From a bacterium (GTDB lineage: Bacteria > Patescibacteriota > Patescibacteriia > HK-STAS-PATE-3): a stretch of 64,000 nucleotides of DNA. Positions within the stretch are counted from its first letter, which is position 1. Each line of letters opens with the position of its first letter. The notes under the pieces are model-generated. The model saw only the letters and a list, made by a program, of their open reading frames with translations. It did not search any database and had not been told where the DNA came from. Below, one piece after another: positions 1 to 64,000 of this stretch. Both the position numbers and the translations under genes were made by a program. The DNA is taken from NCBI GenBank assembly GCA_043800725.1, contig JAZDMR010000011.1, positions 85,369-149,368 on the forward strand, given 5' to 3'.

Positions 1-136
1 TATGATTTGTCCGTTACTCGTTATTAATTCAAACGAGTAACGGACCTTCCCCTGAGGTCGTTATTAGATAGCGGGTTCAGGGGAAGTTGCACCTACGAAT
101 TCAAACAGTGAGTACCAACCCGCAGATGAGGAGGTA

Positions 137-499
137 ATGATGGGACTAGTATTCTTTTCTTGGGTAATTGCCACCATGGCTGGAATTAAGATGCTTTTTT
201 ACTTCGAATCTGGTGACCAATACGGAGTCTACGTATCGGTCATCGGAATTATTGCCTACCTGACTTTTTTGGTCCTAGTCAGGACGAAGTGGCTCAAATT
301 CCGTCTTGTTGGAGTGCTAATATTCGGTGCGGAGTTAAGTCTGAAGGCCGCCTGTAGTCACAGTCTCAACCTAGATGTTCTCTGGCTCCTTATTATGGGA
401 ACTCATCTTTGGTCCGGATTTCCAATGATGTGGGATTGGTATTGTGGACGCCCATTTCATATTAAAAGGAGTAGTTCGCTTGCAGGAACATCGTCGTAG
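137..499 (+). CDS. hypothetical small membrane protein (120 aa)
   Basis: ORF with strong RBS (GAGGAGG) 7 nt upstream of the ATG doublet; hydrophobic helices; no recognisable family. Confidence 0.4.
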   Translation: MMGLVFFSWVIATMAGIKMLFYFESGDQYGVYVSVIGIIAYLTFLVLVRTKWLKFRLVGVLIFGAELSLKAACSHSLNLDVLWLLIMGTHLWSGFPMMWDWYCGRPFHIKRSSSLAGTSS

Positions 500-1197
500 C
501 ATTCTCCACCTGCCCTGAGCTCAACTCGAGTTCAGGGCCTCTCCTGAGCGAATTACCATTGACAGTTCACTTAAAAAAGTGGCAAGGTAGTGCGTTAAGG
601 AGAGTTGCAAAGATAGATAGGGCTTGAGAGTTCCCTAAGCTTGCGCTAAACTACTCTCGCTGATTTCAAGCCTGGTTCGAATGGATTTGACCAGGGGAAA
701 AATCAGCCGATCGTTGATTTGCACCTGTGCATAAGCATAATAGGGGTAGAGTCAACCTATGGAGGGAACAGGAATGACTAGAACTATTTTCGCACCAGGG
801 ATGAAAAAACCAGAGGTGCGATCCTGTGATGTCAGACGTGGCACCAATACTCGATTCACAGAGAGGCACGAGCCTACACGCACACCTCAATCGAAAAAGG
901 GTAGTACCGGTCATCGTCGCGGTTCGACCGAGTCCGGTATCAGTCACAACTAGTTCGCACATTTCAGGGAGAAGCTTAAGGACTAAGCTTCTCCCTTCAC
1001 CCGAGACTCCTAATTATTAGGTCTCTCAGGTGAGGGGACAGCACATCGACATTTATAATGTTAACCTGATGAATAAAAATATTTAACGCCTGTCCACCAG
1101 CAGGCAGGAATCCGACTGTATCTACCAAGCACTATTGTCTCTCCTCTAGTGTTTAACTGTTACAGCTGGTATCAACCCCTGCCTGCCGGCGGACCAG
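500..1197. other. ~700-nt non-coding stretch with several perfect or nested hairpins (candidate structured ncRNA, identity unknown)
   Basis: No convincing ORF; only short overlapping ORFs on both strands. Perfect 11-bp stem at ~968-995 (gggagaagctt/aagcttctccc). Triple-nested hairpin at ~1000-1042. Long-range pairing of ~1093-1107 with ~1178-1200. Confidence 0.25.
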
Positions 1198-1254
1198 GTG
1201 TTCACTCTATTTACTTTCGAAGGAAAAGGCTATTCACCAATAGGAGGGATTGGC

Positions 1255-1521
1255 ATGAAAAAGCTGTTTAAAAAACTGGAAAGCCCAGCTTTTATAGTTC
1301 CAGGCAACTGGTTTTTACGACTGGCCTCGCTCTTCGTGATAGTCATGGGCCTGTGGGGTGTGATAGCTCATTTCACGGAGGGAGGTTTTCGGAATATTTC
1401 ATGGGGATTTGTTGAGCTGGCAGGGGTTTTGCTGGCTGCTGCCGTAGCACTGTGCAGTTGGCAGGAGCTGGTTGTCGAGATCCGCTCTAAAAAAAATCAC
1501 GAAAAAAAGAGTAGCAAATGA
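1255..1521 (+). CDS. hypothetical membrane protein (start moved to internal ATG with AGGAGG RBS)
   Basis: Track ORF 1198..1521; internal start MKKLFKK is preceded by aataGGAGGgattggc; two predicted TM helices; followed by a terminator. Confidence 0.45.
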   Translation: MKKLFKKLESPAFIVPGNWFLRLASLFVIVMGLWGVIAHFTEGGFRNISWGFVELAGVLLAAAVALCSWQELVVEIRSKKNHEKKSSK

Positions 1522-1545
1522 GGAGGATACAAAAAGGACCTTAAC

Positions 1546-1580
1546 AGAGAGAGTAATAAACAACTCTCTCTCTTTTTTTA
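1546..1580 (+). terminator. rho-independent terminator (agagagagt...actctctct + T-run)
   Basis: Perfect 9-10 bp stem followed by TTTTTTT directly after the 1255..1521 CDS. Confidence 0.6.
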
Positions 1581-1658
1581 TAGCTAGACAGAATATACAA
1601 GCATTGTTATACTCCTTGGCGTATTTGCAGGTTTGAAAAAAATAAGATTGTGTCCTCT

Positions 1659-1770
1659 GCGGGCCTGTTCTCGGATCGCATACGCGTCCGGAGACAAGGA
1701 TGTAGCCCGGGGTTAACACGCCTCCCTGTCATCCCGTCCTGCGAACGGTATAAACTCCGGAGATCGTTCT
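1659..1770 (+). pseudogene. tRNA-Asp-like pseudo-copy (5' acceptor + D-arm + anticodon-stem segments of the downstream tRNA, interrupted by a ~34-nt insertion and lacking the T-arm/3' end)
   Basis: gcgggcctg...gtagcccgg(g)gttaacacgcctccctgtca matches tRNA 1794-1872 almost base for base, then diverges. Confidence 0.4.
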
Positions 1771-1793
1771 AAAATAGTTTAATAGTATTCCTT

Positions 1794-1872
1794 GCGGGCC
1801 TGTGGTGTAGCCCGGTTAACACGCCTCCCTGTCACGGAGGAGATCGCGAGTTCGAATCTCGTCGGGCCCGCA
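1794..1872 (+). tRNA. tRNA-Asp (anticodon GTC)
   Basis: Hand-folded cloverleaf: 7-bp acceptor gcgggcc/ggcccgc, D-arm tggtgtagcccggttaacac, anticodon stem cctcc/ggagg with loop ctGTCac, T-arm gcgag-ttcgaat-ctcgt; discriminator A; CCA not encoded. Confidence 0.85.
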
Positions 1873-1910
1873 AGGGGTATTATGCGCGAAGCATTGGTAA
1901 TTAACGGATC

Positions 1911-2303
1911 ATGAAAAAAATACTGAACAACTGGCTGCCGGTGATAATCTGGATGGGGTTTATTTTTATTTTATCGTCTATTTCGGGATTAAAAAGCAGT
2001 TTCCCGGACACCTGGGATATAATTTTACGCAAGCTGGCTCATGTAACTGAGTTTGGCATATTAAGTTTTTTATTTTTTCGTGCTGTTTATTTGCAGTTTA
2101 GCAAGCATAACTGGAAGATTTTTATCGTGGTTGGAATTATTAGTTTGCTTTATGCTGTAAGCGACGAATGGCATCAAGGATTTGTGGATGATAGGGTCGG
2201 GGCTCTAAATGATGTTTTGATAGATCTAGTCGGAATTGTGATTGGTTTAGATATTGGACGAAGAGTGCTGATTAAATTAACCCAAACAAAAAACCCCAGC
2301 TGA
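1911..2303 (+). CDS. VanZ-like family membrane protein
   Basis: 130 aa, TM helices, conserved H..EF...SDEWHQ.F...R....DV..D..G pattern typical of VanZ-like proteins. Confidence 0.55.
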   Translation: MKKILNNWLPVIIWMGFIFILSSISGLKSSFPDTWDIILRKLAHVTEFGILSFLFFRAVYLQFSKHNWKIFIVVGIISLLYAVSDEWHQGFVDDRVGALNDVLIDLVGIVIGLDIGRRVLIKLTQTKNPS

Positions 2304-2327
2304 TTGGGGTAGTTTGTTTTAAATAGA

Positions 2328-2669
2328 TTATTTAGCCTGCTTGACCACTTCAGCGAACACTTCCGGCTCGGTTTGAGCCAAGTCAGACAATATTTTACGG
2401 TCCAGCTCGATTTTGGAGTTTTTTAAATTATTAATCAGCTGGCTGTATGTAGTATCGTTTAATCGGGCTCCGGCATTAATCCGAATATTCCACAAGCCGC
2501 GAAAGTCGCGTTTTTTATTGCGACGGTCGCGATAAGCATTGGCACCGGCTTTTAACACAGCCACCTTGGCTAGTTTAGGCTTGCTTTTACGGCCCCAGAG
2601 ATAGCCCTTGGCCCGTTTAAGCAGATTATGGCGTCGTTTTAGATGAGTTGTGCCTCTTTTTACACGCAT
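2328..2669 (-). CDS. rplT: 50S ribosomal protein L20
   Basis: MRVKRGTTHLKRRHNLLKRAKGY...; classic L20 N-terminus; operon with rpmI/infC. Confidence 0.9.
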   Translation of the reverse strand: MRVKRGTTHLKRRHNLLKRAKGYLWGRKSKPKLAKVAVLKAGANAYRDRRNKKRDFRGLWNIRINAGARLNDTTYSQLINNLKNSKIELDRKILSDLAQTEPEVFAEVVKQAK

Positions 2670-2675
2670 AGCAGT

Positions 2676-2873
2676 TTATGAATAGGGTAGTAATTTTTTA
2701 ATATTTTTGGTATCCGGCTTGGAAACTTGGACATCTCGACGTTTGCCCATGGTTGTGGTCCCTGATTCGCGGGAATTGAAATGATCTTGGCCGGTTTGAC
2801 GCCGGAGTATTTTATTTTTCTTGGTAAAGGTGAATCTTTTTTTGGTTGCCTTATGAGTTTTCAGTTTTGGCAT
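2676..2873 (-). CDS. rpmI: 50S ribosomal protein L35
   Basis: MPKLKTHKATKKRF...; 65 aa, basic; position between infC and rplT. Confidence 0.85.
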   Translation of the reverse strand: MPKLKTHKATKKRFTFTKKNKILRRQTGQDHFNSRESGTTTMGKRRDVQVSKPDTKNIKKLLPYS

Positions 2874-2875
2874 GG

Positions 2876-3382
2876 TTATTTCTTTCTTATTATCAGGAAG
2901 ATCTTTCCGCCTTGGTGAGACAATTCCTGGTCAGTGATTATATCATCACCCATATTTATTACAAATGTTTTTAACTTTTCGACAGCCAGATTTCGGTGAG
3001 CCCGTTCGCGGCCCTTAAGTAGGATTTCCAAACGTACTTTATGGCCCTGATCCACGAATTTACGCGATTGTTTAGAGCGAACCTCGATATCATGCTGGCC
3101 CATCTTGAATGATAGGCGAATACCTTTGATTTCAGATTTTTTCTGTTTAGCCTTGGATTTACGTTCGGATTTTTCCTGTTGGTACTGGTAAGCGCCGTAG
3201 TCAAGTATTCGGCAAACCGGGGGCTTGGCATTGGGTGCAACTTCGACCAGATCCAGATCATGTTCCTGAGCAAGCCTAAGAGCTTCGGTGGTCTTGATAA
3301 CCCCCAATTGATTGTTGTTCTCGTCAATGACGCGAACTTCCGGATCGCGAATAAAGTGATTAAGTCTGAGCCGCTTCTGTAT
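2876..3382 (-). CDS. infC: translation initiation factor IF-3 (N-terminus extended beyond track ORF; probable non-AUG start, AUA/AUU-type)
   Basis: Track ORF 2876..3307 starts at TTG inside the conserved IF3 N-domain. Reading frame stays open upstream through ...KIQKRLRLNHFIRDPEVRVIDENNNQLGVIKTTEAL... to a stop at 3395-3397. The only start-like codon is ATA at 3380-3382. Confidence 0.75.
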   Translation of the reverse strand: MQKRLRLNHFIRDPEVRVIDENNNQLGVIKTTEALRLAQEHDLDLVEVAPNAKPPVCRILDYGAYQYQQEKSERKSKAKQKKSEIKGIRLSFKMGQHDIEVRSKQSRKFVDQGHKVRLEILLKGRERAHRNLAVEKLKTFVINMGDDIITDQELSHQGGKIFLIIRKK

Positions 3383-3523
3383 TTTAGGGAAAAGTTAGTT
3401 ATAAGGCCCGTCGAACGCTTGGGCCCGACAGGGTTAAGCGTGAGACGGAAGAGGCACACACGGTCGCAGGGTGCAGAGAATAACCGTTAGGTATTCTCGA
3501 AACCCGGAGGCCGTGATGGGCCG

Positions 3524-3931
3524 TGGTGGAGATGGCGGGTATCGCACCCGCGTCTCATCGTACCAAACGATGACTTACTACAAGCTTAGTTCGCTTAAAA
3601 AGTTTCGACAATATGAGTAATTAACGAACGAAAATCCCGCACTGTCTAGCCTCGGCAAAACTTCAGTTTATTCGTGAGACGCCGAATAAACTTATCCTGA
3701 GCGCATTGGCACCCAAGGTGGCAATTCAGGAATTAACCACCCTAGATGGTTGTTGGTTATTAAGCAACAACAGGAGCAAGATTCATCGGTGCGAAAGCTT
3801 GCGCTAAAGCACTTTTGACCTTGCTGGCGAATGTATTGACACTTGCCGTTTTCCAGGGCCTTTTACGGTTTACCTGGGTAACCGACTTGCCGTCATCGAT
3901 TGTAACGAACGATCGATTATTGAACATCCCC
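3524..3931 (-). ncRNA. ssrA: tmRNA (ssrA), ~408 nt
   Basis: Minus strand: 5' GGGGAUG pairs with 3' CAUCUCC-ACCA to form a tRNA-like acceptor stem. T-arm is gcggg-ugcgaua-cccgc. Tag reading frame ends ...NLAPVVA followed by UAAUAACC, cf. E. coli GCUUAAUAACC. Lies directly next to smpB. Confidence 0.7.
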
Positions 3932-3981
3932 CGGTCTTGTCCAAGAAACTTGGCCAAAATCAGCGAATCTGCAATAGTGTT

Positions 3982-4437
3982 TTAACGATAATCTTGTTTA
4001 AGCGCGCGTTTAATATTCCTGTCAACTTCGCGCTTTTTTATACTGGCTCGCTTGTCAGATTGCTTTTTTCCTCTGGCAACAGCAAGTTCAACCTTAATAA
4101 AAGCGCCCTTAGTATAGAACGAAATTGGTACAATTGTCAAGCCTCTGGATTTGGGCAAGCCGGCTAATTGACCCGCTTCTTTTTTATGGATCAGCAGTTT
4201 TCTTTCCCTGGTTGGACTGTAATTGGTTTGAATAGCAGCAGCTGGTTTATAAGGCGAAATATAACAATTGACCAGCCAAATGTCATTTGTGCGGATCGAG
4301 ACATAGCTGCCTTTCATATTAACTTCACCACGCTTAACAGACTTGACTTCTGGTCCAGTTAATTGAATGCCAGCCTCCAATCGATCCTTTAGGTCGAATT
4401 CGAAGCCAGCTTGTTTGTTAGTAGCTAGTCTAGGCAT
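3982..4437 (-). CDS. smpB: SsrA-binding protein SmpB
   Basis: 151 aa; ...GIQLTGPEVKSVKRG...IHKKEAGQL... typical SmpB. Confidence 0.9.
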   Translation of the reverse strand: MPRLATNKQAGFEFDLKDRLEAGIQLTGPEVKSVKRGEVNMKGSYVSIRTNDIWLVNCYISPYKPAAAIQTNYSPTRERKLLIHKKEAGQLAGLPKSRGLTIVPISFYTKGAFIKVELAVARGKKQSDKRASIKKREVDRNIKRALKQDYR

Positions 4438-4518
4438 ATCGCGGTTAGTATAGGCATTATCAAATAGTTAGGAAAGGGCTGGTATTTTTTATTATTTATT
4501 GTAAGGTTGAGTTGGTAA

Positions 4519-5037
4519 TTGGAGGTTCAGTTGTACCTTGGAAAGAAAAAGGAGGGATTAGTGGGAAGCCCCAAGAAGATTCTTAGCATCCAAGAAGTTC
4601 AGACTCAAAGTCGACGCTTGAGATGGATTCAGAAAGTTAGCTATTTTCTGTTTGCTCATACTATTGGTTTGGATGGATTTTTGGCCATAACTATGATGAC
4701 ATTTGCCAATGACTGGGAAGCCGATTATTGGCAGTATCTGGCCAGATGGCAAGCGATTCGAAGTTTTCTTGTTATAGTAATCGGCTTTCCCTTGATATTG
4801 ACTTTAATATTGCCTCATCGGCCGTCAATTCGGGGCAGGGAGAAATACCAATCTTTTGCCCGTCGATATCATCCGGTTATGTGGATCTTCTATTGGTTGC
4901 CCAAACTGGTAGTCACGGTGATTAGCTGGAATCAGTTTGAACCGATTGAACCGGTTGAACGACCAAGTATTAGGCTTCGTAATCGTCCGGAGACAGTGAT
5001 CTACTATGATCCTGATGATGACGAGCCGGCGGCTTAA
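4519..5037 (+). CDS. hypothetical membrane protein
   Basis: 172 aa ORF, several hydrophobic helices; followed by a hairpin terminator at ~5038-5075. Confidence 0.4.
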   Translation: MEVQLYLGKKKEGLVGSPKKILSIQEVQTQSRRLRWIQKVSYFLFAHTIGLDGFLAITMMTFANDWEADYWQYLARWQAIRSFLVIVIGFPLILTLILPHRPSIRGREKYQSFARRYHPVMWIFYWLPKLVVTVISWNQFEPIEPVERPSIRLRNRPETVIYYDPDDDEPAA

Positions 5038-5075
5038 GACAACCCTTTCGATTTTTGAGAGGGTTGTTTTCATAT
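5038..5075 (+). terminator. rho-independent terminator (caaccct...agggttg + T-run)
   Basis: 7-bp stem followed by TTTT directly after the stop of the 4519..5037 CDS. Confidence 0.5.
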
Positions 5076-5329
5076 TTGACTTGATCCCGTTACTCATGAG
5101 TCGTATGGAGTTCACATGATAAATAAATAGCCATATAAGTCAACGGGATTGACAGTATATTTGGCAGTGCTATACTTTAGTTCGATAAAGCACTTTAGCT
5201 AACTAAAGCACATTTATAGCGAAAATAGCGAGACTAGGAGACATGCCTGCCTAAATAACTCGATTTGGGTGGGGATATGCTCCTAGTCTATGAGGAGCAA
5301 GTACTTACTGCAATGGGAGGTAGAAGAAC

Positions 5330-5611
5330 ATGAGAATTCATTCAATTGATGAAGCTGGTCATCATCGGAATAGAATCGGCAGTATCGGAGTAAATCTGCT
5401 GAAGTGGCATATTAGAAAGGGCCATGATGTTTGGTTGATTTTCCAGGGAGAGGGGTGTGGTACTGATGAAGCTGGATTTAGCGCTGATGAGCATCGCTTG
5501 GTTGAACAAAAGCTGGCTGAATATGAATGGACTTGGATTTGGCGTGTCCCAGTGCCAGTTTCAATGTCAGTGTCATTGTCACCCAAGAATGAGGCGGCAA
5601 TGGCAACATAG
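5330..5611 (+). CDS. hypothetical protein (93 aa)
   Basis: ORF with an upstream hairpin (~5232-5290); no family recognised. Confidence 0.3.
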   Translation: MRIHSIDEAGHHRNRIGSIGVNLLKWHIRKGHDVWLIFQGEGCGTDEAGFSADEHRLVEQKLAEYEWTWIWRVPVPVSMSVSLSPKNEAAMAT

Positions 5612-5683
5612 GTGTGCTTGCTTATGATGCGGTCAAGGGGAATTATCACTTGACCGCATCAAACATTCAATTTATTTAAAAAA

Positions 5684-5971
5684 ATGTCTGATTCAGTTAA
5701 TAAAAAAACCAAGGAACTTTACCAGGCCGTTCTCAAGCTGAAAAATCAAGATGAGGCAGTACGGTTTTTTCGTGATTTGCTTACAGAGCCGGAAATTATT
5801 GAGTTTAACAATCGCTGGAGAGCCGCTCAAATGCTTGATCAGGGATTGCCATATAGCTTAATCACTAAAAAAACGGGCTTGAGCTCGACAACAATTGCGC
5901 GGATATCTAAATCGTTAAAAACCGGCAAGGGAGGGTATAAATTAATTATCTCAAGAATGAAAAAAACTTGA
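5684..5971 (+). CDS. TrpR-like (YerC/YecD family) helix-turn-helix protein
   Basis: 95 aa; ...RWRAAQMLDQGLPYSLITKKTGLSSTTIARISKSL... matches the Trp-repressor-like YerC/YecD pattern. Confidence 0.6.
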   Translation: MSDSVNKKTKELYQAVLKLKNQDEAVRFFRDLLTEPEIIEFNNRWRAAQMLDQGLPYSLITKKTGLSSTTIARISKSLKTGKGGYKLIISRMKKT

Positions 5972-6178
5972 TCTCATTGCTCGTATGTTACGCGCTGTCT
6001 AAAAAAAATAAATCACGAGCAAATGGGGTTGACAAAGAAACTCATTTTGATAAACTGTTTATACATGAATAAATCACAACAGCGAAATTATCGGTTCTGG
6101 CACGAAAAATCTGACCTCGCAGGTCAGTCGCTGTTGACGTTTGCTTAATAATATTTCCTAACCAAAATACGTCATCAG

Positions 6179-6210
6179 GCTGGTCCTCGCGAGGGCCAGT
6201 GTTTTTTTAT
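6179..6210 (+). terminator. rho-independent terminator (ctggtcctcgcgagggccag + T7)
   Basis: GC-rich hairpin followed by a TTTTTTT run; it overlaps the track ORF start at 6199, which supports a downstream start for the next CDS. Confidence 0.55.
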
Positions 6211-6225
6211 TTAATAAACAATTAT

Positions 6226-7134
6226 ATGAATTTACCCAACTACGAAAGTATTTATATCGGATCATTGGGAGCAATTCCCATATCAATCCCCATTATTAAA
6301 TTCGGCCAAGACAAGCCAAAGAATGTGGTGGTAACTGGATTGCATGGCGGAGAAGAATCCGGACTGCAAATCATGTCTGATTTGATCAAGCAAATCCCGG
6401 ATAATTTTAAAGGCGAGCTAATTTTGGTACCTTCGGGCAGTCCCGTAACCCAAGCTTTTAAAAGCCGCTGGTCGCCAATTGATGCGGGCAACCCTAATCG
6501 GCAGTTTCCCGGCTCGGATCAGGGCAATTTTTCGGCCCGGAATGGCGCGGCTTTAGCGCAAGTGTTTGCCAATGCTGATTTAGTGATTGACTTACACTGC
6601 TTTTCTCAAGACTGCGCATTTACAGGGATATTTGTGGACCAAGGGTCGGACTTAGTAAAAAAGAAAAGCGCCGAATACTTGCAAGCTCTACAGCCTGATG
6701 TGATTTGGAAAGAGAAAGAAACGACTCCTGACGGTTTGCCGTCTACTTTAACAGTTGATGGCTACTGTCGGACAATCGATGTTCCCAGCTTTACTGTTGA
6801 AATGCCCAGGGCTGATCAGCTTGAACCAGAATTACGCACTCGAATTGTAGAGAGCTTGAAACAGGTTTTGTTCAATCAAACAGGAAATCAGAAAAAAGAT
6901 ATTCCCGTGATTGTTCGACAGGATTTTCGGGCAAATGAATCAGGCCTTTTTACACCTTTGGCTAAAGCAATGGACCAGGTCGAGTCAGGCCAGGTAATCG
7001 GCAAGATTACCAGTACGACTACCTTGGAAGAAACTGAAATTAAAAATCAATTGACCGGTCTAATGTTTTTAATAGCGCGGCCTGGATTGATCAGAACAGG
7101 AGATAAAATGTACTCGATTGGAATTCCGCAGTAA
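6226..7134 (+). CDS. succinylglutamate desuccinylase/aspartoacylase (AstE/AspA) family zinc hydrolase
   Basis: GLHGGEESG...DLHCF motifs typical of the AstE_AspA deacylase family; start moved to the ATG at 6226 (MNLPNYES), downstream of the terminator. Confidence 0.65.
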   Translation: MNLPNYESIYIGSLGAIPISIPIIKFGQDKPKNVVVTGLHGGEESGLQIMSDLIKQIPDNFKGELILVPSGSPVTQAFKSRWSPIDAGNPNRQFPGSDQGNFSARNGAALAQVFANADLVIDLHCFSQDCAFTGIFVDQGSDLVKKKSAEYLQALQPDVIWKEKETTPDGLPSTLTVDGYCRTIDVPSFTVEMPRADQLEPELRTRIVESLKQVLFNQTGNQKKDIPVIVRQDFRANESGLFTPLAKAMDQVESGQVIGKITSTTTLEETEIKNQLTGLMFLIARPGLIRTGDKMYSIGIPQ

Positions 7135-7201
7135 CAGACGAATAACAGACAGAACCTTAACAATTAAATAGCAAAACCACTGACCAAAAGGAGGTTAAGA
7201 C

Positions 7202-8677
7202 ATGGTTACACTGAAACGGTTGTATGCCGAGATGTTGGGGCGGAACTTGAACTATCGATTTCGCCCTGAGCATTTGGAAAGTCTGAAAAAACGCCAATTA
7301 GGATTGGATTATGATCCGCCCAGTCGTACGATTGAAACCCGCTACGGCCCGATGGTAGAGGAGATTATTCCAACTAGTCTGGAGCCATTACACATCAGCC
7401 CGAAGCTCTGGAGCAAAATGCAAGTCTTATGCCGAGCCTGGGAAGCATTTTTTCAGCTGGCTTTTCGCTGGTATACTCAGCCGGATACTTGTCCTGGTAG
7501 CGATCCGTATAACTTGATTGGACAGGGGACTGAGCGCCAGATGGCCAATCATAATCCGGGATACCGCCCCTTATTGCCGTTTGTTCGGTATGACTGCATG
7601 GAAAGAGAGGACGGTTCGCTGGTGGTGATTGATGTCAACTCCAGTCGTCCGATTGGGGCATCGCATATGCAGGGCCTGGGCAATTTGTTTGTTGAAATGG
7701 GTTTAAGCGATATTGCTCCGCCCAACTTTTCTCAGGCAATTGCTGACGTTATGATGGACTGCTATAAACAATGGCGAGAGTTACGCAAAGATAGAAAAGC
7801 CAGACCAGAGGTAGGCATTGTGATTCCTGAACACATGGGTTCAGTGCCTGATTTTCTGATATTGGCTCAATTGCTTCGTACTGATTCACGCTTTGCCTCA
7901 GTTCGAGTAATTGATCCTCAGGATCTTTGCTATGATTCTAGCAAGAAGCAACTGAGCATGATTGACGCACAAGGCAGGGATCAGGGCCGGCTGGACCTGG
8001 TTCTCCGGACTGTTAAACCAGACCTGGATCCGACCATTGCTCCGGCTCTCCTGCAAGCTTATCCGGACAGCGCCTGCATAGTCAGCCCTTTGTATCATCG
8101 TTGGCTAGGCAGTAAGTTCTGGTTCGTAATAGCGCAGAAAGAGCCATACCGTTCGATCATTATCCAGAAATTGGGTGGTGAGCTGGCTGAAGTTCTGTTT
8201 AATTCCATGCCAAAGAGCGGATTGTACCATGGTGGTCGCGTCTATTTCAGCGATCAGGATGTTGACCTGGAATCACTCCGACACAAGGATTGGGTTGCCA
8301 AGGTCGGCAGTGGTTCTTCGTCTCGCGGCATTATCATAGGCAAGACTTCCAGTAAATCGCGCTGGCTGGAAGATTTGTTGGGCATGTCTGACGGACGCAT
8401 GGTTTTTCAGGAATATACGCCGCCTTATAAATATACGTTTACCTACCCGGACGCAGAAGGCCATCCGCAGACAGGAGTCTTTAAAACTAAACTTGGCCTG
8501 TATGCCTTTGGAGGAAAGGCAGTAGGCTTTGAGTGTATGGGCTGTATGAATTCTGAAAAGATTCACGGCAGCCGCAGCACTTTAATCATGCCGGTTTTGC
8601 ACGCATCAACCCAAAGAGAGCAGGAGACCCGTGGAATTTGGACACCAGGGCCTTCCCACTCCCCACAACCAGCCTAG
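7202..8677 (+). CDS. glutathionylspermidine-synthase-like (YgiC/YjfC-type) ATP-grasp amide ligase, putative
   Basis: 491 aa. Segments RYDCMEREDGSLVVIDVNSSRP, PLYHRWLGSKFWFVIAQKEPY and FQEYTPPYKY line up from memory with the [42 protein letters not shown] and QQFHPLPKF blocks of E. coli YgiC. Confidence 0.45.
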   Translation: MVTLKRLYAEMLGRNLNYRFRPEHLESLKKRQLGLDYDPPSRTIETRYGPMVEEIIPTSLEPLHISPKLWSKMQVLCRAWEAFFQLAFRWYTQPDTCPGSDPYNLIGQGTERQMANHNPGYRPLLPFVRYDCMEREDGSLVVIDVNSSRPIGASHMQGLGNLFVEMGLSDIAPPNFSQAIADVMMDCYKQWRELRKDRKARPEVGIVIPEHMGSVPDFLILAQLLRTDSRFASVRVIDPQDLCYDSSKKQLSMIDAQGRDQGRLDLVLRTVKPDLDPTIAPALLQAYPDSACIVSPLYHRWLGSKFWFVIAQKEPYRSIIIQKLGGELAEVLFNSMPKSGLYHGGRVYFSDQDVDLESLRHKDWVAKVGSGSSSRGIIIGKTSSKSRWLEDLLGMSDGRMVFQEYTPPYKYTFTYPDAEGHPQTGVFKTKLGLYAFGGKAVGFECMGCMNSEKIHGSRSTLIMPVLHASTQREQETRGIWTPGPSHSPQPA

Positions 8678-9054
8678 CCAATCAAGCTAGGTTGTCAACT
8701 GCCAGCCGCTGGAATTATTTTCCGGCGGCTGGAGACTTTTTCAAAAAAGCGAGAAATAAAATGTCTGAAGATAAAGAGAGAGCCAAACGTTCAGACCTTC
8801 TATTTCGGGATAATCCCGAATGCGGTGAAAAAATAGTTTTTTTCACTGTTCAGGCGATAGAATGTGCTGTTTCAGAGGGTCGGATACCTAAAAAGTATGG
8901 ACATGAATTAATACAGGTGCTTAGTCATCCTGATGAGGAAGCTGCGGTACTTGAATGGAACGGCTTAGCACAAGCTAGACGCAGCGAGCAATCTGCTATT
9001 CTGGTTCAGGAAGTAACCTTAAAAAAGCTTCTTGGCAGCCGTTGGTCACACTAG
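8638..9054 (+). CDS. hypothetical protein (possibly starting at the internal Met near 8761)
   Basis: ORF overlaps the end of the upstream gene; followed by a terminator. Confidence 0.3.
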   Translation: MDTRAFPLPTTSLANQARLSTASRWNYFPAAGDFFKKARNKMSEDKERAKRSDLLFRDNPECGEKIVFFTVQAIECAVSEGRIPKKYGHELIQVLSHPDEEAAVLEWNGLAQARRSEQSAILVQEVTLKKLLGSRWSH

Positions 9055-9066
9055 GAGTCAACCAAA

Positions 9067-9105
9067 GCGGCTTTTGTATATACAGAGGCCGCTTTTCACT
9101 TTTTA
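9067..9105 (+). terminator. rho-independent terminator (gcggc...gccgc + TTTT)
   Basis: Hairpin plus T-run immediately after the 8638..9054 ORF. Confidence 0.5.
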
Positions 9106-9110
9106 AAAAA

Positions 9111-9142
9111 CAGTTCGAGATTTCTCGAAATGTCGAAATGTT
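9111..9142. repeat. 31-bp direct repeat copy 1 (caNttYGAGATTTCTCGAAATGTCGAAATGTT); second copy at 9483-9514
   Basis: Near-identical 31-mers flank the ArsR-type gene on both sides; the repeat contains an internal TCGAAATG x2 direct repeat and partial dyad symmetry. Confidence 0.8.
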
Positions 9143-9213
9143 CCCTTTGACAGAACTTAAATCATTTTGTTAATATTGTTTTGTGGTGGCGATCTCAAGC
9201 CACCTTATTTGTT

Positions 9214-9480
9214 ATGAAGAAACTAGTCAATAATCTTAAAGCCTTAGGCAGCGATCGTCGTTTGTCGATTATTAAATATCTTAATAATAAACCACGAAAT
9301 CTTAGTGAAATTGCTATTTACCTCAAAGTCTGTATATCGACCGCTTCGTTTCATATTAGTAAATTAGTCAAAGAGGGATATGTAAATCCGGAAAGAAATG
9401 GTAAGTATACCTACTTTCTAGTTGATAAACAGTTAAAAAAATCGAAATTTATCAAGCACGTTATTAAAAGTTCAGATTAA
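9214..9480 (+). CDS. ArsR/SmtB-family winged-HTH transcriptional regulator
   Basis: ...RLSIIKYLNNKPRNLSEIAIYLKVCISTASFHISKLVKEGYV...; start moved to the ATG at 9214 (MKKLVNN). Confidence 0.6.
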   Translation: MKKLVNNLKALGSDRRLSIIKYLNNKPRNLSEIAIYLKVCISTASFHISKLVKEGYVNPERNGKYTYFLVDKQLKKSKFIKHVIKSSD

Positions 9481-9482
9481 AA

Positions 9483-9514
9483 CAATTTGAGATTTCTCGA
9501 AATGTCGAAATGTT
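9483..9514. repeat. 31-bp direct repeat copy 2 (see 9111-9142)
   Basis: Same 31-mer immediately after the ArsR-family stop codon. Confidence 0.8.
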
Positions 9515-9597
9515 TAATAAATTTAATTTTACAAATAAGCATTCATCAGCATACTCCCTTTTATTCATCATTATAGTTAGCTATACTAACTTAGCTT

Positions 9598-11241
9598 ATG
9601 CAGACAATCAGTGAACAACTTAGCAGACAGCTCAACCGAAACGCCCTAGCGCTCTGGCCGGATTTAAAAGATCGGTTGCCGGAAGTTCAGGTGACTAGGC
9701 CGACGGAAAAAAGGCATGGTGATTATGCTTCGAATTTAGCCATGCAGCTGGCTCCGATATTAAAAGAGTCGCCCATGGCGATTGCCCAGACCTTAGTTAA
9801 TAAGGGCTTTAATTTGGCAAGCTTGGAAGAAGCGCTGGTGGCCCAGCCCGGCTTTATAAATTTTACCCTTAAGCGCAGCTGGCTAGCCAAGCAGCCAAAA
9901 AAGATCTTGGCTGAAGGAAATAAGTTTGGCAGCAATGACTTGGGCAGGAATGAGCGCTTGCACCTTGAGTTTATCTCAGCCAATCCCACCGGGCCCCTGC
10001 ATCTGGGCAATGGCCGAGGAGGTTTTTTCGGCGATATCCTGGGTAATGTTTTTTCGTTTTCAGGCTATCGCGTTCACAGAGAATATTATGTTAATGATAT
10101 TGGCAAGCAGGTGGAAATATTGGCTGAATCAATTATCAGGAGATATTTCCAGTCCCAAAGCATACCCATGGAGTATCCTGAATACTGCTACCAGGGGGAA
10201 TATATTATTGAGCTGGCCAAGAAACTGAAATTAGACGGAGTGAGCCTGAATAATATTGATCGAGCCAAGTTGCGGATAAAAAAACAAGCTCTCCGGGTTA
10301 TGCTGGGCGAAATTAAAACCTTTATCCGCCAGGGTTTAAAAATTAAATTTGATAGGTTTTTTCTAGAATCCGAAGTCCATGAAAAAAAGATGGTAGATCG
10401 CGTTATCAAGCTTTTACAAGATAAAAAATTAATCTATGAAAAGGACGAGGCGCTCTGGATGAAGACCAGCCAGTTTGGAGATGATAAAGATCGAGTCTTG
10501 CGCAAGAAAGGCGGCGAACAAACTTATTTCTTGTCAGATATTGCTTATCTTTATGATAAATTTTCAGTCCGCCGGTTTCCCAGGGCGATAATCTTATTAG
10601 GCGCAGACCATCACGGTTATGTAGATCGGATGCAGGCAACCATGAAAGCGCTGGTCTGGGAGGGCAGACTGGAGATTAAAATATTCCAGCTGGTTAAATT
10701 GATAAAAGAGGGAAGAGAAGTGAGAATGTCCAAGCGCGGCGGCAATTTTGTTACCTTGGAAGAGGTGGTTAGCGATGTCAGCTTAGACGTAGCTCGTTTT
10801 TTCTTTTTAATGGTGGGTATGAATACTCATATGGAGTTTGATCTGGATCTGGCCAAAGAAAAATCAGATAAAAATCCTGTTTACTATGTCCAGTATGCCC
10901 ATGCCAGGATTTGCAGTGTGATAAGAAACGCTCAACCACTGGTTAAGAAAAAGAAAGTTGAGGCCAAACTGCCCCTGGAAGAGCGCAGCGCTGACGATCT
11001 TATAAAAAAATTGTTGGAATTTCCGGAGATTGTATGCGAGGTTTCAAGTAGTTTCCAAGTGCATGAATTACCCGGCTATTCAATTGAGCTGGCCACGGCG
11101 TTTCATAATTTTTACACCAAAGTGAGAGTAATTAATCAGAACAAGGTTCATTTGGCAGCCTATGAACTGCTAGAAGCTACCAGACTGGTCTTGGAACAAT
11201 CCTTAAAGCTAATGGGAGTTTCGGCTCCTGAAAAAATGTGA
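9598..11241 (+). CDS. argS: arginyl-tRNA synthetase
   Basis: 547 aa; class I HIGH-variant PTGPLHLGNGRG and KMSK-type MSKRGGNFV; ArgRS anticodon-binding C-terminus. Confidence 0.9.
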   Translation: MQTISEQLSRQLNRNALALWPDLKDRLPEVQVTRPTEKRHGDYASNLAMQLAPILKESPMAIAQTLVNKGFNLASLEEALVAQPGFINFTLKRSWLAKQPKKILAEGNKFGSNDLGRNERLHLEFISANPTGPLHLGNGRGGFFGDILGNVFSFSGYRVHREYYVNDIGKQVEILAESIIRRYFQSQSIPMEYPEYCYQGEYIIELAKKLKLDGVSLNNIDRAKLRIKKQALRVMLGEIKTFIRQGLKIKFDRFFLESEVHEKKMVDRVIKLLQDKKLIYEKDEALWMKTSQFGDDKDRVLRKKGGEQTYFLSDIAYLYDKFSVRRFPRAIILLGADHHGYVDRMQATMKALVWEGRLEIKIFQLVKLIKEGREVRMSKRGGNFVTLEEVVSDVSLDVARFFFLMVGMNTHMEFDLDLAKEKSDKNPVYYVQYAHARICSVIRNAQPLVKKKKVEAKLPLEERSADDLIKKLLEFPEIVCEVSSSFQVHELPGYSIELATAFHNFYTKVRVINQNKVHLAAYELLEATRLVLEQSLKLMGVSAPEKM

Positions 11242-11339
11242 AAATAATTACTAATTACGATTACTAATTAGTAAAAAAACAAAACCAGTCGAGATAGTTC
11301 TTAATTCGTAATTAATAATCAGTAACCAGTATTTAACTT

Positions 11340-12494
11340 ATGCGGATTGGAATTGACTGTCGGACAATTTTGAATCCTTCGTCAGGAGAGGGAGCGGGAG
11401 TGGGACACTACACTTATTATTTGGTTAATAATCTGCTTAAGGTTGACCAGAAAAACGACTACGTACTTTTTTTCGACTCGGCCATGAAAGATACCAGCCT
11501 ATATCACCGGGAAAATTCTTACCCTCGTTATTTTCCATTTTCCCAGTATCGCCGCTTTTTGCCGTTTACTTATTCGCATATCCTTATTTCCGGCGCGATA
11601 AATAAAGAGAATTTGGATTTATATCATGCACCGGCCAACACCATCCCCTTAGGCTATAACAGGCCGTCAGTAGTCACGGTCCACGATCTGGCTATTTATC
11701 AGAATCCCAGCTGGTTTCCGTCCCAGGTTTTTTCCACGCGCTTGCTGGTGCCCAAGACGCTGCGGCGGGCGCGTTCGATAATCGCCGTATCAGAAAGCAC
11801 GGCTGAAGATTTACGGGAACTTTTCAATGTTCCGAATGACAAGCTGGAAGTTATTTATGAAGGAGTGGATATTATTCCGAACGAGAACGAAGAAGTTATT
11901 GACGTTAAGAAAAAATATAATTTACCGGACAAGTACTTATGCTTCGTAGGTACGCTGGAGCCGCGCAAGAATTTGATTCGTTTAATTCAAGCCTACGCAG
12001 ACTTGAAGGCCAAAGATGATCGCTTGTCCGACATACCGATTATCCTGGCCGGAAGAAAAGGCTGGCAAGCGGAAGATATTTTCAAAACAATTGCAGAACT
12101 GAAGCTTGGTAAAAGCATTAGAGACATCGGCTATGTAACCAAAAATGAAAAACTAGATCTGATAAAGCAAGCCGCGGCTTTTGTCTTCCCATCTTCCTAT
12201 GAAGGCTTTGGCTTACCTGTACTCGAAGCCATGGCCCTGGGCACTCCGGTGTTGACCAGCAACTTGTCCTCTTTACCGGAAATTGCCGGCAACGCCGCTT
12301 ATCAGATTAATCCGGAAGATACTTATGCCATTGCCGAGGGCCTGCAGCAGATTTTGTTTAATGACGAGCTAAGAAAAAAGCTGAGAGAAAAAGGCCCCAT
12401 CCAAGCCAAGAAGTTTACCTGGGAAAAAGTGGCCCTGAGAACCATAGCGCTGTATGAAAAGGCTGGCCAGCGCATAAAGAGTTACTCGATATAA
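11340..12494 (+). CDS. glycosyltransferase family 4 (GT4)
   Basis: ...EGFGLPVLEAMALGTPVLTSN...; typical GT-B/GT4 E-x7-E region. Confidence 0.8.
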   Translation: MRIGIDCRTILNPSSGEGAGVGHYTYYLVNNLLKVDQKNDYVLFFDSAMKDTSLYHRENSYPRYFPFSQYRRFLPFTYSHILISGAINKENLDLYHAPANTIPLGYNRPSVVTVHDLAIYQNPSWFPSQVFSTRLLVPKTLRRARSIIAVSESTAEDLRELFNVPNDKLEVIYEGVDIIPNENEEVIDVKKKYNLPDKYLCFVGTLEPRKNLIRLIQAYADLKAKDDRLSDIPIILAGRKGWQAEDIFKTIAELKLGKSIRDIGYVTKNEKLDLIKQAAAFVFPSSYEGFGLPVLEAMALGTPVLTSNLSSLPEIAGNAAYQINPEDTYAIAEGLQQILFNDELRKKLREKGPIQAKKFTWEKVALRTIALYEKAGQRIKSYSI

Positions 12495-12719
12495 GATATA
12501 AACAGCAATTAGTTTTCAACCGAAGTGGAGAAACCTAATTGTGGTTTCAAATACCAATCCGCACCGTCATCCTGAACTTGATTCAGGATCTCCAATTGGC
12601 ATTTGTGCAAAATGGAGATCCTTCGCGTTGCTCAGGAATACGTGTAACGGCGCGGATGCTATTACTGGAACAATCAGCTATCCCGTGGTAAGTTGTAGTT
12701 TGTAATCTTATTCATATTA

Positions 12720-15644
12720 TTGTCTACTGTGTCGAATTTACCCCAACTAGAAGAGCAAGTTCTTAAGCGCTGGAAGCAGGATAAAATATTCCAAAAAACC
12801 CTGGAAAAGACCAAGAAAGGTAAGCGTTTTGTGTTTTTTGAAGGGCCGCCGACCGCTAATGGTCAGCCTGGCATTCACCATGTCTTGGCCCGGGCCTTTA
12901 AAGATGTTATTCCGCGCTTCAAAACCATGCAGGGCTATTTTGTGGAGCGCAAAGCCGGCTGGGACACTCAAGGTTTGCCGGTTGAGTTAGCCGTGGAAAA
13001 GCAGATCGGCGTGTCCGGCAAGCAAGACATTGAAAAGTACGGCGTGGCCAAGTTTAATGAGGCCAGCAAAAAAAGCGTTTGGCAGTACAAAGAAGACTGG
13101 GAAAAATTAACAGAACGAATCGGGTTTTGGCTGGACATGGATAATCCTTACATTACTTATGAAAATGATTACATAGAATCGCTCTGGTGGATTTTCAAGC
13201 AAGCCTGGGATAAAAAATTACTGATCCAGGGACACAAAGTAGTGCCTCATTGCCCGCGCTGTGAAACAGCCTTGTCCTCCCATGAAGTTGCCCAGGGTTA
13301 TGAAAAAGTTAATGAGAATTCTGTTTATGTGAAATTTGAGTTAGTTGACGAACCAAATACGTTCGTATTGTCATGGACAACAACACCTTGGACTTTGCCA
13401 GGCAATCTTGCCTTGGCAGTGGGAAGTCACATCAAATATGTCAAAACGCCGAAAAATAATAAAGGTGAACAATATATTATAGCAATGGATCTTGCGAATC
13501 AAGTGTTAAAAGATGAAGAAAAACTTTCGGGTTTTAAAAGTAGAGGTGGGGATCCTATACAAATAATTAGTAGTGACCATCTAGTAGGTAAAAAATACAA
13601 ACCTTTATTTGAAATTGAAGAATTTAAAGATAACGACGCTGTTTATCAAATTTATAAGGCTGACTTTGTAACCACAGACGAAGGAACCGGCGTGGTTCAC
13701 ACAGCGGTCATGTACGGCGAGGATGACTATAACTTGGGCACCAAGGTTGGCCTGCCCAAGCATCACACAGTCGACGAAGCTGGCAAGTTCACGGATGACG
13801 TACCAGGCTTGGCCGGCCAGTTCGTGAAAAGTAAAAAGACTGAAGCTGGTATTGTTGAATTTCTTAAAGAAAAAGGTCTCATATATAAGGAACAAATGAA
13901 CGAGCATGACTATCCTTTTTGCTGGCGCTGTCATACTCCGCTATTGTACTATGCCAAAAATTCGTGGTTCTTGAAGATGTCGGCTTTGCGCGAGCAGTTG
14001 ATCAAGAATAATGAGCAGATCAACTGGGTGCCTGACTATATCAAGGATGGTCGGTTTGGCGAATGGCTAAGCGAGGTCAAAGATTGGGCCATATCCCGCG
14101 AACGCTACTGGGGCACGCCCATTCCTGTTTGGGAATGCGACAAATGCGACCAGAAGACCTGCATAGGTTCGTTTGAGGAATTAGCCAAGCAAACTGGCAA
14201 GAAGCTGCCTAAAGACTTTGATCCGCACAAACCGTTCATTGATGACTACACGATTACCTGCGACCAGTGCGGCGGCCTGATGAAGCGCATACCCGAGGTA
14301 GCAGACACTTGGTTTGATTCCGGCTCCATGCCTTTTGCGCAGTGGCATTATCCATTTGAGAACAAGGAGCGCATAGATAAGGGAGTTAGCTTTCCGGCTG
14401 ATTATATTGCCGAGGCCATTGATCAGACCCGAGGCTGGTTTTACACGCTTTTAGCAGTTTCCACAATTCTGGGCCATAAAGAACCGCCTTATAAAAACGT
14501 GATTTGCCTGGCGCATATCCTGGATACCAAAGGTAAAAAGATGAGTAAGCATATTGGCAATGTGGTCAACCCTTGGGAAGTTATTAACGAGTATGGCGCG
14601 GATGCTTTACGCTTTCAATTCTTTAGCATGAACCAGCCGGGCGATATTAAATTATTCGACAAAAAAGGCACCAGCGAGGTCGTAAAAAAAGTTTTCTTAA
14701 TGCTGTCCAACATTGTGTCTTTTTATAACCTACATGAAGGCAAGACGAACAAAGATCCCAAGAAGTCAGACAACATTCTCGATTTATGGGTGTTAATTAA
14801 AACTGAACTATTAACTCAGCGCGTTACCAAGCACTTGGAAGAATACAACATCACCAGTGCCAGCCGGCAGATCGCTGACTTTATCACAGAATTATCAACC
14901 TGGTATGTTCGCCGCAGCCGCGCTCGTTTCCGTAACCCAGGCGAAGATCAGGAATATGCTCAAGCCACTTTGCAGTATGTTTTACAGCGCGTAACTGTTT
15001 TACTAGCACCCTTTACGCCCATGCTGGCAGATTCGTTTTATCAGCAAACCGGTGGCCAGTTAGACAGCGTGCACTTGGAAGACTGGCCAGAAGCCAAGAT
15101 CAGCCAGGAAGCAGAATCAGTGACCGAAAATATGGACCAGGCACGCGCCATTGTTGAGCTGTCTCATGCCATCAGAGCCGAGGCCGGCATAAAAGTTCGC
15201 CAACCCTTAGGCCAGCTGGCAGTCAAGGGCAAGGCCATTAATAAAGTCTACTTAACGTTAGTTCAAGATGAGCTAAATGTCCACGAAGTAGTCTTTGCCC
15301 AAAAGTTACCGGATGAAAAAGAATGGCAGACCAAAGCTGACAAAGGTTATGAAATAGCCTTAGACACCACTATCACAGATGAACTGCGAGAGGCTGGCTG
15401 GGTTCGGGAATTAGTTCGTACTATTAATGACGAGCGTAAAAAGCTGGGCCTTCAGCGATCTGATCATGTTAATCTACAATACCAGTCAGATGACAAAGAA
15501 ATGCAGGGCTTATTCGATCGCTATGCTAAAGAGTTAAAAACAGCTGTAATTGCTGACGATATTGCCAAGGTTGATAAGCTGGAGCAGGGTAAAGAGGTAA
15601 AACTTGATAAGCATATAGTCCGTTTACAGGTAGTTATTAAATAA
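12720..15644 (+). CDS. ileS: isoleucyl-tRNA synthetase (TTG start)
   Basis: 974 aa; PPTANGQPGIHHVLAR (HIGH), KMSKHIGN (KMSKS), CP1 editing domain; no recognisable T-box leader upstream. Confidence 0.9.
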   Translation: MSTVSNLPQLEEQVLKRWKQDKIFQKTLEKTKKGKRFVFFEGPPTANGQPGIHHVLARAFKDVIPRFKTMQGYFVERKAGWDTQGLPVELAVEKQIGVSGKQDIEKYGVAKFNEASKKSVWQYKEDWEKLTERIGFWLDMDNPYITYENDYIESLWWIFKQAWDKKLLIQGHKVVPHCPRCETALSSHEVAQGYEKVNENSVYVKFELVDEPNTFVLSWTTTPWTLPGNLALAVGSHIKYVKTPKNNKGEQYIIAMDLANQVLKDEEKLSGFKSRGGDPIQIISSDHLVGKKYKPLFEIEEFKDNDAVYQIYKADFVTTDEGTGVVHTAVMYGEDDYNLGTKVGLPKHHTVDEAGKFTDDVPGLAGQFVKSKKTEAGIVEFLKEKGLIYKEQMNEHDYPFCWRCHTPLLYYAKNSWFLKMSALREQLIKNNEQINWVPDYIKDGRFGEWLSEVKDWAISRERYWGTPIPVWECDKCDQKTCIGSFEELAKQTGKKLPKDFDPHKPFIDDYTITCDQCGGLMKRIPEVADTWFDSGSMPFAQWHYPFENKERIDKGVSFPADYIAEAIDQTRGWFYTLLAVSTILGHKEPPYKNVICLAHILDTKGKKMSKHIGNVVNPWEVINEYGADALRFQFFSMNQPGDIKLFDKKGTSEVVKKVFLMLSNIVSFYNLHEGKTNKDPKKSDNILDLWVLIKTELLTQRVTKHLEEYNITSASRQIADFITELSTWYVRRSRARFRNPGEDQEYAQATLQYVLQRVTVLLAPFTPMLADSFYQQTGGQLDSVHLEDWPEAKISQEAESVTENMDQARAIVELSHAIRAEAGIKVRQPLGQLAVKGKAINKVYLTLVQDELNVHEVVFAQKLPDEKEWQTKADKGYEIALDTTITDELREAGWVRELVRTINDERKKLGLQRSDHVNLQYQSDDKEMQGLFDRYAKELKTAVIADDIAKVDKLEQGKEVKLDKHIVRLQVVIK

Positions 15645-15645
15645 C

Positions 15646-15939
15646 ATGTCAATTAAATTAAATCCAATTCGTGTAATAAAGAATGATGATAGGGGGATAA
15701 TTTATGATTGCGGAGAATCGAAGTTTATTGCCCGAGAGAAAGATACGATTTCTGCTGATCATAGTCATCCAGATCCAGAAGTATGCTATTTAGTGAAAGG
15801 TGAAATTGAGCTTACAATTGGTGATGAAACCCAGGTTGTCAAAGCCCCAGTCAGGTTTGAATCAGGTCCTAATGAATATCATAAGTTAGTTGCTCTGACT
15901 GATATTGAGTTGGTGATTGAACGTAAGGGAGAAGTATAG
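15646..15939 (+). CDS. small cupin-fold protein, putative
   Basis: 97 aa; ...ADHSHPDPEVCYLVKGEIELTIGDET... resembles a cupin_2 metal-site/beta-barrel motif. Confidence 0.4.
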   Translation: MSIKLNPIRVIKNDDRGIIYDCGESKFIAREKDTISADHSHPDPEVCYLVKGEIELTIGDETQVVKAPVRFESGPNEYHKLVALTDIELVIERKGEV

Positions 15940-15983
15940 TGAAGTTAGGGGATCATGTGGTAAGATTGGCCATAAAGAAATAA

Positions 15984-16072
15984 GCACATTCACAGCAAAA
16001 TAAGCTTGGGGGATGTTTATATGTTCACAGTTCAGACTATTTGACGTATAGTTTTTCACCTGAACAAGGAGG
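15984..16072 (+). repeat. ~89-bp leader repeat R1 copy A (second copy at 19855-19941), upstream of paralog A
   Basis: gcacattcacagcaaaataagcttgggggatg...cagactatttgacgta.agtttttcacctgaacaaggagg is shared by both copies; contains a possible promoter and the RBS. Confidence 0.8.
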
Positions 16073-16587
16073 CAAGAAATGGAATGTTTCACCTACCCGA
16101 TAGTAGGCGGAGACACTGATCCAGAGAAATGGACAAAGGCATTGGTGTCGCCAATAGTCCTTGGTAAGGGTCATCCGCCAATGGTTTTACAGACATTGGT
16201 TTCACTCACAGTGCTTGGGCAAAGGATATTTCCAGGATCATATCCCTTGGTTCCCGTACCGAAAACTGATCCGCCAAATGCTGAAGACGCCACCCATCAC
16301 GAGATCGAGATTGAAGTCGGCGAACTTATGCGCGTCAGTGGTCCGAGTGAAGAAGCGCCTAAAATCGCACTGGGGCTCCGATTTAGAGGGGTGGTCAGTA
16401 CCGAAGCAGCCACAAAGCTCCTACCCCCAGATGCCCCAAAGATTGGGGGTCCGTATGTCTGTGTTTGGGGCGTATTCACTTTTGGAGGAGAGGGCACGCA
16501 AATCATTCACTTCGAAACATAATTAGGAGGGGACGAACGCGAACACCGGGGAAGACAAATCTTCCCCATCCCCCAAGCTTATTTTGC
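15995..16587. repeat. cassette A bounded by perfect 20-bp inverted repeats (gcaaaataagcttgggggat at 15995-16014; atcccccaagcttattttgc at 16568-16587)
   Basis: The IRs enclose the leader, the 147-aa paralog gene and a ggggaagac..tcttcccc hairpin (16548-16567). Confidence 0.8.
16079..16522 (+). CDS. hypothetical protein, paralog A (147 aa) of 19948..20412
   Basis: Motifs shared with paralog B: IGG, KAL.SP.V, SLTV, H.I.I.V.EL, GPSE, LRF.G, VCVWGV.T.G; own RBS aaggagg. Confidence 0.5.
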   Translation: MECFTYPIVGGDTDPEKWTKALVSPIVLGKGHPPMVLQTLVSLTVLGQRIFPGSYPLVPVPKTDPPNAEDATHHEIEIEVGELMRVSGPSEEAPKIALGLRFRGVVSTEAATKLLPPDAPKIGGPYVCVWGVFTFGGEGTQIIHFET

Positions 16588-16607
16588 ATTAATGCTATTA
16601 TCAGCAC

Positions 16608-16673
16608 ATGTCCCAAACAGCTGAAACACAAGCCATCATCTTAGGGCGCCGGTCCATGAAAGAGTATGATCGG
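16608..16673 (+). pseudogene. duplicated recO 5' end (ATG + first ~22 codons), fused in frame to unrelated sequence (track ORF 16608..16859)
   Basis: 64-66 nt are ~85% identical to recO 21642-21707 (MSQTAETQAIILGRRSMKEYDR vs MSLTTETQAIILERRSMKEYDR), then diverge exactly where the R4 repeat begins. Confidence 0.6.
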
Positions 16674-16736
16674 ACAACAGCGTATATATGCTATCCAGAC
16701 CTCACGTCGGGACGGCGCACGATACGCCGAAACGTT
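16674..16736. repeat. ~61-63 bp direct repeat R4 copy 1 (second copy at 19316-19376)
   Basis: acaacagcgtatata..ctatcc.gac.tcacgtcgggacggcgcacgatacgc(cg)aaacgtt; the two copies bracket the precursor-rSAM-methyltransferase module. Confidence 0.8.
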
Positions 16737-16912
16737 GAGCTTGACAAAATGGAGGGAGTAGTAATACGATTAAAAATTAGATCTTTTACAAAAAACTACA
16801 AGTCCTATTTATTTTGTTGCTCTTTTGGGTCAATAAAGTTAAATGAAAATTCATCATGAATTTTCAACCCAGGCGGTAATAAAAGATTATAGGCAAGAAA
16901 GGAGAAAAACCC

Positions 16913-17032
16913 ATGAAGAACTCCAAGGTCGTGCAGCAAACCCCTAAGGTTTCGCTGAAAGCAACCAAGGTCAATGTCCGGAAGACCGGCATGAACTCTG
17001 GCATCACGGGCGGCGGCTACCAATGTTGCTGA
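16913..17032 (+). CDS. candidate RiPP precursor peptide, 39 aa: MKNSKVVQQTPKVSLKATKVNVRKTGMNSGITGGGYQCC (absent from the ORF track because it is shorter than 60 aa)
   Basis: AGGAG RBS 8 nt upstream of the ATG; Lys-rich leader-like N-part and Gly-rich C-terminus ending in Cys-Cys; stop 15 nt before a stable hairpin and 75 nt before the rSAM/SPASM gene. Confidence 0.55.
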   Translation: MKNSKVVQQTPKVSLKATKVNVRKTGMNSGITGGGYQCC

Positions 17033-17046
17033 ACCGATGAACCGAC

Positions 17047-17080
17047 GTGGCATATAACGGCTCCGGTCGCTATATGCCAC
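17047..17080 (+). promoter_or_regulatory. perfect 10-bp-stem hairpin (gtggcatata...tatatgccac) between precursor and maturase genes; putative attenuator / processing site
   Basis: Inverted repeat seen directly. It also creates the artefactual GTG start of track ORF 17047 and the antisense ORF ending at 17080. Confidence 0.5.
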
Positions 17081-17106
17081 GCCATTTTTCTTTACAGGAG
17101 GAAGTC

Positions 17107-18453
17107 ATGTCTCAAACGTATGTGCAGTTGACCGAACGTGCGATCTTTAAATCCCGCTATTATAAATGGTATCTCATTGATACCTCGCGGCGAGAGCGGG
17201 AACGCATCCTCATTGAGGGCGGTGCTGAACGGGTTTTACTTTTTCTCTTTGAAGGAAACACAATTGAGGTGGCGTGTGCTAGATTCGGGCTTGGGCGTGA
17301 CGATTTAGAGGAGTTCCTAAGGAATCTTCAAAACGAAAACGTTATCGCCATGAGCAATATCCCCGTAGTCTCAGCGACAAAGTGTCATGAAATCGAACCA
17401 CCGCTTGATAGTGTCAATGTGTTACTTACCAATACCTGCAACCTCCGGTGCGCACACTGCTACGTTTCTAGTGGAAAACCGATGACTGGTGAGCTTGATG
17501 GGGGTACCTGGATCAGAGTCTTACAGGAAGCAAGACGACTTGGAGTTTTCGAGCTTAATGTCTCAGGTGGTGAGCCGACATTGCATAGCGATTTTGTGAG
17601 AATTGCTGAATACATTGCGTCCGTGCCCACTTTCAATGCTAACCTAAATACCAATGGGGTATTACTGTGTCCCGAACACGAAGATGTAATAGCACGCGCC
17701 TTCACAAGTATTCAGGTAAGCCTCGACGATGCGGTGGCGGAAAAACACGATGCTTTCCGTGGATGCAAAGGTAGCTTCAGACGATCAATTGAAACAATCT
17801 CACGGCTCGTCGCTCGCGAGGCAGAGGTAAACATTGGTTTTACACTGACTCGCGAGAATCTCAACGCACTCAATGGGGTGGTTGAGCTCGCTGAACAGCT
17901 TGGTGCTACGGTTCTTAACATTGGGCTCGTGGCTAACATCGGGAGAGCAAACATTAATGCGCTTGTTCAGCCGATAGGCCCTTCTTCGGTACCCGAGGAT
18001 TCTTTTATAGAGCGAATGTATGAAAAGATGAAAGAGCTTGCTGTGCGATCCTTACGTGTGCGACTACTTTTACCTTTCCGGGTTCCAGGTAATGATGCTT
18101 TAATAGAACCACGAGAAAAGCGTTTTATCTGCGATGGTGATAACACTCAAATCCTTTACATCATGGCTAATGGAAGCACGATGCCATGTGACAAGTTACC
18201 AATCGAATCCTTCTCGTACGGTAACATTAAGGAGCACTCACTCCTAGATTTGTGGACATCACAACGGATGCAGGCGTTCAAACTAATGGGTTTGCGGCAG
18301 CTACCCAAATGCCGTGACTGTCATTATCTTGATATCTGTGGGGGTGCATGTGTGGCACGCGCATACCAAATGGGCGGATCACTTAAGTCTCCCGACTGGA
18401 CTTCATGCATGATTGCACAAAAGTTCTCTCAAGACAACACGGCGCAGGAGTAA
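17107..18453 (+). CDS. radical SAM/SPASM-domain peptide maturase with N-terminal PqqD-like RRE
   Basis: CNLRCAHCY (CxxxCxxC) rSAM motif. C-terminal Cys cluster ...CDGDN...CDKLP...CRDCHYLDICGGACVARAY (SPASM). N-terminal ...TIEVACARFGLGRDDLEEFLRNLQNENVI resembles a PqqD/RRE peptide-binding domain. Start moved to the ATG at 17107, which has an AGGAGG RBS. Confidence 0.85.
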   Translation: MSQTYVQLTERAIFKSRYYKWYLIDTSRRERERILIEGGAERVLLFLFEGNTIEVACARFGLGRDDLEEFLRNLQNENVIAMSNIPVVSATKCHEIEPPLDSVNVLLTNTCNLRCAHCYVSSGKPMTGELDGGTWIRVLQEARRLGVFELNVSGGEPTLHSDFVRIAEYIASVPTFNANLNTNGVLLCPEHEDVIARAFTSIQVSLDDAVAEKHDAFRGCKGSFRRSIETISRLVAREAEVNIGFTLTRENLNALNGVVELAEQLGATVLNIGLVANIGRANINALVQPIGPSSVPEDSFIERMYEKMKELAVRSLRVRLLLPFRVPGNDALIEPREKRFICDGDNTQILYIMANGSTMPCDKLPIESFSYGNIKEHSLLDLWTSQRMQAFKLMGLRQLPKCRDCHYLDICGGACVARAYQMGGSLKSPDWTSCMIAQKFSQDNTAQE

Positions 18454-18514
18454 TAATACATCACTCCTGCGCCTTTTTATTTGTGTTATAATGATTTAAA
18501 ATAACTTTAAAAGT

Positions 18515-19273
18515 ATGAAAAAACAACATTGGTGGAAAACAGCATTTAGCGAAACGTATCTCGCTGCGTTTAATGATATATATTCAGTACAGCGAGGAGA
18601 GAAAGAGGTGACGTTTCTTATTCGGGCGCTACGAATGAAGAAAGGTGCCCATATTCTTGATCTTGCTTGTGGGCAAGGCAGACACGCTATTCCACTTGCA
18701 CAACGTGGGATGCAGGTGACTGGTGTGGACGCCTCGGCATCTTTACTGCACGCGGCAAGGCAACGAGCGCGAACAGCGAGAGTGAGTGTATCTTTTGTGA
18801 GAGGAGATATGCGTACTTATCACAATGCCAAGAAGTACGATGCGGTACTCGTTCTCGGCAATTCATTCGGTTATTTTAATGATAAAGATAATAAAAGAGT
18901 GTTGTCTAACATTGCCACTTCCCTGAAAACTGGTGGTTGGCTTGTGTTAGATCTTTCAAATACGCCCGGTATGCTCCGACGGCAGGTTACTGGCGAATGG
19001 ACACAAAGGATTCCGAACGGAAAGTTAACAACACGCACGCTTAACTTTAATCCGGAAACGTTTCAGATAACATTACAATGGTGCATTTGGCAACATAAAA
19101 GAAAAACTTCATTCGATGGTATGTTGCGTTTGTATACGCCGCCAGAAATAAATCATCTGCTTATCGAACGAAATCTGATTCTTAAAAAGTCCTATGATTC
19201 CTTTGAAAATAAACCATTTAATATAAAATCAAGTCGTTATTTAATAGTTGCACAAAAAAATAGTCCCAAATAG
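18515..19273 (+). CDS. class I SAM-dependent methyltransferase
   Basis: ILDLACGQGRHAIPLAQRGMQVTGVDAS (motif I GxGxG) ... AVLVLGNSFGY (motif II region). Confidence 0.8.
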   Translation: MKKQHWWKTAFSETYLAAFNDIYSVQRGEKEVTFLIRALRMKKGAHILDLACGQGRHAIPLAQRGMQVTGVDASASLLHAARQRARTARVSVSFVRGDMRTYHNAKKYDAVLVLGNSFGYFNDKDNKRVLSNIATSLKTGGWLVLDLSNTPGMLRRQVTGEWTQRIPNGKLTTRTLNFNPETFQITLQWCIWQHKRKTSFDGMLRLYTPPEINHLLIERNLILKKSYDSFENKPFNIKSSRYLIVAQKNSPK

Positions 19274-19315
19274 TTATCCTGACGAAGGCAGGACAAAAGC
19301 TTTTAATTACATCTA

Positions 19316-19376
19316 ACAACAGCGTATATACACTATCCCGACTTCACGTCGGGACGGCGCACGATACGCAAACGTT
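19316..19376. repeat. direct repeat R4 copy 2 (see 16674-16736)
   Basis: ~95% identical to copy 1; lies between the methyltransferase and NUDIX genes. Confidence 0.8.
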
Positions 19377-19397
19377 ATCTGTAAAATTCTAAAATCT

Positions 19398-19796
19398 ATG
19401 GTTAAAATACGAGCGAATGTGCTGATAAAAGACCAGGAAAAAATTTTACTGATGCATAGAATAAAGAATGGTGCTGAATATTTTGTGTTGCCAGGCGGCA
19501 GCGTTGAATCAGGCGAAAGTATAATAGATGCAGCTATCCGTGAAGCAAAGGAAGAAACGGGGTTGGATGTGTCGATAGACAAAGAACTTTGGCAATTCCA
19601 CAATGATATGGATAGTAGAGATCATTACATTTTCCTTGTCACAAAATATTCTGGTAAATTAAAACTTGGCGGTCCTGAAATAGATAAAGTATCAGAGGTA
19701 AACAAATACTTACTTGAATGGCATGATTTGAGTAAACTAAAGGACGTAAAATTATTTCCAGTGGAAGTTAAAAAGAAAGTACTAGAGATCTTTTAA
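19398..19796 (+). CDS. NUDIX hydrolase
   Basis: GGSVESGESIIDAAIREAKEETGL is a canonical Nudix box (Gx5Ex7REUxEExGU). Confidence 0.8.
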   Translation: MVKIRANVLIKDQEKILLMHRIKNGAEYFVLPGGSVESGESIIDAAIREAKEETGLDVSIDKELWQFHNDMDSRDHYIFLVTKYSGKLKLGGPEIDKVSEVNKYLLEWHDLSKLKDVKLFPVEVKKKVLEIF

Positions 19797-19854
19797 GCTG
19801 AAATAAAAAAGCATCTGTTGGCATTTGGTAAATAAAACCTTAAAATAAACAAAG

Positions 19855-19941
19855 GCACATTCACAGCAAAATAAGCTTGGGGGATGTACATAAATACGGC
19901 CCAGACTATTTGACGTACAGTTTTTCACCTGAACAAGGAGG
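19855..19941 (+). repeat. leader repeat R1 copy B (see 15984-16072)
   Basis: ~90% identical to copy A, including the IR element and the RBS. Confidence 0.8.
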
Positions 19942-20462
19942 GAAGGAATGCCGCGCTATACGTACAATGTAATAGGAGGAAGTACAGCGTTTGAAGAATG
20001 GGCTAAGGCACTGAAGTCGCCAGTAGTTGATAATACTGGTGATTCACCCAGTATTGTGACTACCTTTGCTTCACTTACGGTAAGCAGTCGGCGGATTTTT
20101 CTGACAGGCGCTACAATGCGATTGTCGAAACGGCCGCCTGAACCCCCAGACCTCAAAGATGCGCTTACTCATAAGATCAAGATTGACGTTCTTGAACTGC
20201 AGAAATGCGAAGGGCCGAGTGAAGCCGAGCCGACCAAACCGTTGATGCTGAGGTTTGGTGGCCGGCTAGATACCAAAGCGGCTTTAGCAGTCATAGATCC
20301 TGAAAAGCCGGAAATTAGTGCTCCGGATGTCTGCGTCTGGGGCGTGGTTACCCTGGGCAACAAAGGGTGCCAGGGAATCATCCATATCGACCCAGAAACA
20401 CAAGAGTCATAGTTCAACCTCGGGGAAGACATTTTCTTCCCCATCCCCCAAGCTTATTTTGC
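19866..20462. repeat. cassette B bounded by the same perfect 20-bp inverted repeats (19866-19885 and 20443-20462)
   Basis: Same architecture as cassette A, including the ggggaagac..tcttcccc hairpin at 20422-20442. Confidence 0.8.
19948..20412 (+). CDS. hypothetical protein, paralog B (154 aa) of 16079..16522
   Basis: See paralog A; roughly 35-40% identity by eye, with collinear motifs. Confidence 0.5.
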   Translation: MPRYTYNVIGGSTAFEEWAKALKSPVVDNTGDSPSIVTTFASLTVSSRRIFLTGATMRLSKRPPEPPDLKDALTHKIKIDVLELQKCEGPSEAEPTKPLMLRFGGRLDTKAALAVIDPEKPEISAPDVCVWGVVTLGNKGCQGIIHIDPETQES

Positions 20463-20551
20463 TTACAAAAAAGTGGGGGAGGCTCGGTGTCCTCCCCCGT
20501 GAGTGAGGATTCGGGCAAATGCCCATCATTGTGACTGAGAATTCATCCGAA

Positions 20552-20580
20552 ACGACTTGTGCGGGATTCGAACCCGCACT
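20552..20580 (-). other. tRNA-like T-arm/acceptor fragment (GCGGG-TTCGAAT-CCCGC) without a complete tRNA; possible att-site remnant
   Basis: Canonical T-stem-loop on the minus strand; no D or anticodon arm could be folded from the flanking sequence. Confidence 0.25.
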
Positions 20581-20700
20581 GACTACCGAGATGTCAACAG
20601 CCAGTAAAGTCTGTCACACTCAGTTCGAGCCTATTCCAAACCGAAATATATGTCAATATTTGGGTATTTTCATAATAGTGCTATATTCAAAATCCAATGC

Positions 20701-20722
20701 CCCAGACAGCTGAAACACGAGC
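20701..20722 (+). repeat. third, partial copy of the recO 5' segment (cccagacagctgaaacacgagc)
   Basis: Matches recO 21645-21670 and the copy at 16611-16640 with 2-3 mismatches. Confidence 0.6.
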
Positions 20723-20940
20723 TAAAATTACTATGGGAGTATTTGGGTACCTTTTTAAAGTAGGGAAGTGGTTGACAATCGATAAGACAATTGATGAATA
20801 CTATATGACAATTTAGTTTACAATTACAAATAAGTACTTGACAATTAATTCCTACGGAATGAGTAGATGGGATTACATAACTTCAATGACTTTTGTTTCA
20901 CAATAGATATGCCCTATATCCCACAGCTGAAATCAAGAAT

Positions 20941-21240
20941 ATGAAAATCCAAATAAGCAGTGATATAGAAAAGTTTATCTCAACCCTTGAAAAACCAACC
21001 ATTGCGAAAATTTTTCGAACTGTTGATTTACTTGAAATATTTGGTAATCGACTTGGAATGCCACACAGTAAAAAGGTAAAAGGGGGGATTTTTGAGCTTC
21101 GTATTCGCGGCCAACAGGAAGTTCGTATTCTCTATACCTTTCAAAAAAGAGAAATTGTCTTACTACATGGGTTTATTAAGAAATCTCAGAAAACCCCAAA
21201 GCGTGAAATTAAATTAGCTATTAAAAAACTACAAAACTGA
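20941..21240 (+). CDS. RelE/ParE-superfamily toxin of the phage Gp49/HigB-like group
   Basis: ...GGIFELRIRGQQEVRILYTFQKREIVLLHGFIKKSQKTPKREI... matches the Gp49-like/HigB pattern; the start may be the upstream ATG at 20893 instead. Confidence 0.6.
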   Translation: MKIQISSDIEKFISTLEKPTIAKIFRTVDLLEIFGNRLGMPHSKKVKGGIFELRIRGQQEVRILYTFQKREIVLLHGFIKKSQKTPKREIKLAIKKLQN

Positions 21241-21326
21241 CATAATATAATATCTCTTGACATAATATAACATATACGTTATATTTATAATAATTACTAT
21301 AAGGTTATATAAACGAGATAAAACCT

Positions 21327-21611
21327 ATGAAATCCTATAAAACTCTAAAAAGCCAATTACTCAAAGATAAGGGAATCAAAAAAGCCTATGATGAATTAGG
21401 ACCTGAGTTTGAATTGGTGCAACTGGTTATTAAAAAGCGTCTTGAACAAGGGCTAACGCAGGCAGAGCTGGCAAAAAAGATTGGTACTAAACAGGCAGCG
21501 ATTTCCCGTCTGGAGAGCGGTACGTCAAATCCCACAGTGTCTTTTTTACAAAAGGTGGCAGAAGCATTAGGTACGCGACTAAATATTTCAATTTCTACAT
21601 CTCCTCAATAA
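21327..21611 (+). CDS. XRE-family HTH antitoxin (HigA-like)
   Basis: ...GLTQAELAKKIGTKQAAISRLESG... helix-turn-helix; lies immediately downstream of the toxin. Confidence 0.65.
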   Translation: MKSYKTLKSQLLKDKGIKKAYDELGPEFELVQLVIKKRLEQGLTQAELAKKIGTKQAAISRLESGTSNPTVSFLQKVAEALGTRLNISISTSPQ

Positions 21612-21641
21612 TCTGAATGTCTGAAATAAAGATACAAGTAT

Positions 21642-22394
21642 TTGTCCCTGACCACTGAAACACAAGCTATCATCCTAGAACGCCGGTCCATGAAAGAGTA
21701 TGATCGGCGGGTTGTGGTATTTACCAAGAACTTTGGCCGGTTGGATTTGATCGCCAAAGGCACTTTGCGATTGGCTAGTAAGTTGGCCGGGTCGCTGGAG
21801 CCTTTAACAGAGACTAATCTTAATATCGCGCGCGGTAGATTTGATCGAGTTATAGGATCGGTTACTCGTGAGGCCTGGCCCAGACTGCATAATGATTTAG
21901 AAGCATTAGCGGCAGCCAGCTTCTTGGCTCAAGTGACTAGTCAGCTGGCTCAGAAAGAAAGTCCTGATCCGGCTATTTATAATCAGCTGCAATTCAGCTT
22001 AGCTCAGCTTAATGAAATTCCCAGTGACCAGTTTACAATAATTGTCAGGCGGTATTTATGGCAGCTGTTTGATCACTTAGGATTCAAGCCGCAGCTTTCT
22101 AAGTGCGTGCGCTGTGGGAAAAGCGAATCTATTAAATATACTTATGTTTCAGAAGCTGGCGGGGCAGTTTGCGAGCAGTGCCAGACGGCGGGCAGTAAGG
22201 GGATTGCCTTGACAGCCAATACGGTTGAGGCTTTAAACAGCTTGCTTAATAATAAGACAGACGCTACTCCGGCGAACAAGACTACAGACAGAACCATTGC
22301 TCAAATAATTGATCAAACGTTGCTAATACATACTCAGAAGCATTTGCCTACCGATTCCTTTTGGCGCAGCATCAACAGGTTTATAAATCAATAA
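21642..22394 (+). CDS. recO: DNA repair protein RecO (TTG start)
   Basis: N-terminal OB-fold region plus zinc finger CVRCGKS...CEQC; 250 aa. Confidence 0.85.
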   Translation: MSLTTETQAIILERRSMKEYDRRVVVFTKNFGRLDLIAKGTLRLASKLAGSLEPLTETNLNIARGRFDRVIGSVTREAWPRLHNDLEALAAASFLAQVTSQLAQKESPDPAIYNQLQFSLAQLNEIPSDQFTIIVRRYLWQLFDHLGFKPQLSKCVRCGKSESIKYTYVSEAGGAVCEQCQTAGSKGIALTANTVEALNSLLNNKTDATPANKTTDRTIAQIIDQTLLIHTQKHLPTDSFWRSINRFINQ

Positions 22395-22415
22395 TCTGCT
22401 ATAATACTGCCAGTT

Positions 22416-24335
22416 ATGGTAAAAAAGATTTACAAACCAAAGAAGATTGATCGGACTGAATCAATCAAGGGAATCAGCCAGGAGGAGAAAGAACGAATCA
22501 AGGCTTTTCAAGCTGTTTTGGAGCAGTCTTCCACTGAAAATGGCAGAAAAACAGATATGACCAAGATGGTCAGAAAAAAACCCAGGCATTGGGGCCGGAT
22601 TATCTTCTTTTTATCTTTATCGTTGATTGCCTTGGCCAGCGTGGCCGGGTATTTTTATTTTACCTCGGCGGAGAAGTTCACCGGCTCTTTGGTGCGCTTA
22701 AATTTGGAAGTATCTGAGCAGGTGGCTTCCGGCGGCGAAACCACCCTAACGATATTTTATGAAAATGGCGAGGCGGTCACTTTACGCGAAGCTCAGCTGG
22801 CTGTCCGCTATCCTGACGGCTTTACTTACTTATCCGCCGATATCAAGCCGTCCAATGAAGGCCTGAATGCCTTTGAGCTGGGCGATATCAAGCCGGGCGT
22901 GGGCAAACAATTAGAAATTCGCGGTAGGATAGTTGGCGATGTGGGCAGTCAAAGCAATTTTGACGTTACCTTAAGCTATGTGCCGGCAACTTTTAACTCT
23001 GAATTTTTAACAGAGGCCAGCAAAACAATAACAATTACCGATACGACTTTAGGCTTGGTATTTGACGGGTCTCAGCGGGCAATTCCGGATAATGAAATTA
23101 CCTATACTATTGATTATGAAAATGCTTCTAGCGAGGCTATTCGCCAGGCCCGCATTAGCTTGGAAATCCCTGAAGCATTTGTCATTAGACGAACTGAGCC
23201 GGAAACCGAAGGGATTCGCAGCTGGACAATTCATGAATTAGAGCCCGGCGAAACAGGTACGATAACTTTTACCGGGGTGTTTAGCGGTACGGCCGGGGAA
23301 TTAAATGAGCTGATTGTCAGGGCAGGATTGATTTCCACCGAAGGAACTTTTCAGCTGCAAACCGAGAAAAGGCTTATTGTCCAAATTGTCCAGCCGGAGA
23401 CTTCAGTTGACCTGACCATCAACGGATCGGAAAAAGACCAAACTACCAGCCTGGGCAGCACTTTGAATTATGTTGTCAGTTATTCCAATCAGACCGATGA
23501 AGTGCTTCGCGACATGGTGATAAGCGCTAAATTAGAAGGCCAAGTAATTGACTGGGACAGTTTAGTAAACACCCGCGATGCTCAAGTCGAGGACGGAACC
23601 CTGACCTGGACCAAGGATCAAGTTGATGATTTGGCAGAACTTACACCCGGCGCCGAAGGCTCGGTCAGTTTTTCAGTCCGAGTAGTTACCGGCCTGGCAA
23701 TCGATTCAGATTTAACAAATTTGGAAATTATCAGCAGCGGAAGATTGGAAGCCAAGTCAGATGATTTAGGCGAAAATTTAATTACAGCGGAGACAGAACA
23801 GATCACCCTGAAAGTCAGCACGCAGCTTCAGTTAACTACCGAGGCCCGCTATTATACTGATGATTTTACCAAGCTGGGCGAGGGTCCTTTGCCGCCTGTC
23901 GTAGACCAGACAACCAAATATCGGCTTTACTGGTATTTGGATAATACTCTTAACAATACGGAGGATGTCAGCGTAGTAGCCACGATTCCGCCGGAGGTAT
24001 TTTTCACCGGACGATACTTAGATGCTTCGGTGGGCAATATCCAGTTTCAAGCTGAGACCAGAAAAGTAATTTGGGATATTTCCAAGATTCCTTCCGGAAC
24101 AGGCCGTGATTTACCCAGCTTGCTGGCTACCTTTGAATTATCCATCACTCCAGGAACGAGCGATGTCGGCAGCATCTTAGTGTTAACTGACGCAACCACG
24201 GCTACGGGCACCGATGCGTTCACCGAGTCGGAAATCTCGGTTACTCAAGATGTTTTGACCACCAATCTTGATGCTGATCAATATGCCCAAGGGCAAGGCA
24301 AGGTTGAACTGGCTGAGCTGGAAGCAGAGGATTAA
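22416..24335 (+). CDS. large membrane-anchored surface protein with repeated beta-rich (DUF11-like) domains
   Basis: N-terminal TM helix (IIFFLSLSLIALASVAGYFYF); 639 aa rich in T/S/E/V; repeated ~90-aa modules. Confidence 0.5.
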   Translation: MVKKIYKPKKIDRTESIKGISQEEKERIKAFQAVLEQSSTENGRKTDMTKMVRKKPRHWGRIIFFLSLSLIALASVAGYFYFTSAEKFTGSLVRLNLEVSEQVASGGETTLTIFYENGEAVTLREAQLAVRYPDGFTYLSADIKPSNEGLNAFELGDIKPGVGKQLEIRGRIVGDVGSQSNFDVTLSYVPATFNSEFLTEASKTITITDTTLGLVFDGSQRAIPDNEITYTIDYENASSEAIRQARISLEIPEAFVIRRTEPETEGIRSWTIHELEPGETGTITFTGVFSGTAGELNELIVRAGLISTEGTFQLQTEKRLIVQIVQPETSVDLTINGSEKDQTTSLGSTLNYVVSYSNQTDEVLRDMVISAKLEGQVIDWDSLVNTRDAQVEDGTLTWTKDQVDDLAELTPGAEGSVSFSVRVVTGLAIDSDLTNLEIISSGRLEAKSDDLGENLITAETEQITLKVSTQLQLTTEARYYTDDFTKLGEGPLPPVVDQTTKYRLYWYLDNTLNNTEDVSVVATIPPEVFFTGRYLDASVGNIQFQAETRKVIWDISKIPSGTGRDLPSLLATFELSITPGTSDVGSILVLTDATTATGTDAFTESEISVTQDVLTTNLDADQYAQGQGKVELAELEAED

Positions 24336-24336
24336 C

Positions 24337-25452
24337 ATGCCACAGAATAGCAAGTTTCAGCTTGTTCAAGGATCAAAAAAGAGCCAGGCCCGGATGGGCC
24401 GGTTAAAAACCAAGCACGGCCTGGTTGCCACGCCGGCTTTTATGCCCATTGCCACGCGCGGCTCAGTACGTTCTCTGGAGATTGATGCGCTTACCGCGCT
24501 TAAAGCCTCGATAATTCTGTCCAACACTTATCATCTCTGGATCAAGCCGGGTTTAAATTTAATTAACCGAGCCGGAGGTTTGCATAAGTTTATGAATTGG
24601 GCCGGACCGATCTTAACTGATTCAGGCGGCTATCAGGTTTTTAGTCTGTCCAAGTTTAGAAAAATTACTGATCAGGGCGTTAAATTCCGAGACAATCAAG
24701 ACGGCACCATGAGACTACTTACGCCAGAACGGGCCATGTCTATTCAGGCAATTTTGGGTTCTGACATTGCCATGGTCTTGGATGAAGTGCCGTCGTATAA
24801 CAGCAGTCGCCAGGTTATTCAAAGTGCGGTTACTCGATCAACGGCCTGGGCCAAGCGCTGCTTAAAAGCCAAGTCGTTACCTGGCCAGCTGGTTTTCAGT
24901 ATTATCCAGGGCGGAACACACAAAGATTTGCGAATTAACCATGCCCGTGAATTAATCAAGCTGCCTTTTGACGGTTATGCAGTAGGCGGCTTGGCCATGG
25001 GCGAGTCAACCCAGATGCAGGCCAAAATGATTTACCAGGCATTAAATTGGGTTGTGCCGGAATTACCAATAAATAAACCGCGCTACTTAATGGGCGTGGG
25101 GCCGCCGGATCAGATTGTCCAGGCTGTAAGTCAAGGCATTGATATGTTTGACTGCGTTTTGCCCACTCGCAATGCCCGACATGAATTATTATATATTTGG
25201 AAAAGCGGAAATTTGAACGGCAAGTTTTGGGAGAGTTTAAATATTTCCAAATCGCGTTATAAAAACGATCTCAGGCCGATTGATCAAAGGTGCGATTGCT
25301 CAACCTGTTTATCTTACACTCGAGCTTACCTGCGCCACTTATTCGCTACCCAGGATCCCTTGGCCCAGCGCTTGGCCACCATTCATAATCTCAGATTTTA
25401 TTTGAGATTAATGGACGAGATCCGCCAGGCTATTAAGCAAGGCAAGTTGTGA
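24337..25452 (+). CDS. tgt: queuine tRNA-ribosyltransferase
   Basis: ...LTDSGGYQVFSL..., zinc site CDCSTCLSYTRAYLRHLF; start moved to the ATG at 24337, directly after the upstream stop. Confidence 0.9.
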   Translation: MPQNSKFQLVQGSKKSQARMGRLKTKHGLVATPAFMPIATRGSVRSLEIDALTALKASIILSNTYHLWIKPGLNLINRAGGLHKFMNWAGPILTDSGGYQVFSLSKFRKITDQGVKFRDNQDGTMRLLTPERAMSIQAILGSDIAMVLDEVPSYNSSRQVIQSAVTRSTAWAKRCLKAKSLPGQLVFSIIQGGTHKDLRINHARELIKLPFDGYAVGGLAMGESTQMQAKMIYQALNWVVPELPINKPRYLMGVGPPDQIVQAVSQGIDMFDCVLPTRNARHELLYIWKSGNLNGKFWESLNISKSRYKNDLRPIDQRCDCSTCLSYTRAYLRHLFATQDPLAQRLATIHNLRFYLRLMDEIRQAIKQGKL

Positions 25453-25682
25453 TGAAGAGTATAAAAATATCAGTGAAAGTTATTCCAGGCTCTTCGGAGA
25501 ATAAGGTGATTGTTGGTGACGAGGGCAATATTCAAGTACGATTAACTGCTTTGGCAGACCAGGGGAAAGCCAATAAAGCGTTAATCAAATTACTGGCCAA
25601 ACATTTTAAAACAGCCCAATCAAGCATCACAATCACACGGGGCGGTAAATCAAAACAGAAAATTGTATTAATACAAAAGTAA
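25449..25682 (+). CDS. DUF167 (YggU) family protein
   Basis: ...VKVIPGSSENKV...GKANKALIKLLAKHF...ITRGGKSKQKIV matches the YggU/UPF0235 pattern. Confidence 0.65.
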   Translation: MMKSIKISVKVIPGSSENKVIVGDEGNIQVRLTALADQGKANKALIKLLAKHFKTAQSSITITRGGKSKQKIVLIQK

Positions 25683-25716
25683 ACGCCCGGCTCTATGGAA
25701 AAGAAACGGGCGTTGG
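25683..25716. terminator. bidirectional hairpin terminator (acgcccg...cgggcgt) between convergent genes
   Basis: 9-bp GC stem; T/A runs on both sides. Confidence 0.5.
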
Positions 25717-26265
25717 TTAGGTTTTATTGTCAATTTCCGGCTGGACAATTTCTATTACGCAGAGCTCTTGGCCCCACTCAATAGTATCGTTGTGTCGGGG
25801 CAGCACTTTTACAATCCTGATGGCATCAAAATCCCGGGTTGGCAAGTAGCGATTTTTACCCAAGCACAGCCAGATGATTTCAAGATTAATTTCAATCAGA
25901 TTATCCAGTACGACCATCAAAGTAATCCGATCGCCCTTTTTATACTGGCCAAGAATTTTTTGGTCAGGATTGTAGAATCTGCCTACCGCAAGCGCTCGGA
26001 GCACCAATCTTCTGTCTTGAGGCAATTCAATTTTGGATTGGGGAGGAAGAGCGACATGGACGTTTTGGCTAGGCAGCGGGGAATCTTTAACGATTGTTTG
26101 AGATAGGCGATAGCGATATCTGGTGAATAATGATGTCCAGGAATTGCACGGCCCGTTTTGCTGATCAGATGATTTGGCAGCGGAGATTGTTTGATCAAGG
26201 TGTTTTTGAAATTCATTTATCCGGCCGAAAATCCAGCGATCTATCAAAGAACGAATAAACTTCAT
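25717..26265 (-). CDS. hypothetical protein (182 aa)
   Basis: Long ORF with an RBS; no family recognised. Confidence 0.35.
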   Translation of the reverse strand: MKFIRSLIDRWIFGRINEFQKHLDQTISAAKSSDQQNGPCNSWTSLFTRYRYRLSQTIVKDSPLPSQNVHVALPPQSKIELPQDRRLVLRALAVGRFYNPDQKILGQYKKGDRITLMVVLDNLIEINLEIIWLCLGKNRYLPTRDFDAIRIVKVLPRHNDTIEWGQELCVIEIVQPEIDNKT

Positions 26266-26425
26266 ATCATGACCTCGTTTATTTTTTTGTTTATTTAATT
26301 GGCCTGTCTTGGCCCTTTGGTCGCTTGTATCTCATTATATTTCTGATGTATTGTCCATATTGCCAAACTGGGAAAAAAGTGCTATAATACAATCATTAAT
26401 AAAAAAATGAAAACGAAAAAATTCC

Positions 26426-26794
26426 ATGCCTAGCAAGACACAGTCACATTACTCTGTAACCTTTTTATTAAAGGAACTGCTTTTTGATGTGGCTATGTTT
26501 CCGGTCTGGTGGTATTCCAGTGGGTTGAAAAAAGTCGCCCAATTTTGGCTAAGGGGGGTTTTAAAGCATGCTGAACAGCTGTCGCTTAAAATCTGGCTGA
26601 AAAACATGTTCACTCCCATGTATGGCGATTACACCAAGAGCGGCAAGGCTATCAGTTTTTTTCTGCGCATTATAGTTTTATTCTATCGAACTGTTGCCCT
26701 GATTATCTGGGTGGCAGTTTTTAGCGTTTTCGTAATTTTATGGGCGCTGCTTCCACCTATCGTTGCTTATGCCATTGTCCGACAGTTCAACTAA
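26426..26794 (+). CDS. hypothetical membrane protein
   Basis: 122 aa, 3 TM helices; preceded by a ttg...tataat promoter. Confidence 0.4.
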   Translation: MPSKTQSHYSVTFLLKELLFDVAMFPVWWYSSGLKKVAQFWLRGVLKHAEQLSLKIWLKNMFTPMYGDYTKSGKAISFFLRIIVLFYRTVALIIWVAVFSVFVILWALLPPIVAYAIVRQFN

Positions 26795-26795
26795 T

Positions 26796-29546
26796 ATGAA
26801 TAATCAACAAGCCGCTTGCCAGCATTGTGGCGGAGACGGTTATGTAATTGACCAGTACGGCAAACCGCAAATCTGCCAGTACTGCTCTGGTATTGGCAAT
26901 TACGAACCATTTGGCTCTAGAGCAATGTTTTGGGACAAGCGCGTCGGCAGCCGCCAGATTGCCGGAGAAAAATTTGCCAGAACTTTCCGCCAGATAATAA
27001 ATGGGGTTTTGGTTGCCTTTGGCGTGGTCGGGTTTGGCTTTGGCTTTTGGAATCTGTATCAGATTATTATTGATGGAGGATTGCTACTTGATTTTTGGGA
27101 TACGAAAAACTACGGTGTGTTAATTTTTTGGATCTCAATCATTACTGATAGTTACATATATTATCGAATTGACCGGGAGAATAGGCCAAGAAAAACTATC
27201 ACCCGACAGACTGATCAGGAAATGATAACGATTTCGGATAAAAGTTATGAAGAATGGACAGCTGATGAGGGTGTTCAGGAAAACGTGGCTCAGCTTCTAA
27301 GTCCTGAACTGGAAAAACTTTTACAAAGCGCTTTTAACATAGCCAATAAGCTAAACCATCGTGAGATCTGGCCATCTCATTTGCTGGCTGCCATGATGTC
27401 CAGCAAAACGGCCATTATCGCTTTCGCCCGATTAGGGTTGGAGCATCAAGTTTTGAAAGAAAAAATATTACGGCAGTTCAGCGGCTTGCCCCAAGACTGG
27501 ATAGAAGAGCCACGTCTTGCACGAAACACCAAAGAGCTTTTTTTCACTGCCTATCGAGAAGCTTATCAGGCAAAGCAGAAGCAAGTAAATATCCCGGAAT
27601 TGCTTATTGCTCTGGCCACCACCGAAGCAAAAGCCCAAGAGCTGCTTTATGATCTGGAAGTGGATGAAAAAAAATTGCGCCATGTCGTGGCTTGGATACA
27701 CATTTCCCAAGAGCTTCGGGAGCAATACAAGCGGTTTAAGGGCCGCGCCTCCTGGAAGCCGAAAAAAGGCATGAACAGAGCAATGACTGCCCAGGAAACT
27801 AGGACCTTAAATCAATTTGGGCATGACTTAACTGAGCTGGCCCGACGAGGCGTTTTGCCGATTACCGTTGGCCGCGAAAGAGAAATGAATGAGGTTTATC
27901 GGATACTGGAGCGAGGCGGCAGTCCGATGATTGTAGGCAGCCCAGGAGTCGGTAAAACCGCTATTATTCATGGATTGGCTAGACTCATGACTTCAGAAGA
28001 CGTTCCTGAAGCTCTGCAAGATAAACGATTGGTTTCTTTGTCAGTCTCGGCTTTGGTCGGCGGGGCAAAATCAACCGGCCAGCTAGAGGGCCGATTGAAT
28101 ACCATTATCAATGAAATTATCAAGTCAGGGAATATTATTTTATTTATTGATAATGTTCAAAATTTAGTCGGCGTGTCTTCGGCTGGAGGAGACAGCTTTG
28201 ACCTGTCGGATGTGCTGGCCACTGCTCTGCGCGGCCGAGCTTTTCAAACTATCGCGACCACCAATGTAATTGAATATCGCCAGTATATAGAGAATCGTTC
28301 TTCTTTATCAGATGTTTTTACCAAGGTTAATTGCGAGGAAGTAGATACTGACGGGGCAATATTAATACTGGAATCAAAAGTAGGCGCGATTGAATACAAG
28401 CAAGGAGTATTTTTTACTTATGATGCTTTGGAAAAAACCGTTACCATGTCCCAGCGCTATATTCACGATCGCTATCTGCCGGAAAAAGCCATTACGCTTT
28501 TGGAAGAAGTGGCCGTGGATACTCGCAAGCGCCGCGGCAAGGATGCTTTTGTAAACGGCGAGGATGTGGCAAAGGTTGTTTCAGAAAAAACCAACGTAAA
28601 AGTTACCAAGGTTGACGAATCAGAAAGCGAGAGATTATTAAATTTAGAATCAATCATGCATCAGCGCATGATCGGGCAAGAGGACGCGGTCAAAGCGGTA
28701 GCCTCGGCTTTACGCCGGGCTCGCATTGAGATGCGCGACACTAAACGGCCAATTGCTAACTTCTTATTCCTAGGCCCCACCGGAGTCGGTAAAACCGAGC
28801 TGGCCAAAACCGTGGCCGAGGCTTATTTTGGCTCGGAAGAAACCATGATTCGCTTGGACATGTCCGAGTACCAGGACCCTAACAGTATTTATCGTTTGAT
28901 TGGCGCGCCGCCAGGCTCAGGCAATTCCCAGGGCGGCTATTTAACAGAGGCAATCCGCAAACAGCCATTTGCTCTGGTCTTGTTAGACGAACTTGAAAAG
29001 GCTCATCCGGATATATTAAACGTGTTCTTGCAAGTGATGGACGATGGCCGATTGACTGACGGAACGGGCCGGACCGTTGATTTCACCAATTCAATTATCA
29101 TCGCCACTTCCAACGCCGGCACGGAAGTGATTCAGAAGCGCATGAACGAAGGCGTTAAGCTGGAGAGCATTAAGCAAGAATTGATTTCGTCGGTTTTGAA
29201 TCAGCATTTCAAGCCCGAGTTAATAAACCGGTTTGATCGCATCACCGTGTTTAGGCCCCTTACCATGGCAGAGATTGTTGAGATTGCCAAGCTGATGCTG
29301 GGCCGGATTACTCATCAACTAAAAGATCGCGGTGTTACTTTTACGGCCGAGCCCGAAGCCGTTAAAGAATTGGCTCAATTAGGCTTTGATCCGATATACG
29401 GAGCCCGGCCCTTACGTCGGGTTATTCAAGAACGTGTTGATAATGCCCTGGCTAATTACTTACTCCAAGGCAAACTTGGCCGCAGAGACGTGGCTGTGCT
29501 TGAGCAGGGCGGGCATATTAGAGTTGAACAGGCGGAGAGGTTGTAA
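26796..29546 (+). CDS. Clp/Hsp100-family AAA+ chaperone (ClpC-like, two AAA modules) with unusual N-terminal zinc-ribbon and membrane segment
   Basis: Walker A GSPGVGKT (D1) and GPTGVGKT (D2); sensor-2 GARPLRR; ClpN repeats. N-terminus has CQHCGGDG...CQYCSGIG followed by two TM helices. The start could also be the ATG at 26763. Confidence 0.8.
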   Translation: MNNQQAACQHCGGDGYVIDQYGKPQICQYCSGIGNYEPFGSRAMFWDKRVGSRQIAGEKFARTFRQIINGVLVAFGVVGFGFGFWNLYQIIIDGGLLLDFWDTKNYGVLIFWISIITDSYIYYRIDRENRPRKTITRQTDQEMITISDKSYEEWTADEGVQENVAQLLSPELEKLLQSAFNIANKLNHREIWPSHLLAAMMSSKTAIIAFARLGLEHQVLKEKILRQFSGLPQDWIEEPRLARNTKELFFTAYREAYQAKQKQVNIPELLIALATTEAKAQELLYDLEVDEKKLRHVVAWIHISQELREQYKRFKGRASWKPKKGMNRAMTAQETRTLNQFGHDLTELARRGVLPITVGREREMNEVYRILERGGSPMIVGSPGVGKTAIIHGLARLMTSEDVPEALQDKRLVSLSVSALVGGAKSTGQLEGRLNTIINEIIKSGNIILFIDNVQNLVGVSSAGGDSFDLSDVLATALRGRAFQTIATTNVIEYRQYIENRSSLSDVFTKVNCEEVDTDGAILILESKVGAIEYKQGVFFTYDALEKTVTMSQRYIHDRYLPEKAITLLEEVAVDTRKRRGKDAFVNGEDVAKVVSEKTNVKVTKVDESESERLLNLESIMHQRMIGQEDAVKAVASALRRARIEMRDTKRPIANFLFLGPTGVGKTELAKTVAEAYFGSEETMIRLDMSEYQDPNSIYRLIGAPPGSGNSQGGYLTEAIRKQPFALVLLDELEKAHPDILNVFLQVMDDGRLTDGTGRTVDFTNSIIIATSNAGTEVIQKRMNEGVKLESIKQELISSVLNQHFKPELINRFDRITVFRPLTMAEIVEIAKLMLGRITHQLKDRGVTFTAEPEAVKELAQLGFDPIYGARPLRRVIQERVDNALANYLLQGKLGRRDVAVLEQGGHIRVEQAERL

Positions 29547-29558
29547 TATAGTTCAGCT

Positions 29559-29681
29559 ATGGAACATTTAAGTACAATCTTTGGCTGGGGATCACCAATC
29601 GGCTTAGGCATTCTCATATTATGCCTGGGTGGATTTATTTGTCTCGTATCAAAGGCTGACAAGAAGAGAAATAAGGAATAA
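29559..29681 (+). CDS. possible 40-aa single-TM peptide
   Basis: MEHLSTIFGWGSPIGLGILILCLGGFICLVSKADKKRNKE; weak RBS; speculative. Confidence 0.2.
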   Translation: MEHLSTIFGWGSPIGLGILILCLGGFICLVSKADKKRNKE

Positions 29682-29759
29682 TTTAATATTATTGCTGGAA
29701 ATTGACGAGCAATACTTTTTTTGACTGGCTCGTTTTCTACTAACATAAATGTTCTATAG

Positions 29760-29779
29760 GTGAAGATGGCCATCTTCAC
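29760..29779. repeat. perfect 20-bp palindrome gtGAAGATGGCCATCTTCac (16-bp core shared with 62656-62675)
   Basis: Exact dyad symmetry; the second site 33 kb away shares the 16-bp core. Confidence 0.7.
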
Positions 29780-29875
29780 CTGCGGCAAGGTGGATATTAT
29801 TTATTAATATCGTTGGTTTGATTCAACTATAAATTAGGTTAGATTGCGCCCGCCCCTGCCATCCTTTCGGATGGC

Positions 29876-30028
29876 AGAGTATATTAGATGCGGCTCGAAC
29901 CTATTTTGAAAAGAATTCCTGATTTCTGGGGCGGGACGGAATTCCCCCCAGACCCCCTTTCCGCCCCGCCCGTCGGAGCCTGTTCTGAATTTTATTCTGG
30001 GATTTCTCTTTTTCGCTGGGATGTTTCG
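29876..30028. repeat. left arm of ~153-bp terminal inverted repeat (partner at 33414-33567)
   Basis: Reverse complement of 33414-33567 matches with 3-4 mismatches (agagtatattagatgcggctcgaacctattttgaaaagaattcctgatttctggggcgggacggaattcccccc...). Confidence 0.85.
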
Positions 30029-30174
30029 TATCCCGCTACTGCGAGATGCGCCGCCTGATAAGGGAGCGATTGCCCCACCCTCCCGTGCACGCGCTCATTG
30101 CTCCCTGAAAGAGAATACCCTAATTTGGGTTAAACTACTTTAGACTATATCATAAAGGCAAAGGAATCACCACC

Positions 30175-30393
30175 ATGAACAAGACGCAACACAAACGTCA
30201 ATACATCCGTTTTACCCAAAAGCTGAAAGCCGCAAGAATACAAGTGGGTTTGACGCAGATGGAAGCCGCAAAAAAACTGAAAAAGCCACAAACGTATGTA
30301 TCTAAATGCGAACTTGGCGAACGGCGGGTTGATGTCATCGAATTGGCCGGATTTGCTCGGATTTACGATAAATCAATCACCTATTTCGGCTAA
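30175..30393 (+). CDS. XRE-family HTH protein
   Basis: ...VGLTQMEAAKKLKKPQTYVSKCELGERR... helix-turn-helix. Confidence 0.6.
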   Translation: MNKTQHKRQYIRFTQKLKAARIQVGLTQMEAAKKLKKPQTYVSKCELGERRVDVIELAGFARIYDKSITYFG

Positions 30394-30421
30394 TAATAGG
30401 GCAATTACGGCGCAAAGGTTA

Positions 30422-30450
30422 TTGACAAGTTAGCCATTTAGGTGTATTAT
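30422..30450 (+). promoter_or_regulatory. sigma70-like promoter (TTGACA-17 nt-TATTAT) upstream of the DGR target gene
   Basis: ttgacaagttagccatttaggtgtattat has consensus -35 and near-consensus -10 boxes with 17-nt spacing. Confidence 0.5.
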
Positions 30451-30627
30451 TGCCTATCTTTGACAATTGATCCCGGAACAAGCCCGGGACAAGCTTGCGA
30501 ATGAAAGCCGTAGCTTTAAGGGTGTAACTCTTTATGCTTTTGAAGTTGCGGCTACTCACGCCAACGCTCGCAAGCCCGAGGCGACATTCTCGGACAAACA
30601 ATCTCCAATCAAGAGGAGGATGACGAC

Positions 30628-31242
30628 ATGGGAACCCCCATGACCACATCCACGATGACCGAAGGTCAGATAAACCGGGCGTGCGAGATCTTCCGCGCCC
30701 AGCTCACGAGGCGCGCTTCCGAGCTTTCCTCGGACGCGGTACAGGAGGCGTTCGGCGATCCCGCGCTTGGCTCCGACTGGTTCGCCGTTCTGCAGAAGCG
30801 CGTCGATCTCATCGGCAGCACTTTCACGGCCACCGTCAACTATGACGATCCGCAGTGGCGGACCATCGAAAGGAGCCGCTACGCCAACATGAGCGACGTG
30901 AAGCCCAAGGACTACCCGGTCGGCGGGAAGGGCTCGAAGCCAATCAAATACCGCCTCCTGGAGTTCGACCACGATCCGCTCGACGACGAGGTGCTGGCCA
31001 AGATGGCGGAGATGAACTGCCGCCAGCCCGACCGTGCCGAGTCCGAGACGATCATTCGTAGCTTCACTGCCGAGGAGCTTCGGGCGCATCCAGTCATCGG
31101 TCTCATCGGCCCTGCCGTGAAGCGCAATGGCAACCTCCTTCGCGCCTACGTCGATGGCTACGAGAACGGCGTGAACCTCGTCTGGAGCTGGACCGGCAAA
31201 CGCTGGAGTCGGTACTGCCACTTCGTGGCCGTCTGCAAGTAG
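30628..31242 (+). CDS. DGR target (variable) protein, 204 aa, GC-rich; C-terminal variable region of C-type-lectin/FGE-like type
   Basis: C-terminal 133 nt (VR) pairs with the downstream TR; ends ...GYENGVNLVWSWTGKRWSRYCHFVAVCK; no signal peptide; AGGAGG RBS. Confidence 0.75.
   Translation: MGTPMTTSTMTEGQINRACEIFRAQLTRRASELSSDAVQEAFGDPALGSDWFAVLQKRVDLIGSTFTATVNYDDPQWRTIERSRYANMSDVKPKDYPVGGKGSKPIKYRLLEFDHDPLDDEVLAKMAEMNCRQPDRAESETIIRSFTAEELRAHPVIGLIGPAVKRNGNLLRAYVDGYENGVNLVWSWTGKRWSRYCHFVAVCK
31108..31240 (+). repeat. DGR variable repeat (VR)
   Basis: 133 nt aligned to the TR: 11 mismatches, every one at a TR adenine. Confidence 0.85.
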
Positions 31243-31609
31243 AACTTGTTCTCTGGGATCCTGGGAACTTCTGTTCCCTTGGGCCCTTGCATATCGACCC
31301 GCTTCAAATTTCTGGCTTCGGCTGGAAATGCGAGGCGGGTCTTCTTCATTTCAAAAAAATCTGATATACTCTTTACGGAAAGTAAATGACACTGCTCGCG
31401 GCCACGGTTGCGAGCGATTGAACTCTAGTACGTCGAGACGACCGGAATATCCATGACTACGGTTATGGGTAGCGCGTCCCTCACGATTCTTCGGAAACGG
31501 AGATTTACTTGGTGCGGCATATCAGGCGGAGTATAAGGCTCCCGAATGAAATACAGCCCAGAGAGTATTCAATGGGCGGTGGAACAGACGGTATGCTGTA
31601 CAATGTGAC

Positions 31610-31742
31610 GGCCCTGCCGTGAAGCGCAATGGCAACCTCAATCGCGCCTACGTCAATGGCAACGAGAACGGCGTGAACCTCAACTGGAACTGGACCGACA
31701 AACGCTGGAATCAGAACTGCCACTTCGTGGCCGTCTGCAAGT
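31610..31742 (+). repeat. DGR template repeat (TR)
   Basis: Non-coding copy rich in AAC/AAT codons; the VR differs at AAT->CTT, AAT->GAT, AAC->TAC, AAC->GTC, AAC->AGC, GAC->GGC, AAT->AGT, CAG->CGG, AAC->TAC. Confidence 0.85.
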
Positions 31743-31763
31743 TTCTTCGGCTCCTCTCCCTTG

Positions 31764-32111
31764 TCAGGGCAGGGGAGCTTCCGTTTGCAATTGTTTTTTC
31801 CAGCCGCCGAGCATCTTCCCGACTTCAGCTAATGGTTCGGAAATTCGCGCATAGTGTTTTGTATCGAGCGCCTTCAATTCCCACGTAATTTGCAGAAAAT
31901 ATTTGAGCGCATCGAGTTTCGTGCACGCACGTAACACAATTGCTAATTTCATTTCTCGTGATGAGTATCCGGCATGCAAGATCAACTCAACCGTTTCAAT
32001 GAATAACGCATCAATCTTTGCTCCAAGTGTGTATCGCGTCAATCTTGGAATGTGCGGCAATAACCCATGCCAGACCTTATATGCGTCTGAAGCTTTTTGT
32101 AGCACAGGCAA
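31764..32111 (-). CDS. avd: accessory variability determinant (Avd), four-helix-bundle family
   Basis: ...LLPHIPRLTRYTLGAKIDALFIETVELILHAGYSSRE...ISEPLAEVGKMLGGWKKQ is collinear with Bordetella phage bAvd (...PIAQSIPRKHGVAREMFLKCLLGQVELFIVAGKSNQ...LIAEVGRILGSWI...). It is encoded on the strand opposite to the target, TR and RT. Confidence 0.7.
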   Translation of the reverse strand: MPVLQKASDAYKVWHGLLPHIPRLTRYTLGAKIDALFIETVELILHAGYSSREMKLAIVLRACTKLDALKYFLQITWELKALDTKHYARISEPLAEVGKMLGGWKKQLQTEAPLP

Positions 32112-32160
32112 ATTGCCGAAAGCGTTGGGGGGGGGGCGACTTAATTGCTTTCTGCGTACT

Positions 32161-33168
32161 ATGAATATTCAACTGCGTCATACGTATCAGGAAATTATTG
32201 GGTTAGAAAATTTGCTGGCGGCGTGGGAGGAGTTCCGGTTAGGTAAGCGCGACAAACCGGATGTCCAGGCATTTGTCCGCCACCTCCTGGATAACATTGT
32301 ACAGCTTCATGAGGATTTAGCCAACTTTACCTATCGGCACGGCGGGTACAAAGCGTTCGCCATCAACGACCCGAAGCCGCGACAAATCCACAAAGCCAGC
32401 GTGCGTGATCGGTTATTGCACCACGTCATCTATCGCATTTTGTATCCATTCTTTGACCGCACGTTTATTGCTGACTCGTTTTCCTGCCGGGTGGATAAGG
32501 GCACATTGAATGCGATAGAAAGGTTTCAAACATTTGGCTACCAAGTCAGCCGCAATAATACGCGCACGTGCTGGGTATTGAAATGCGATATTCGGAAATT
32601 CTTTGCAAATATCAATCATGGTATTCTGTTACAAGTTCTTGCAAGGTATCTACCTGACCAAAATATCCTGTGGTTGCTGGAAAATGTAATCGACAGTTTT
32701 GACACGAAACCGGGTGTCGGCTTGTCGCTGGGTAATCTCACGTCACAGTTGTTCGTGAATGTCTACATGAACGAATTTGACCAATTTGTGAAACAAAAGA
32801 TGAGGTGGAAACACTACATTCGGTATGCTGACGATTTTGCATTTCTCTCGGATGATCGAACAGTGCTTGCGGCAATGCTTCCTATGGTTGATGATTATTT
32901 GGTGGCAACATTACAGCTCCAACTTCATCCCGACAAGGTGTTTATCAAGACCCTTGCCTCCGGCGTGGATTTTCTCGGCTGGGTGCATTTCTTAAACCAT
33001 CGGGTATTGCGAACCACGGCACGGTGGCGAATGATGGCGCGAATCAAAGAACACGGCACGCCGGAAACGGTGCAATCGTATTTAGGTTTATTACAGCATG
33101 GCAATACGTACAGACTCGAACAGGAAGTGCGGAATGCCGAATGGTTGTGGTATAATGATAACAATTAA
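32161..33168 (+). CDS. DGR reverse transcriptase
   Basis: RT motifs: IHKASVRDRLLHHV..., ...YIRYADDFAF (YxDD box), ...GVDFLGW...; start set to the ATG at 32161 (MNIQLRH), giving ~335 aa. Track ORF 31903 would overlap avd and runs through a G10 tract. Confidence 0.85.
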   Translation: MNIQLRHTYQEIIGLENLLAAWEEFRLGKRDKPDVQAFVRHLLDNIVQLHEDLANFTYRHGGYKAFAINDPKPRQIHKASVRDRLLHHVIYRILYPFFDRTFIADSFSCRVDKGTLNAIERFQTFGYQVSRNNTRTCWVLKCDIRKFFANINHGILLQVLARYLPDQNILWLLENVIDSFDTKPGVGLSLGNLTSQLFVNVYMNEFDQFVKQKMRWKHYIRYADDFAFLSDDRTVLAAMLPMVDDYLVATLQLQLHPDKVFIKTLASGVDFLGWVHFLNHRVLRTTARWRMMARIKEHGTPETVQSYLGLLQHGNTYRLEQEVRNAEWLWYNDNN

Positions 33169-33413
33169 TGGCGGACAACATGGCGAAACAGGAATTTGGA
33201 CAACAATGCTTCAACAAATGCGGCAAGCAGAGATTTACTGAAACAGATGGTTGGTATTTCGACTCTGCAGGTTCAACCGGAGTCGGAATGTCCACGCCAC
33301 CGGACGTAACCTATTTTCGGGTACTTTGTTAAGACTGTTATTCTGGGGTCGGCGGTGAACGCTGGAAACCGATACCTACATCTGACTAACGCGGCGCGCG
33401 TCGTACTTGGCGC

Positions 33414-33567
33414 ACGAAACATCCCAGCGAAAAAGAGAAATCCTAGAATAAAATTCAGAACAGGCTCCGACGGGCGGGGCGGAAGGGTGGTCTGGGGGGA
33501 ATTCCGTCCCGCCCCAGAAATCAGGAATTCTTTTCAAAATAGGTTCGAGCCGCATCTAATATACTCT
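33414..33567. repeat. right arm of the ~153-bp inverted repeat (partner at 29876-30028)
   Basis: See left arm. Confidence 0.85.
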
Positions 33568-33768
33568 CCCTAAAACTCCCCTCCTAATAATTGGAGGGGT
33601 TGGTGGTGGGGCGGGCTTTCAGCTATAGTTAGATATTAATTTGACCACTTGACCACTTGAATACTTATTTGTATAGTAATTATTGAAGGCAAGAATATTT
33701 GGAATGCCTTCTGTGACAGTGTTCTTTTCAAATGTGTGTAACCTTCGTTTCTCCATGGAGGAATCGAT

Positions 33769-34248
33769 ATGAAAAAAGTATCCTGGTGGCTCCTGGTTCC
33801 GTTGATAGTCGCCGTCGCGATGATTTGCGTGAACGAGGGCATGGCCATCCCAATCGAAATGACGATGGACGCGATCCAGAAAGTCTCAATAACCAGAGAC
33901 GAAATCGCTACGCAGAACGAGGCTACGAGCTACAATACCAGCATCTTCGAAGCGCTGGTCGTGGCTCAGTACGTGGCGGACGCTGATAACGAGGGCTATC
34001 TCCCGGAAAACCAACAAAACCAAGGCGCCAACATTGATAATGAGGCGGCGACGGTAATGTACGAGGTCTATGTCCTCAAATTGCCGATCGACGCTAATGA
34101 CGCTTTGACTTCTTCTTCCTGGAATTATGCCGCCGAAACTACGGAAGCTATGACTGAAACTGGGGTCTCCAAGGGGCAAGCGCCAATCACGATCATTGCG
34201 TTCAGGATCATACACGAGACGCCGTCGACCATCGTCCTGCGGGCCTAA
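33769..34248 (+). CDS. hypothetical secreted protein (signal peptide)
   Basis: MKKVSWWLLVPLIVAVAMICVNEGMA... signal peptide; acidic, low-complexity mature part. Confidence 0.45.
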   Translation: MKKVSWWLLVPLIVAVAMICVNEGMAIPIEMTMDAIQKVSITRDEIATQNEATSYNTSIFEALVVAQYVADADNEGYLPENQQNQGANIDNEAATVMYEVYVLKLPIDANDALTSSSWNYAAETTEAMTETGVSKGQAPITIIAFRIIHETPSTIVLRA

Positions 34249-34399
34249 GAGAAATTGGCAGGGACGTCAAGTCGTAACAGCCTAACCCCCCGCACTAAAA
34301 CATCAGTGCGGGGCTTTTCTTTTAAAAAAGCACCAAAGTTGCCCAAGCGTGGAAGCTTGGGCTATACTGAATATGTTTATGACAGACCAAAGCGATAAA

Positions 34400-35710
34400 A
34401 TGGAGAAAATTGTATCACTGGCCAAGAGGCGCGGTTTTGTATTTCCGACCGCTGAGATGTACGGCGGATTGCAGGGCTTTTGGGATTGGGGCCCCTTAGG
34501 CGTGGAATTAAAGAACAATATTAAAAAAGAGTGGTGGAAAAAGTTTGTTCAGGAACATCGCGATGTTGTTGGGTTAGATAGTGCGATCGTGACTAATCCA
34601 AAGGTTTGGGAAAAGAGCGGGCACATAATAGGGTTTGCCGACAAGCTTTTGGAATGCAAAGAATGTCATCATAGATTTAAAAAAGAGGACATCTCAGCCG
34701 CCGACGGATCCGGAGGAAGCTGCCCGAATTGTTCCAGTAATAAATTTTCGGAAGAAAAAGATTTTAACACGATGTTCAAAACGTTTGTTGGGCCGGTAGA
34801 AGATTCATCCTCGGAAGCTTTTCTTCGCCCAGAAACAGCGCAAAATATTTTTGTTAATTTTGAAACAGTCCAGCAGACCATGCGCTTGAAATTGCCTTTT
34901 GGTATAGCGCAGATCGGCAAAGCGTTTCGCAATGAGATAACTCCGGGTAATTTTATTTTTAGAACGCGCGAGTTTGAGCAAATGGAACTGGAGTTTTTCG
35001 TCAAACCGGAAGAAGATGAAAAATGGTTTGATTATTGGGTTAAAGAATCAGTCAAATGGTTTGAGGATTTTGGTATAAAAAAAGCGAATTTACGCCAATA
35101 TCAGCAAAAGAAAGAGGAGCTGGCCCATTATGCCAAAGCAACTGTTGACCTTGAGTACAAGTGGCCGTTTGATAAAGGTTGGGGCGAACTAATGGGAATT
35201 GCTAACCGTACCGATTATGACTTAAAAGCTCACGGCTTGGAGTATGCGGATGATCAGGGAAAAATTACTCCTTATGTAATAGAGCCTTCATTTGGAGTAG
35301 AGCGAGCGGCACTAGCCTTTTTGCTTGATGCCTATGATGCGGTGAAAGGGGGCCGGACAACAACCACTGAAAGCAATAAGGAAGAAGAGGTTGTGCTGAG
35401 GCTGCACAAATCGCTAGCGCCGATAAAAGTTGCCATTCTGCCATTATCAAAAAAGGAAAAAATTACCAAGATGGCTAATGATATTTTTGAAAATTTAAGC
35501 TCTGAGTTTATGTGTGCTTATGATGAAGTTTCTTCAGTCGGCCGCCGTTATCGGAGGCAGGATGAGATTGGCACGCCATACTGCATAACCGTCGACTTTG
35601 ATTCATTGGAAGATAAGCAAGTGACTATTCGCGACCGGGACACCATGAAGCAGGATAGAGTTGCCATAAATGATTTAACCACAATATTACAGGAAAAATT
35701 CCATGCTTAA
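34400..35710 (+). CDS. glyS: glycyl-tRNA synthetase (alpha2 / archaeal-eukaryotic type)
   Basis: ...SLAKRRGFVFPTAEMYGGLQGFWDWGPLGVELKNN...FRNEITPGNFIFRTREFEQMELEFF...; start placed at MEKIVSL by analogy with known N-termini (the track start 34349 is also possible). Confidence 0.85.
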   Translation: MEKIVSLAKRRGFVFPTAEMYGGLQGFWDWGPLGVELKNNIKKEWWKKFVQEHRDVVGLDSAIVTNPKVWEKSGHIIGFADKLLECKECHHRFKKEDISAADGSGGSCPNCSSNKFSEEKDFNTMFKTFVGPVEDSSSEAFLRPETAQNIFVNFETVQQTMRLKLPFGIAQIGKAFRNEITPGNFIFRTREFEQMELEFFVKPEEDEKWFDYWVKESVKWFEDFGIKKANLRQYQQKKEELAHYAKATVDLEYKWPFDKGWGELMGIANRTDYDLKAHGLEYADDQGKITPYVIEPSFGVERAALAFLLDAYDAVKGGRTTTTESNKEEEVVLRLHKSLAPIKVAILPLSKKEKITKMANDIFENLSSEFMCAYDEVSSVGRRYRRQDEIGTPYCITVDFDSLEDKQVTIRDRDTMKQDRVAINDLTTILQEKFHA

Positions 35711-37001
35711 AAAAAATCCAGCTCAGCCTTATTCCATAGTTACCCTGCCGACTGGCTTAAGGGTGTTAACCGTGCCCCTGCACGATACAAAAGCCGTGAC
35801 CGTTTTGGTTTTGACCAAGGTTGGTTCGCGCTATGAATCCAAGCGCATTAATGGCATTTCCCATTTTGTTGAGCATCTGATGTTCAAAGGAACAAAAAAA
35901 CGTCCGAATAGTTTAGCGATTTCCAAGCTGCTGGATGGCGTAGGCGCGGAGTACAATGCTTTCACGTCCAAGGATCATACCGGCTATTACGTGAAAATAA
36001 ACAGCGAGCATTTGGATCTGGCCCTGGATGTGGTTTCGGACATGCTTAATAATTCCAAGTTCGACCCCAAGGAAATTGATCGTGAACGAGGGGTGATCAT
36101 TGAGGAAATTAACATGTACGAGGATAATCCTCTGATGTATCTGGAAGACATTTTCGAGCAAACACTTTATTCAGGCAGCACTTTGGGCAGGTTAATTGCC
36201 GGGCCACGCATCAATATTAAAAATATCAGCCGGCAGAATATCCTGGATTTTGTGAAAACGCACTATATTCCCTCAAACATGCTGGTAGCGGTATCCGGCA
36301 GATTTGACGAAACCAAGATCAAAAAACAGATCAAATCGTATTTCAGCCAAACTTCCGCCAAGCGAACCCCCAGCCGCTTTAAAAAATTCAGCTACCAGGG
36401 CAGCAAGCCAAAGATCGGCCTGGAATACAAAGACACTGAGCAAGCTCAAATCGGCCTGGGCTTTCCGGCCGTTTCTTACTTTAGCAATCAGCTGTCCGCT
36501 TTTGTGATTTTGAGCACCATCTTGGGAGGCAACATGAGTTCTCGATTATTCATCCAGATCCGCGAACGCCGAGGCTTGGCTTATGCCATTCGCTGCACGC
36601 CTACGGTTTACCAGGATACTGGCAATCTGTTTATCCAGGCCGGAGTAGCGCGCGCGCGGGCTGAAGAATCCATTTCAGCAATACTGTTCGAGCTTGAAAA
36701 GGTGGCTGACAAGGGCGTTACCAGCGTTGAATTAGCCCGAGCCAAAGAATTTATCAAAGGCAAGCTAATCTTGGAGCTGGAAGACTCGGAAAGCATTGGC
36801 GCTTGGTTTGCCAAGCAATGGCTGCTGACCAATAAAATAGAAACCCCCAACGATAAGCTAATAAAAATTCAAGCCGTAACCAAAGAACAAGTTAATTTAT
36901 TAGCTAAAAAACTGTTTAAGCGATCAAGGCTTAATCTGGCCGTGATTGGCCCGTTTAAAAGCACCAAGCAGTTTGGTAAGTTGATTAATAAGAAGAGTTG
37001 A
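35703..37001 (+). CDS. M16-family (pitrilysin-like) zinc peptidase
   Basis: Inverted zinc motif HFVEHLMFKGT...E; 432 aa. Confidence 0.8.
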   Translation: MLKKNPAQPYSIVTLPTGLRVLTVPLHDTKAVTVLVLTKVGSRYESKRINGISHFVEHLMFKGTKKRPNSLAISKLLDGVGAEYNAFTSKDHTGYYVKINSEHLDLALDVVSDMLNNSKFDPKEIDRERGVIIEEINMYEDNPLMYLEDIFEQTLYSGSTLGRLIAGPRINIKNISRQNILDFVKTHYIPSNMLVAVSGRFDETKIKKQIKSYFSQTSAKRTPSRFKKFSYQGSKPKIGLEYKDTEQAQIGLGFPAVSYFSNQLSAFVILSTILGGNMSSRLFIQIRERRGLAYAIRCTPTVYQDTGNLFIQAGVARARAEESISAILFELEKVADKGVTSVELARAKEFIKGKLILELEDSESIGAWFAKQWLLTNKIETPNDKLIKIQAVTKEQVNLLAKKLFKRSRLNLAVIGPFKSTKQFGKLINKKS

Positions 37002-37224
37002 TTGCTTACTTTTTTTGGCAGGTAATCCAAAATCAGTCTTCGAGGGACTTAAGAAGCCTGATTAGATTTATTATTTTGGTTCTCGATGGAGCCTGTCCTG
37101 ATGTATATTAGGACTCGAATACTGAATAAAAAAACGATGCAGCAGATGACGGAAACGATGCGGATCGTCCAATATCGGCTACCCCTGTTGTCTTTTGTGG
37201 TATAATATTCATTAGGAAAAGCCT

Positions 37225-38280
37225 ATGCCAGAAACCGAACCAAAATACGTTTATTTACGAGTAACCATGAGCGGGATTATCAGAATTCTGCTTGTTTTAC
37301 TAGGCTTGTTTGTAGTCTATCTGGTGCGCGATGTGATTGCTATCGTGTTTGTTTCTCTGGTGTTTGCTTCCGCTTTAGACCCATGGGTAGACGGACTCCA
37401 GCGCCGCAGCATCCCTCGGGTGTTGGGCATTATAATAATCTATGCGGTTCTGATCGGAGTGATCAGTCTGACCATTATATTATTTGTGCCGTTAATTTCC
37501 AACCAAGTTAGCCAGCTGGCGGATAAGTTTCCGACTCTGTATAACCGAGTGACAGAAGGCTTTAATATACCTGATAATCCCAATGATACGTCGTTGCTTT
37601 CCGGGATTCAGGAGATGCTTAATGCGCTTAATCAATCATTGGTAAAAATTACCAGCAGCATTTTTTCAGGGGTGGTTAGCGTATTTGGAGGCATCTTTAC
37701 TTTGTTTGGCGTACTGGTGCTGACCTTTTATATGACCCTGGAAGAGCATGGCATTAAAAAGTTTATTCAGTCGATTTCGCCCATGCGGCTGCAGGGCTAC
37801 ATAATGGAGCTGATTAACAGGATTCAGCATCGGCTGGGTTTGTGGCTGCGCGGCCAATTGATATTAAGTTTGATTATCGGCGTAATGACTTTTATCGGGC
37901 TGTCAATATTGGGGGTTAATTTCGCCATTGTCTTATCCTTATTTGCTGGCTTAACTGAATTTATTCCTATTGCCGGTCCATTCATTGGCGCAATTCCGGC
38001 TGTGCTGGTTGCCTTTAGCCAATCGCCTCTGAAGGCTCTTTTGGTAATTATCCTTTACATCATTGTTCAGCAGCTGGAAAACAACCTGATTGTGCCCAAG
38101 GTGATGCAAAAAGTAACCGGCCTGAATCCTGTAGTGGTGATTGTGGTTATGCTCATCGGCGCCAAGGTGGCGGGCATTACCGGAGTTATCCTGGCCATTC
38201 CAGTTACTATAATCGGTAATGCCATTTTGGAAGATTTTATCAAAGAGAAAAAAGCCGCCGCCAATAGGTTAGAAACGTGA
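37225..38280 (+). CDS. AI-2E family transporter (PerM/YhhT-like permease)
   Basis: 8 TM helices; ...LTEFIPIAGPFIGAIPAVLVAF... signature region. Confidence 0.75.
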   Translation: MPETEPKYVYLRVTMSGIIRILLVLLGLFVVYLVRDVIAIVFVSLVFASALDPWVDGLQRRSIPRVLGIIIIYAVLIGVISLTIILFVPLISNQVSQLADKFPTLYNRVTEGFNIPDNPNDTSLLSGIQEMLNALNQSLVKITSSIFSGVVSVFGGIFTLFGVLVLTFYMTLEEHGIKKFIQSISPMRLQGYIMELINRIQHRLGLWLRGQLILSLIIGVMTFIGLSILGVNFAIVLSLFAGLTEFIPIAGPFIGAIPAVLVAFSQSPLKALLVIILYIIVQQLENNLIVPKVMQKVTGLNPVVVIVVMLIGAKVAGITGVILAIPVTIIGNAILEDFIKEKKAAANRLET

Positions 38281-38951
38281 CACCAGGACAGCTATACATA
38301 ATCGGCACCCCGATAGGTAATTTGGAAGATCTATCCTATCGCGCGCATCGGTTGCTCACCGAGGTTGATTTTATTATTTGCGAAGATACCAGGGTAACCA
38401 AGAAGCTGCTGGAGCGCTATCACATTAATAAGCCCCTGGTGTCATACCATCAGCACAGCAAGTTAGCGCGGGTGGACAGTATTATCGCTCGTTTGAAAGA
38501 AGGAGCCAGCGCGGCATTGGTTTCCGATGCCGGCACCCCGGGCATTTCTGATCCTGGTAATCAGGTAGTTGCCCAGGCAGTCGGGAATAGCCTAACGGTA
38601 GTACCCATTCCCGGCCCCAGCGCCTTGACGTCTTTATTGTCAGTGGCCGGGATGCCCACTGATCGATTTATCTTCCTGGGGTTTTTGCCTCACAAGAAAG
38701 GCCGAGAAAAAATATTTAATCAAATCTCTCAATCAGAAGAATTAACCGGTTTTTTTGAATCGCCCCATCGCATTATTAAAACATTGGGCCAATTGATTAA
38801 ATGCTGTCCAAATTCTCAATTAGTATTAGGCAGAGAATTGACCAAGAAGTTTGAGCAGATTGTCAGAGGCACCCCAGAAGCGGTTTTGGCCGAGCTGACC
38901 AAGTCGCCAGAAACATTGAAAGGTGAATTTGTTGTTTTAATAAAAAAATGA
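38277..38951 (+). CDS. rsmI: 16S rRNA (cytidine1402-2'-O)-methyltransferase RsmI (GTG start)
   Basis: LYIIGTPIGNLEDLSYRA...ICEDTRVTKKLL... tetrapyrrole-methylase fold typical of RsmI. Confidence 0.8.
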   Translation: MTPGQLYIIGTPIGNLEDLSYRAHRLLTEVDFIICEDTRVTKKLLERYHINKPLVSYHQHSKLARVDSIIARLKEGASAALVSDAGTPGISDPGNQVVAQAVGNSLTVVPIPGPSALTSLLSVAGMPTDRFIFLGFLPHKKGREKIFNQISQSEELTGFFESPHRIIKTLGQLIKCCPNSQLVLGRELTKKFEQIVRGTPEAVLAELTKSPETLKGEFVVLIKK

Positions 38952-39018
38952 TAATCATTACGAGAAGTCCCGACGTAACATCGGGGATTCGCAATGACTG
39001 ACTATTGTTAACATATTT

Positions 39019-40473
39019 ATGATCAAGAAATTCTACGTGACAACCCCAATTTACTATGTAAATGACCAGCCGCATATTGGCCATGCGTATACCACTATTG
39101 CTGCGGACGTATTGGCGCGCTACTGGCGCAATAAATTGGGCAAGGATAAAGTATTTTTTTTAACTGGCACTGACGAGCACGGCGATAAAGTGGCAGCTGG
39201 CGCAAAAGCCGAAGGTTTAGAAATTACAGAATTTGTAGATAAATACGCTAGTAAATTCCAAGAAACTTTTAAAAGATTAAGTATTGATTATAATAAATTT
39301 ATTCGCACTACTGAACCGGAACACAACGATTCAGTCCAGATTTTTATGAACAAGCTAAATCAAGCCGGGGCTGTTTATCAGGGCGTTTACGAAGGATTAT
39401 ATTGCCGGGACTGCGAAGATTTTTATCGGGAAAAGGATTTAGCAGACGGCCAATGCCCGGTTCATTTAAAGCCGCCCGAATTGGTTAAAGAAAAGAATTG
39501 GTTTTTTCGCTTGGAAAAATATTTACGCCAGGTGGAAGAGCTGATTGCCTCGGGAGAATTAGTTATTGAGCCGGTTAATATTAATAAAGAAGTGCAGGGT
39601 TTATTAAAGCAAGGGCTGAAAGATTTTTCCATTACTCGCGAGCGGGTAAATTGGGGCTTGGATTTTCCTGTTGATAGCAGTCTGAAAATATATGTCTGGG
39701 TTGAGGCTTTGCAAAATTATATTTCAGCAATCGGCTATGGTAGAGACGACAAAGAGTTCAACGCCTGGTGGCCAGCGGATATTCATTTGATGGCCAAGGA
39801 CATTATTAAATTCCATTGCATTTATTGGCCGGCCATGTTATTGGCTGCCGGGGAAAAGCTGCCCAGAAAAATATTTGCCCATGGCTTTTTCACAGTTAAT
39901 GGCCAAAAAATGTCCAAAACATTAAAAAATGCAATTGATCCTAACAAGTTGATTAATAAATTCGGCGCTGATGCCACTCGCTATTTATTACTTTCTCAGT
40001 TTCCATTTGGTCAGGACGGCGATATTAAAGAATCGTCTTTTGATGAGCAGTATCAGGCCAGTCTGGCAAACGGCGTTGGCAATCTGGTTGCCAGAGTCAG
40101 CAAAATGATTGAGCAGTATTTGGATGGCCAGATTAATAAATCAATTAAACCTAGCCAGGAATTTAATCAGCATTGTGAATTAATAGAGCAGGAGATTGAG
40201 CAGCTTCATTTGCAGGGCGCTATAAAAACCATTCAAAAAGCTTTATCGTCTCTAGATGAAGTAATTGAAAAAGCCCAGCCCTGGCAAATGGCCAAGGAAG
40301 ACAAACCACAAGAGCTTAAAGAAATCTTGTCCCAGCAGGCAGCTAGCATATTGAAATTGGCTCAATATATTCAGCTGTTTATGCCAGAAACTGGGCAGAA
40401 GATTCAAGACCAATTTAAGCAGGATAAAATAACAAAAGGTGAAATTCTATTCCCTAGAATCGAGTCAGAATAA
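39019..40473 (+). CDS. metG: methionyl-tRNA synthetase
   Basis: TTPIYYVNDQPHIGHAYTT (HIGH) and KMSKTLKN (KMSKS); Zn knuckle CRDCEDFY...CPVH. Confidence 0.9.
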   Translation: MIKKFYVTTPIYYVNDQPHIGHAYTTIAADVLARYWRNKLGKDKVFFLTGTDEHGDKVAAGAKAEGLEITEFVDKYASKFQETFKRLSIDYNKFIRTTEPEHNDSVQIFMNKLNQAGAVYQGVYEGLYCRDCEDFYREKDLADGQCPVHLKPPELVKEKNWFFRLEKYLRQVEELIASGELVIEPVNINKEVQGLLKQGLKDFSITRERVNWGLDFPVDSSLKIYVWVEALQNYISAIGYGRDDKEFNAWWPADIHLMAKDIIKFHCIYWPAMLLAAGEKLPRKIFAHGFFTVNGQKMSKTLKNAIDPNKLINKFGADATRYLLLSQFPFGQDGDIKESSFDEQYQASLANGVGNLVARVSKMIEQYLDGQINKSIKPSQEFNQHCELIEQEIEQLHLQGAIKTIQKALSSLDEVIEKAQPWQMAKEDKPQELKEILSQQAASILKLAQYIQLFMPETGQKIQDQFKQDKITKGEILFPRIESE

Positions 40474-40578
40474 TTGACGCTCATAGGCAAATGTGCTATT
40501 ATGACACTAGAATAATTTTGTGTTTGCGCTATTTCTGCGCAAACACCTTATTTCATTTATTAGTTTTTAAACATATGT

Positions 40579-41196
40579 ATGATTGAGCGCGGATCATCTC
40601 CAAAAGAAATGAGGCTGGACCCCAATGCATCAGAGTGGAAAGCCCCGGAAAAAGAAACAGGGGAGGGTGTTGTAGTACCTAAATCTGCGGAAATGGAAGC
40701 CGATGCTGGAGTCAGGGAAAGAAGTAAGTTCGAATTAGAGCAAGTACCTGAAAGTCCTGCTGAAAAAAGTATTATGGAAGCTGGGACAGATCGAATAAAG
40801 GGTATGGAAAAGAAATGGGGATCGTTTAAAGAAGGATTAGCAAATAGATTCGGAGGTCTAGGTAAAGGCATAGAAAAAAAATTAGCATCAGCCATGAACA
40901 CGAAGGAAGCAACTAAGGAAGTTAAAGGTTATGGCAAAGAAAAACCGGACACTGGAAAACAAAAAATATTTGATAGTGCAATAGGGCTTTGGAGAAAAGG
41001 AATGGACTTAAAAGATGGTGCTGTAAGAGAAATACGCGCGAGTATTTTGGAATTTCAAAGCTGTATGAAGGCTGTCCGATCCACCAGAGAAAATGACACG
41101 CGACATCAAGAGTATTTATCTTTACAAGCTAAATTACCAGAATTAAAAGATAGGATTGGAAAAATAAATGCTTTTGCAGCAGAGTTTGGTGGTTAA
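40579..41196 (+). CDS. hypothetical K/E-rich protein
   Basis: 205 aa, low complexity, coiled-coil-like. Confidence 0.35.
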   Translation: MIERGSSPKEMRLDPNASEWKAPEKETGEGVVVPKSAEMEADAGVRERSKFELEQVPESPAEKSIMEAGTDRIKGMEKKWGSFKEGLANRFGGLGKGIEKKLASAMNTKEATKEVKGYGKEKPDTGKQKIFDSAIGLWRKGMDLKDGAVREIRASILEFQSCMKAVRSTRENDTRHQEYLSLQAKLPELKDRIGKINAFAAEFGG

Positions 41197-41205
41197 TTTA
41201 AAAAT

Positions 41206-41544
41206 ATGGATAATAAACAAGCTATCGAATTATTACAAAAGTCTGATCTACCTGAGGCAGAAAAAAACCGTTTAACCAAGCTCTTGGAAACCAAAGGCTG
41301 GAACGCTGAAGTGCAAAAAGAAGTCTTGAACACTATCCAAAAGACCGCTAATATATTTCAGTCGGAAATGGAATCAATCAAAGAAAAGACCGGCGCTTAT
41401 GAAGAAGAAATGGCCAAGGAAGAAAAGCGCCTGGTACAAGAAACCCAAGCCAAAATTGACCATACTGTGGCTGAATTTGATAAAAGCTTAGATGAGCTGG
41501 ACCAAGAAGCCGACGCAGTGATCGAGCAAGCCAAACAGGAATAA
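41206..41544 (+). CDS. hypothetical coiled-coil protein
   Basis: 112 aa, E/K-rich. Confidence 0.35.
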   Translation: MDNKQAIELLQKSDLPEAEKNRLTKLLETKGWNAEVQKEVLNTIQKTANIFQSEMESIKEKTGAYEEEMAKEEKRLVQETQAKIDHTVAEFDKSLDELDQEADAVIEQAKQE

Positions 41545-41704
41545 AATAGCAAAGACCGCCAGTCTGTTATATTTTAAACTGTGGGCAGGTTAGGGGTGTC
41601 CGCGATTACCCACTAGTGGTTTATGGACCCTCAGGTTTATGTTACGATACAAGCAAGACAGTATTCCAAGGCTTTGATTTTTCAATCATTAACCCTTTAT
41701 ACGC

Positions 41705-42223
41705 ATGACTTTATTTGATTTCATACTTATCCTGGTATTGTTTGGTTTTACTTGGTTCGGCTTCTGGGCCGGGCTAATCAAGACTTTTGGCTCGCTGATC
41801 GGCGTTTTTGTGGGAGCCTTTTTTTCAGGCTTATGGTATCAGCCGATGTCGGGATTTATTGAGCCATTCATTGGCGGCAACGGGGTGATCGCTGACGTGG
41901 TGGGATTTATTTTGGTTTATATGATTGCCACCCAACTGTTTGGTATTGCGGTTTTATTGATTAACAAAGCGTTTAATATCTTTGCCATTGTTCCGGGCAT
42001 GAAGCTTTTGAACAGAATGGGCGGAGGTATTTTGGGGTTTATTGAAGGAACTTTGTTAATCGGAATCGTACTGCAATTTATCAGCCGCCTGCCCTTAAGC
42101 GACGCTTGGATCGAACGGCTGGCCGAGTCTGACGTGGTGGGCTATTTTGCAGGATTGACCGGCTGGCTGGTGCCGCTGTTTCCCAAAGCGCTGGAGGGTT
42201 TGACTTCTATTTTTATTAAATAA
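41705..42223 (+). CDS. CvpA-family membrane protein
   Basis: 4 TM helices; MTLFDFILILVLFGFTWFGFWAGLIKT... N-terminus typical of CvpA. Confidence 0.6.
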   Translation: MTLFDFILILVLFGFTWFGFWAGLIKTFGSLIGVFVGAFFSGLWYQPMSGFIEPFIGGNGVIADVVGFILVYMIATQLFGIAVLLINKAFNIFAIVPGMKLLNRMGGGILGFIEGTLLIGIVLQFISRLPLSDAWIERLAESDVVGYFAGLTGWLVPLFPKALEGLTSIFIK

Positions 42224-42233
42224 CCCCTAAGCG

Positions 42234-43025
42234 ATGCCTGGACTAGTTGATTCGCACTGCCACTTAAATTACAAAAAATATAATGACGACTACCGAGAAG
42301 TAATTTCTCGGAGTTTGGAGCAGGGCATGAAAATAGTCATACCCAGTTCGCAATTGGCTACCAGCCAGCGGGCTGTGGAGATTGCCAAAGAGTTCAATGA
42401 TGTTTATGCGGCCGTAGCCCTGCACCCAATCCATATAGTAGACGAAGAGTTTGATGATCTTGAGTATTTAAAACTGGCCAAGCAGCCGGAGGTGGTGGGT
42501 ATTGGCGAGACTGGTTTGGATAAGTTTCGTATTTACGCAGTTAGTGAAGGAGAAGAAGAAGCTATCTTTGCCAAACAGATTAAAGTTTTTAAACAGCATT
42601 TGGAAGTGGCGGAAGCAGTTAACAAGCCCGTGATCATGCATTGCCGGGAAGCTTATCAAGAGCAATTGGAAGTTATCATGGCGCGCGGCTTAAAGGTAAA
42701 ATCGGTAATTCATTGCTTTATTGGCAATCGTGAGCAAGTTGGCGGCTTTCTCGACTTTGGCTCGTATGTGGGCTTTACCGGCATTATCACTTTCAAAAAC
42801 GTTGAACCTGAGTTACTTGATGTGGTCAAGGAGACGCCATTAGACAAGATATTGATTGAAACTGACTCGCCTTATTTAGCACCAGTGCCGCATCGAGGCC
42901 AGCGTAATGAGCCTTTGTATGTAGAATTCGTAGCCAGGAAAATTGCAGAAGTGAAAGGCATTTCCTATGAAGAAGTGGTTGAAGCGACTAGGGAGAATGC
43001 GATTCAGTTATTTGGGTTGAAATAA
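42234..43025 (+). CDS. tatD: TatD-family metal-dependent hydrolase/DNase
   Basis: LVDSHCHLN...; conserved His/Glu/Asp ligands of the TIM-barrel metal site. Confidence 0.85.
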   Translation: MPGLVDSHCHLNYKKYNDDYREVISRSLEQGMKIVIPSSQLATSQRAVEIAKEFNDVYAAVALHPIHIVDEEFDDLEYLKLAKQPEVVGIGETGLDKFRIYAVSEGEEEAIFAKQIKVFKQHLEVAEAVNKPVIMHCREAYQEQLEVIMARGLKVKSVIHCFIGNREQVGGFLDFGSYVGFTGIITFKNVEPELLDVVKETPLDKILIETDSPYLAPVPHRGQRNEPLYVEFVARKIAEVKGISYEEVVEATRENAIQLFGLK

Positions 43026-43372
43026 CACCGCACAGTCATTCCCAGACTGTCATTGCGAGCCCAAAGGGCGTGTCACCGCGGAGCGGTATCCCGCCTCTAA
43101 AATTGTTGCGAGATGACGCGGGAGCAATCTCGTTGTATTGATAAAACGAGACTGCTTCGCGGAGCTCGCAGTGACTGGAAAGGTGCGCGTTGTTTGTATT
43201 GACACTTTTTTATACACCTGCTAACTTGTTTTTGCTGGAGGTTGATCCTGACGGATTTCCAGCGATGTCGCGAACAGTCAGGTCTCTGTGTAATGACGCC
43301 TCCGGTCGCATAGAGGAAGAACAGAGGCATTGCGGTCTGTAGCTTATCAATTACACAGACCGTAGTGGTCAA

Positions 43373-43410
43373 CCCCCGGGCAATCTAAGGGCCCGGGGGA
43401 TATTTTTATT
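43373..43410 (+). terminator. strong rho-independent terminator (cccccgggc...gcccggggg + T-run), ~350 nt after tatD
   Basis: 9-bp GC stem plus TATTTTTATT; implies a ~350-nt non-coding transcript segment at 43030-43410. Confidence 0.6.
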
Positions 43411-43766
43411 AGTATGAACTCGTAATACTTTTTGTCTTTACTTTTTATAAAAAATGCGCTATACTATATTCTTCCGGTGATAAACCGGATATTTTGTACC
43501 TTAATATTTTGAAAGGAGGAACCTAAGTCTTACATTGCACCTTACTAAAAATTCTTCATCATCCAAATCACAAAACAAAAATCACAACATAAATAATAAT
43601 AATGAATACATGCGCATGTTCACTGACCTGCGTCGTGTTCTCGATGATTTAAAGCGCGCCATGGAGTCAGACAAGTAATTTAATTGACAGAGGGGTTTTC
43701 GATTGATAGGGTGGGCTTAGATCATCGATCATCGAAAACCTAGGGAAATTAAGGAGGGATATCCAG

Positions 43767-44195
43767 ATGAAAATCACTGGTTGGTTTCTGATAATTGCTA
43801 TGTTGTTGGTCGTTGTTCCAAGCCTGGTGCAGGCAGAGCCACCACTTTTGGTGCCGTTTGAGGTCGGCCCTGACTTCGGTGTTTTTGATGGCTACCTGAC
43901 ACTTAGATCGGTAATATTACAGCTAACGCGACCAGCCTATACCGGGCTAATTCTGGAAGAAATGGAGCGGCTGGGATATTTTCCCGCTACCTGGAAATTC
44001 TGGTCTGTCTGGCGCTGGCCGATGGGGGACAACATTACCAATCAGTATCCGATTATTGCTTTTATAGGCTTTCGGGAGGGCGATGAACTTGAAACCTGGG
44101 AGTTATACCATTCCCAATACCATCGTTGCTTTATAGAGTATTGGGACCCAGCAGTTAACCCGCATATGTTTCAGGTGTATGTGGAGGTAAAATAA
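43767..44195 (+). CDS. secreted hypothetical protein, tandem paralog 1
   Basis: Signal peptide MKITGWFLIIAMLLVVVPSLVQAE; shares QLTRPAY.GLI.EE.E.LG and the promoter/RBS region with the next gene. Confidence 0.5.
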   Translation: MKITGWFLIIAMLLVVVPSLVQAEPPLLVPFEVGPDFGVFDGYLTLRSVILQLTRPAYTGLILEEMERLGYFPATWKFWSVWRWPMGDNITNQYPIIAFIGFREGDELETWELYHSQYHRCFIEYWDPAVNPHMFQVYVEVK

Positions 44196-44366
44196 TTGCC
44201 AACCTGAAGTAAAATACTTCAATCACGCCCTACCACCCCTAACCCATCCTAATAAAGGAAGGGAACTGAGGGAGGTAGGGCGTTTACATAATTGACAGCC
44301 TAGACATCGATTGATAGAGTGGGCCTAGATCGTTGAAAACCTAGGTAAAAAAGGAGGGATATCCAA

Positions 44367-44837
44367 ATGAAAACGACTGGTTGGTTTTTGGTACTCGCTA
44401 TTCTAATGGGAACAGTGCCCAGCTTGGTTCAGGCTGAGTCTTTACTGGTGTATGTGCAGACGGACATTACTTTCAAGGTGGATGACTGCCTGACGGTTCA
44501 GCCGATGGTTGTCCAGCTTACTCGGCCGGCTTATATGGGCCTGATCTGGGAGGAGATCGAGAAGCTGGGTGAGTTGGGTGTCTGGATCACTGGCGGACAG
44601 GTCGAATTGGCTGACCAGAAGGTTTTTGATGCCTGGACCTATTTTTCGTTTGGTCAGGCAGTTACTGATCATTATCCAGTCTATGCTGGGGCATATGTTG
44701 ACCAGCTTGGTCAGCATTTCTACCAGCTTCATCGAGCGCGCTACTCAACAAGTTTCTACCGGGAATTCTGGGATACCCGGGTCTATGGACCGATCTACTT
44801 CCTGGTCTACAAGAAGGTCGAAGGTCCGCCATTGTAA
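44367..44837 (+). CDS. secreted hypothetical protein, tandem paralog 2
   Basis: Signal peptide MKTTGWFLVLAILMGTVPSLVQAE; duplicated upstream ~70-bp leader. Confidence 0.5.
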   Translation: MKTTGWFLVLAILMGTVPSLVQAESLLVYVQTDITFKVDDCLTVQPMVVQLTRPAYMGLIWEEIEKLGELGVWITGGQVELADQKVFDAWTYFSFGQAVTDHYPVYAGAYVDQLGQHFYQLHRARYSTSFYREFWDTRVYGPIYFLVYKKVEGPPL

Positions 44838-44982
44838 CAATAATCTCAAAAGATTCGAATAACCCCATTTCGTTTAATACGAGGTGGGGTGTTTTGCTAT
44901 ATCCAAAATTAGCCTTCGACCTAAGTGGAGAAGCCTGATGTTCTTTGTAAGCTGTAATTAGGTTCTCGACCGTGCTCGAACA

Positions 44983-45987
44983 CTAATTACTGTCTGGCTT
45001 ATCTAACTTGGACGTGTTGTCAGTCTTAGCAATCCTAATTATATCCTTATTGATCTTTTTAAATTCACCGTCAGCTGCCTGATAAGCATTTTGGGTTGTT
45101 TGGAGATGGTTGCCGACTTTGGTATGGTGCTCATGATAAATTCGAAGATGTCGACCAAGTGCCTCAACGTTCTTTTTAATTTCGATGGCGGATTCTTCGA
45201 TCTGCAAAGCACGTAAGCCCTGAAGCACTGTTTGCAAGTAGGCTAGAAAGGAAGTCGGGGAAACAATGATCACTCGATACTTGCCCCCGGCCCGCTGGAT
45301 AAGATTTTCAGTATTTTCTTTTACAGCACCGACTTTGTTCGTCAGCAGATCGTAATAGATTGCTTCGGACGGGATAAACATAAAAGCGAATTCAAGCGTA
45401 CCCTCTCCGGGCCGGATATATTTGGCAGTTTCTTGGATTCTGAGTTTTAAGTCGTTAACAAAAGCTTTTTCTAATCGCTCTTTCTCTTGTGGATCGGTTG
45501 TTTCAACAAGCCGGTTATAATTATCAAGTGAGAATTTTGCGTCAATCGGGATTATTTTTTCTTTTACTCGAACAATCGCGTCGACTATCTCACCGTCCTT
45601 GAATCGGTATTGTAGCTCGTAACTGCCAGGGGGTAGGACATTTTTTAAAACTGTTTCTAAGTAATATTCACCAACCGCCCCGCGCTGCTTGGGGTTTTTC
45701 AGCAAATCCTGCAAGTTTTGAAGCTGGCCGGAGAAATTAAGCACTTGCTTATTGGTTTCATCCAGCTTGGTCAGTTTTTCTGTTACGTTCTGAATTATCT
45801 TGGTACTTTCTCCAATTTGAGAATCCAGGCGACTCTGGAGAGACTGAATATTCTGATTCAGCATGACAAAGGAAGTATCATTCTTGTCCTTGGTTTCAAA
45901 ATTATTCAATCTGCGTGTAAACAAAATCAGGCCAGCTAACATGGTAATAAGTAGGATTCCAAGTGCGATCAGTATGATTGTATCCAT
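44983..45987 (-). CDS. rmuC: DNA recombination protein RmuC
   Basis: N-terminal TM, coiled coil, ...KQRGAVGEYYLETVL...; conserved RmuC C-domain. Confidence 0.75.
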   Translation of the reverse strand: MDTIILIALGILLITMLAGLILFTRRLNNFETKDKNDTSFVMLNQNIQSLQSRLDSQIGESTKIIQNVTEKLTKLDETNKQVLNFSGQLQNLQDLLKNPKQRGAVGEYYLETVLKNVLPPGSYELQYRFKDGEIVDAIVRVKEKIIPIDAKFSLDNYNRLVETTDPQEKERLEKAFVNDLKLRIQETAKYIRPGEGTLEFAFMFIPSEAIYYDLLTNKVGAVKENTENLIQRAGGKYRVIIVSPTSFLAYLQTVLQGLRALQIEESAIEIKKNVEALGRHLRIYHEHHTKVGNHLQTTQNAYQAADGEFKKINKDIIRIAKTDNTSKLDKPDSN

Positions 45988-46025
45988 ATTCGAATTTTTA
46001 CTATTTTAAAGGTTTGAGGTAAATA

Positions 46026-46529
46026 TTATGAAAAATCTTGCTTAAGGAAATTTTCAACTTCGTTTATAAGAGTTTCTTCTTGTTCAATAAGCTCTTCCAT
46101 GAGTTCAATGCGGGTGGAGTGAGCTTTTTGGGGTAATTGTCCGATTTTGTCCATAGTTTGAGTAATAGCATTCCTGCGTTCATCTATTGATTTAAATAAG
46201 GCATCAAGAGCTTGTATGTAAGATTCCTTAGGAATTTGTCCCTCAAATGGTAAAGAGAATTTCAGTCTGCTTATTGCATCATCTTCTTTATCAACTAAGT
46301 CTTTGAAACGGGAGAGTAATATTTTTGCATCATTTTTCAGCCAATATTTTTCTTCTTCACTAAGGGGTTTATCAAGTTTTTCTCGAGCAGATGCTTCAAT
46401 TTTTTCTAGTGAAACTTTCCAAGATTCAGTAAGACCACGCTTGACCGCTTCGTGAAAATTTTCATCTATTCCCTCCATTCTGTCTCTTTCTTCCGGGGTT
46501 AACGGTCTTGGTTTTTCGCTTTCGGGCAT
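46026..46529 (-). CDS. hypothetical coiled-coil protein
   Basis: 167 aa, E/K-rich. Confidence 0.35.
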   Translation of the reverse strand: MPESEKPRPLTPEERDRMEGIDENFHEAVKRGLTESWKVSLEKIEASAREKLDKPLSEEEKYWLKNDAKILLSRFKDLVDKEDDAISRLKFSLPFEGQIPKESYIQALDALFKSIDERRNAITQTMDKIGQLPQKAHSTRIELMEELIEQEETLINEVENFLKQDFS

Positions 46530-46780
46530 TGGTTTAGTAATTAATCATTAGCTCACCCATTGTAGCAGAAGCTAATCGTGTAGAATAGTGATGAATTAAG
46601 ATTGCCTGAGCCTGGTATAGCTTGAAAATATGCTCTAAAATAAAAAAGTCGACCGTTGACAGGGAAGGCAAATCTAGGTACTGTACAGCATGTAATTTTG
46701 TGGATAACTATTTTTTGGCTAAAATTACCGAACTTTTCAAGAAACAAGTAAGTAGCAGTGAATGATGATTTATTTGGGTA

Positions 46781-47083
46781 ATGATTATGGATAATCATGA
46801 ACAACAGAAAAGCGCGATGTGGCAAGCTTTCGGGTATGCCTGGCAATTCGGGTATACTATAACTGTTCCTCTTGTTATCTTTGGATTGCTTGGTCGATAC
46901 CTTGATAAAAAGCTTAATACTGATCCCTGGCTTTTCCTGACTGGCATTATCTTGTCGGTGGTTATCTCTACCAGCTTTTTGATGGTGAAAGCCCTGCACA
47001 TTTTTAATAGTTTAAATAATAAAAACACCTCACCGCGGAATTCGGACAGTACCGACCAACCGCCAGCGAAGAAAGATGTATGA
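46781..47083 (+). CDS. AtpZ/AtpI-like small membrane protein preceding ATP synthase genes
   Basis: ...WQAFGYAWQFGYTITVPLVIFGLLGRYLDKKLNTDPWLFLTGIILSVV... matches the AtpZ pattern; stop overlaps the atpB start. Confidence 0.5.
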   Translation: MIMDNHEQQKSAMWQAFGYAWQFGYTITVPLVIFGLLGRYLDKKLNTDPWLFLTGIILSVVISTSFLMVKALHIFNSLNNKNTSPRNSDSTDQPPAKKDV

Positions 47084-47817
47084 CTATTTCCCTTGCTGCT
47101 GAACCAATTTTTCACATCGGCAGTTTTCCCATAACCAACACCCTGATTAGCTCTTGGATCGCCATGGGTGTATTGATTGGTATCTCCCTGATACTACGCC
47201 GGAAGATACGAGAAGTCCCGCGCGGCCTGCAAAATGCCGTAGAAGCGATTTTTGAAGTTTTATTAAACCTGATGGATTCAGTGACTGGTGATCGAGCCAA
47301 GTCCAAGCAGTACTTTCCCCTGATTACAACCATTCTTTTATTTATTATTACGGCGAATTGGATGGGGCTCCTGCCCGGTTTTGGTCCGATTGGAATATAC
47401 GAAATGCACCATGGAGAGGAAGTGCTGGTTCCGTTCTTCCGTTCATCAAACAGTGACTTAAACGTTACTCTGGCTTTGGCAATCATTTCCGTGCTGTCAA
47501 TGCAGTTTTTCGGCATCTTGGCCATCGGTTTTGTTAAATACTCCAAGCGGTTTGTAAATTTCCGTAATCCGATTATGGGATTTGTCGGCATAGTGGAGTT
47601 TATTTCAGATATTTCGAAAGTGCTGTCCTTTTCCTTTCGATTATTCGGGAATGTTTTTGCCGGAGAAGTGCTTTTGGTGATCGTGGCCAGCTTGGTGCCC
47701 CTGATCGCTCCCATACCATTTTACTTCCTCGAAATATTCGTGGGATTTATCCAAGCCTTTGTTTTTGCCATTTTAACTCTGGTGTTTATTAAAATTGCTA
47801 GTTTAGAACCACATTAA
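47080..47817 (+). CDS. atpB: F0F1 ATP synthase subunit a
   Basis: ...FRLFGNVFAGEVLL... essential Arg motif; 5-6 TM helices. Confidence 0.9.
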   Translation: MTISLAAEPIFHIGSFPITNTLISSWIAMGVLIGISLILRRKIREVPRGLQNAVEAIFEVLLNLMDSVTGDRAKSKQYFPLITTILLFIITANWMGLLPGFGPIGIYEMHHGEEVLVPFFRSSNSDLNVTLALAIISVLSMQFFGILAIGFVKYSKRFVNFRNPIMGFVGIVEFISDISKVLSFSFRLFGNVFAGEVLLVIVASLVPLIAPIPFYFLEIFVGFIQAFVFAILTLVFIKIASLEPH

Positions 47818-47897
47818 TTAACCATGGTCTGAACCGTCGACGTTAAACCCCCCTATCCCATCTGTCGAACGTAAGGACCAAAAGAAAGGAATAAAGC

Positions 47898-48125
47898 ATG
47901 GAAGAAGAATCAATTAAGCTAATCGCGGCCGGTCTGACTATCACGCTAGGAGGCATGGTTCCGGCCTTCGCGATTGGTAAACTGGCTGCCAAAGCAATGG
48001 AATCAATCGGCCGGAATCCTGAGTCTGCTTCAAAGATTCAGGTTCCCCTCCTGATTGCTATGGCTTTTGCTGAAGCAATTGCGATTTACTCGCTAGTGGT
48101 GGCCCTGATCATTAAGTTTGTTTAA
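47898..48125 (+). CDS. atpE: F0F1 ATP synthase subunit c
   Basis: 75-aa hairpin proteolipid; ...[17 protein letters not shown]... with the conserved carboxylate. Confidence 0.9.
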
Positions 48126-48241
48126 ACACTGATTCGTCTGTTGACGCATCCGGTATTCCTAGGCCAAGGCAAGACTTGGAGTACCGGGGAGTGAATTGAT
48201 GAGTTAATAATCCAATCGTACTATAAGTAGCAAAATCTCCT

Positions 48242-48739
48242 ATGGAAATTCTCGAAAAATTAGGCATTGATTTTCGACTTTTGATCGCTCAAATTATTAA
48301 TTTTGGCATTCTTATTTTTTTGCTATACCGGTTTGCTTATCGACCGATCATTAGGGTCTTGGACAATCGGGCCAAGCGGATCGAGCAGTCATTGGTTGAT
48401 GCCAAAAATATTGAACATCAGCAGGTAGTAAGTGAGGAAGCCTACAATGCCCGCCAAGCGGAAGCTCAAAAACAGGCTGACACGATCGTCACTCAAGCCC
48501 GCGGTCAAGCAGAACAATTAAAATCGGAAATGCTAAAGAGCGCAAAAACTGACGCTCAAGTCCTGCTGGAACAGACCCAGGAAGAAGCCCGAACACTGAA
48601 AGCTCAAGCTATTGATGAAGCAAAGTCCGAACTGGCTGATCTGGTCGTGGCTTCAACTGAGAAAATTATTGGACAGAAGATGACAGCGGAAAAAGATTTG
48701 GAATTTATTCGTAAAACACTGCCCAAGTTAAAGCAATGA
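48242..48739 (+). CDS. atpF: F0F1 ATP synthase subunit b
   Basis: N-terminal TM plus long charged helix. Confidence 0.85.
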   Translation: MEILEKLGIDFRLLIAQIINFGILIFLLYRFAYRPIIRVLDNRAKRIEQSLVDAKNIEHQQVVSEEAYNARQAEAQKQADTIVTQARGQAEQLKSEMLKSAKTDAQVLLEQTQEEARTLKAQAIDEAKSELADLVVASTEKIIGQKMTAEKDLEFIRKTLPKLKQ

Positions 48740-49137
48740 AATATTCGCCCACCCATTATGCAGCGGCTCTAATAGCCACTACGGCTCAGGCCAAGGAGGA
48801 AGATCTGATGAATATTCTTAAGCGATTCCATAAAATTTTGATCAAACGCCGCGCTATTCGTCAGCTTCCGTTGATAATCGCAGCTTATGAGAGATTACAA
48901 CGAGAAAAATCCGGGCGGATTGCCGTATCGCTGGCTACCGCTCGAGCCATTGATTTAGACGTTCTGACCCGTGAACTGGAGAGCGCTCTGGGCAAATCAG
49001 TCGAGCTGTATCATGAGTTGCGCCCCGAACTTTTAGGCGGCGCAGTAGTCACAGTTAAAGACACCCGGATTGATGCCAGTCTGAGTACTATGCTTGAGCA
49101 ACTTCGTCACACCCTGGCCCATTCAATAAATAATTAA
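48736..49137 (+). CDS. atpH: F0F1 ATP synthase subunit delta (short form)
   Basis: OSCP-like; position between b and alpha; overlapping stop/start. Confidence 0.75.
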   Translation: MKYSPTHYAAALIATTAQAKEEDLMNILKRFHKILIKRRAIRQLPLIIAAYERLQREKSGRIAVSLATARAIDLDVLTRELESALGKSVELYHELRPELLGGAVVTVKDTRIDASLSTMLEQLRHTLAHSINN

Positions 49138-49158
49138 CATTTTAAAAAGCTAAATGGT

Positions 49159-50664
49159 ATGAAGACAACTGATCAGGTACTTGAACTCCTAAAAAAAGAA
49201 TTACAAGGCTTTACTCCCCAGCCGGAAACTGCCCATATTGGCACGATTATTGAAGTCGGGGATGGAATTGCCAAAGTCTCAGGACTTTCCCAGGTAAAAT
49301 CCTACGAAGTAGTCACTTTTCCCGGCGATATTTATGGAGTGGCTTTAAATCTTGAAGAAGACACGGTCGGAGTAATGATCCTGGGTGATTATACTGCCCT
49401 GAAGGAAGGCGACACAGTCAAAGCGACCGGACGAGTCCTTGAAGTGCCCGTGGGCAAAGAGCTTATCGGTCGGGTGGTTAATCCTCTGGGACAGCCTCTT
49501 GATGGAAAAAGTCCGATCAAGACAAAAACCACTTCAGTAGTGGAAAAAGTTGCCCCGGGAGTGATCACTCGAGGACCAGTAAACACCCCGGTTCAGACCG
49601 GCATCAAGGCCATTGATTCCATGATTCCAATAGGCCGCGGACAGCGCGAACTAATTATTGGAGACCGACAAACCGGCAAGACCGCTATTGTAGTGGACAC
49701 GATTCTTAATCAAATTGGCCAGGATATGATCTGTGTTTATGTGGCGATTGGCCAGAAAGCGTCAAAAGTCGCCAAGATGGTTTCCGAGCTGGAAGCCCGC
49801 GGAGCCATGGCTCATACGATTGTCGTAGTAGCTACCGCCTCTGATCCCGCCCCATTGGCTTTTATTGCTCCTTTTGCCGGTTGCGCCATGGGTGAATATT
49901 TCCGGGATACGGGAAAAGATGCGCTGGTCATTTACGATGACTTATCAAAGCATGCTTGGGCGTACCGTCAAGTATCTCTATTGCTTCGCCGTCCGCCCGG
50001 ACGAGAGGCTTATCCGGGAGATATTTTTTACCTCCACTCACGTTTGCTGGAACGGGCGGCCAAACTTAACCAGGAGCAGGGCGGAGGCAGTTTAACGGCC
50101 TTACCGATTATTGAGACCCAGGCCGGTGATATTTCTGCTTATATTCCAACCAATGTTATTTCAATTACTGACGGACAGATTTATCTGGAAAGCGATCTTT
50201 TTTACCAAGGAATTCGTCCGGCTTTAAACGTGGGCTTGTCAGTTTCTCGGGTTGGTTCTGCCGCTCAAGTCAAAGCCATGAAGCAGGTGGCTGGAAAGCT
50301 CCGGATAGAACTGGCCCAGTTTCGAGAGCTGGCCGCCTTTGCTCAATTCGGATCTGATCTTGATGAAACAACCAAGAAACAGCTTGAACGTGGCCGCCGA
50401 CTTACCGAGGTTTTAAAGCAAGGCCAGTACCAAACCCAGCCGGTGGAACACCAGGTGGCCGTAATTTTCTGTGCGATCCAGGGGTATTTTGACAGTCTGC
50501 CGGTTGAACAAATACAGGAAATTGAGAAAAAGTTTCATGCTTATCTTGACAATCGGGCCGGAAAGCTATTGGAGAAACTCAGGACCAAGCAAGAATTAAC
50601 CGAAGACATTGAATCAGAACTTCGGTCCACGATCGAGAATTTCTTACAAACCATCAAGCAATAA
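49159..50664 (+). CDS. atpA: F0F1 ATP synthase subunit alpha
   Basis: Walker A GDRQTGKT; 501 aa. Confidence 0.95.
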
Positions 50665-50668
50665 TCTC

Positions 50669-51583
50669 ATGGCTCAGGAAACACGCGAACTTAAACGCCG
50701 CATTCGAGGCATTACCAATACCAAGAAAGTCACTAAGGCAATGGAAATGATGGCTGCTTCAAAAATGCGTCGGTCAGTCGATGCCGCCCTGGCTTCGCGT
50801 GATTATGCTCTCCGCGCCTGGGAAGTTCTGACTAATCTTTCTGAGGTGACAGATCCCAATCTGCATGCTCTGCTGACTAAACGTGAAATGCACAAAGCGC
50901 TGATAATCGTTTTTACTTCTGATCGCGGATTAGCAGGCGGCTTAAACACCCAAGTGATAAAAAAAACTCTGGAACTGGTAAAACAACACCCCGAAGCTAC
51001 TCTCGAGTTCATCACGGTGGGGAAAAAAGGGCAGGAATTGCTTATCCGGTTCGGCTTTCCGGTGATCGCGACTTTCCCCGCCCCAAGTCGGCAGCCATCA
51101 TTTGCTGATATTCTTCCCATCGCCCGAATTGCTATTGATGAATATATCCGAGGAAAATACGATATGGTGACCATGGTTGGGACTGATTATTTGTCAGCTC
51201 TTGCCCAAAAACCCCGTCTTCGGACAATTCTGCCAATCACTCGAGCCAATTTGCAGCAAGTGATTGCTGAAACCGGTCCGGCGAGGGAATCTATTGATCT
51301 GGCCAAGGCGGGAGAAGTGGCAGAATATCTTTTTGAGCCGTCAGCTGATGAAGTGCTGACCGCTATGCTTATCCGACTTGTTGAAATGCAGCTTTATCAA
51401 GCCCAGCTGGAAGCCTCAGCCTCAGAGCATGCGGCCAGGATGCTGGCCATGCGGAATGCCAGTGATGCGGCTGAGGATCTGATTACCGAATTAACTCTTA
51501 TCTTTAATAAAGTGCGGCAAGCCGGCATTACCAAAGATCTGGCAGAAATTTCTGCTTCACGTCTGGCCCTTACTATTGAATAA
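50669..51583 (+). CDS. atpG: F0F1 ATP synthase subunit gamma
   Basis: MAQETRELKRRIRGITNTKKVTKAMEMMAASKMRR; start moved from track 50609 to the ATG at 50669. Confidence 0.9.
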   Translation: MAQETRELKRRIRGITNTKKVTKAMEMMAASKMRRSVDAALASRDYALRAWEVLTNLSEVTDPNLHALLTKREMHKALIIVFTSDRGLAGGLNTQVIKKTLELVKQHPEATLEFITVGKKGQELLIRFGFPVIATFPAPSRQPSFADILPIARIAIDEYIRGKYDMVTMVGTDYLSALAQKPRLRTILPITRANLQQVIAETGPARESIDLAKAGEVAEYLFEPSADEVLTAMLIRLVEMQLYQAQLEASASEHAARMLAMRNASDAAEDLITELTLIFNKVRQAGITKDLAEISASRLALTIE

Positions 51584-52987
<1,404 letters not shown>

Positions 52988-53000
52988 GCCGATTCCCAAT

Positions 53001-53462
53001 ATGGCCAAAACATTTCAATTTGACATCACCACCCCGGAGCGTACGGTTTTTAATCAAGCAGTTGCTCAGGTGTCACTACCGACCAGCAGTGGTGAAATTA
53101 CTATCCTCCCAAATCATATCCCGATTGTCTCACTGCTTGTGCCGGGCGTGCTTCGGATTATTAACCCTGATGGGGTTGAGGAAATTCTGGCGGTTTCCGG
53201 CGGGTTTATTGAAGTTCACGGGAGCAAGGTGACAGTCCTGGCAGATACTGCCGAACGAGCGGACGAAATCGATGAAGCGCGGGCTGAGGCGGCCCGAAAG
53301 AAAGCGGAACAAGCAATGAAGGATAAAACAGATACCGTGAAATTCACTGATGCCGCCTCAAGCCTTGAGCGGCACTTGGCCCGGCTAAGCGCTATCCGGC
53401 GGAGGAAGCAGCGGTATCATCGGCCCAAAGATGCCCATACCCCTAGCCCGATTCAAGAATAA
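53001..53462 (+). CDS. atpC: F0F1 ATP synthase subunit epsilon
   Basis: N-terminal beta-sandwich ...SGEITILPNHIPIVSLLVPGVLRI... Confidence 0.85.
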   Translation: MAKTFQFDITTPERTVFNQAVAQVSLPTSSGEITILPNHIPIVSLLVPGVLRIINPDGVEEILAVSGGFIEVHGSKVTVLADTAERADEIDEARAEAARKKAEQAMKDKTDTVKFTDAASSLERHLARLSAIRRRKQRYHRPKDAHTPSPIQE

Positions 53463-53466
53463 GCCT

Positions 53467-53910
53467 ATGTCCGGACTGTTAAAGTGCTCGGCAACGATCA
53501 TCACTTGCATTGACTATCGTATTCAAAGCCGAATCCGGGAATTTTCTGATAACGCGGCTGGCAAGGGCCGGTATGACTATATTACTTTGGTCGGAGGAGT
53601 TCGTTTATTGGTGCGAGGGAGCAAATCAGATCGTGAATTTATTATCAAAGAAATTGAAATAAGCGTCCGGTTGCACGGTCCCCGGAAGATTATCTTGGTC
53701 GCTCACACAGATTGCGGGGCTTACGGCGGCAGATCGGCTTTTACCGGCCAAGATGCAGAATTTCACACCCACCGGCAGGATTTGCAAGCCGCTAAGCAGC
53801 TGCTTAATAAGCATTTTCCAAAACAAAATATTGAATTATGGATTATAAAATATTCTGATACTGACAATCCGGCTCAAATCGAAAATTTCTCCCGCCCGAT
53901 GGCAGTGTAA
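53467..53910 (+). CDS. small beta-carbonic-anhydrase-like protein, putative (Cys...Asp-x-Arg / His-x-x-Cys zinc motif)
   Basis: CIDYR ... HTDCGA resemble the beta-CA zinc ligands CxDxR/HxxC, but the protein (~147 aa) is shorter than typical beta-CAs. Confidence 0.35.
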   Translation: MSGLLKCSATIITCIDYRIQSRIREFSDNAAGKGRYDYITLVGGVRLLVRGSKSDREFIIKEIEISVRLHGPRKIILVAHTDCGAYGGRSAFTGQDAEFHTHRQDLQAAKQLLNKHFPKQNIELWIIKYSDTDNPAQIENFSRPMAV

Positions 53911-53983
53911 ATTGAACAGGCTCGCCGTCGTGTTTATGCCCCAGAATATGTTTGTATCAGAAATGATCCAGAACATCAAATAA

Positions 53984-54054
53984 ATTTCCAACAAGCTGGA
54001 TGAGCAGGAAAGAAGCGCTTTGGTTGGACTGTTTCGAATGAAAGAAACGATCAC
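53984..54054. repeat. ~70-bp imperfect direct repeat copy 1 (copy 2 at 54643-54713) flanking the orphan gene 54179..54514
   Basis: atttccaacaagctggatgagcaggaaagaagcgctttggttggactgtttcgaatgaaagaaacgatcac vs atttccaacaagttagacgagcagaaaagaagcgcgccggttggactactgaggatgaaagaaacgattgc. Confidence 0.7.
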
Positions 54055-54178
54055 ATAAACTATAGTTAGCCACGGCATACAACAGCGGATATGAGAAAAA
54101 GAGAAATAAGTTTTTTAATAAAAAGGCTACTCGGCTTGAAGCCGAGTAGCACAGGCGTACGGTACAGAGTGAAACTAC

Positions 54179-54514
54179 TCACAGACCGAGAACAGCACGC
54201 TCTGCGTCGCTGAGCTTGGCCAATGCGGCTGTTCGCACCTCAAGCGCGGCGTCCTCATCGTCGTGTACAGTGATCTCCTGACCACTGAAGATGAAGTAGC
54301 GATCGCCATTTGTAATAATGAGCACCTCCTGGGTCTCGTTATAGGACTTGTCGGTTTGGCCCTGGGCCCAAGCAGTAGCGACTTGTGAGTCCTTGAAAAA
54401 CCCCAGGGTTTTGGTTTTTCGTCCATCTTCGTCAGTTTTGCAGACTTCAGTCATTACCACGACGGTATAACCGTCGAGCTTGAGACCAACCAAGTTTTGG
54501 GCGATTCCAGACAT
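54179..54514 (-). CDS. hypothetical protein (111 aa) in a repeat-flanked cassette
   Basis: ORF with higher GC than its surroundings; flanked by the ~70-bp direct repeats. Confidence 0.4.
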   Translation of the reverse strand: MSGIAQNLVGLKLDGYTVVVMTEVCKTDEDGRKTKTLGFFKDSQVATAWAQGQTDKSYNETQEVLIITNGDRYFIFSGQEITVHDDEDAALEVRTAALAKLSDAERAVLGL

Positions 54515-54642
54515 TGTGACACCTACCTTTCAAAGGTTTGGGACAAATGAGCTGCTCAGACTGCCTTATAATTCTTGGCAGACCTTAACACTTAGCAAGA
54601 ATTTAGTCAACGCATAGATACTCATTTCTATTTATCCAATAT

Positions 54643-54713
54643 ATTTCCAACAAGTTAGACGAGCAGAAAAGAAGCGCGCCGGTTGGACTACTGAGGATGA
54701 AAGAAACGATTGC
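54643..54713. repeat. ~70-bp direct repeat copy 2
   Basis: See 53984-54054. Confidence 0.7.
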
Positions 54714-55009
54714 CTAGGTAAAGAATAGTACTAAGACGTCAATATCATACCCACGGACTACCACCGCGAAGCGGGGTCCCGCTTCTATATTTTTAAAAAC
54801 AGCTGTCGCGGGAAAGTCCTATTCACCGGCACTTAAGTGCCGTCTTGGAGAGCCCCAAAGACCCGGCTTCAGCTGGGGTAGGTAAGCTTTAGCTTATTGT
54901 TTTAATTGACTTGGCAAAAACATCACCAAGAAATCGTTTCAATGGTATCAAAAGCCCCGATGCTATTCGGTTGAACAGGTCGGGGCTTTTTAGGTTTCAG
55001 AGAATTGCT

Positions 55010-55303
55010 TTAGTTTCGATCGCTGTAACCTTGGTTTCCGCGCGGTGGGCGCTTTTCCATAGGTCGAGCTTCGTTCACGACCAGAGCGCGATCTTCTTGC
55101 TCTTTGCCGTTGAACATTTCGATAGCTGCTTTGGCTTCTTCATCTGTGGCCATGTCGACGAAACCAAAGCCGCGTGAGCGTCCGGACATCCGGTCGATGA
55201 TCACCTTGGCGTCCTCAACTGTCCCGGCTGGGGAGAAGAGTTCGCGCAAAGCATCGTCGTTGACGCTGTAGGGCAAGTTTCCGACGTAGAGTTTTTTTGC
55301 CAT
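55010..55303 (-). CDS. RRM-type RNA-binding protein
   Basis: RNP-2 LYVGNL and RNP-1 RGFGFVDM motifs; 97 aa. Confidence 0.85.
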   Translation of the reverse strand: MAKKLYVGNLPYSVNDDALRELFSPAGTVEDAKVIIDRMSGRSRGFGFVDMATDEEAKAAIEMFNGKEQEDRALVVNEARPMEKRPPRGNQGYSDRN

Positions 55304-55595
55304 GTAAAACTATATATTTACTTATCAATTTGCTCATCTTTTCGGCTGACCTTTCACTCTACGCCAGATGGCGAGACTACCGAATTGAATTGCACCAACA
55401 TAGTAACATATTCATTTGTAAAGTAAATAGGTTTAATTTGCTGATTATTGCTAAATAGGCTTGTCTCGGGCGTTCTTTTCAAGTAGGCAAATATGGGCTG
55501 TCAGCCGTTATATTAAATGCGCTTAATGACTGGCAAATATTAAAAAGAATAAAACCCCACCGCGCTATAACTATAACGAGATGGGGTTTTTTAAA

Positions 55596-56408
55596 TTAAG
55601 CGTGCCATGATGTGGCTTTTTCCGGGTGGCATATTTTGCAGTCATCCTCAAAGCAACTGCAATGCTCGGTAACAAAAGTCATTTTAGCGTCGCCGGGCCA
55701 GGTGACCGGAATGCCTTCCACCTCAAAGCGTACTGCCTGACAGCGTCTCTCCATCAACTCAGCTAAAGACTTATTCCTGGCTTGTTCTTGAATTGTGCGC
55801 GTGATGCGCCACATAACATCTTTTATGAATTCAGTTATAGACACATGTAGCGTCCCATCATCAGGCAGATCATCAATGTGTACTTTGATCCAGGGTATAA
55901 TCGTGATTTGCCGTTCTATTCCATCATTACATTGAATGCTGATTTCATCGGTTGGCATAGTCAGGCGATCTTGAAAAACCGCATAGCTGAGAGAAGGTAT
56001 TGGCCAGACAATATACCAGCGGCCAGGAGTGAGCAAAGATCCGCTGGGCACCAGAATGCGAGTGTGGGGATGAACCTGAAAAATCATACAGTACCTGAAA
56101 ATGAAAAACACAGCAGATGCTATGGCAATTCGATATATCTGGAAAAACTGGATCGAACCAACCTCTTTAATAAAGCTTTGGAAATACAGCGTTATAGTTA
56201 CTAAAACACATACGACTGCTCCGGGAAGCATCAGTTGATATAATACCTGAATCCACTGGGGATGATACCAGCCATGATTAATACCGTTCTTAGCCAGGAT
56301 AATTGAATTTAAACTGACCCAGCCCCCAAAACCAATTATTATTAACGCAAAATAATCAACTGGCGGGGCCTCGGGAAGGTGGAAAAATAACCGAATTCCA
56401 ACAGGCAA
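55596..56408 (-). CDS. hypothetical membrane protein with Cys/His-rich C-terminus
   Basis: 270 aa; N-terminal TM helices; C-terminal ...HCSCFEDDCKICHPE... Confidence 0.4.
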   Translation of the reverse strand: MPVGIRLFFHLPEAPPVDYFALIIIGFGGWVSLNSIILAKNGINHGWYHPQWIQVLYQLMLPGAVVCVLVTITLYFQSFIKEVGSIQFFQIYRIAIASAVFFIFRYCMIFQVHPHTRILVPSGSLLTPGRWYIVWPIPSLSYAVFQDRLTMPTDEISIQCNDGIERQITIIPWIKVHIDDLPDDGTLHVSITEFIKDVMWRITRTIQEQARNKSLAELMERRCQAVRFEVEGIPVTWPGDAKMTFVTEHCSCFEDDCKICHPEKATSWHA

Positions 56409-57029
56409 TCCAAATTATCCACAATGAACCCATCAAATAACCCAGAATATATTTTTTACTTGGCATGCGGCCCTCCTTAGCTTGTCAAAGACCAATTATC
56501 CTAAAGAGGCGGTATACCTCGCGGTTTATGGCTGTATTTAGGCATTGTTGGCGAATATCTGTCAAATTAGGAATGGGGTTCTACGTTTTCGACTTTATAG
56601 TTAAGCAAGCTATGTTGCGCAACAGTAGTTATTACCCCTTAATCTGCGGTTTTACTTTGATGTATCAGCACCATGCCTTTGGCGAAAATTTGCTGTTAAT
56701 GTTTGGCCTAACCTTAGCTAATAACTCTGGATTACCTGAGGTTTTATAGTTAGGGGTTTAATCCCGTTAGAGGCTAACCTCTAACGAGGGTTGACAAATC
56801 GATTGACATACTATATACTGTCAGGTTAAAATCTATTTCGTTGTAGTTCTTTCATCTCACATCTCACACAAATAATCGTTCTTTCTTTCTCGTAAAAACA
56901 GCACCTTTTCGAAAACCTACGGAGGATAGGAAAAAGTCAACAAAAAGTTATAAACTATCGAATTTTATCTTGTAGCTTTCTGTTGGCTTTTTATTAAACA
57001 ATAATTTATCGCAATTAACTAAAGGGAAT

Positions 57030-60000
57030 ATGAATTATCTAACACAATCAGATCAAGTGCTTAATCAAAAAACCAGACAAAGAATATTTAAGCTTTTAAG
57101 TATATTAATATTACCCGCCATGGTCTTTCAGATGAGCGGTTTTGGCTTTGTCTTAACTGCCAATGCTGCTCAAGCAGCTGAATTGACCGAGCCAGTGGAA
57201 AAGCCTACTGAAGTAGTTGACCAGGTTGTTACAGGTCTTAAGGCAGCTAATCCTGCTGCCGACCTGGACCAGTGTAAAAATGGCGGTGTAGGTGATCCTC
57301 CCATCAGTCCTTGTGACTGGGTTAACGGTAATTTGAATGAACAGCATGCCCATTATGTTGAGGGTGATTCTGTGCCTTATCGGATGACTTTGACTGATAT
57401 TTCAGTTGGTGCGCCACATGAGTTAATTATTGGCTTTGATGTAAAGCACTCTGGCAAGCATGCGCTCGACTATTTAACTAACAATGACCGAATTGCTGAA
57501 GTGGTCGATCCTTGTGATGGTGTTACTCCTTGTGTTCCTGGTACAGCTGGCGATATTCCTTCACCTACAGACCTGATTGGTAGCGCAAGCTTTGCCAACT
57601 TAGAGGTTGCTGAAGGTAACCAACAGATTAAGATCTGGAATGGTGCTATCAGCTCTATTACATATGTAGACGAAGGTGATTTGACTCAAGATAATTCAGA
57701 AGCTCAAGTAAGTATTATTTTTACGGTGACCGACCCTACAGCTGTTATTTCTTGGGGTGGGCATATTGCTAGCCGGCTTGATTGGGGCTATGAACTAGGT
57801 GGTGAGCCAAAATCAGCTGGCGGTATCAATGGTTCCCCTTATCACATGCGCAATAAAGACCTGGATGGCTCTGGCGGTAACCAAGACCGTTCTCTATCTG
57901 CTAGTGCGGTTCTACCACCCGAACCGGGAGCTTTAATGTTGACCAAAGTTGTTGATAGTGGATCGGCCAGCCCGGATGCGTTTACTTTTGAAATTAATCC
58001 AGATCCAAACACAGAAGGTCAAGTAAATACTACCAACGGAACCCATGTCTTCAATGACTTGGACGCTGGTTTTTACACGGTGACTGAATTACCGTTCCCT
58101 GGTTATGAATTAGTTTCTACAACTTGTGATGACGTAGAGGTGGTAGCTGGTGAGTTAGCCCAATGTGAAATCCATAATGCCGTAGAAGTCGGCGATTTGG
58201 AAATTATAAAATACTTTGATAATCAGGCCAACGGTATTCTTAACACTTATGATGATTATCTGTCCGGCTGGCATTTTGTGGTGAAGGATGCGACAGGTCA
58301 GGTAGTAGCTGAAGAAGATACTGATGGCAATGGGCAAATTATGGTCAATAATCTCTTGACAGGCGACTACACCATCACTGAAACAATGCAGGATGGTTGG
58401 GAAAACACCACCGGCGGTCTGGTTCAGCAAGCTACGGTTGTTGCAGATGACACTGTTACAGTTGAGTTTGGTAACCGACGCTTACCAGCCGGCCTACATG
58501 AACTATTTAATATCTATGGTACCTGCTCTGATGAGTCTGGTAATGCCGTGGTGGCTGCTGGTGTGGGCATGCTGGACACTGATACTGGCACGATTAATAA
58601 TTTTAATATTCCAGGCCCGGTAACTGCTGCCTATCTCTTCTGGAGTGGGCGTGATAATAGTAATGGCCCTGGTGATCCCAACATTACCTTTGATGGACAT
58701 CCAGTAGTTGGCGTGGAATCCCGCGAAGGCTGGGATCCGATTGGTTATTATGCTGATGTAACCAGCCTGGTTTCACCAGGAGTCAAAAACTACACAATTG
58801 CCGGTCTAGACCTGGATCTCAATGACGGAGCTGGTTTACATGTGATTTACCAAGATGCTGCCCTTGATCCCGCAGGTGTTACCCTGTTCGGTGGACTGGA
58901 CTTTGCCTATCGTGGCACACCCTATAATCCGGTTGGACCTGATACGGAAGTGTATGGAATTACTTTTAGTCCTGCCCAAGTGGATCGAACAGCACACTTA
59001 ATTCTGAGTGTTGGCGGTGGTGACCATATTCATCCAAATCGAGGCGATAATCTTTGGATTCAAACTGGTACCGGAGCCATCCCTGGTTATTTGGTTGACC
59101 AGCCTGGCGCTATAGAGCAAATCTCAAATATGCTGACCGCTTCTGATGGACCTGAATTTGATACACCGAGTACTGATATTGTTATTCCAGCTAATGCGAC
59201 TTACCTAGCTTTCCAAATTGAATCGGAAGGCAATGATGGCGAAAGTTTGAGCTTGCTAGCAGCCAGTTTCTCAGTACCAGAATTTTGCCCTGGTAAGATC
59301 TCTGGCTATAAATGGAATGATACCAATGGTAATGGTAACTGGGATATTAGTGAATCTGCCTTATCTGGCTGGACTATCAATCTGTGGAATGATCGAGCTG
59401 GTCAACCTGGTATAATCATAGATACAGACGTGACTGATGCAAATGGTTACTACGAGTTTGCTGATTTACTACCTGGTGCTTACTGGGTAAATGAAGTATT
59501 GCAAGCTGGCTGGATCCAAACTTCCTTGCCAGTCACCTATGGTCCGCTGGTGATCACTCTTAATGAAAATTATACCCGTAATGACTTTGGTAACTTTGAG
59601 TTAGGCGAGATTCATGGCACCAAGTTCGAAGACATTACGGCCAATGGCCCATCCGGCGACGATACGACGATACCGGGCATTACAATTAACTTGTATAAAA
59701 ACGGTCAACTATATGATACTGATGTAACTGATGGTAGTGGTAACTTCTCATTTGTTGACCTTGGTCCGGGTAATTATACTTTTGATGAAGTATTGCCCCC
59801 AGGCTGGTACATGACTTACTCACCAGGTCTTATCGTTATGACCTCTGGATTGGTTAGCCAAGACAATGACTTTGGTAATTTCCAGCTAGGTGAGATTCAC
59901 GGTACTAAATATGATGACAAAACTGCTAATGGTCCATCTGGTGATGATACTCCAGTCAGCGGCATCATGATCAAGCTTTGGAAGGATGGTCAGTTCTATG

Positions 60001-62516
60001 CTGAGATGTTAACTAATGCCAGTGGCGATTACTGGTTTACTGATTTACCAGCTGGTACTTACACTATGACTGAAATTTTGCCTGGTGGTTGGGTTCAGAC
60101 TTATAACCCAGGTCCGGTTAACATGACCTCAGGATTGATTAGTACTGGTAATGATTTTGGTAACTTTAAACCGATTGAAATCCATGGCTACAAATGGAAT
60201 GACTTGAATGGCGATGGTGTATGGGATAATAATGAACCAGGCCTAAGCGGTTGGACTATTAATCTACATGAGGATAATAATGGCCAGCCCGGTGCAATTA
60301 TTGACACCATGGTAACAATTGCCGGTGGTGAGTACTGGTTTATGAATTTACCAGCTGGCATTAACTGGGTTAGTGAAGTGGGACAGGCTGGCTGGACTCA
60401 GACTTCATTACCAGTAGTCCATGGACCGCTTGATCTGACTTCTGGTGAAATTGAGAGAAACCTAAACTTTGGTAACTTTGAACTAGGTGAGATTCACGGT
60501 TACAAATGGAATGACACTAATGGAGATGGCATTTGGGGTCCTGGTGAATTTGGACTAGAAAATTGGACTATCTACTTACATGAAGATAATAATGGTCAGA
60601 TGGGTTCAATTCTAGATAGCACAACAACTGATATTAATGGTGCCTATTCATTCATCAACTTAGGTCCTGGCGCATACTGGTTAAGCGAAGACACGAAGAC
60701 TGGTTGGGTTCAGACGTCTGTACCTGAGAATATTGGACCGATCCAAATGACTTCAGGTTTAATTTCCAATGGTAATAACTTTGGTAACTTCAAGCTGGGA
60801 GAAATTCATGGTTATAAATGGGAAGACACTAATGGAGATGGCTATTGGGATCCTGGTGAATTTGGATTAGAAAATTGGACCATCAATCTTTGTGATGACG
60901 TCCAGTGCAATTCAGTAATTGACACAACTACTACTGACTCAAGTGGTTATTATGAGTTTACCGGTTTAGAAGCTGGTGATTATTGGATTAGTGAAGAAGT
61001 TCAGCCTGGCTGGACACAAACCTCATTACCAGTAGTATTCGGACCGATCACCATGATCTCTGGATTAAATACTGGTGATTATAACTTTGGTAACTTCCAA
61101 GACGTAACCATCAAAGCCTACAAGTTCAACGATGTTGATGGCGATGGTGTTAAAGATCCTGAAGATCTACCTATTGAAGACTGGAAAATGTATTTAGATG
61201 GTGGTCAGATGCAGGAAACCGATGTTAATGGAATGGTTTCTTGGACTGTTGCCACGGGTGGTGACTATGAAGTAAGTGAAGAAGATGTAGCTGGTTGGAC
61301 CCATACCACCCAAAACCCAGTTACTGTTACTGTACAATCAGGTGATCAGGACAAGGTTGTTGAGTTCTTAAATTTCAAGAATATTGACATCACTGTTAAC
61401 AAACTTATTGACGCTGATGGTGACATCAACACAACTGGTGATCAAACAGTTAAACCAGGCTGGACTGTTCAACTCTGGCAGAATGGTGTACAGATCGGTA
61501 CTGACCAATTAACTGATGTTAATGGTCAATACACCTGGACCAATCTAGGCCCTGGTACTTACACAGTTAAGGAAATCTTTGATGCTAATGAGTACACCGC
61601 ACTAACAGCTACTGAATTTGAAGTTGTGGTTAGCGCAGGTCAGAACGAAACTGCTACCTTCATTAACTTCGCTCCAGTGCCGTTACTACAGATTGAAAAG
61701 ACAGTCGCAGTGACTACTCTGGTAAATCCAGGTAATACCGTAACTTACATTGTAGTTGTGAAAAACATTGGCAATACCACAGCCATCAACGTGGTAGTGG
61801 ATGACATATTGCCTACCGGTTTGGTCTTTGCCGAAACCGGCCTGCAAACCGGCCAATTCCCAATCGGCAACTTGGAGCCTGATCAAAGCAAGACCATCAC
61901 TTATAACGTGATTGTCGGTTCAAATGTTTTGTCCGGCGTATATGACAATATTGCCAAAGCTTCGTCTGACAACACCAAGTCAGTAGAGGATGACGCCGAG
62001 ATCCAGGTTAAAATTCCCGAGGTGCTGGGCGTAGAAGGCGAGCCGATTCTTACATTAACCAAAGCGGTTAACAAGGAATGGACCAATCCCGGCGATACCT
62101 TGGTTTACACCATTGTGATAAGTAATACCGGAACGGCTATGGCTGAAAATGTCCGCTTGGTCGACGTCTTGCCAGAAGGCTTAATCTACGCTGATACCGG
62201 ATTGAAAGAGCGCGTCTGGACCTTGGGCGACATGGATATGAACACATCTCATACGCTGACCTACGAAGTGTTGGTGGGCAAGGATGTGAAGGCCGGCGAT
62301 TACATTAATGTAGTCACTGCCACATCTGATAACCATGATTCGCTGCAGGCCGAGGCCAAGGTCTTGGTCAAGATTCCTCAAGTATTGGGTGCCGCTCTGG
62401 CAAATACCGGAAGTGGCTTAAAGGATCTAGCAATTGCTTTTGCTGCTATAATGTTTATGATGATCGGTTTAGTAGTTCTGTACGAAAATCGTAAAACCGA
62501 ACTGCCACTCCGTTAA
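57030..62516 (+). CDS. giant (1828 aa) cell-surface adhesin-like protein: signal peptide, ~10 tandem SdrD-B/CnaB-like beta-sandwich repeats, DUF11-type repeats, C-terminal LAxTG sorting signal + TM + basic tail
   Basis: N-terminal signal/TM; repeated unit GEIHGYKWNDTNGDG.WD.GE.GL..WTINL...DTTTTD..G.Y.F..L..G.YW..E....GW.QTS about 10 times; NTGTA..ENV.L.D.LP.GL (DUF11-like); ends ...LANTGSGLKDLAIAFAAIMFMMIGLVVLYENRKTELPLR. Confidence 0.75.
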   Translation: MNYLTQSDQVLNQKTRQRIFKLLSILILPAMVFQMSGFGFVLTANAAQAAELTEPVEKPTEVVDQVVTGLKAANPAADLDQCKNGGVGDPPISPCDWVNGNLNEQHAHYVEGDSVPYRMTLTDISVGAPHELIIGFDVKHSGKHALDYLTNNDRIAEVVDPCDGVTPCVPGTAGDIPSPTDLIGSASFANLEVAEGNQQIKIWNGAISSITYVDEGDLTQDNSEAQVSIIFTVTDPTAVISWGGHIASRLDWGYELGGEPKSAGGINGSPYHMRNKDLDGSGGNQDRSLSASAVLPPEPGALMLTKVVDSGSASPDAFTFEINPDPNTEGQVNTTNGTHVFNDLDAGFYTVTELPFPGYELVSTTCDDVEVVAGELAQCEIHNAVEVGDLEIIKYFDNQANGILNTYDDYLSGWHFVVKDATGQVVAEEDTDGNGQIMVNNLLTGDYTITETMQDGWENTTGGLVQQATVVADDTVTVEFGNRRLPAGLHELFNIYGTCSDESGNAVVAAGVGMLDTDTGTINNFNIPGPVTAAYLFWSGRDNSNGPGDPNITFDGHPVVGVESREGWDPIGYYADVTSLVSPGVKNYTIAGLDLDLNDGAGLHVIYQDAALDPAGVTLFGGLDFAYRGTPYNPVGPDTEVYGITFSPAQVDRTAHLILSVGGGDHIHPNRGDNLWIQTGTGAIPGYLVDQPGAIEQISNMLTASDGPEFDTPSTDIVIPANATYLAFQIESEGNDGESLSLLAASFSVPEFCPGKISGYKWNDTNGNGNWDISESALSGWTINLWNDRAGQPGIIIDTDVTDANGYYEFADLLPGAYWVNEVLQAGWIQTSLPVTYGPLVITLNENYTRNDFGNFELGEIHGTKFEDITANGPSGDDTTIPGITINLYKNGQLYDTDVTDGSGNFSFVDLGPGNYTFDEVLPPGWYMTYSPGLIVMTSGLVSQDNDFGNFQLGEIHGTKYDDKTANGPSGDDTPVSGIMIKLWKDGQFYAEMLTNASGDYWFTDLPAGTYTMTEILPGGWVQTYNPGPVNMTSGLISTGNDFGNFKPIEIHGYKWNDLNGDGVWDNNEPGLSGWTINLHEDNNGQPGAIIDTMVTIAGGEYWFMNLPAGINWVSEVGQAGWTQTSLPVVHGPLDLTSGEIERNLNFGNFELGEIHGYKWNDTNGDGIWGPGEFGLENWTIYLHEDNNGQMGSILDSTTTDINGAYSFINLGPGAYWLSEDTKTGWVQTSVPENIGPIQMTSGLISNGNNFGNFKLGEIHGYKWEDTNGDGYWDPGEFGLENWTINLCDDVQCNSVIDTTTTDSSGYYEFTGLEAGDYWISEEVQPGWTQTSLPVVFGPITMISGLNTGDYNFGNFQDVTIKAYKFNDVDGDGVKDPEDLPIEDWKMYLDGGQMQETDVNGMVSWTVATGGDYEVSEEDVAGWTHTTQNPVTVTVQSGDQDKVVEFLNFKNIDITVNKLIDADGDINTTGDQTVKPGWTVQLWQNGVQIGTDQLTDVNGQYTWTNLGPGTYTVKEIFDANEYTALTATEFEVVVSAGQNETATFINFAPVPLLQIEKTVAVTTLVNPGNTVTYIVVVKNIGNTTAINVVVDDILPTGLVFAETGLQTGQFPIGNLEPDQSKTITYNVIVGSNVLSGVYDNIAKASSDNTKSVEDDAEIQVKIPEVLGVEGEPILTLTKAVNKEWTNPGDTLVYTIVISNTGTAMAENVRLVDVLPEGLIYADTGLKERVWTLGDMDMNTSHTLTYEVLVGKDVKAGDYINVVTATSDNHDSLQAEAKVLVKIPQVLGAALANTGSGLKDLAIAFAAIMFMMIGLVVLYENRKTELPLR

Positions 62517-62544
62517 ATTGATTTAGACAATTAAAGAATTGACA

Positions 62545-62576
62545 CCAGCCCTGACGTACGTCGGGGCTGGTTTGGT
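62545..62576 (+). terminator. rho-independent terminator after the giant gene (ccagccctgacgtacgtcggggctgg + TTTGGTATT)
   Basis: 10-bp stem with a T-rich tail. Confidence 0.55.
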
Positions 62577-62655
62577 ATTCAGGCCATTCACAGCCACTTA
62601 AGTGGCGTTGGTTAATCAATTGACAACCTGACTGAAGTCAGTAAGAATTTGCAAA

Positions 62656-62675
62656 GCGAAGATGGCCATCTTCGC
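62656..62675. repeat. perfect 20-bp palindrome gcGAAGATGGCCATCTTCgc (core shared with 29760-29779)
   Basis: Exact dyad symmetry. Confidence 0.7.
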
Positions 62676-62912
62676 TTTCTGTAATGAGATTGTTGCGTCC
62701 TTATGTACTATCGAGATTTAAAAAATACGAATCCCTGACACGAGTCATCGAGGGGAAGGGTCTCCCCCGGCATTCAGGGCAAGTGGAGATGCTTCACTGA
62801 AGTTCAACAATACGAGTGATGGAGATCCTTCGCAAGCTCGCAATGGCTGCAGGGGGGGGCTGACGGTGCGGGATGCTTGCCCAGGGTCCTTTGTTTGTTA
62901 TAGTGTGTAAGC

Positions 62913-64000
62913 ATGTCAGAAGAATATAAATTAAATCCCGAGCAAACCAAAGCGATCGAGCATGATCTGGGTCCCTTAATGATCATTGCCGGAGCGGGGA
63001 CGGGCAAGACCAGCGTGATCGTGGAACGGTTAGCCTGGTTGATAACCAAGAAGGACTTGCGGCCTGAGCAGGTGCTCTGTTTAACTTTCACTGATAAGTC
63101 AGCCAATGAAATGGTGGAGCGGGTGGATCGCCGTTTGCCCACCGGCTATGTGGATTTGTGGGTGTCGACTTTTCATTCCTTTGGCGAGCGGGTGTTGCGG
63201 GAAAATGCCATTGACTTAGGTTTGCCCGGTGATTTTCAAATACTGTCAGAGCGCCAGCAGTGGCTGTTTATCCGGCAGCACTTGGATAAGTTTCCGTTAG
63301 ATTATTATCAGCCGTTTGGCAAGCCTACCAAGTTTTTGCAATCCTTGGTCAAGCACTTTTCGCGCCTTAAAGACGAACTGATCAGCCCGGACCAGTATTT
63401 GGAATACGTGGAGAATAAGCGATTAGACTTAGACAAATCAGATTTTACTAACAAGGAAGACAGTGAAGCAGCGGGTCAGGATTTAGAAAGGCTTCAAGAA
63501 TTGGCCGGCTCGTATCATGTTTATAATAGACTGTTGCGCGAGCGAGGCTTTTTAGATTTTGGTGACTTGATCGTTGAAACGTTAAATTTGTTCAAAAAAC
63601 GAGCTGCTTTACTTAAGCACTATCGCGAACAGTTTCGTTATGTCTTGGTAGATGAGTTTCAGGATACCAACTGGGCGCAATATGAGCTGGTAAAAATATT
63701 AGCTGCTCCCAACAATAATCTAACCGTAGTAGGGGATGACGACCAATCGATCTATAAATTTCGTGGTGCTTCGGTAGCCAACATCTTAGAGTTCAAGCGC
63801 GACTTCCCAAATAGCACTGATATTGTGCTAACCCAGAATTACCGCTCGCGCCAAAGCATTTTGGATGCAGCTTATTCATTTATCCAGGGCAATAATCCTA
63901 ATCGTTTGGAAGCTCAGCTCAAAGACGATCAGGTTAAATTAAGCAGTATTTCCAAGCGTCTGGTAGCTGATCAGACAGGCGATGGGCAGATTAAAGAGAT
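62913..64000 (+). CDS. UvrD/PcrA/Rep-family ATP-dependent DNA helicase (5' partial, runs off the window end)
   Basis: MSEEYKLNPEQTKAIEHDLGPLMIIAGAGTGKTSVIVERLAWL (Walker A/motif I), ...VLVDEFQDTNWAQYEL (motif II), ...TQNYRS (motif IV); no stop before position 64000. Confidence 0.85.
   Translation, partial: MSEEYKLNPEQTKAIEHDLGPLMIIAGAGTGKTSVIVERLAWLITKKDLRPEQVLCLTFTDKSANEMVERVDRRLPTGYVDLWVSTFHSFGERVLRENAIDLGLPGDFQILSERQQWLFIRQHLDKFPLDYYQPFGKPTKFLQSLVKHFSRLKDELISPDQYLEYVENKRLDLDKSDFTNKEDSEAAGQDLERLQELAGSYHVYNRLLRERGFLDFGDLIVETLNLFKKRAALLKHYREQFRYVLVDEFQDTNWAQYELVKILAAPNNNLTVVGDDDQSIYKFRGASVANILEFKRDFPNSTDIVLTQNYRSRQSILDAAYSFIQGNNPNRLEAQLKDDQVKLSSISKRLVADQTGDGQIKE

Follow-up and report, generated by a model that had tools for sequence, protein, structure and literature searches.

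Genomic islands that enter the 5' end of dusA by means of DusA-associated integrases replace that end of the gene, which stays intact, and leave a remnant 5' end upstream (PMC4482086). On a broader scale, variable islets between conserved core genes are known as integration hotspots, for example in E. coli (PMC2617782), and tycheposons are accretion islands in which partial copies of the target are scattered (10.1101/2020.12.28.424599). The locus considered here lies in a 64-kb stretch of DNA (hereafter, the window) from a bacterium of the candidate phyla radiation (CPR) with a reduced genome of the Parcubacteria type, and it shares some features with each of these systems and differs from each in others. 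As in the dusA islands, the insertion falls among the first codons of a housekeeping gene, in this case recO, and is accompanied by imperfect direct repeats, a remnant 5' end and empty sites in relatives; unlike in those islands, no integrase is present, the 5' end attached to the gene is ancestral rather than supplied by an element, the spare gene heads are sister copies that each follow a 600-bp cassette but are cut at different positions, and there is no sign of excision. With the hotspots and tycheposons, the locus shares fixed core-gene flanks, cargo that varies from genome to genome or gives way to an empty site, mosaic base composition, cargo of the defence or conflict type (toxin-antitoxin, RiPP module, NUDIX) and degenerate target remnants including a partial tRNA. 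However, the islet is very small (6 kb), sits in a reduced CPR genome and contains no integrase fragments, and its target-like remnants come from the head of a protein-coding gene.

An islet at the ileS-recO junction

In the relatives L014, L018 and L019-21, which have the same synteny as the window (argS-GT4-ileS-recO-CLIPPER-TGT-ClpB), the ileS stop is separated from the recO start by 3-5 nt, with no genes in between in L014, L018 and L019, and in a fourth relative, a Nomurabacteria genome, the same junction harbors a different, 1-kb zeta-toxin-like insert. Thus, comparison of these sequences indicates that positions 15645-21641 of the window were inserted at a spot that has been used more than once. 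The empty site that a first-pass annotation of this DNA had suggested seeking in relatives does exist, and to this extent its description of an insertion hotspot holds; its further proposal, that each event was a site-specific integration at the recO 5' end that regenerated the target, is not borne out in that form, for the reasons discussed below, whereas the alternative it offered, recombination among the repeats, may apply. The islet spans about 6 kb, with GC content ranging unevenly from 30% to 52%, and begins with a cupin gene that is not present at the junction in the relatives (Table 1). All five repeat families that had been described in it were found, at approximately the same coordinates, and occur above chance; the domain scan likewise confirmed the reported cargo, namely the radical-SAM/SPASM, methyltransferase, NUDIX hydrolase, Gp49/RelE-type toxin, HTH antitoxin and RecO domains.

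Table 1. Features of the islet and its conserved flanks, in window coordinates
Feature	Coordinates	Strand	Evidence or details
ileS, left conserved flank	12720..15644	+	tRNA-synt_1/Anticodon_1 domains; adjoins recO in L014, L018, L019
Small cupin gene, first gene of the islet	15646..15939	+	Cupin_2, E = 1.8e-7
Cassette 1	15984..16587	+	leader, left inverted repeat 15995-16015, ORF 16079-16522 (147 aa), 3' stem-loop, right inverted repeat 16567-16587
Copy A: extended -10-like TGCTATTAT, then first 66 nt of a recO allele	16588..16673	+	ATG start, codons QTA
Hairpin repeat copy 1, left boundary of RiPP module	16669..16736	+	
RiPP precursor peptide, 39 aa, C-terminus ...VRKTGMNSGITGGGYQCC	16913..17032	+	same core upstream of homologous radical-SAM genes, L022 and L026
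Radical-SAM/SPASM peptide maturase	17107..18453	+	Radical_SAM + SPASM domains
SAM-dependent methyltransferase	18515..19273	+	Methyltransf_25, E = 1.7e-22
Hairpin repeat copy 2, right boundary of RiPP module	19311..19376	+	fold z = -4.2 (+ strand) and -5.65 (- strand)
NUDIX hydrolase gene	19398..19796	+	NUDIX, E = 9e-18; weak match to defence candidate PDC-S07
Cassette 2	19855..20463	+	leader, left inverted repeat 19865-19886, ORF 19948-20412 (154 aa), stem-loop, right inverted repeat 20442-20463
200-bp filler, unit 2 only	20464..20665	-	tRNA 3' remnant ~20556-20580, then terminator-like hairpin 20498-20475
Copy B: extended -10-like TGCTATATT, then first 26 nt of a recO allele, type as in A	20666..20722	+	recO head at 20697-20722
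HigB-like (Gp49/RelE) toxin gene	20941-21240	+	Gp49, E = 1.6e-23
HTH antitoxin gene	21327-21611	+	HTH_3, E = 5.6e-18
recO, right conserved flank	21642..22394	+	RecO_N + RecO_C; TTG start, N-terminus MSLTTET...

Given that the source is a metagenome-assembled genome, could this mosaic be false, with repeats collapsed or mis-joined? The layout is not an assembly artefact because an independent assembly of a near-identical sibling genome reproduces positions 6079-17353 and 19292-32394 at 99.8-100% identity, including both cassettes, copies A and B of the recO head, and both hairpins. The sibling assembly has two contig breaks inside the islet, at 17353 and 19292, so that the segment 17354-19291 is seen in the window only; however, the radical-SAM ORF is unbroken across 17353, and 16976-19259 is collinear throughout with the homologous locus L022, which makes a spurious origin of the mosaic extremely improbable. 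Outside the islet, the two genomes are collinear, and within it, the sibling carries an IS66-family element inserted at 20454-20461 with an 8-bp target duplication.

The repeats of the islet are real and look like recombination scars, and nothing in the data shows that the patch upstream of recO is still able to move. In these respects, it is a fairly ordinary genomic islet; its one odd feature is a pair of orphan genes whose inverted-repeat flanks are almost perfectly conserved.

The spare recO heads

The beginning of recO occurs three times in the window, as was already recognized in the first-pass annotation: in the gene itself and in copies A and B, the latter being a 26-nt head that starts at 20697, 4 nt ahead of the position given there (20701), and ends at 20722. 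The head in A (16608-16673) matches that of the real gene (21642-21707) in 57 of the 66 nt. All 9 mismatches are confined to nt 1-39 whereas nt 40-66, on the junction side, are identical, a 27-nt perfect block with p ~0.009 if mismatches were distributed uniformly. Copy A adjoins the hairpin repeat exactly where the similarity to recO stops, again in agreement with the original description.

The main rival to the origin that we prefer draws on precisely these features. In that case, the locus would have decayed after one or more islands had integrated, as in dusA, at a core lying in the initial 66 nt of recO, with the integrase since lost or acting in trans; A would be attL and the recO head attR, forming 65-66-nt imperfect direct repeats that bound 5 kb, and B would be the scar of a second event. 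The identity on the junction side, the sharp end of the recO similarity, the empty sites in relatives and the precedents of the dusA remnants and of tycheposon accretion with its partial target copies all speak for such an origin. Nevertheless, we consider it doubtful. Neither the islet nor the scanned ORFs of the 64-kb window yielded an integrase or recombinase domain, in accord with the earlier report that the region lacks integrase and transposase genes, and the non-coding gaps of the islet are too short to conceal an integrase remnant. Furthermore, over the 26 nt, A and B differ by 3 mismatches, compared with 5 between A and the real recO and 6 between B and the real recO, and thus the two spare heads are most closely related to each other, nearer to one another than to recO. 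They have in common derived bases that make codons 3-5 read QTA; the head attached to the gene reads LTT, the type seen in L013 and L016, and the N-terminus type of the real recO is also found in P0003 and P0005. Being of the relatives' type, the attached head is ancestral, and nothing obvious marks it as sequence that an element brought in. Copy A is cut at +66 and copy B at +26, so that B is devoid of the presumed core (nt 40-66), and what is repeated is not only a core but a whole unit consisting of a cassette, a promoter-like -10 and a recO head (15984-16673 and 19855-20722). Cassette 1 and the cupin gene are located upstream of A and hence not within the stretch that the recO repeats enclose. 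In tycheposon accretion, the newest element comes to lie beside the target; here, by contrast, the HigBA-recO adjacency is collinear with that in the relative L013, with 83% DNA identity, and no breakpoint of identity at recO +66 is seen in the comparison with this relative. Finally, no recO duplicate was found at the zeta-toxin insert of L016, which occupies the same junction.

All these observations appear to be accommodated more readily if the recO heads are flank fragments that were brought in by additive recombination between haplotypes, a reading to which we assign a rough probability of 40%. The different cut points are as expected for illegitimate ends.

The orphan cassettes and their inverted repeats

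The leader repeat (15984-16072 and 19855-19941) is 89% identical over 89 nt, the length previously estimated for it, and the inverted repeat GCAAAATAAGCTTGGGGGATG, which is 21-22 nt long rather than 20, is present in four perfect copies of alternating orientation bounding the two cassettes, at 15995(+), 16567(-), 19866(+) and 20442(-), with 0 expected by chance. The two ORFs that these repeats flank encode proteins with 44% identity, and each has its own ribosome-binding site. There is no family match for the orphan ORF of cassette 1, and among 1.84 billion representative proteins, no further member of the cassette family was identified. The synonymous sites of the ORFs are saturated (pS = 0.71), with dN/dS of ~0.24, and the ORFs are subject to purifying selection. 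Despite this saturation, the flanks of the cassettes are 93-100% identical, a pattern that suggests old alleles between recombining or selected flanks rather than one local duplication that decays neutrally.

A segmental duplication in situ of the unit comprised of cassette, promoter and recO head would have to be followed by divergence of the ORFs, with the flanks retained as functional cis elements, such as promoter or operator sites, an RNA panhandle of the 5' and 3' ends, or recO promoters that were captured and now drive the inserted genes. The two units indeed have the same orientation and lie 3.87 kb from each other; the arms of the inverted repeats, if co-transcribed, are predicted to pair, in either copy, into a 21-bp stem that encloses the entire ORF; the extended -10-like boxes of A and B, 7-10 nt ahead of the ATG, point into the downstream genes; and the purifying selection on the ORFs also speaks for it. 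Yet this scenario, which we regard as improbable, requires that the flanks and the pseudogenic recO heads be far more constrained than synonymous sites (0-12% difference vs pS = 0.71), and does not account for the duplicated heads belonging to an allele type other than the resident one. Moreover, the promoter-like site of cassette 1 is downstream of the left inverted repeat, so that a transcript starting there would exclude that arm.

The four identical sites of alternating orientation around gene-sized segments also resemble those of shufflons and invertons, and it is conceivable that they, and perhaps the hairpins, are sites of an unlinked recombinase that would invert, excise or exchange segments in trans, much as in shufflons, invertons or integrons. 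The perfect preservation of the sites next to ORFs of saturated divergence, the stem-spacer-stem layout of the hairpins with their bulged bases, and the difference in locus structure between two near-identical genomes could be cited in favor of such live recombination. However, the structural differences seen consist of the IS insertion and the contig breaks, which are not at the repeats; the cassettes show a single orientation in three assemblies, being identically oriented in both genome assemblies and in Logan contigs; and no recombinase was found in the ORFs scanned. Unlike in shufflons, the ORFs are complete, and because each has its own ribosome-binding site, inversion would provide no obvious switch or read-out. 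Together with the properties of the hairpins described next, this renders ongoing recombination in trans quite improbable.

The RiPP module and its hairpins

The 60-bp direct repeat of the first-pass annotation was recovered as a 90% match between 16669-16727 and 19311-19369 that extends to about 16736 and 19376; its 25-nt core has exactly two occurrences in the window, against a chance expectation of 0. The repeat is an imperfect hairpin of 66 nt, laid out as stem, spacer and stem with bulged bases. Two similar hairpins of this size in the same orientation, bracketing a gene module, are reminiscent of integron arrays that lack an integrase (CALIN), all the more so as the folded strand of attC also has bulged bases and each copy has one consensus box (RYYYAAC or GTTRRRY) at one end. 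Unlike in CALIN, neither copy contains both boxes of the attC consensus, the module consists of three genes with their own promoter, there is no IntI, and the junction between the recO head and the hairpin is at the wrong end for attC recombination. The hairpin was not found in viral or JGI metagenome contig collections.

The precursor, radical-SAM and methyltransferase genes form a conserved unit elsewhere in CPR; the radical-SAM homologues are 65-72% identical across CPR genomes, and the methyltransferase, a conserved partner, adjoins the radical-SAM gene in L022-L025 and L026. The homology of the module spans 16914-19259, exactly between the two hairpins, with the DNA homology to L022 ending at 19259, inside the methyltransferase gene. 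As in radical-SAM/SPASM RiPP clusters, there is a short precursor whose C-terminal core is conserved, an adjacent tailoring methyltransferase and a maturase that combines an N-terminal extension with the Radical_SAM and SPASM domains. Unlike in those clusters, the genomic context is a different one, with the module lying between hairpins, and no curated NCBIfam cut-off is reached: the top matches of the radical-SAM gene are peptide maturases, every one of them below it.

A proposed scenario of additive recombination

Under the favored reading, the islet would be an immobile accessory patchwork wedged into the ileS-recO junction, which is otherwise gap-free in relatives, and would have been assembled by several separate additive recombination events, not as one element. 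The toxin-antitoxin pair beside recO would be old, and at least two later events may have imported DNA of other haplotypes in which the orphan cassette was directly upstream of recO. Each imported piece would have ended in the donor's recO, within its initial 26-66 nt, so that A and B would be donor flanks that were carried along, that is, junction scars and not regenerated targets. A further event would have inserted the three-gene RiPP module so that a copy of the hairpin lies on either side of it, the arrangement that a circle leaves when it recombines with a resident hairpin copy. At present, change would come about through insertion or deletion by IS elements and perhaps also through homologous recombination between the repeats. 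We infer the donor haplotypes, the order of events and the recombination mechanism from several lines of evidence: the empty sites, the twice-repeated unit, the allele relationships of the heads, the divergence of the cassettes and the uneven GC content support this scenario, as do the old HigBA pair with no breakpoint at +66, the boundaries of the RiPP module, the failure to find a recombinase and the differences from the sibling. There are also considerations against it. It is not obviously likely that two independent events both ended inside the recO head; the identical 27-nt block of A looks as an att core would; the similarity between the sequences upstream of A and of B is short and weak, and there are only two copies of each repeat. 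No donor haplotype, in which an intact recO would immediately follow the cassette, was found in this barely sampled lineage.

One component of the islet, the tRNA-like T-arm of the first-pass annotation, can be described more precisely. Since ARAGORN made no tRNA call and Rfam gave nothing at E<=5, this piece is at most a 3' remnant; it lies on the minus strand at ~20556-20580, where GCGGGTTCGAATCCCGC followed by ACAAGTCG corresponds to the T-arm and the 3' acceptor strand.

The ileS-recO junction in relatives

Homologues of the RecO protein are rare, and locus scans with RecO in genome_contigs and metagenome_contigs retrieved distant relatives only and were uninformative. The first-pass annotation suggested a search for an empty site in related genomes, and such sites do exist: in the recO loci L014, L018 and L019-21, in which RecO is 46%, 41% and 44% identical to its counterpart in the window, respectively, the ileS stop and the recO start are 3-5 nt apart. 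The gene order argS-GT4-ileS-recO-CLIPPER-TGT-ClpB is fully conserved in L014 and L018, and from ileS onward in L019-21. In L016 (Candidatus Nomurabacteria CP060223; RecO identity 48%), the same junction is occupied by a 1-kb insert with a zeta-toxin-like gene, and no second recO 5' end (hereafter, head) was found there. Conserved flanking genes thus enclose a junction that is empty in relatives, holds different cargo in L016 and holds the islet of accessory genes in the window. Given that both empty and differently filled ileS-recO junctions are found, we conclude that the islet was inserted and that its junction has been filled more than once. Such a feature is of an already known type, an integration hotspot or genomic islet. 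Classical mobile elements appear to be few in the reduced genomes of the candidate phyla radiation (CPR). The locus, for which the empty state, a state with other cargo and a multiply filled state were all found, provides a small, clean example of the way in which such genomes gain accessory genes between two housekeeping genes, at a gap whose place is fixed.

Besides the zeta-toxin/AAA-kinase-like gene, the L016 insert contains a 50-aa ORF on the opposite strand, and the gene adjacent to recO is toxin-related in both filled junctions, those of the window and L016. A closer relative, L013 (RecO identity 84%), is collinear with the window across HigB'-HigA-recO at 83% DNA identity; by sequence comparison, the HigBA-recO junction is evidently old.

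Features of the window and of the compared loci (positions refer to the window unless a locus is named)
Feature	Position	Strand	Remark
tRNA-Asp	1796-1871		
tmRNA and SmpB	3524-4437	minus	tmRNA 94 bits; SmpB immediately upstream
Islet	15645-21641		between ileS and recO
Cassette 1	15984-16587		leader 15984-16072; ORF 16079-16522
recO head, copy A	16608-16673		
Hairpin repeat	16669-16736; 19311-19376		about 66 nt, 90% identical
Promoter-like site	16741-16770		
RiPP precursor	16913-17032		L022 about 5760-5920; L026 5204-5359
RiPP-module DNA homology	16914-19259		
Cassette 2	19855-20463		leader 19855-19941; ORF 19948-20412
Insertion site of IS66-family element in sibling	20454-20461		element at L001 1171-2252
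Filler	20464-20665		200 bp
tRNA-like piece	near 20556-20580	minus	
recO head, copy B	20697-20722		
HigB-HigA intergenic element	21238-21285		
Real recO head	21642-21707		
Retroelement	30628-33168		
Retroelement target ORF	30628-31242		
VR	31107-31240		
TR	31609-31742		
bAvd	31764-32111	minus	domain confirmed
RT	31903-33168	plus	reverse-transcriptase domain confirmed
Inverted pair flanking retroelement region	29876-30029; 33414-33567		154 nt, 98% identity
Insert at ileS-recO junction of L016	L016 7127-7989		

Independent assemblies

Exact-protein look-ups identified a near-identical second assembly, GCA_043827125.1, along with Logan contigs from SRR26275510. Because these independent assemblies reproduce window positions 6079-17353 and 19292-32394 at 99.8-100% identity, the mosaic is not an assembly artefact, an origin to which we assign a very low probability.

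Within the islet, the sibling genome differs from the window by an IS66-family element of 1,081 bp that interrupts cassette 2 at its right inverted repeat and encodes a 305-aa transposase (DDE_Tnp_IS66, 25.5 bits) between 24-bp terminal repeats (GGCATAAGGTACAAAAACGTAGGC), with an 8-bp duplication (TTATTTTG). The sibling carries this element but the window lacks it throughout, an indication that transposition occurred recently in this population. Furthermore, the sibling NCBI assembly and one Logan contig both end exactly at 17353, inside the radical-SAM gene, and the next sibling contig begins at 19292; the methyltransferase protein is recorded for the window's own assembly only, and exact look-ups found no alternative context for this protein or the radical-SAM protein. 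An IS-flanked segment or an IS-mediated deletion between 17353 and 19292 in the sibling strain is possible.

Repeat families and the spare recO heads

Reading of window 15400-22600, combined with repeat, ORF and motif searches, recovered all five repeat families that had been described from the sequence alone: the recurring recO head in its full and partial copies, the direct repeat (the hairpin repeat of the table, with two occurrences of its 25-nt core against 0 expected by chance), the 89-nt leader repeat, the inverted repeat GCAAAATAAGCTTGGGGGATG, with four perfect copies in alternating orientation (0 expected) that bound two paralogous ORFs, and the tRNA-like piece. In the latter, a terminator-like hairpin comes after the T-arm and 3' acceptor strand; neither ARAGORN nor Rfam called a tRNA or known RNA family in the scanned region. 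The window's tmRNA, with SmpB immediately upstream, and its tRNA-Asp are ordinary features and are unrelated to this remnant. Searches of viral contigs gave 0 matches to each of four sequences: the hairpin core, the inverted repeat, the recO head of the A/B type and the tRNA remnant. JGI metagenome contigs gave 0 matches to the hairpin core. Two short direct repeats, one of 10 bp (TATTTGGGTA) around copy B and one resembling TTATTTTG around the filler, were dropped from consideration, about 0.6 such 10-bp pairs being estimated to occur by chance in 6 kb.

Copy A matches the real head at 57 of 66 nt, and all nine mismatches fall within nt 1-39, leaving the last 27 nt identical (p ~0.009, assuming uniform mismatches), whereas copy B corresponds to the first 26 nt. 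Over these 26 nt, A and B differ from each other at 3 positions, and from recO at 5 and 6 positions, respectively. The two spare copies share derived bases, with codons 3-5 reading QTA, whereas the real head has a TTG start and LTT codons, the type common to L013 and L016. Each spare head is preceded by one cassette copy and an extended -10-like box, so that the repeated unit (cassette, box and head) spans at least 690 bp, more than a mere core, and the 3' end points of the two heads differ.

Could these heads have arisen by repeated site-specific integration at the 5' end of recO, as the first-pass annotation proposed? That proposal stands in part. Copy A and the real head form an imperfect direct-repeat pair around 5 kb, the similarity between A and recO stops exactly at the junction, and the confinement of mismatches to the first 39 nt of copy A is in line with it. 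The arrangement resembles that of the dusA islands, in which the 5' end of the target gene is replaced and a remnant is left behind (PMC4482086), and a decayed integration of this kind is the main rival explanation. Three assemblies show the integrated form alone, not the circle and restored empty site to which an island of this type would be excised. However, such an island is expected to carry a tyrosine integrase gene at one end, and, as the first-pass annotation had noticed, no integrase or transposase is present in the region: recombinase domains were detected neither in the islet ORFs nor in those ORFs of the rest of the 64-kb window that were scanned. The island would also be expected to supply the new 5' end, whereas it is recO that keeps the ancestral-type head, and A and B that carry the derived bases. 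The greater similarity of A and B to each other than to recO, the length of the repeated unit and the discordant end points of the two copies argue in the same direction. Compared with L013, the best identity change-point lies at ~22081, inside recO, not at +66. Finally, the element of the islet next to recO is the old one, unlike in the tycheposon accretion model, under which the newest element adjoins the target (10.1101/2020.12.28.424599). All told, we consider a dusA-like origin rather unlikely. A separate history of HigBA and the recO head was considered as well and found to be unsupported, given the position of this change-point within recO and the patchy third-position identity.

We read the islet as a fossil patchwork at a reusable ileS-recO junction. 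The spare heads would be flank fragments that were carried in with DNA of haplotypes in which a cassette lay just upstream of recO, an origin that we rank as the likeliest of those considered, at a probability of roughly 0.4. If this stacking of haplotypes did occur, islets can be assembled by additive recombination alone, with no integrase dedicated to the task, and can retain scars that resemble targets; such scars would mimic att sites, which calls for caution in the prediction of island boundaries.

Orphan cassettes with conserved flanks

The sole unusual part of the islet is the pair of orphan cassettes, a concrete and testable oddity in which diverged ORFs lie between near-perfectly conserved inverted-repeat flanks. 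The ORFs are real coding sequences, as judged by the differences per codon position (0.47, 0.29 and 0.59) and a dN/dS of ~0.24, and they diverged anciently, with a saturated pS of 0.71, 55% nucleotide identity and 44% protein identity. Nevertheless, identity between the two cassettes is 93-100% in the leader, in the 3' stem-loop and in the inverted repeats, a pattern that neutral decay after a simple local duplication cannot produce. Judging from the sequences, either strong selection acts on the flanks or the ORFs would be old alleles kept between recombining flanks. Duplication in situ with functional flanks, which could also be invoked for the islet, is in our estimation improbable and ranks next after the dusA-like origin.

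A full HMMER search of 1.84 billion representative proteins detected no member of this family beyond the two paralogues, a word-index search with the cassette protein retrieved the query itself only, and no relatives were found in viral contigs. With regard to function, there was no match in Pfam, NCBIfam, PADLOC, PHROGs or PDB sequences, and the AlphaFold model (pLDDT 40.6) is unusable for fold comparison. The possibility that the cassettes are IS elements or composite transposons was rejected: although inverted repeats are present, the ORFs show no transposase domain or homologue, there is no flanking target duplication, and conservation extends 10 nt past the left repeat.

The arms of the inverted repeat are predicted to close a 21-bp stem around the whole cassette ORF, if co-transcribed. 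A more speculative hypothesis is that the four perfectly conserved 21-bp sites, the leader and the 3' stem-loop make up a previously undescribed gene cassette of CPR bacteria. Such a cassette might belong to a system of allele exchange or inversion whose recombinase is unlinked; alternatively, it might form an mRNA 'panhandle' around the whole ORF, for processing or control. Diverged orphan alleles would then be exchanged or accumulated upstream of recO, with the spare heads as by-products; we regard this as a long shot. An inverton or shufflon would show both orientations within a population and encode a recombinase; one and the same cassette orientation is seen in the window, in the sibling and in the Logan contigs, and no recombinase was found among the scanned ORFs. 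A live recombination system acting in trans, a further potential explanation of the islet, would be less probable still than duplication in situ.

The RiPP module and its hairpins

The cargo inventory of the first-pass annotation was borne out by Pfam searches, which matched a radical-SAM/SPASM enzyme, a methyltransferase, a Gp49/RelE-like toxin and an HTH antitoxin, and also identified a cupin, a NUDIX hydrolase and RecO. The maturase of the RiPP module contains Radical_SAM and SPASM domains, and a conserved precursor core, VRKTGMNSGI[TS]GGG[YS]QCC, lies beside it, as it does upstream of the 68-70%-identical maturases in the RiPP-module loci L022 and L026. The precursor (...VRKTGMNSGITGGGYQCC), maturase and methyltransferase recur together, in unrelated contexts, in Buchananbacteria and other CPR contigs. 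The family is widespread in the CPR (54 homologues at E<=1e-30), and the maturase reaches no curated NCBIfam subfamily cut-off. The module (...GGGYQCC) is a recurrent CPR RiPP family for which no assignment to a known class was obtained.

The DNA homology of the module extends exactly between the two hairpin copies. No repeats were found to flank the homologous module in L022, which indicates that elsewhere the module does not include the hairpins. Their identification as attC sites was rejected: neither combines the boxes R'' (RYYYAAC) and R' (GTTRRRY) that are expected at the ends of a 50-140-nt imperfect palindrome, copy 2 ending in ATCTAAC / GTTATCT and copy 1 in ATCGGAC / GTTGAGC, and neither is among the window's two-box attC candidates. 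In contrast to an integron or CALIN, which would have an integron integrase or at least two attC sites arrayed with promoterless cassettes, the islet has no IntI-like gene and only two hairpins, and the enclosed module consists of three genes and a promoter-like site. Under the simplest reading, the module would have arrived on a circle, and recombination of this circle with a resident hairpin would have duplicated the hairpin.

The toxin-antitoxin pair and the retroelement

The toxin and antitoxin genes are adjacent, as in type II systems, and carry the Gp49 (E = 1.6e-23) and HTH_3 (E = 5.6e-18) domains; the HigB-like toxin scores below the cut-off of the NCBIfam RelE/ParE model. The HigB-HigA intergenic region contains a tandem TGACATAATATAAyAT pair and an 11/12 sigma-70-like promoter, and is 94% identical to that of L013, that is, more conserved than the coding body of recO; its sequence suggests that this element is probably the operator and promoter of the antitoxin.

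Elsewhere, the window contains a complete diversity-generating retroelement, in which TR and VR differ at 11 positions, all 11 of them adenine in the template, and the target ORF had no Pfam match. In the inverted pair that flanks the retroelement region, two of the three mismatches oppose A to another base, and the two sequences may represent either a duplicated gene end or a further variable repeat with its template.

Follow-up and report, generated by a model that had tools for sequence, protein, structure and literature searches.

Two short genes in the 64-kb stretch of DNA analysed here (the window) are each enclosed by perfect inverted repeats (IRs) of 21 or 22 nt, within a noncoding frame that is nearly invariant between the two cassettes although the genes themselves have diverged to saturation. 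Based on the sequence and on RNA folding, we tentatively propose that each cassette is a transcription unit whose untranslated regions (UTRs) form a frame with pairing 5' and 3' ends, a reading that we regard as a serious possibility falling short of an even chance. The elements of the locus are listed here with their positions in the window, the left and right repeats being called IR-L and IR-R.

15984..15994, + strand: 11-nt block GCACATTCACA, directly left of IR-L of cassette 1; the same at 19855-19865
15995..16015, + strand: IR-L of cassette 1 (GCAAAATAAGCTTGGGGGATG), proposed 5' arm of the end-clamp
16033..16078, + strand: leader box of cassette 1, with the Shine-Dalgarno sequence AAGGAGG at 16066-16072
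16079..16522, + strand: paralog 1, 147 aa, acidic, soluble, orphan
16548..16567, + strand: hairpin of cassette 1, GGGGAAGA-CAAA-TCTTCCCC, 8 bp, G+C-rich
16567..16587, + strand: IR-R of cassette 1 (CATCCCCCAAGCTTATTTTGC), proposed 3' arm, with a U-rich run at its end
16608..16673, + strand: recO 5' fragment 1, the first 22 codons with ATG start, 88% identical to the resident recO
16674..16735, no strand assigned: palindromic repeat D10, copy a, starting exactly at the end of the recO homology, upstream of the RiPP promoter
19316..19375, no strand assigned: palindromic repeat D10, copy b, after the methyltransferase gene
19855..19886, + strand: 11-nt block and IR-L of cassette 2, with a promoter-like site just upstream
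19902..19947, + strand: leader box with Shine-Dalgarno sequence of cassette 2
19948..20412, + strand: paralog 2, 154 aa, 44% identical to paralog 1
20422..20442, + strand: hairpin of cassette 2, GGGGAAGA-CATTT-TCTTCCCC, 8 bp, stems as in cassette 1 and loop different
20442..20462, + strand: IR-R of cassette 2, interrupted by an IS in the NCBI sister strain
20697..20722, + strand: recO 5' fragment 2, 26 nt with ATG start, 234 nt past cassette 2
21642..22394, + strand: resident recO, TTG start, its 5' end being the sequence that is repeated

The repeat GCAAAATAAGCTTGGGGGATG is present as four exact copies forming two inverted pairs, where 0.01 would be expected by chance in the 64-kb window, and no exact 21-mer was found in the window beyond these four. 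Its shorter form GCAAAATAAGCTTGGGGGAT matched at exactly four sites (15995-16014 and 19866-19885 on the + strand, 16568-16587 and 20443-20462 on the − strand), even when up to three mismatches were allowed, and 0/100 shuffles gave four matches. Cassette 1 has arms of 21 nt and cassette 2 arms of 22 nt, in each case fully complementary (21/21 and 22/22) and separated by 551 and 555 nt, respectively; between them both cassettes carry a leader with a ribosome-binding site, an ORF of about 150 aa and an 8-bp hairpin. This hairpin adjoins IR-R directly, and the final 28 nt are the same in both cassettes, the loop alone differing. The frame of inverted repeat, leader, gene, hairpin and reverse complement described in the original prediction was thus confirmed, with arms slightly longer than the 20 bp given there. 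Its left limit was not, as the 11 nt left of IR-L are identical in both copies and weaker similarity continues for ~30 nt further left, indicating that the repeat unit reaches beyond the IR. The overall layout, AAAATAA-GCTTGGGGGATG ... CATCCCCCAAGC-TTATTTT, resembles that of other terminators of the window.

The two ORFs are genuine coding genes that diverged anciently. Their products align collinearly (E = 9e-40), at an amino acid identity slightly above the 35-40% first estimated. Nucleotide identity over the coding regions is 55%, falling to 41% at third positions, with pS of 0.71 (dS ~2.1, saturated), dN of 0.50 and dN/dS of ~0.24; the same codon is used at 26 of the 65 residues conserved between the paralogs.

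That the proteins have no recognisable family was borne out by the searches. Pfam, NCBIfam, PADLOC and PHROGs gave no family match, tblastn against phage and plasmid collections found no homologue, and no homologue was found among 15 billion predicted proteins. A word-index search of 5.8 billion clusters returned the query itself only, and HMMER, run exhaustively with a two-sequence profile against 1.84 billion representatives, returned only the two paralogs. The lone match in a PDB profile search, to an alpha/beta hydrolase over 60 residues (E = 0.038), was treated as noise, and an AlphaFold2 model from the two-row alignment was unusable (pLDDT 41, pTM 0.34). As far as these collections go, the paralogs appear to be otherwise unmatched orphan genes, seen in one uncultured bacterial lineage only. 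The idea of a frame carrying diversified cargo did not hold, as both cargos are homologous to each other and no third was present in the collections searched. The same is true of the repeats: the paired 20-mer was not found around any other gene in viral, GTDB-genome or JGI-metagenome collections. Unpaired matches were limited to a single-copy site in one GTDB MAG and another, likewise single-copy, in soil metagenomes (four contigs, same locus) upstream of an unrelated ORF, which is chance level.

The flanks are much better conserved than the gene, as had been predicted. Together, the conserved blocks are identical between cassettes at 113 of 116 positions, made up of a 5' block containing IR-L (33/33), the leader box and start region (43/46) and the hairpin stems with IR-R (37/37). 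Within the leader, 16033-16072 and 19902-19941 agree at 39/40 positions, ending in AAGGAGG. These elements form the conserved cis-acting frame, and diverged patches lie amid them, namely 16017-16032 between IR-L and the leader box, the hairpin loop (CAAA versus CATTT) and the spacer from stop codon to hairpin (25 nt in cassette 1 versus 9 nt in cassette 2). Such alternation of blocks and patches is the footprint expected if selection acts on separate elements, and is not what one recent conversion tract would produce; purifying selection, not gene conversion, may keep the blocks identical.

Each cassette is followed by a recO 5' fragment, the first beginning 20 nt past cassette 1, and derived bases are common to both fragments. 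This suggests that the cassettes are positional homologues just upstream of the recO 5' end in a rearranged island, not independent mobile insertions. The tandem arrangement may have arisen when the RiPP module, Nudix and toxin-antitoxin DNA entered the recO 5' region. The two cassettes do flank RiPP genes, as first described, and the intervening DNA also holds a recO 5' fragment, two palindromes of ~60-75 nt and a Nudix gene. The duplicated neighbouring DNA is young: the palindromes are about 90-92% identical, the young repeats agree at 111/124 positions, and in the recO fragment 15/18 conserved residues retain the same codon. The original prediction named as its refutation an IR pair occurring only at these two places and reflecting a segmental duplication of one gene. 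The first half holds in the data searched; a simple segmental duplication does not fit, the coding regions being of much greater age than the duplicated DNA next to them.

How might such a frame work? At their outer ends, the 5' and 3' UTRs carry perfectly complementary 21-nt segments that would pair on RNA into a 21-bp helix. The last C of the hairpin of cassette 1 is the first base of IR-R, so that the 8-bp 3' hairpin would stack on this helix and the whole mRNA would be closed, with the ribosome-binding site and the ORF remaining within the loop. Both arms lie wholly outside the ORF (63 nt separate the end of IR-L from the ATG), and translation therefore need not melt the clamp. The clamp would hide both RNA ends from exonucleases. 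A helix of ~21 bp is sufficiently long to be an RNase III substrate, and this one may be a site at which the gene would be cut out of read-through transcripts. The G+C-rich core followed by UUAUUUU would also correspond to an intrinsic-terminator layout with the gene as its loop, a putative split terminator; a hairpin with a 550-nt loop is a kinetically poor terminator.

Folding predictions are consistent with the clamp. The isolated duplex was estimated at -36.8 kcal/mol, and the stem closes the mRNA in the MFE and centroid folds of both cassettes (z -5.4 and -5.7), with a mean pair probability of 0.95 for transcripts beginning either at the conserved block or inside the upstream gene. A consensus scan revealed no terminator-like site between the upstream gene and IR-L, and no other + strand terminator after either gene. 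It detected a promoter-like site upstream of cassette 2 (TTGGCA-17-TAAAAT, 19818-19846). We infer that IR-L is co-transcribed with the ORF, that the arms may pair in vivo and that this pairing may control stability, processing or termination.

Other observations count against the clamp. The same scan found a promoter-like site inside cassette 1 (TTCACA-17-TATAGT, 16024-16052) which, if used, would give an mRNA without IR-L. Moreover, not a single G-U or compensatory change was present in 29 bp in the two cassettes, though synonymous sites are saturated, and an RNA helix could form without 21/21 identity and with different sequences in the two paralogs; the invariant arms are better explained by concerted evolution or sequence-specific recognition than by structure alone. 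As arms and hairpin stems are invariant between the copies (two copies in one lineage), they give no covariation signal either way. A search of Rfam with 15900-21700 gave no match even at E <= 1.

[quoted passage not shown] As in these, in both cassettes complementary UTR segments of one message, on either side of one ORF, are predicted to pair, and the C-rich 3' arm (UCUUCCCC-AUCCCCC) recalls icaR. The cassette helix differs in being perfect and 21 bp long, whereas the known systems have 14 bp or a 7-nt motif, and in lying at the extreme ends, with the Shine-Dalgarno sequence uncovered and a stacked hairpin flanking it. It also differs in being duplicated, identical, around two anciently diverged paralogs; the pairing here is a prediction only. 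A further parallel comes from rRNA operons, where IRs flanking the whole product pair into a long helix and an RNase III cut releases the unit. In these stalks a helix likewise joins both ends of the enclosed unit, but the cassettes encode proteins and not a stable RNA, their conservation is seen within one lineage, and their pairing is predicted.

The next explanation to be weighed is that the IRs have no present function, which we consider unlikely but deserving of attention. In one version, the ancestral gene would have been inserted into the loop of an old bidirectional terminator (A-tract, G+C stem, T-tract), whose two halves are now the arms; in the other, the genes would be ancient alternative alleles of one locus upstream of recO, now in tandem. 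Under either version, gene conversion or homologous exchange between short blocks of homology, and not selection, would keep the flanks alike. In favour of this reading are the terminator-like layout of the IRs, shared with others in the window, the position of both cassettes upstream of recO 5' fragments with common derived bases, and the youth of the adjoining duplicated, surely non-functional DNA, which next to saturated coding regions implies that flanks and cargo have different histories. However, the conserved blocks are more alike than these young neutral repeats, and old, highly diverged patches interrupt them, including the loop between identical 8-nt stems, which a conversion tract would be expected to carry along. 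The blocks of homology are only 33-45 nt long. This is about the lower limit for efficient recombination.

A different function for the repeats, which we judge improbable, is that the four 21-mers are targets of a site-specific recombinase in a shufflon- or inverton-like switch. Each 0.6-kb cassette could flip, turning its gene off with respect to an outside promoter; the 3.3-kb RiPP segment could flip between IR-R1 and IR-L2, which also form an inverted pair; or segments could be deleted or exchanged. All four copies are identical without compensatory drift, as a protein-recognised site predicts. Since a promoter-like site and conserved sequence are found beyond IR-L, an inversion would uncouple the gene from that site. 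Both cassettes consist of an IR pair bounding a short segment, and arm length and spacing are within the range of the invertons described in PMC11602134 and bioRxiv 10.1101/2023.03.11.532203, which likewise have a short IR pair around a few hundred bp and a possible promoter outside. Compared with these invertons, the cassettes enclose a whole gene and not a promoter or part of a gene.

Against such a switch, the scan of window ORFs, which covered most of those of at least 100 aa, and the gene tables of two NCBI contigs gave no match to Phage_integrase, Resolvase or Recombinase, and neither a tyrosine nor a serine recombinase was found there; among the scanned ORFs, DNA-transaction proteins were limited to RmuC, RecO and a DGR reverse transcriptase. 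A single orientation was found in the window, the two NCBI contigs and one Logan contig, four assembled versions that are collinear, and the Logan contig runs unbranched through IR-R1. Except for a central AAGCTT, the 21-mer is without the dyad-symmetric half-sites of a typical recombinase core, and inversion would leave the conserved hairpin stacked on IR-R unexplained. The suggestion of an invertase-recognised cassette is therefore not supported by the scanned ORFs or by these assemblies. A related version, still harder to credit, is that the identical arms, hairpin and leader form a dedicated exchange or inversion frame, a recombination "socket" upstream of recO for swapping, duplicating or switching hyper-divergent orphan alleles in candidate-phyla-radiation (CPR) bacteria. 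It would explain a young or invariant frame with saturated cargo and, if true, would represent an allele-cassette system of a new kind, lacking any recognisable recombinase in its vicinity.

Very little speaks for the cassettes being mobile insertion cassettes (MICs) or MITEs with cargo, with the 21-bp repeats as terminal IRs and a transposase acting in trans. MICs are defined by perfect IRs around a passenger gene, without a transposase (PMC3913671, PMC4337579), and the cassettes likewise show perfect terminal-type IRs bounding one ~0.6-kb unit with one non-transposase gene. The locus is, in addition, a mosaic island with IS polymorphism: in the NCBI sister strain a 1091-nt IS66-like IS is inserted in IR-R of cassette 2 with a 9-bp target duplication (CTTATTTTG, 20453-20461). 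The 24-bp ends of this IS are unrelated to the cassette IRs, however, and no scanned window ORF encodes a transposase. No direct repeats flank the copies (TTCACA|...|ATTAAT and TTCACA|...|TTACAA), and the IRs are not at the exact ends of the repeated unit, with 11 nt identical and ~40 nt similar outside IR-L. The two copies are equivalent in position, each lying upstream of a recO 5' fragment, and they are the only ones, with homologous genes of ancient divergence. No element with these ends was present in the viral, GTDB or JGI collections, and the window holds only the four arms. In the sequences searched, the cassettes thus differ from MICs and MITEs in lacking target-site duplications, a cognate IS and dispersed copies and in being conserved past the left repeat, and the MITE-like character first proposed was not upheld. 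On the sequences compared, there appears to be no sign of a jumping or flipping cassette at the locus.

Other element classes were considered and rejected. In REPtrons, RAYT genes (IS200-like Y1 transposases of ~150-180 aa) are flanked by inverted REP hairpins, and the cassettes resemble them in having a ~150-aa gene between inverted repeats with an adjoining hairpin; unlike REP sequences, the cassette repeat is not dispersed in the genome window, and the proteins have no Y1_Tnp match in Pfam or NCBIfam and no conserved His-x-His/HUH motif, one His being kept at that spot. Integron cassettes do not fit, as the sole 3' structure is a 20-nt hairpin and not an attC, the scanned ORFs include no integrase, and the IR spans the gene instead of following it. 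No reverse transcriptase adjoins the cassettes as in a retron, and they do not resemble the window's DGR template repeat. The idea that the D10 palindromes mobilise the RiPP module was also rejected, since related modules in other genomes are without flanking repeats. The minus strand of D10 copy b folds at -40 kcal/mol (z -7.8). No repeats were found where the NCBI contigs break off (window 17353 and 19292).

Finally, that the paralogs partner the rSAM-modified peptide as dedicated immunity or self-protection factors, co-regulated with the module by the frame, is the most doubtful reading: they bracket the precursor-rSAM-methyltransferase genes and have no other assigned function, but the module recurs in unrelated neighbourhoods in six fetched contigs of other CPR bacteria (L010-L015; three distinct loci; precursor 68-78% and rSAM 51-70% identical, methyltransferase adjacent), none of which has a paralog homologue (tblastn), the IR or the palindrome. 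The paralogs carry neither a membrane segment nor a signal peptide and are soluble, their GC3 of 0.46-0.48 is genome-like whereas the methyltransferase, Nudix and toxin-antitoxin genes look foreign, and a recO fragment and a palindrome lie between cassette 1 and the module; the immunity role first suggested thus found no support.

In conclusion, a near-invariant frame around a saturated coding region provides a clean, small example of noncoding footprints outlasting the gene they serve. With about 95 nt at the 5' side and 40 nt at the 3' side, the frame is small and portable, and could perhaps be reused as an mRNA-stabilising or insulating module. Should the end-to-end clamp function in the proposed way, it would rank as the most extreme end-to-end pairing of a bacterial mRNA in nature, and as the first such case in the poorly studied candidate phyla radiation.

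Four copies of the exact 20-mer GCAAAATAAGCTTGGGGGAT lie within the 64-kb window, and the count stays at four when up to three mismatches are allowed, against an average of 0.01 matches expected by chance in shuffled sequence. The four copies form the left and right arms of two inverted pairs, which bound cassette 1 (15995-16587) and cassette 2 (19866-20462):

15995-16014, plus strand: left arm of cassette 1, exact match
16568-16587, minus strand: right arm of cassette 1, exact match
19866-19885, plus strand: left arm of cassette 2, exact match
20443-20462, minus strand: right arm of cassette 2, exact match

The arms are 21 nt long in cassette 1 and 22 nt in cassette 2, perfectly complementary in both, and are separated by 551 and 555 nt, respectively; no further gene-bracketing perfect inverted pair of at least 14 nt was found elsewhere in the window. 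Inside each pair the order is leader, ORF (147 or 154 aa) and 8-bp hairpin. AAGGAGG closes the leader 6 nt ahead of the ATG in both cassettes, and the hairpin reads GGGGAAGA-loop-TCTTCCCC, its final C doubling as the right arm's first base. The frame described in the original prediction, with leader, RBS, gene and hairpin between inverted repeats, is real. As read from the sequence, the defining property of the feature is that segments upstream and downstream of one ORF are complementary, both lying outside the predicted translated region.

The two proteins are 44% identical end to end (E = 9e-40), with all alignment gaps in-frame. Compared codon-wise, pN is 0.37 and pS 0.71, giving dN ~0.50, dS ~2.1 (saturated) and dN/dS ~0.24; nucleotide identity at codon positions 1, 2 and 3 is 53, 71 and 41%, and the same codon is used at 26 of the 65 conserved residues. 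This comparison indicates that both ORFs are protein-coding paralogs, under purifying selection and anciently separated. Their GC3 (0.46-0.48) equals that of the window's housekeeping genes (0.47 +/- 0.04), whereas it is clearly lower (0.27-0.36) in the adjacent cupin, Nudix, methyltransferase and toxin-antitoxin genes, so that the paralogs give the impression of long-standing residents, and several of the adjacent genes that of imports. Both paralogs are acidic, soluble proteins that lack a hydrophobic segment.

The flanks are, as had been claimed, far better conserved than the proteins: pooled, the conserved flank blocks are identical at 113 of 116 positions between cassettes, compared with 44% identity and saturated dS. 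Positions 15984-16016 and 19855-19887 agree at 33/33, the leader box (16033-16072) and its counterpart in cassette 2 at 39/40, and the hairpin stems plus right arm at 37/37. The patches that separate these blocks show ORF-like divergence, namely about 10 differences and a 2-nt indel at 16017-16032, a hairpin loop of CAAA in cassette 1 versus CATTT in cassette 2, and a stop-to-hairpin spacer of 25 versus 9 nt; leftward of the 33-nt block, likeness fades over ~30 nt (CAT-TGGTAA ... CC-TAA). The blocks are also more alike than clearly non-functional duplicated DNA of the same locus (recO fragment, 88%; palindromic repeat D10, ~90-92%; together 111/124). Read from only two copies, this mosaic looks more like a phylogenetic footprint of distinct functional elements than like one recent conversion tract.

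Searches of Pfam, NCBIfam, PADLOC, PHROGs and PDB profiles gave no credible match to the paralogs, a search of 5.8 billion clusters returned the query alone, and exhaustive HMMER with a profile of both against 1.84 billion representatives (15 billion proteins) recovered only the two paralogs, which bears out the statement that they belong to no recognisable family. Tblastn against phages and plasmids found no match, and AlphaFold2 gave no usable model (pLDDT 41). The 20-mer is absent from IMG/VR and occurs as a single unpaired copy in one GTDB genome and in four soil-metagenome contigs (one homologous intergenic site), which we estimate to be about chance level for databases that large. In the window and these collections, the inverted pair was found only at the window's two occurrences. 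With unpaired matches and orphan proteins there is therefore no cassette family in the searchable data, and the "diversified cargo" once proposed did not appear in IMG/VR, GTDB or the soil metagenomes searched.

The cassettes lie in the following surroundings:

upstream of cassette 1: ileS, then a cupin gene
16608-16673: first recO 5' fragment (first 66 nt, ATG start), 20 nt past cassette 1
16674-16735: palindrome D10a, after this fragment and before the RiPP module
between D10a and D10b: promoter-like site, precursor peptide, rSAM/SPASM enzyme, methyltransferase, in that order
19316-19375: palindrome D10b, then a Nudix gene, between the methyltransferase and cassette 2
past cassette 2: 234-nt stretch with a minus-strand terminator and a tRNA-like T-arm
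20697-20722: second recO 5' fragment (first 26 nt, ATG start), after the 234-nt stretch
20893-21611: Gp49/HTH toxin-antitoxin pair, directly upstream of resident recO
21642-21707: repeated 5' part of resident recO (TTG start), ending the locus order

A recO 5' end therefore comes after both cassettes. The two fragments have in common bases derived with respect to the resident gene (ATG, A8, A12, G13), fragment 1 keeps the identical codon at 15 of 18 conserved residues, and a sister organism from a sibling sample shows ~83% DNA identity over HTH-recO; thus the fragments are young, at about sister-species divergence, whereas the cassette ORFs are saturated. On the simplest reading, the cassette gene would natively sit next to recO, on its upstream side, in this clade, and two long-diverged versions would have been placed in tandem as island DNA entered the recO 5' region. 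Such a tandem is not like the outcome of independent transposition of an element bounded by inverted repeats.

The triple recO start looks like serial island insertion (the toxin-antitoxin pair, then the RiPP/Nudix segment), with no integrase remaining. The toxin is Gp49/HigB-like and the antitoxin an HTH protein, whose adjacency to recO is kept in the sister organism (sample SRR26275509; recO 84% aa identity). D10a and D10b are direct copies of a ~60-75-nt imperfect palindrome; the minus strand of D10b folds at -40 kcal/mol (z -7.8). Their layout recalls the subterminal hairpins of IS200/IS605-type elements; no transposase of that type was found among the window ORFs scanned, and related modules elsewhere lack D10. 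A small RNA or the remnant of a tRNA may lie on the minus strand at 20465-20640: a perfect T-arm (GTGCGGGTTCGAATCCCGCAC) is accompanied there by an acceptor-like stem and one more hairpin, and a strong intrinsic terminator stops 3 nt short of cassette 2; ARAGORN made no call and Rfam gave no match.

In RNA folds, the arm stem closes both cassettes in the MFE structure as well as in the centroid (z -5.4 and -5.7). The 21 arm pairs have a predicted mean pair probability of 0.95, and moving the transcript start from the conserved block to a point 25 nt before it, or into the upstream gene, leaves this value unchanged; the arm duplex alone is predicted at -36.8 kcal/mol. The 3' hairpin directly adjoins this duplex, which allows the two helices to stack. 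No terminator-like site was found between the upstream genes and the left arm, nor past the right arm on the plus strand, and cassette 2 has a promoter-like site immediately upstream. Within the arms, an A-tract, a 12-bp G+C-rich stem and a U-tract form the layout of an intrinsic terminator with the gene as its loop. These features led us to propose, as the likeliest of the readings though at less than even odds, that the arms form an mRNA end-clamp. Three points weaken the clamp: it presumes that the left arm is transcribed with the ORF, another promoter-like site lies inside cassette 1, and the 29 bp of pairing show no G-U or compensatory change in either cassette, an invariance that exceeds the needs of an RNA helix.

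This unneeded invariance keeps alive two other readings. In one, somewhat unlikely, an old split terminator persists as a relic, its flanks held alike by concerted evolution; the mosaic of identical blocks and diverged patches fits a single recent conversion tract less well than it fits footprinting. In the other, which we judge unlikely, the arms are a protein-recognised DNA site for inversion or exchange. Neither the window ORFs scanned (most of those of at least 100 aa) nor the precomputed gene tables available for the matching NCBI contigs revealed a recombinase or transposase, and orientation is identical in the window, two NCBI contigs and one Logan contig, which speaks against invertase recognition as originally suggested. 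The Logan contig begins at the first k-mer that tells cassette 1 from cassette 2 and is unbranched through the right arm; together with the single orientation, this weakly disfavours a sizeable inverted sub-population. That the arms serve as a recombination "socket" beside recO for hyper-divergent alleles is doubtful.

A transposing, MITE-like cassette is very improbable, since neither copy has a target-site duplication and the repeated unit runs past the left arm in both. The locus itself offers an internal control: in the NCBI MAG GCA_043827125.1 (99.95-99.99% identical to the window), a genuine 1091-nt IS (contig L008, 1171-2261) sits within the right arm of cassette 2 (window 20453-20461). 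The element, a strain polymorphism, has perfect 24-bp terminal repeats of its own (GGCATAAGGTACAAAAACGTAGGC), is flanked by a 9-bp target duplication (CTTATTTTG) and encodes a 247-aa IS66-like DDE protein. Its ends are unrelated to the cassette repeats, and the window has it neither in cassette 2 nor elsewhere.

A partnership of the paralogs with the RiPP peptide system, for which they had been proposed as immunity partners, is highly improbable. The rSAM enzyme has ~50 homologues at ~40-80% identity, those named being CPR bacteria. In six fetched contigs (three distinct loci), a precursor 68-78% identical to the window's precedes it, and the methyltransferase follows wherever the contig extends far enough; the neighbourhoods are otherwise unrelated, and the paralogs (by tblastn), the inverted repeat and the D10 palindrome are matched in none of these loci. 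The module is thus a portable three-gene unit of which the paralogs are not part. It spans 16913-19273 here and recurs on Buchananbacteria, Paceibacterota and Microgenomates contigs (L010-L015), with a 39-aa precursor (..GITGGGYQCC) and an rSAM/SPASM maturase with an N-terminal extension. The methyltransferase's best NCBIfam match is a daptide-type model, below cut-off; no NCBIfam equivalog reaches cut-off on the module, so the module may represent a RiPP class of CPR bacteria not described before. The NCBI and Logan contigs with cassette 1 both stop at 17353, within the rSAM gene, and the next NCBI contig begins at 19292; no repeat accounts for these breaks, which may reflect strain heterogeneity or low module coverage in that sample. 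The protein collection has no record of the full rSAM protein or of the methyltransferase.

Elsewhere, the window holds a canonical diversity-generating retroelement (30628-33168; VR 31107-31240, TR 31609-31742, RT 31903-33168); its reverse transcriptase is of the RVT_1 family, and annotation of the matching NCBI contig includes a bAvd gene. All 11 TR-VR differences in 134 nt fall at template adenines. An unusual 157-nt, 97% inverted repeat (29873-30029 / 33414-33570) encloses it entirely. At 43744-44838, tandem paralogous genes of 142 and 156 aa have a common 95-nt block (75% identity) spanning the RBS and a signal-peptide-like N-terminus; the 142-aa gene has no Pfam match. An 1828-aa ORF (57030-62516) with at least five tandem repeat units of ~285-312 nt (59.2-61.2 kb) probably encodes a repetitive surface protein.

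In conclusion, the structure is real and odd, the near-invariant frame standing in striking contrast to its diverged cargo, in a cassette system known from one lineage. The predicted helix of ~21 bp might serve as an RNase III site. The proposed clamp has known relatives in kind, in which the 5' and 3' UTRs of one message pair: in icaR the pairing creates an RNase III substrate (PMC3868564), and in hbs the interaction covers 14 bp (PMC5737220). The clamp would shield the message's ends or fix where they lie.

Follow-up and report, generated by a model that had tools for sequence, protein, structure and literature searches.

A probably active diversity-generating retroelement on a Patescibacterial (CPR) chromosome, with a poly-G tract between avd and RT and a folded RNA domain before the template

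Introduction

What is the element that lies between two long inverted repeats in this Patescibacterial DNA, is it at work in nature, and does it move? A preliminary description of the window (the whole stretch of DNA that was analysed, 64,000 nt) had called it a diversity-generating retroelement (DGR) with adenine-specific mutagenesis, and had suggested that it travels on, or itself constitutes, a mobile or invertible element. Having gone through the locus feature by feature (Table 1), we consider it very probable that the whole is an active chromosomal DGR of the Patescibacteria (CPR) clade, arranged as target - TR - (avd) - RT and working by the mechanism that we propose in the Discussion.

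Table 1. Features of the locus, with positions in the window
Feature	Position	Strand	Remarks
Left arm, inverted repeat	29873-30029	.	153/157 complementary to the right arm; sharp ends
XRE-family HTH gene	30175-30393	+	72 aa; Pfam HTH_3, 7.5e-10
Promoter-like site upstream of target	30422-30450	+	TTGACA-17-TATTAT; putative, from the consensus match alone
Target gene	30628-31242	+	204 aa; predicted N-terminal helical module and C-terminal C-type-lectin-like domain bearing VR
Variable repeat (VR)	31107-31240	+	11 mismatches with TR, all at TR adenines
Hairpin GGGAAC-TTCT-GTTCCC	31263-31278	+	DNA fold; 6 bp, 4-nt loop
Extended -10 element (TGATATACT) of a putative separate TR-RNA promoter	31362-31370	+	conserved TGnTAnnnT
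Structured RNA domain directly 5' of TR	31374-31604	+	helices P1, P2, P2a, long-range P3 around P4, P5
Segment X (31498-31503) and near-invariant ACTTGGT (31507-31513)	31498-31513	+	invariant columns in alignments A4 and A5
Template repeat (TR), non-coding	31609-31742	+	same sequence in both assemblies
Segment X'	31744-31749	+	one base past the end of TR/VR homology; pairs with X
Stem-loop and T-rich tract	31750-31800	+	about 12 bp, tetraloop, one bulge; overlaps the avd 3' end on the other strand
avd (accessory variability determinant)	31764-32111	-	divergent from the RT gene; PF22296
G10 tract	32127-32136	+	in the 49-nt divergent avd-RT spacer; candidate slipped-strand (contingency) tract
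DGR reverse transcriptase (RT)	32161-33168	+	335 aa; RVT_1 2e-20; PHROG 1423 9e-101
54-aa ORF	33168-33332	+	overlaps the RT stop; no family match; not in the L004 annotation
Right arm, inverted repeat	33414-33570	.	157 nt; pairs with 29873-30029

Results

Re-alignment of VR and TR upholds the mismatch pattern claimed at the outset, with the direct repeat now measuring 134 nt: 11 of 11 mismatches lie at TR adenines, of which there are 35 in the 134-nt TR (hypergeometric P = 1e-7). These adenines occupy codon positions 1 or 2 in 34 of 35 cases, with 11 AAY codons among them; VR supplies the final 44 codons of the target ORF, and TR lies near RT, outside any supported gene. The last 26 nt of VR and TR are GC-rich and identical to each other, at the position of IMH and IMH* (a function that is predicted only); identical IMH/IMH* at repeat 3' ends does occur (Wu et al., PMC5758913). 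A hairpin stands 22 nt 3' of VR, with none after TR, and may correspond to the GC-rich inverted repeat that other DGRs carry 3' of the IMH (Wu et al., PMC5758913).

A second assembly of the same organism, GCA_043827125.1 (L004), is 99.9% identical over 20.6 kb (20,603 nt). Compared as consensus sequences, the two differ at 22 positions in that stretch, 19 of them in VR, and TR is identical. Eighteen of the 19 VR differences fall at TR-A positions (P = 8e-12), the single one off the pattern being 31222, at a TR thymine, and L004's own VR differs from TR at 16 positions, 15 of them TR adenines. VR has thus turned over between two natural populations. Since two independent assemblies differ almost solely at VR positions of TR adenines, the DGR call of the preliminary description was right and is directly supported; from these two consensus assemblies, together with one Logan contig, we infer that the element is active in nature.

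Both the RT and the accessory protein of such a system are encoded here. The proposed YxDD reverse transcriptase matches Pfam RVT_1 and carries YIRYADDFAF (YADD) and LGNLTSQ (motif 4, [I/L]GxxxSQ) in its translation; these motifs, RVT_1, PHROG 1423 and relatives with an adjacent avd assign it to the DGR clade. The Avd-like protein is Avd by its match to PF22296 (bAvd) above the cut-off (55.2 bits against 40, E 1e-14); it also matches PHROG 3206 (5e-19) and scores just below the cut-off of NCBIfam NF033474 (DivGenRetAVD; 71.5 bits against 80). Could VR and TR nonetheless have arisen by plain duplication, with mismatches due to chance, beside an unrelated RT such as that of a group II intron or retron? 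The top NCBIfam match of the RT is indeed the model for group II intron RTs, with 125 bits where the cut-off is 300. However, Avd adjoins an RT with the LGxxxSQ motif, neither intron RNA domains nor an Rfam match were found, and the second population changed at another set of A positions; together with the adenine-only mismatches and their P value, the VR differences of the second assembly refute this explanation, to which we give next to no credence.

The preliminary description had placed avd on the strand opposite to RT, correctly, and had called the layout uncommon, which in this clade it is not. Architecture B3 (Wu et al. 2018, PMC5758913), the CPR norm, has the order TR-(avd)-RT and a reverse-strand avd, and the locus fits, with target, TR, a reverse-strand avd directly upstream of RT, and RT. 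A JGI metagenome scan yielded, in its first 600 stretches, at least 479 confirmed RT relatives, the best 80 of which (58-66% identity) make up our set of related loci; avd is on the opposite strand and just 5' of RT in all of the 80 with enough upstream DNA. Gene order is identical in the Kerfeldbacteria locus L001 and in L090. The host is itself a Patescibacterium: the nearest relatives of its GlyRS, its own assembly aside, are 73-77% identical, and several of them belong to assemblies of Patescibacteria; among relatives with a lineage name, Kerfeldbacteria come closest, at about 70%. The 54-aa ORF that overlaps the RT stop has no homolog in related loci and is probably not a gene.

The target belongs to a small family (15 matches) that carries no annotation, and has neither a signal peptide, nor a membrane domain, nor a recognisable known domain. 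The missing signal peptide, already pointed out in the preliminary description, is typical, as CPR DGR targets are usually devoid of signal peptides and membrane domains (Roux et al. 2021, PMC8144416), and the protein probably stays in the cytoplasm. Fold searches with a structure model of the target, whose C-terminus it had been proposed to model, return C-type-lectin folds, and the C-terminal VR domain is predicted to be C-type-lectin-like. The promoter-like site upstream matches 11 of 12 consensus positions. NCBI places the target start at 30640.

The gene upstream of the target is of the XRE family, as had been stated, by its HTH_3 match. None of the 80 related loci has a homolog of it and, by that comparison, it is a gene of the block inside the inverted repeats and not a conserved DGR component. 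A GC content far above the surroundings had been attributed to the whole unit; this holds for the target gene (62.6%), the spacer and TR, and does not for RT (46%), Avd (46%) and HTH (43%), which are near the window mean of 44.6%.

Upstream of the template lies a folded RNA domain that covaries across the clade. In the RNA alignment A4 (38 loci), 38 of its 45 pairs show compensatory changes, and pairing holds in 96.1% of cells, whereas slid controls reach about 40%. A search of the window with nhmmer finds the domain at its tabulated position only (E = 4e-44); of 83 DGR loci, 61 contain it, and almost every miss is a locus that lacks the upstream DNA. The TGnTAnnnT of the putative promoter recurs in 31 of the 38 related loci, preceded by a T-rich run, and in most stands about 30-32 nt upstream of helix P1. 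Rfam covariance models gave no relevant match at E <= 1 on either strand of 29550-33800, a search in which the RT-10 motif (Weinberg et al. 2017) likewise went undetected.

A second helix, X:X', joins this domain to the 3' flank of TR. Over 37 loci in a fixed register (hand-anchored in 9 of them, which biases toward structure), 84% of cells are paired, against about 50% in slid controls; double changes occur at 9 of 9 pairs, and none of 500 shuffles reached the observed values. The hairpin after TR, followed by TTTTGTTTT, is kept in relatives; it is a candidate both for the terminator of the TR-RNA and for an Avd-binding stem-loop, and stem-loops lie just 3' of TR in 207 of 278 DGRs (Handa et al., PMC6182149; bioRxiv 10.1101/2023.10.23.563531). 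By analogy with Sp A56 of Bordetella phage, we propose A31507 as the priming adenosine. Perhaps the 5' domain as a whole does here, with its elements permuted, what the spacer RNA does in Bordetella phage, providing primer strand, priming A and stop duplex.

The G10 tract, which had been mentioned in passing as lying upstream of the RT start, proved the most interesting detail. It ends 24 nt before the RT ATG, and a simple repeat occupies the same position in 71 of 77 relatives, 65 with G6-G14 and six with (GT)n, (GA)n or (CTGG)n. Elsewhere in the related loci, runs of seven or more G or C number just eight in 507 kb. On the RT-sense strand the tract reads G in every case, and its lengths cluster tightly at 8-11. 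Six pairs of near-identical contigs allow lengths to be compared: five are equal, and in the sixth (L113 and L114) 2211 nt are identical apart from G9 in one and G10 in the other, a one-G difference that could be a homopolymer sequencing error.

We posit that the tract may be a length-variable expression switch for avd and RT. Alternatively, it could be a fixed element: part of a divergent promoter, a non-B-DNA spacer, or an element in the 5'-UTR of the RT or avd mRNA. The constant strand could mean a sequence-specific rather than a mutational role, and the tight lengths, the five equal pairs and the equal length in both assemblies of this organism sit well with such a role. Against this, L113 and L114 do differ, and six relatives have another simple repeat there, which speaks for a shared property such as slippage or non-B DNA and against the need for one specific sequence; we put a fixed element at somewhat less than an even chance. 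A length-variable switch would have a parallel in Haemophilus influenzae, in which the (TA)n tract between hifA and hifB is a simple-repeat contingency locus at divergent promoters. Here, too, a simple repeat of 8-14 units sits in a very short spacer between divergent, cooperating genes, but the pair encodes a mutagenesis machine and not a surface structure, one length difference has been observed, and control is predicted.

There remains the question of mobility. The inverted repeats, first given as about 153 bp, are real: the arms are 157 nt long, 97% identical and 3384 nt apart, and similarity past either boundary falls to the level of shuffled sequence. The order HTH-target-TR-avd-RT fills the block between them. 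Could the DGR and the HTH gene be, or ride on, a mobile or invertible element ending in 157-bp terminal inverted repeats, which a transposase or recombinase encoded at another site would move, or which would flip when the two arms recombine? Such long, near-identical and sharply bounded arms, enclosing exactly that set of genes, would fit, as would the absence of the HTH gene from related DGRs. The motif GGGGCGGG is placed symmetrically, inside and just outside both arms, and occurs six times in the window against 1.5 expected, four of the six at the two ends. The nearest relatives carry other genes between ClpC and GlyRS, a difference in content that makes this interval a variable spot. The GlyRS of the nearest relative is only 77% identical, and p159, beside the cassette, is an orphan.

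Nevertheless, the idea of a mobile or invertible element, for which the inverted repeats were the sole ground, is not borne out, since no target-site duplication, transposase or other copy was found. The flanks, ending in TTTCGGAT before the left arm and starting with TAAAACTC after the right, contain no direct repeat; no transposase, integrase, invertase or recombinase is encoded in the unit or in the roughly 10 kb to each side of it; and no further copy of the repeat turned up in the 64-kb window or in five public collections (GTDB representative genomes, JGI metagenomes, IMG/VR, phages and plasmids). Nor was an inverted orientation seen: both assemblies, as consensus sequences, have the same one, with the left arm unchanged in L004, and the Logan contigs, one of which breaks about 60 nt inside the left arm and another of which ends about 60 nt inside the right, are compatible with it. 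Related DGR loci lack this or any comparable repeat around the whole cassette, and the GC content of RT, avd and HTH is host-like. We consider mobility unlikely.

A stronger candidate, which we hold to be a real possibility if still short of probable, is that the arms are a by-product, namely an inverted segmental duplication of a non-coding segment of about 160-230 nt during the assembly or rearrangement of the cassette. They would then have no function in mobility, and would serve at most as insulators, terminators or operator clusters for the HTH protein. The hallmarks of a mobile element are missing, and inverted duplications recur around the core of avd and RT in related DGRs: in L112, L124 and L128 the post-VR or TR-RNA region is found a second time, inverted, just 3' of RT. 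Beyond the arms, patchy likeness continues on either side with its pieces in matching order (ATTAATATC, AACTATA, GCCCGCCCC and a hairpin), which suggests an older, longer and partly decayed duplication. On the other hand, 97% identity and sharp edges would require a recent event or gene conversion, and the repeat resembles neither the TR-RNA region nor anything else in about 170 related loci. Be it by insertion or by inverted duplication, we infer that the repeats form the borders of a 3.7-kb cassette and that a DGR can function without them.

Discussion

How might the parts work together? We propose that the extended -10 promoter would drive a separate transcript of about 410 nt, starting near 31377 and made up of a folded 5' domain (about 230 nt), the 134-nt TR, the short X' and the terminator stem-loop. 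Helix P3 would close TR on its 5' side and X:X' on its 3' side, and the near-invariant ACTTGGT linker would therefore be the point at which the two ends of TR come together. RT and Avd would then reverse-copy TR into cDNA with misincorporation opposite adenines, and this cDNA would replace VR in the 3'-terminal part of the target gene.

Like other CPR DGRs (clade 2; Roux et al. 2021, PMC8144416), the element is chromosomal in a Patescibacterium and has a single adjacent target with a C-terminal VR and no recognisable transmembrane or known domain; unlike them, it is bracketed by 157-bp inverted repeats and contains an HTH gene. With BPP-1 (Handa et al. 2018, PMC6182149; bioRxiv 10.1101/2023.10.23.563531) it shares RT and Avd, adenine-mutagenised transfer from TR to VR, a post-VR hairpin, a target of predicted C-type-lectin fold and a stem-loop directly 3' of TR. 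The logic of the RNA, including the order of its strands, also looks like that of BPP-1: a strand that pairs with the TR 3' flank, a conserved A with a short linker, and a strand for a duplex with the TR 5' flank. However, the structured RNA of BPP-1 is a 140-nt spacer 3' of TR, whereas here it is the 5' domain, on the opposite side of the template and so permuted in arrangement, and only X' and the terminator stem-loop follow TR; we found no sequence or Rfam similarity between the two RNAs. The genes of BPP-1 are all co-oriented, whilst avd is inverted here, and its target is a phage tail fibre, whilst the present one has no export signal. Retron ncRNA (msr-msd) offers another likeness, with a structured RNA 5' of the templated region and a helix that joins the sequence upstream of the template to the template's 3' flank, near the proposed 2'-OH priming nucleotide. 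There is no kinship in sequence, however, and unlike in retrons the RT is of the DGR clade, has Avd as an accessory and makes a product that would retrohome into VR.

Our literature search found no account, for CPR DGRs, of the two traits that are clade-wide here: the simple repeat that separates avd from RT, mostly a putatively mutable poly-G tract, and the large RNA fold on the 5' side of the template. For the organism itself, the outcome would be the rewriting of up to about 20 codons in the C-type-lectin-like domain of a small, probably cytoplasmic protein.

A genuine and active DGR of a known clade

The cassette is a genuine diversity-generating retroelement (DGR) and, judged from the consensus sequences of two assemblies, is currently active. 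The variable repeat (VR) and template repeat (TR) differ at 11 positions, and the TR base is an adenine in all of them (hypergeometric P = 1e-7, given 35 A in the 134 nt of TR), bearing out the adenine specificity reported in the preliminary description. TR has the classic DGR design: read in the VR frame, 34 of its 35 adenines occupy the first or second base of a codon, with AAY at 11 codons. The target, reverse transcriptase (RT) and HTH proteins are also encoded in a second NCBI assembly of the same organism, GCA_043827125.1, whose contig L004 aligns without gaps to window positions 20640-41242, with 22 differences in 20,603 nt. VR holds 19 of the 22, of which 18 fall at TR-adenine positions and one at a TR thymine (P = 8e-12 for at least 18 of 19 on adenines by chance), so the variation expected of VR is indeed found at the level of consensus sequences, and is concentrated at TR adenines. 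The remaining three differences are spread over 20.5 kb (99.99% identity), which puts the density of differences in VR at about 1000 times that of its flanks, whilst no difference falls in TR, in either inverted-repeat arm or in the G tract. Compared with TR, the VR of the second assembly has 16 mismatches, of which 15 are at adenines, and an identical VR is present in a Logan contig. This is a clean natural case of DGR activity: 18 adenine-templated positions were rewritten between two near-identical populations.

The element is an ordinary member of a large, already known clade of DGRs from Patescibacteria (CPR). Its order of target(+), TR, avd(-) and RT(+) recurs at two loci whose targets are homologous, L001 from Kerfeldbacteria and the metagenome contig L090, and a metagenome scan based on an RT alignment confirmed at least 479 relatives among the first 600 stretches that matched. 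The 80 best of these were used for layout, and at every one with enough upstream DNA avd is on the opposite strand, its distance from the RT start being 30-60 nt. The opposite-strand Avd had been described as uncommon; it is instead the rule, as TR-(avd)-RT is architecture B3, found in 90% of the CPR set studied by Wu et al. (2018, PMC5758913). As targets in CPR are typically devoid of transmembrane or known domains (Roux et al. 2021, PMC8144416), the position of Avd and a possibly intracellular target are both norms of the lineage.

The cassette is neighboured by genes for a ClpC-like ATPase, an orphan 159-aa protein (p159), GlyRS and an M16 peptidase. Outside its own assembly, this GlyRS has its best relatives at 73-77% identity; Patescibacteria assemblies account for several, and among those with a lineage name the nearest are from Kerfeldbacteria, at about 70%. 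Between ClpC and the left arm of the inverted repeat, a short ORF (29560-29682, + strand) encodes a hydrophobic peptide of about 40 aa (MEHLSTIFGWGSPIGLGILILCLGGFICLVSKADKKRNKE). Further away, a Gp49 (HigB-like) gene and an HTH gene (window 20941-21611; L004:302-972) form a likely toxin-antitoxin pair, and position 21604, in this HTH gene, is one of the three differences outside VR.

Features of the window and of related contigs (contig named where it is not the window)
Feature	Coordinates	Strand	Remarks
tRNA-Asp(GTC)	1796-1871	+	
tmRNA gene	3524-3931	-	Rfam, 94 bits
GGGGCGGG motifs	29849-29856, 29928-29935, 33508-33515, 33608-33615		symmetric about the arms
Hairpins abutting outer arm ends	29856-29877 and about 33581-33603		differing from each other
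Left arm	29873-30029		157 nt, 153/157 complementary to right arm
XRE-type HTH gene	30175-30393		protein family match
VR	31107-31240	+	134-nt repeat; final 44 codons of the 204-aa ORF 30628-31242
Extended -10	31362-31370	+	TGnTAnnnT; in 31/38 loci, mostly about 30-32 nt upstream of P1
Structured RNA domain	31374-31604	+	roughly 230 nt; hairpins P1, P2, P2a; P3 enclosing P4, P5
X	31498-31503	+	CGGAGA in window, consensus AAAAATGAAG; just 5' of near-invariant ACTTGGT
TR	31609-31742	+	134-nt repeat copy outside any supported gene
X'	31744-31749	+	TCTTCG in window, consensus CTTCATTT; one base past end of TR/VR homology
avd	31764-32111	-	PF22296 above cut-off; PHROG 3206; just below NCBIfam NF033474 cut-off
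G10 tract	32127-32136	+	24 nt before RT ATG (32161), in the divergent avd-RT spacer
RT	32161-33168	+	RVT_1; PHROG 1423 (9e-101); LGNLTSQ and YADD
Right arm	33414-33570		157 nt, 153/157 complementary to left arm
Inverted second copies	L112:1342-1441 with 3171-3270; L128:20-151 with 1938-2069; L124:1258-1603		palindromic layout around avd-RT

A template RNA with its structured domain upstream of TR

The 250 nt 5' of TR are strongly conserved across 38 loci, and RNAalifold predicts 45 base pairs for this region, 38 of which show compensatory changes. In the MAFFT alignment 96.1% of cells are paired, vs about 40% after shifting the partners by 1 to 3 columns, and double changes occupy 447 cells vs about 82 in the slid controls; shuffles never match any of the observed measures. 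P3 (31510-31521 with 31590-31601) is a 12-bp long-range helix that ends 7 nt short of TR. An nhmmer profile of the domain matches 61 of 83 DGR loci, nearly all of the misses being loci without upstream DNA. Rfam 15 gave no match at E <= 1, and we found no description of an RNA domain 5' of TR in the literature searched. Downstream of TR lies a stem-loop followed by a T-run, which, together with the conserved extended -10, suggests that the TR RNA is a separate transcript of about 410 nt, one that does not require an antisense run through avd.

A further helix would join the two sides of TR. Segments X and X' were compared across 37 loci in a fixed register, with nine anchors set by hand; an unconstrained RNAduplex comparison of cognate with non-cognate partners was swamped by A- and T-runs. 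In this count 84% of cells are paired, vs about 50% in slid controls, double changes occur at all nine pairs, and none of 500 shuffles matches the observed values.

This arrangement can be set beside the RNA of Bordetella phage BPP-1, in which the functional elements lie in order along a 140-nt spacer 3' of TR: first a stem-loop bound by Avd, next a strand base-paired to the 3' end of TR and terminating in the priming A56, a linker of two bases, a strand that makes the "stop" duplex with the stretch immediately 5' of TR, and finally a thumb ring and a stem-loop bound by RT (Handa et al., PMC6182149; bioRxiv 10.1101/2023.10.23.563531). As in BPP-1, X pairs with the 3' flank of TR and is followed by a conserved A (31507), a short linker and a P3 strand whose pairing partner lies immediately 5' of TR. 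Unlike BPP-1, the structured domain precedes TR, and only X' and the stem-loop come after it. We infer that the template RNA is a circularly permuted DGR RNA, in which, by analogy, P3 could act as the stop duplex and A31507 is a candidate primer. The upstream survey of Handa et al. was limited to the 40 nt before TR (PMC6182149; bioRxiv 10.1101/2023.10.23.563531), and would have missed a domain in this position.

A simple repeat between avd and RT

The G10 tract noted upstream of RT is present, and it is anything but peculiar to this locus. We surveyed 77 loci in which 100 nt or more precede the RT start (the window, L001, L090 and members of L093-L172), and a tract of G6 to G14, with a mode of G10, occurs in 65 of them, always on the RT strand and mostly 16-24 nt before the RT start. 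At the same place, six others carry a different simple repeat - (GT)n in three, (GA)n in two and (CTGG)9 in one - and only six have none, such that about 90% of these related DGRs (71/77) bear a simple repeat of some type in the avd-RT spacer. Elsewhere in the surveyed loci, 507 kb hold only eight homopolymers of G or C that reach 7 nt. In the window, the sole other G-run of 7 or more is at 62852, a possible control for homopolymer read error.

Repeats of differing type at a single position, within the 50 nt that separate two divergent and cooperating genes, resemble a slipped-strand contingency switch, and from these sequences we posit that the tract may act as such a switch on DGR activity. 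Divergent-spacer repeats have a precedent in the (TA)n tract between hifA and hifB of Haemophilus influenzae. Alternatively, the tract could be a fixed promoter or non-B-DNA element. Tract length is equal in five near-identical pairs of loci, the window and L004 among them, and in a sixth, L113 and L114 from different metagenomes, G9 vs G10 is the sole difference over 2,211 nt; this could reflect slippage, or it could be a homopolymer sequencing error. Our literature searches on DGRs with homopolymers or phase variation returned nothing on repeat-based control.

Inverted repeats: mobile element or duplication?

The near-perfect inverted repeats said to bracket the unit are indeed there, and their ends are sharp: outside both arms, similarity falls to the level of shuffled sequence. 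The accompanying suggestion that they mark a mobile or invertible element found no such support. There is no target-site duplication in the flanks of the arms, no transposase, integrase or invertase inside the cassette or within ~10 kb, and no further copy of the arm within the 64-kb window. Exact 22-27-mers of the arm gave no matches in GTDB representative genomes, JGI metagenomes or IMG/VR, and neither blastn against phage and plasmid collections nor nhmmer among about 170 related loci matched it. The cassette has the same orientation in both assemblies, which speaks against inversion, if with little power. Logan contigs end ~60 nt inside each arm, as they do at VR/TR; the breaks in the arms are those expected of a repeat. 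In relatives found through GlyRS (the closest at 77%; p159 being an orphan), ClpC is followed by ~2 kb of unrelated genes and then GlyRS, which leaves no relative close enough to show an empty site. Taken together, we regard it as unlikely that the arms are the ends of a mobile or invertible element.

We rank above it, at a little under even chances, the possibility that the arms are an inverted duplication or a regulatory by-product. Long inverted repeats occur at only three related DGRs (L112, L128 and L133), those of L112 and L128 being unlike the window arm. In L112, L124 and L128 the region after VR or that of the TR RNA is duplicated in inverted form after RT, the copies all running to contig ends, so that such duplications flanking avd-RT are a recurrent feature of the clade. 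Within the window, two details hint at more than chance, whichever the origin of the arms: GGGGCGGG occurs six times vs 1.5 expected, with four occurrences placed symmetrically inside and just outside the arms, and outside both arms the patches ATTAATATC, AACTATA and GCCCGCCCC, then a hairpin, keep the same order. We also considered whether an arm derives from the promoter or 5' domain of the TR RNA, given a 14-nt match between its outer end and 31359-31372, and rejected this, as the RNA profile matches only 31374-31604. Rfam at a permissive threshold returned only chance lncRNA matches on the arms.

A small, GC-rich target family

The target has no family match in Pfam, NCBIfam, PHROGs, PDB sequences, INPHARED phages or IMG/VR, and has 15 homologs among 5.8 billion proteins. 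By eye, its N-terminus is without a hydrophobic stretch. The two closest homologs of its CLec-like domain, P0003 (L085:7635-8219) and P0010 (L086:8001-8849), sit among phage-like recombination modules (RecT/RusA/PD-(D/E)XK and Rad52/ParB-methylase), neither having an RT in the flanking DNA examined, and P0010 forms an in-frame fusion with an HNH endonuclease domain. Two others, P0005 and P0008, adjoin housekeeping genes, with no RT downstream. Residues 1-65 of the target (30628-30825), a helical module, are shared with P0013-P0015, one of them from a Methanoregula MAG, which have a different C-terminal domain without a VR-like end.

The GC excess first ascribed to the whole unit holds for the target gene (62.6%), the spacer and TR, but not for RT (46%), avd (46%) or the HTH gene (43%), against a window mean of 44.6%. 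The target gene is at 54-65% GC in every context (window 30628-31242; L001, L085-L090), whilst the surrounding DNA and cognate RT and avd are at only 44-55% in seven of the eight loci examined, the exception being L087, at 61% overall.

Implications

A small GC-rich target family with no export signal and with relatives in phage modules bears on the question of what CPR DGRs diversify. The permuted RNA, for its part, would offer a second, independent RNA in which the essential features of priming and termination can be tested. We tentatively propose a joint reading, possible but some way short of probable as a whole, of slippage-switched hypermutation in the CPR DGR clade, combined with a permuted template RNA and, in the window, a cassette that may move or invert. 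If slippage of the simple repeat does work as a switch, cells would gamble on whether to hypermutate, a layer of DGR regulation for which the literature searched held no description.
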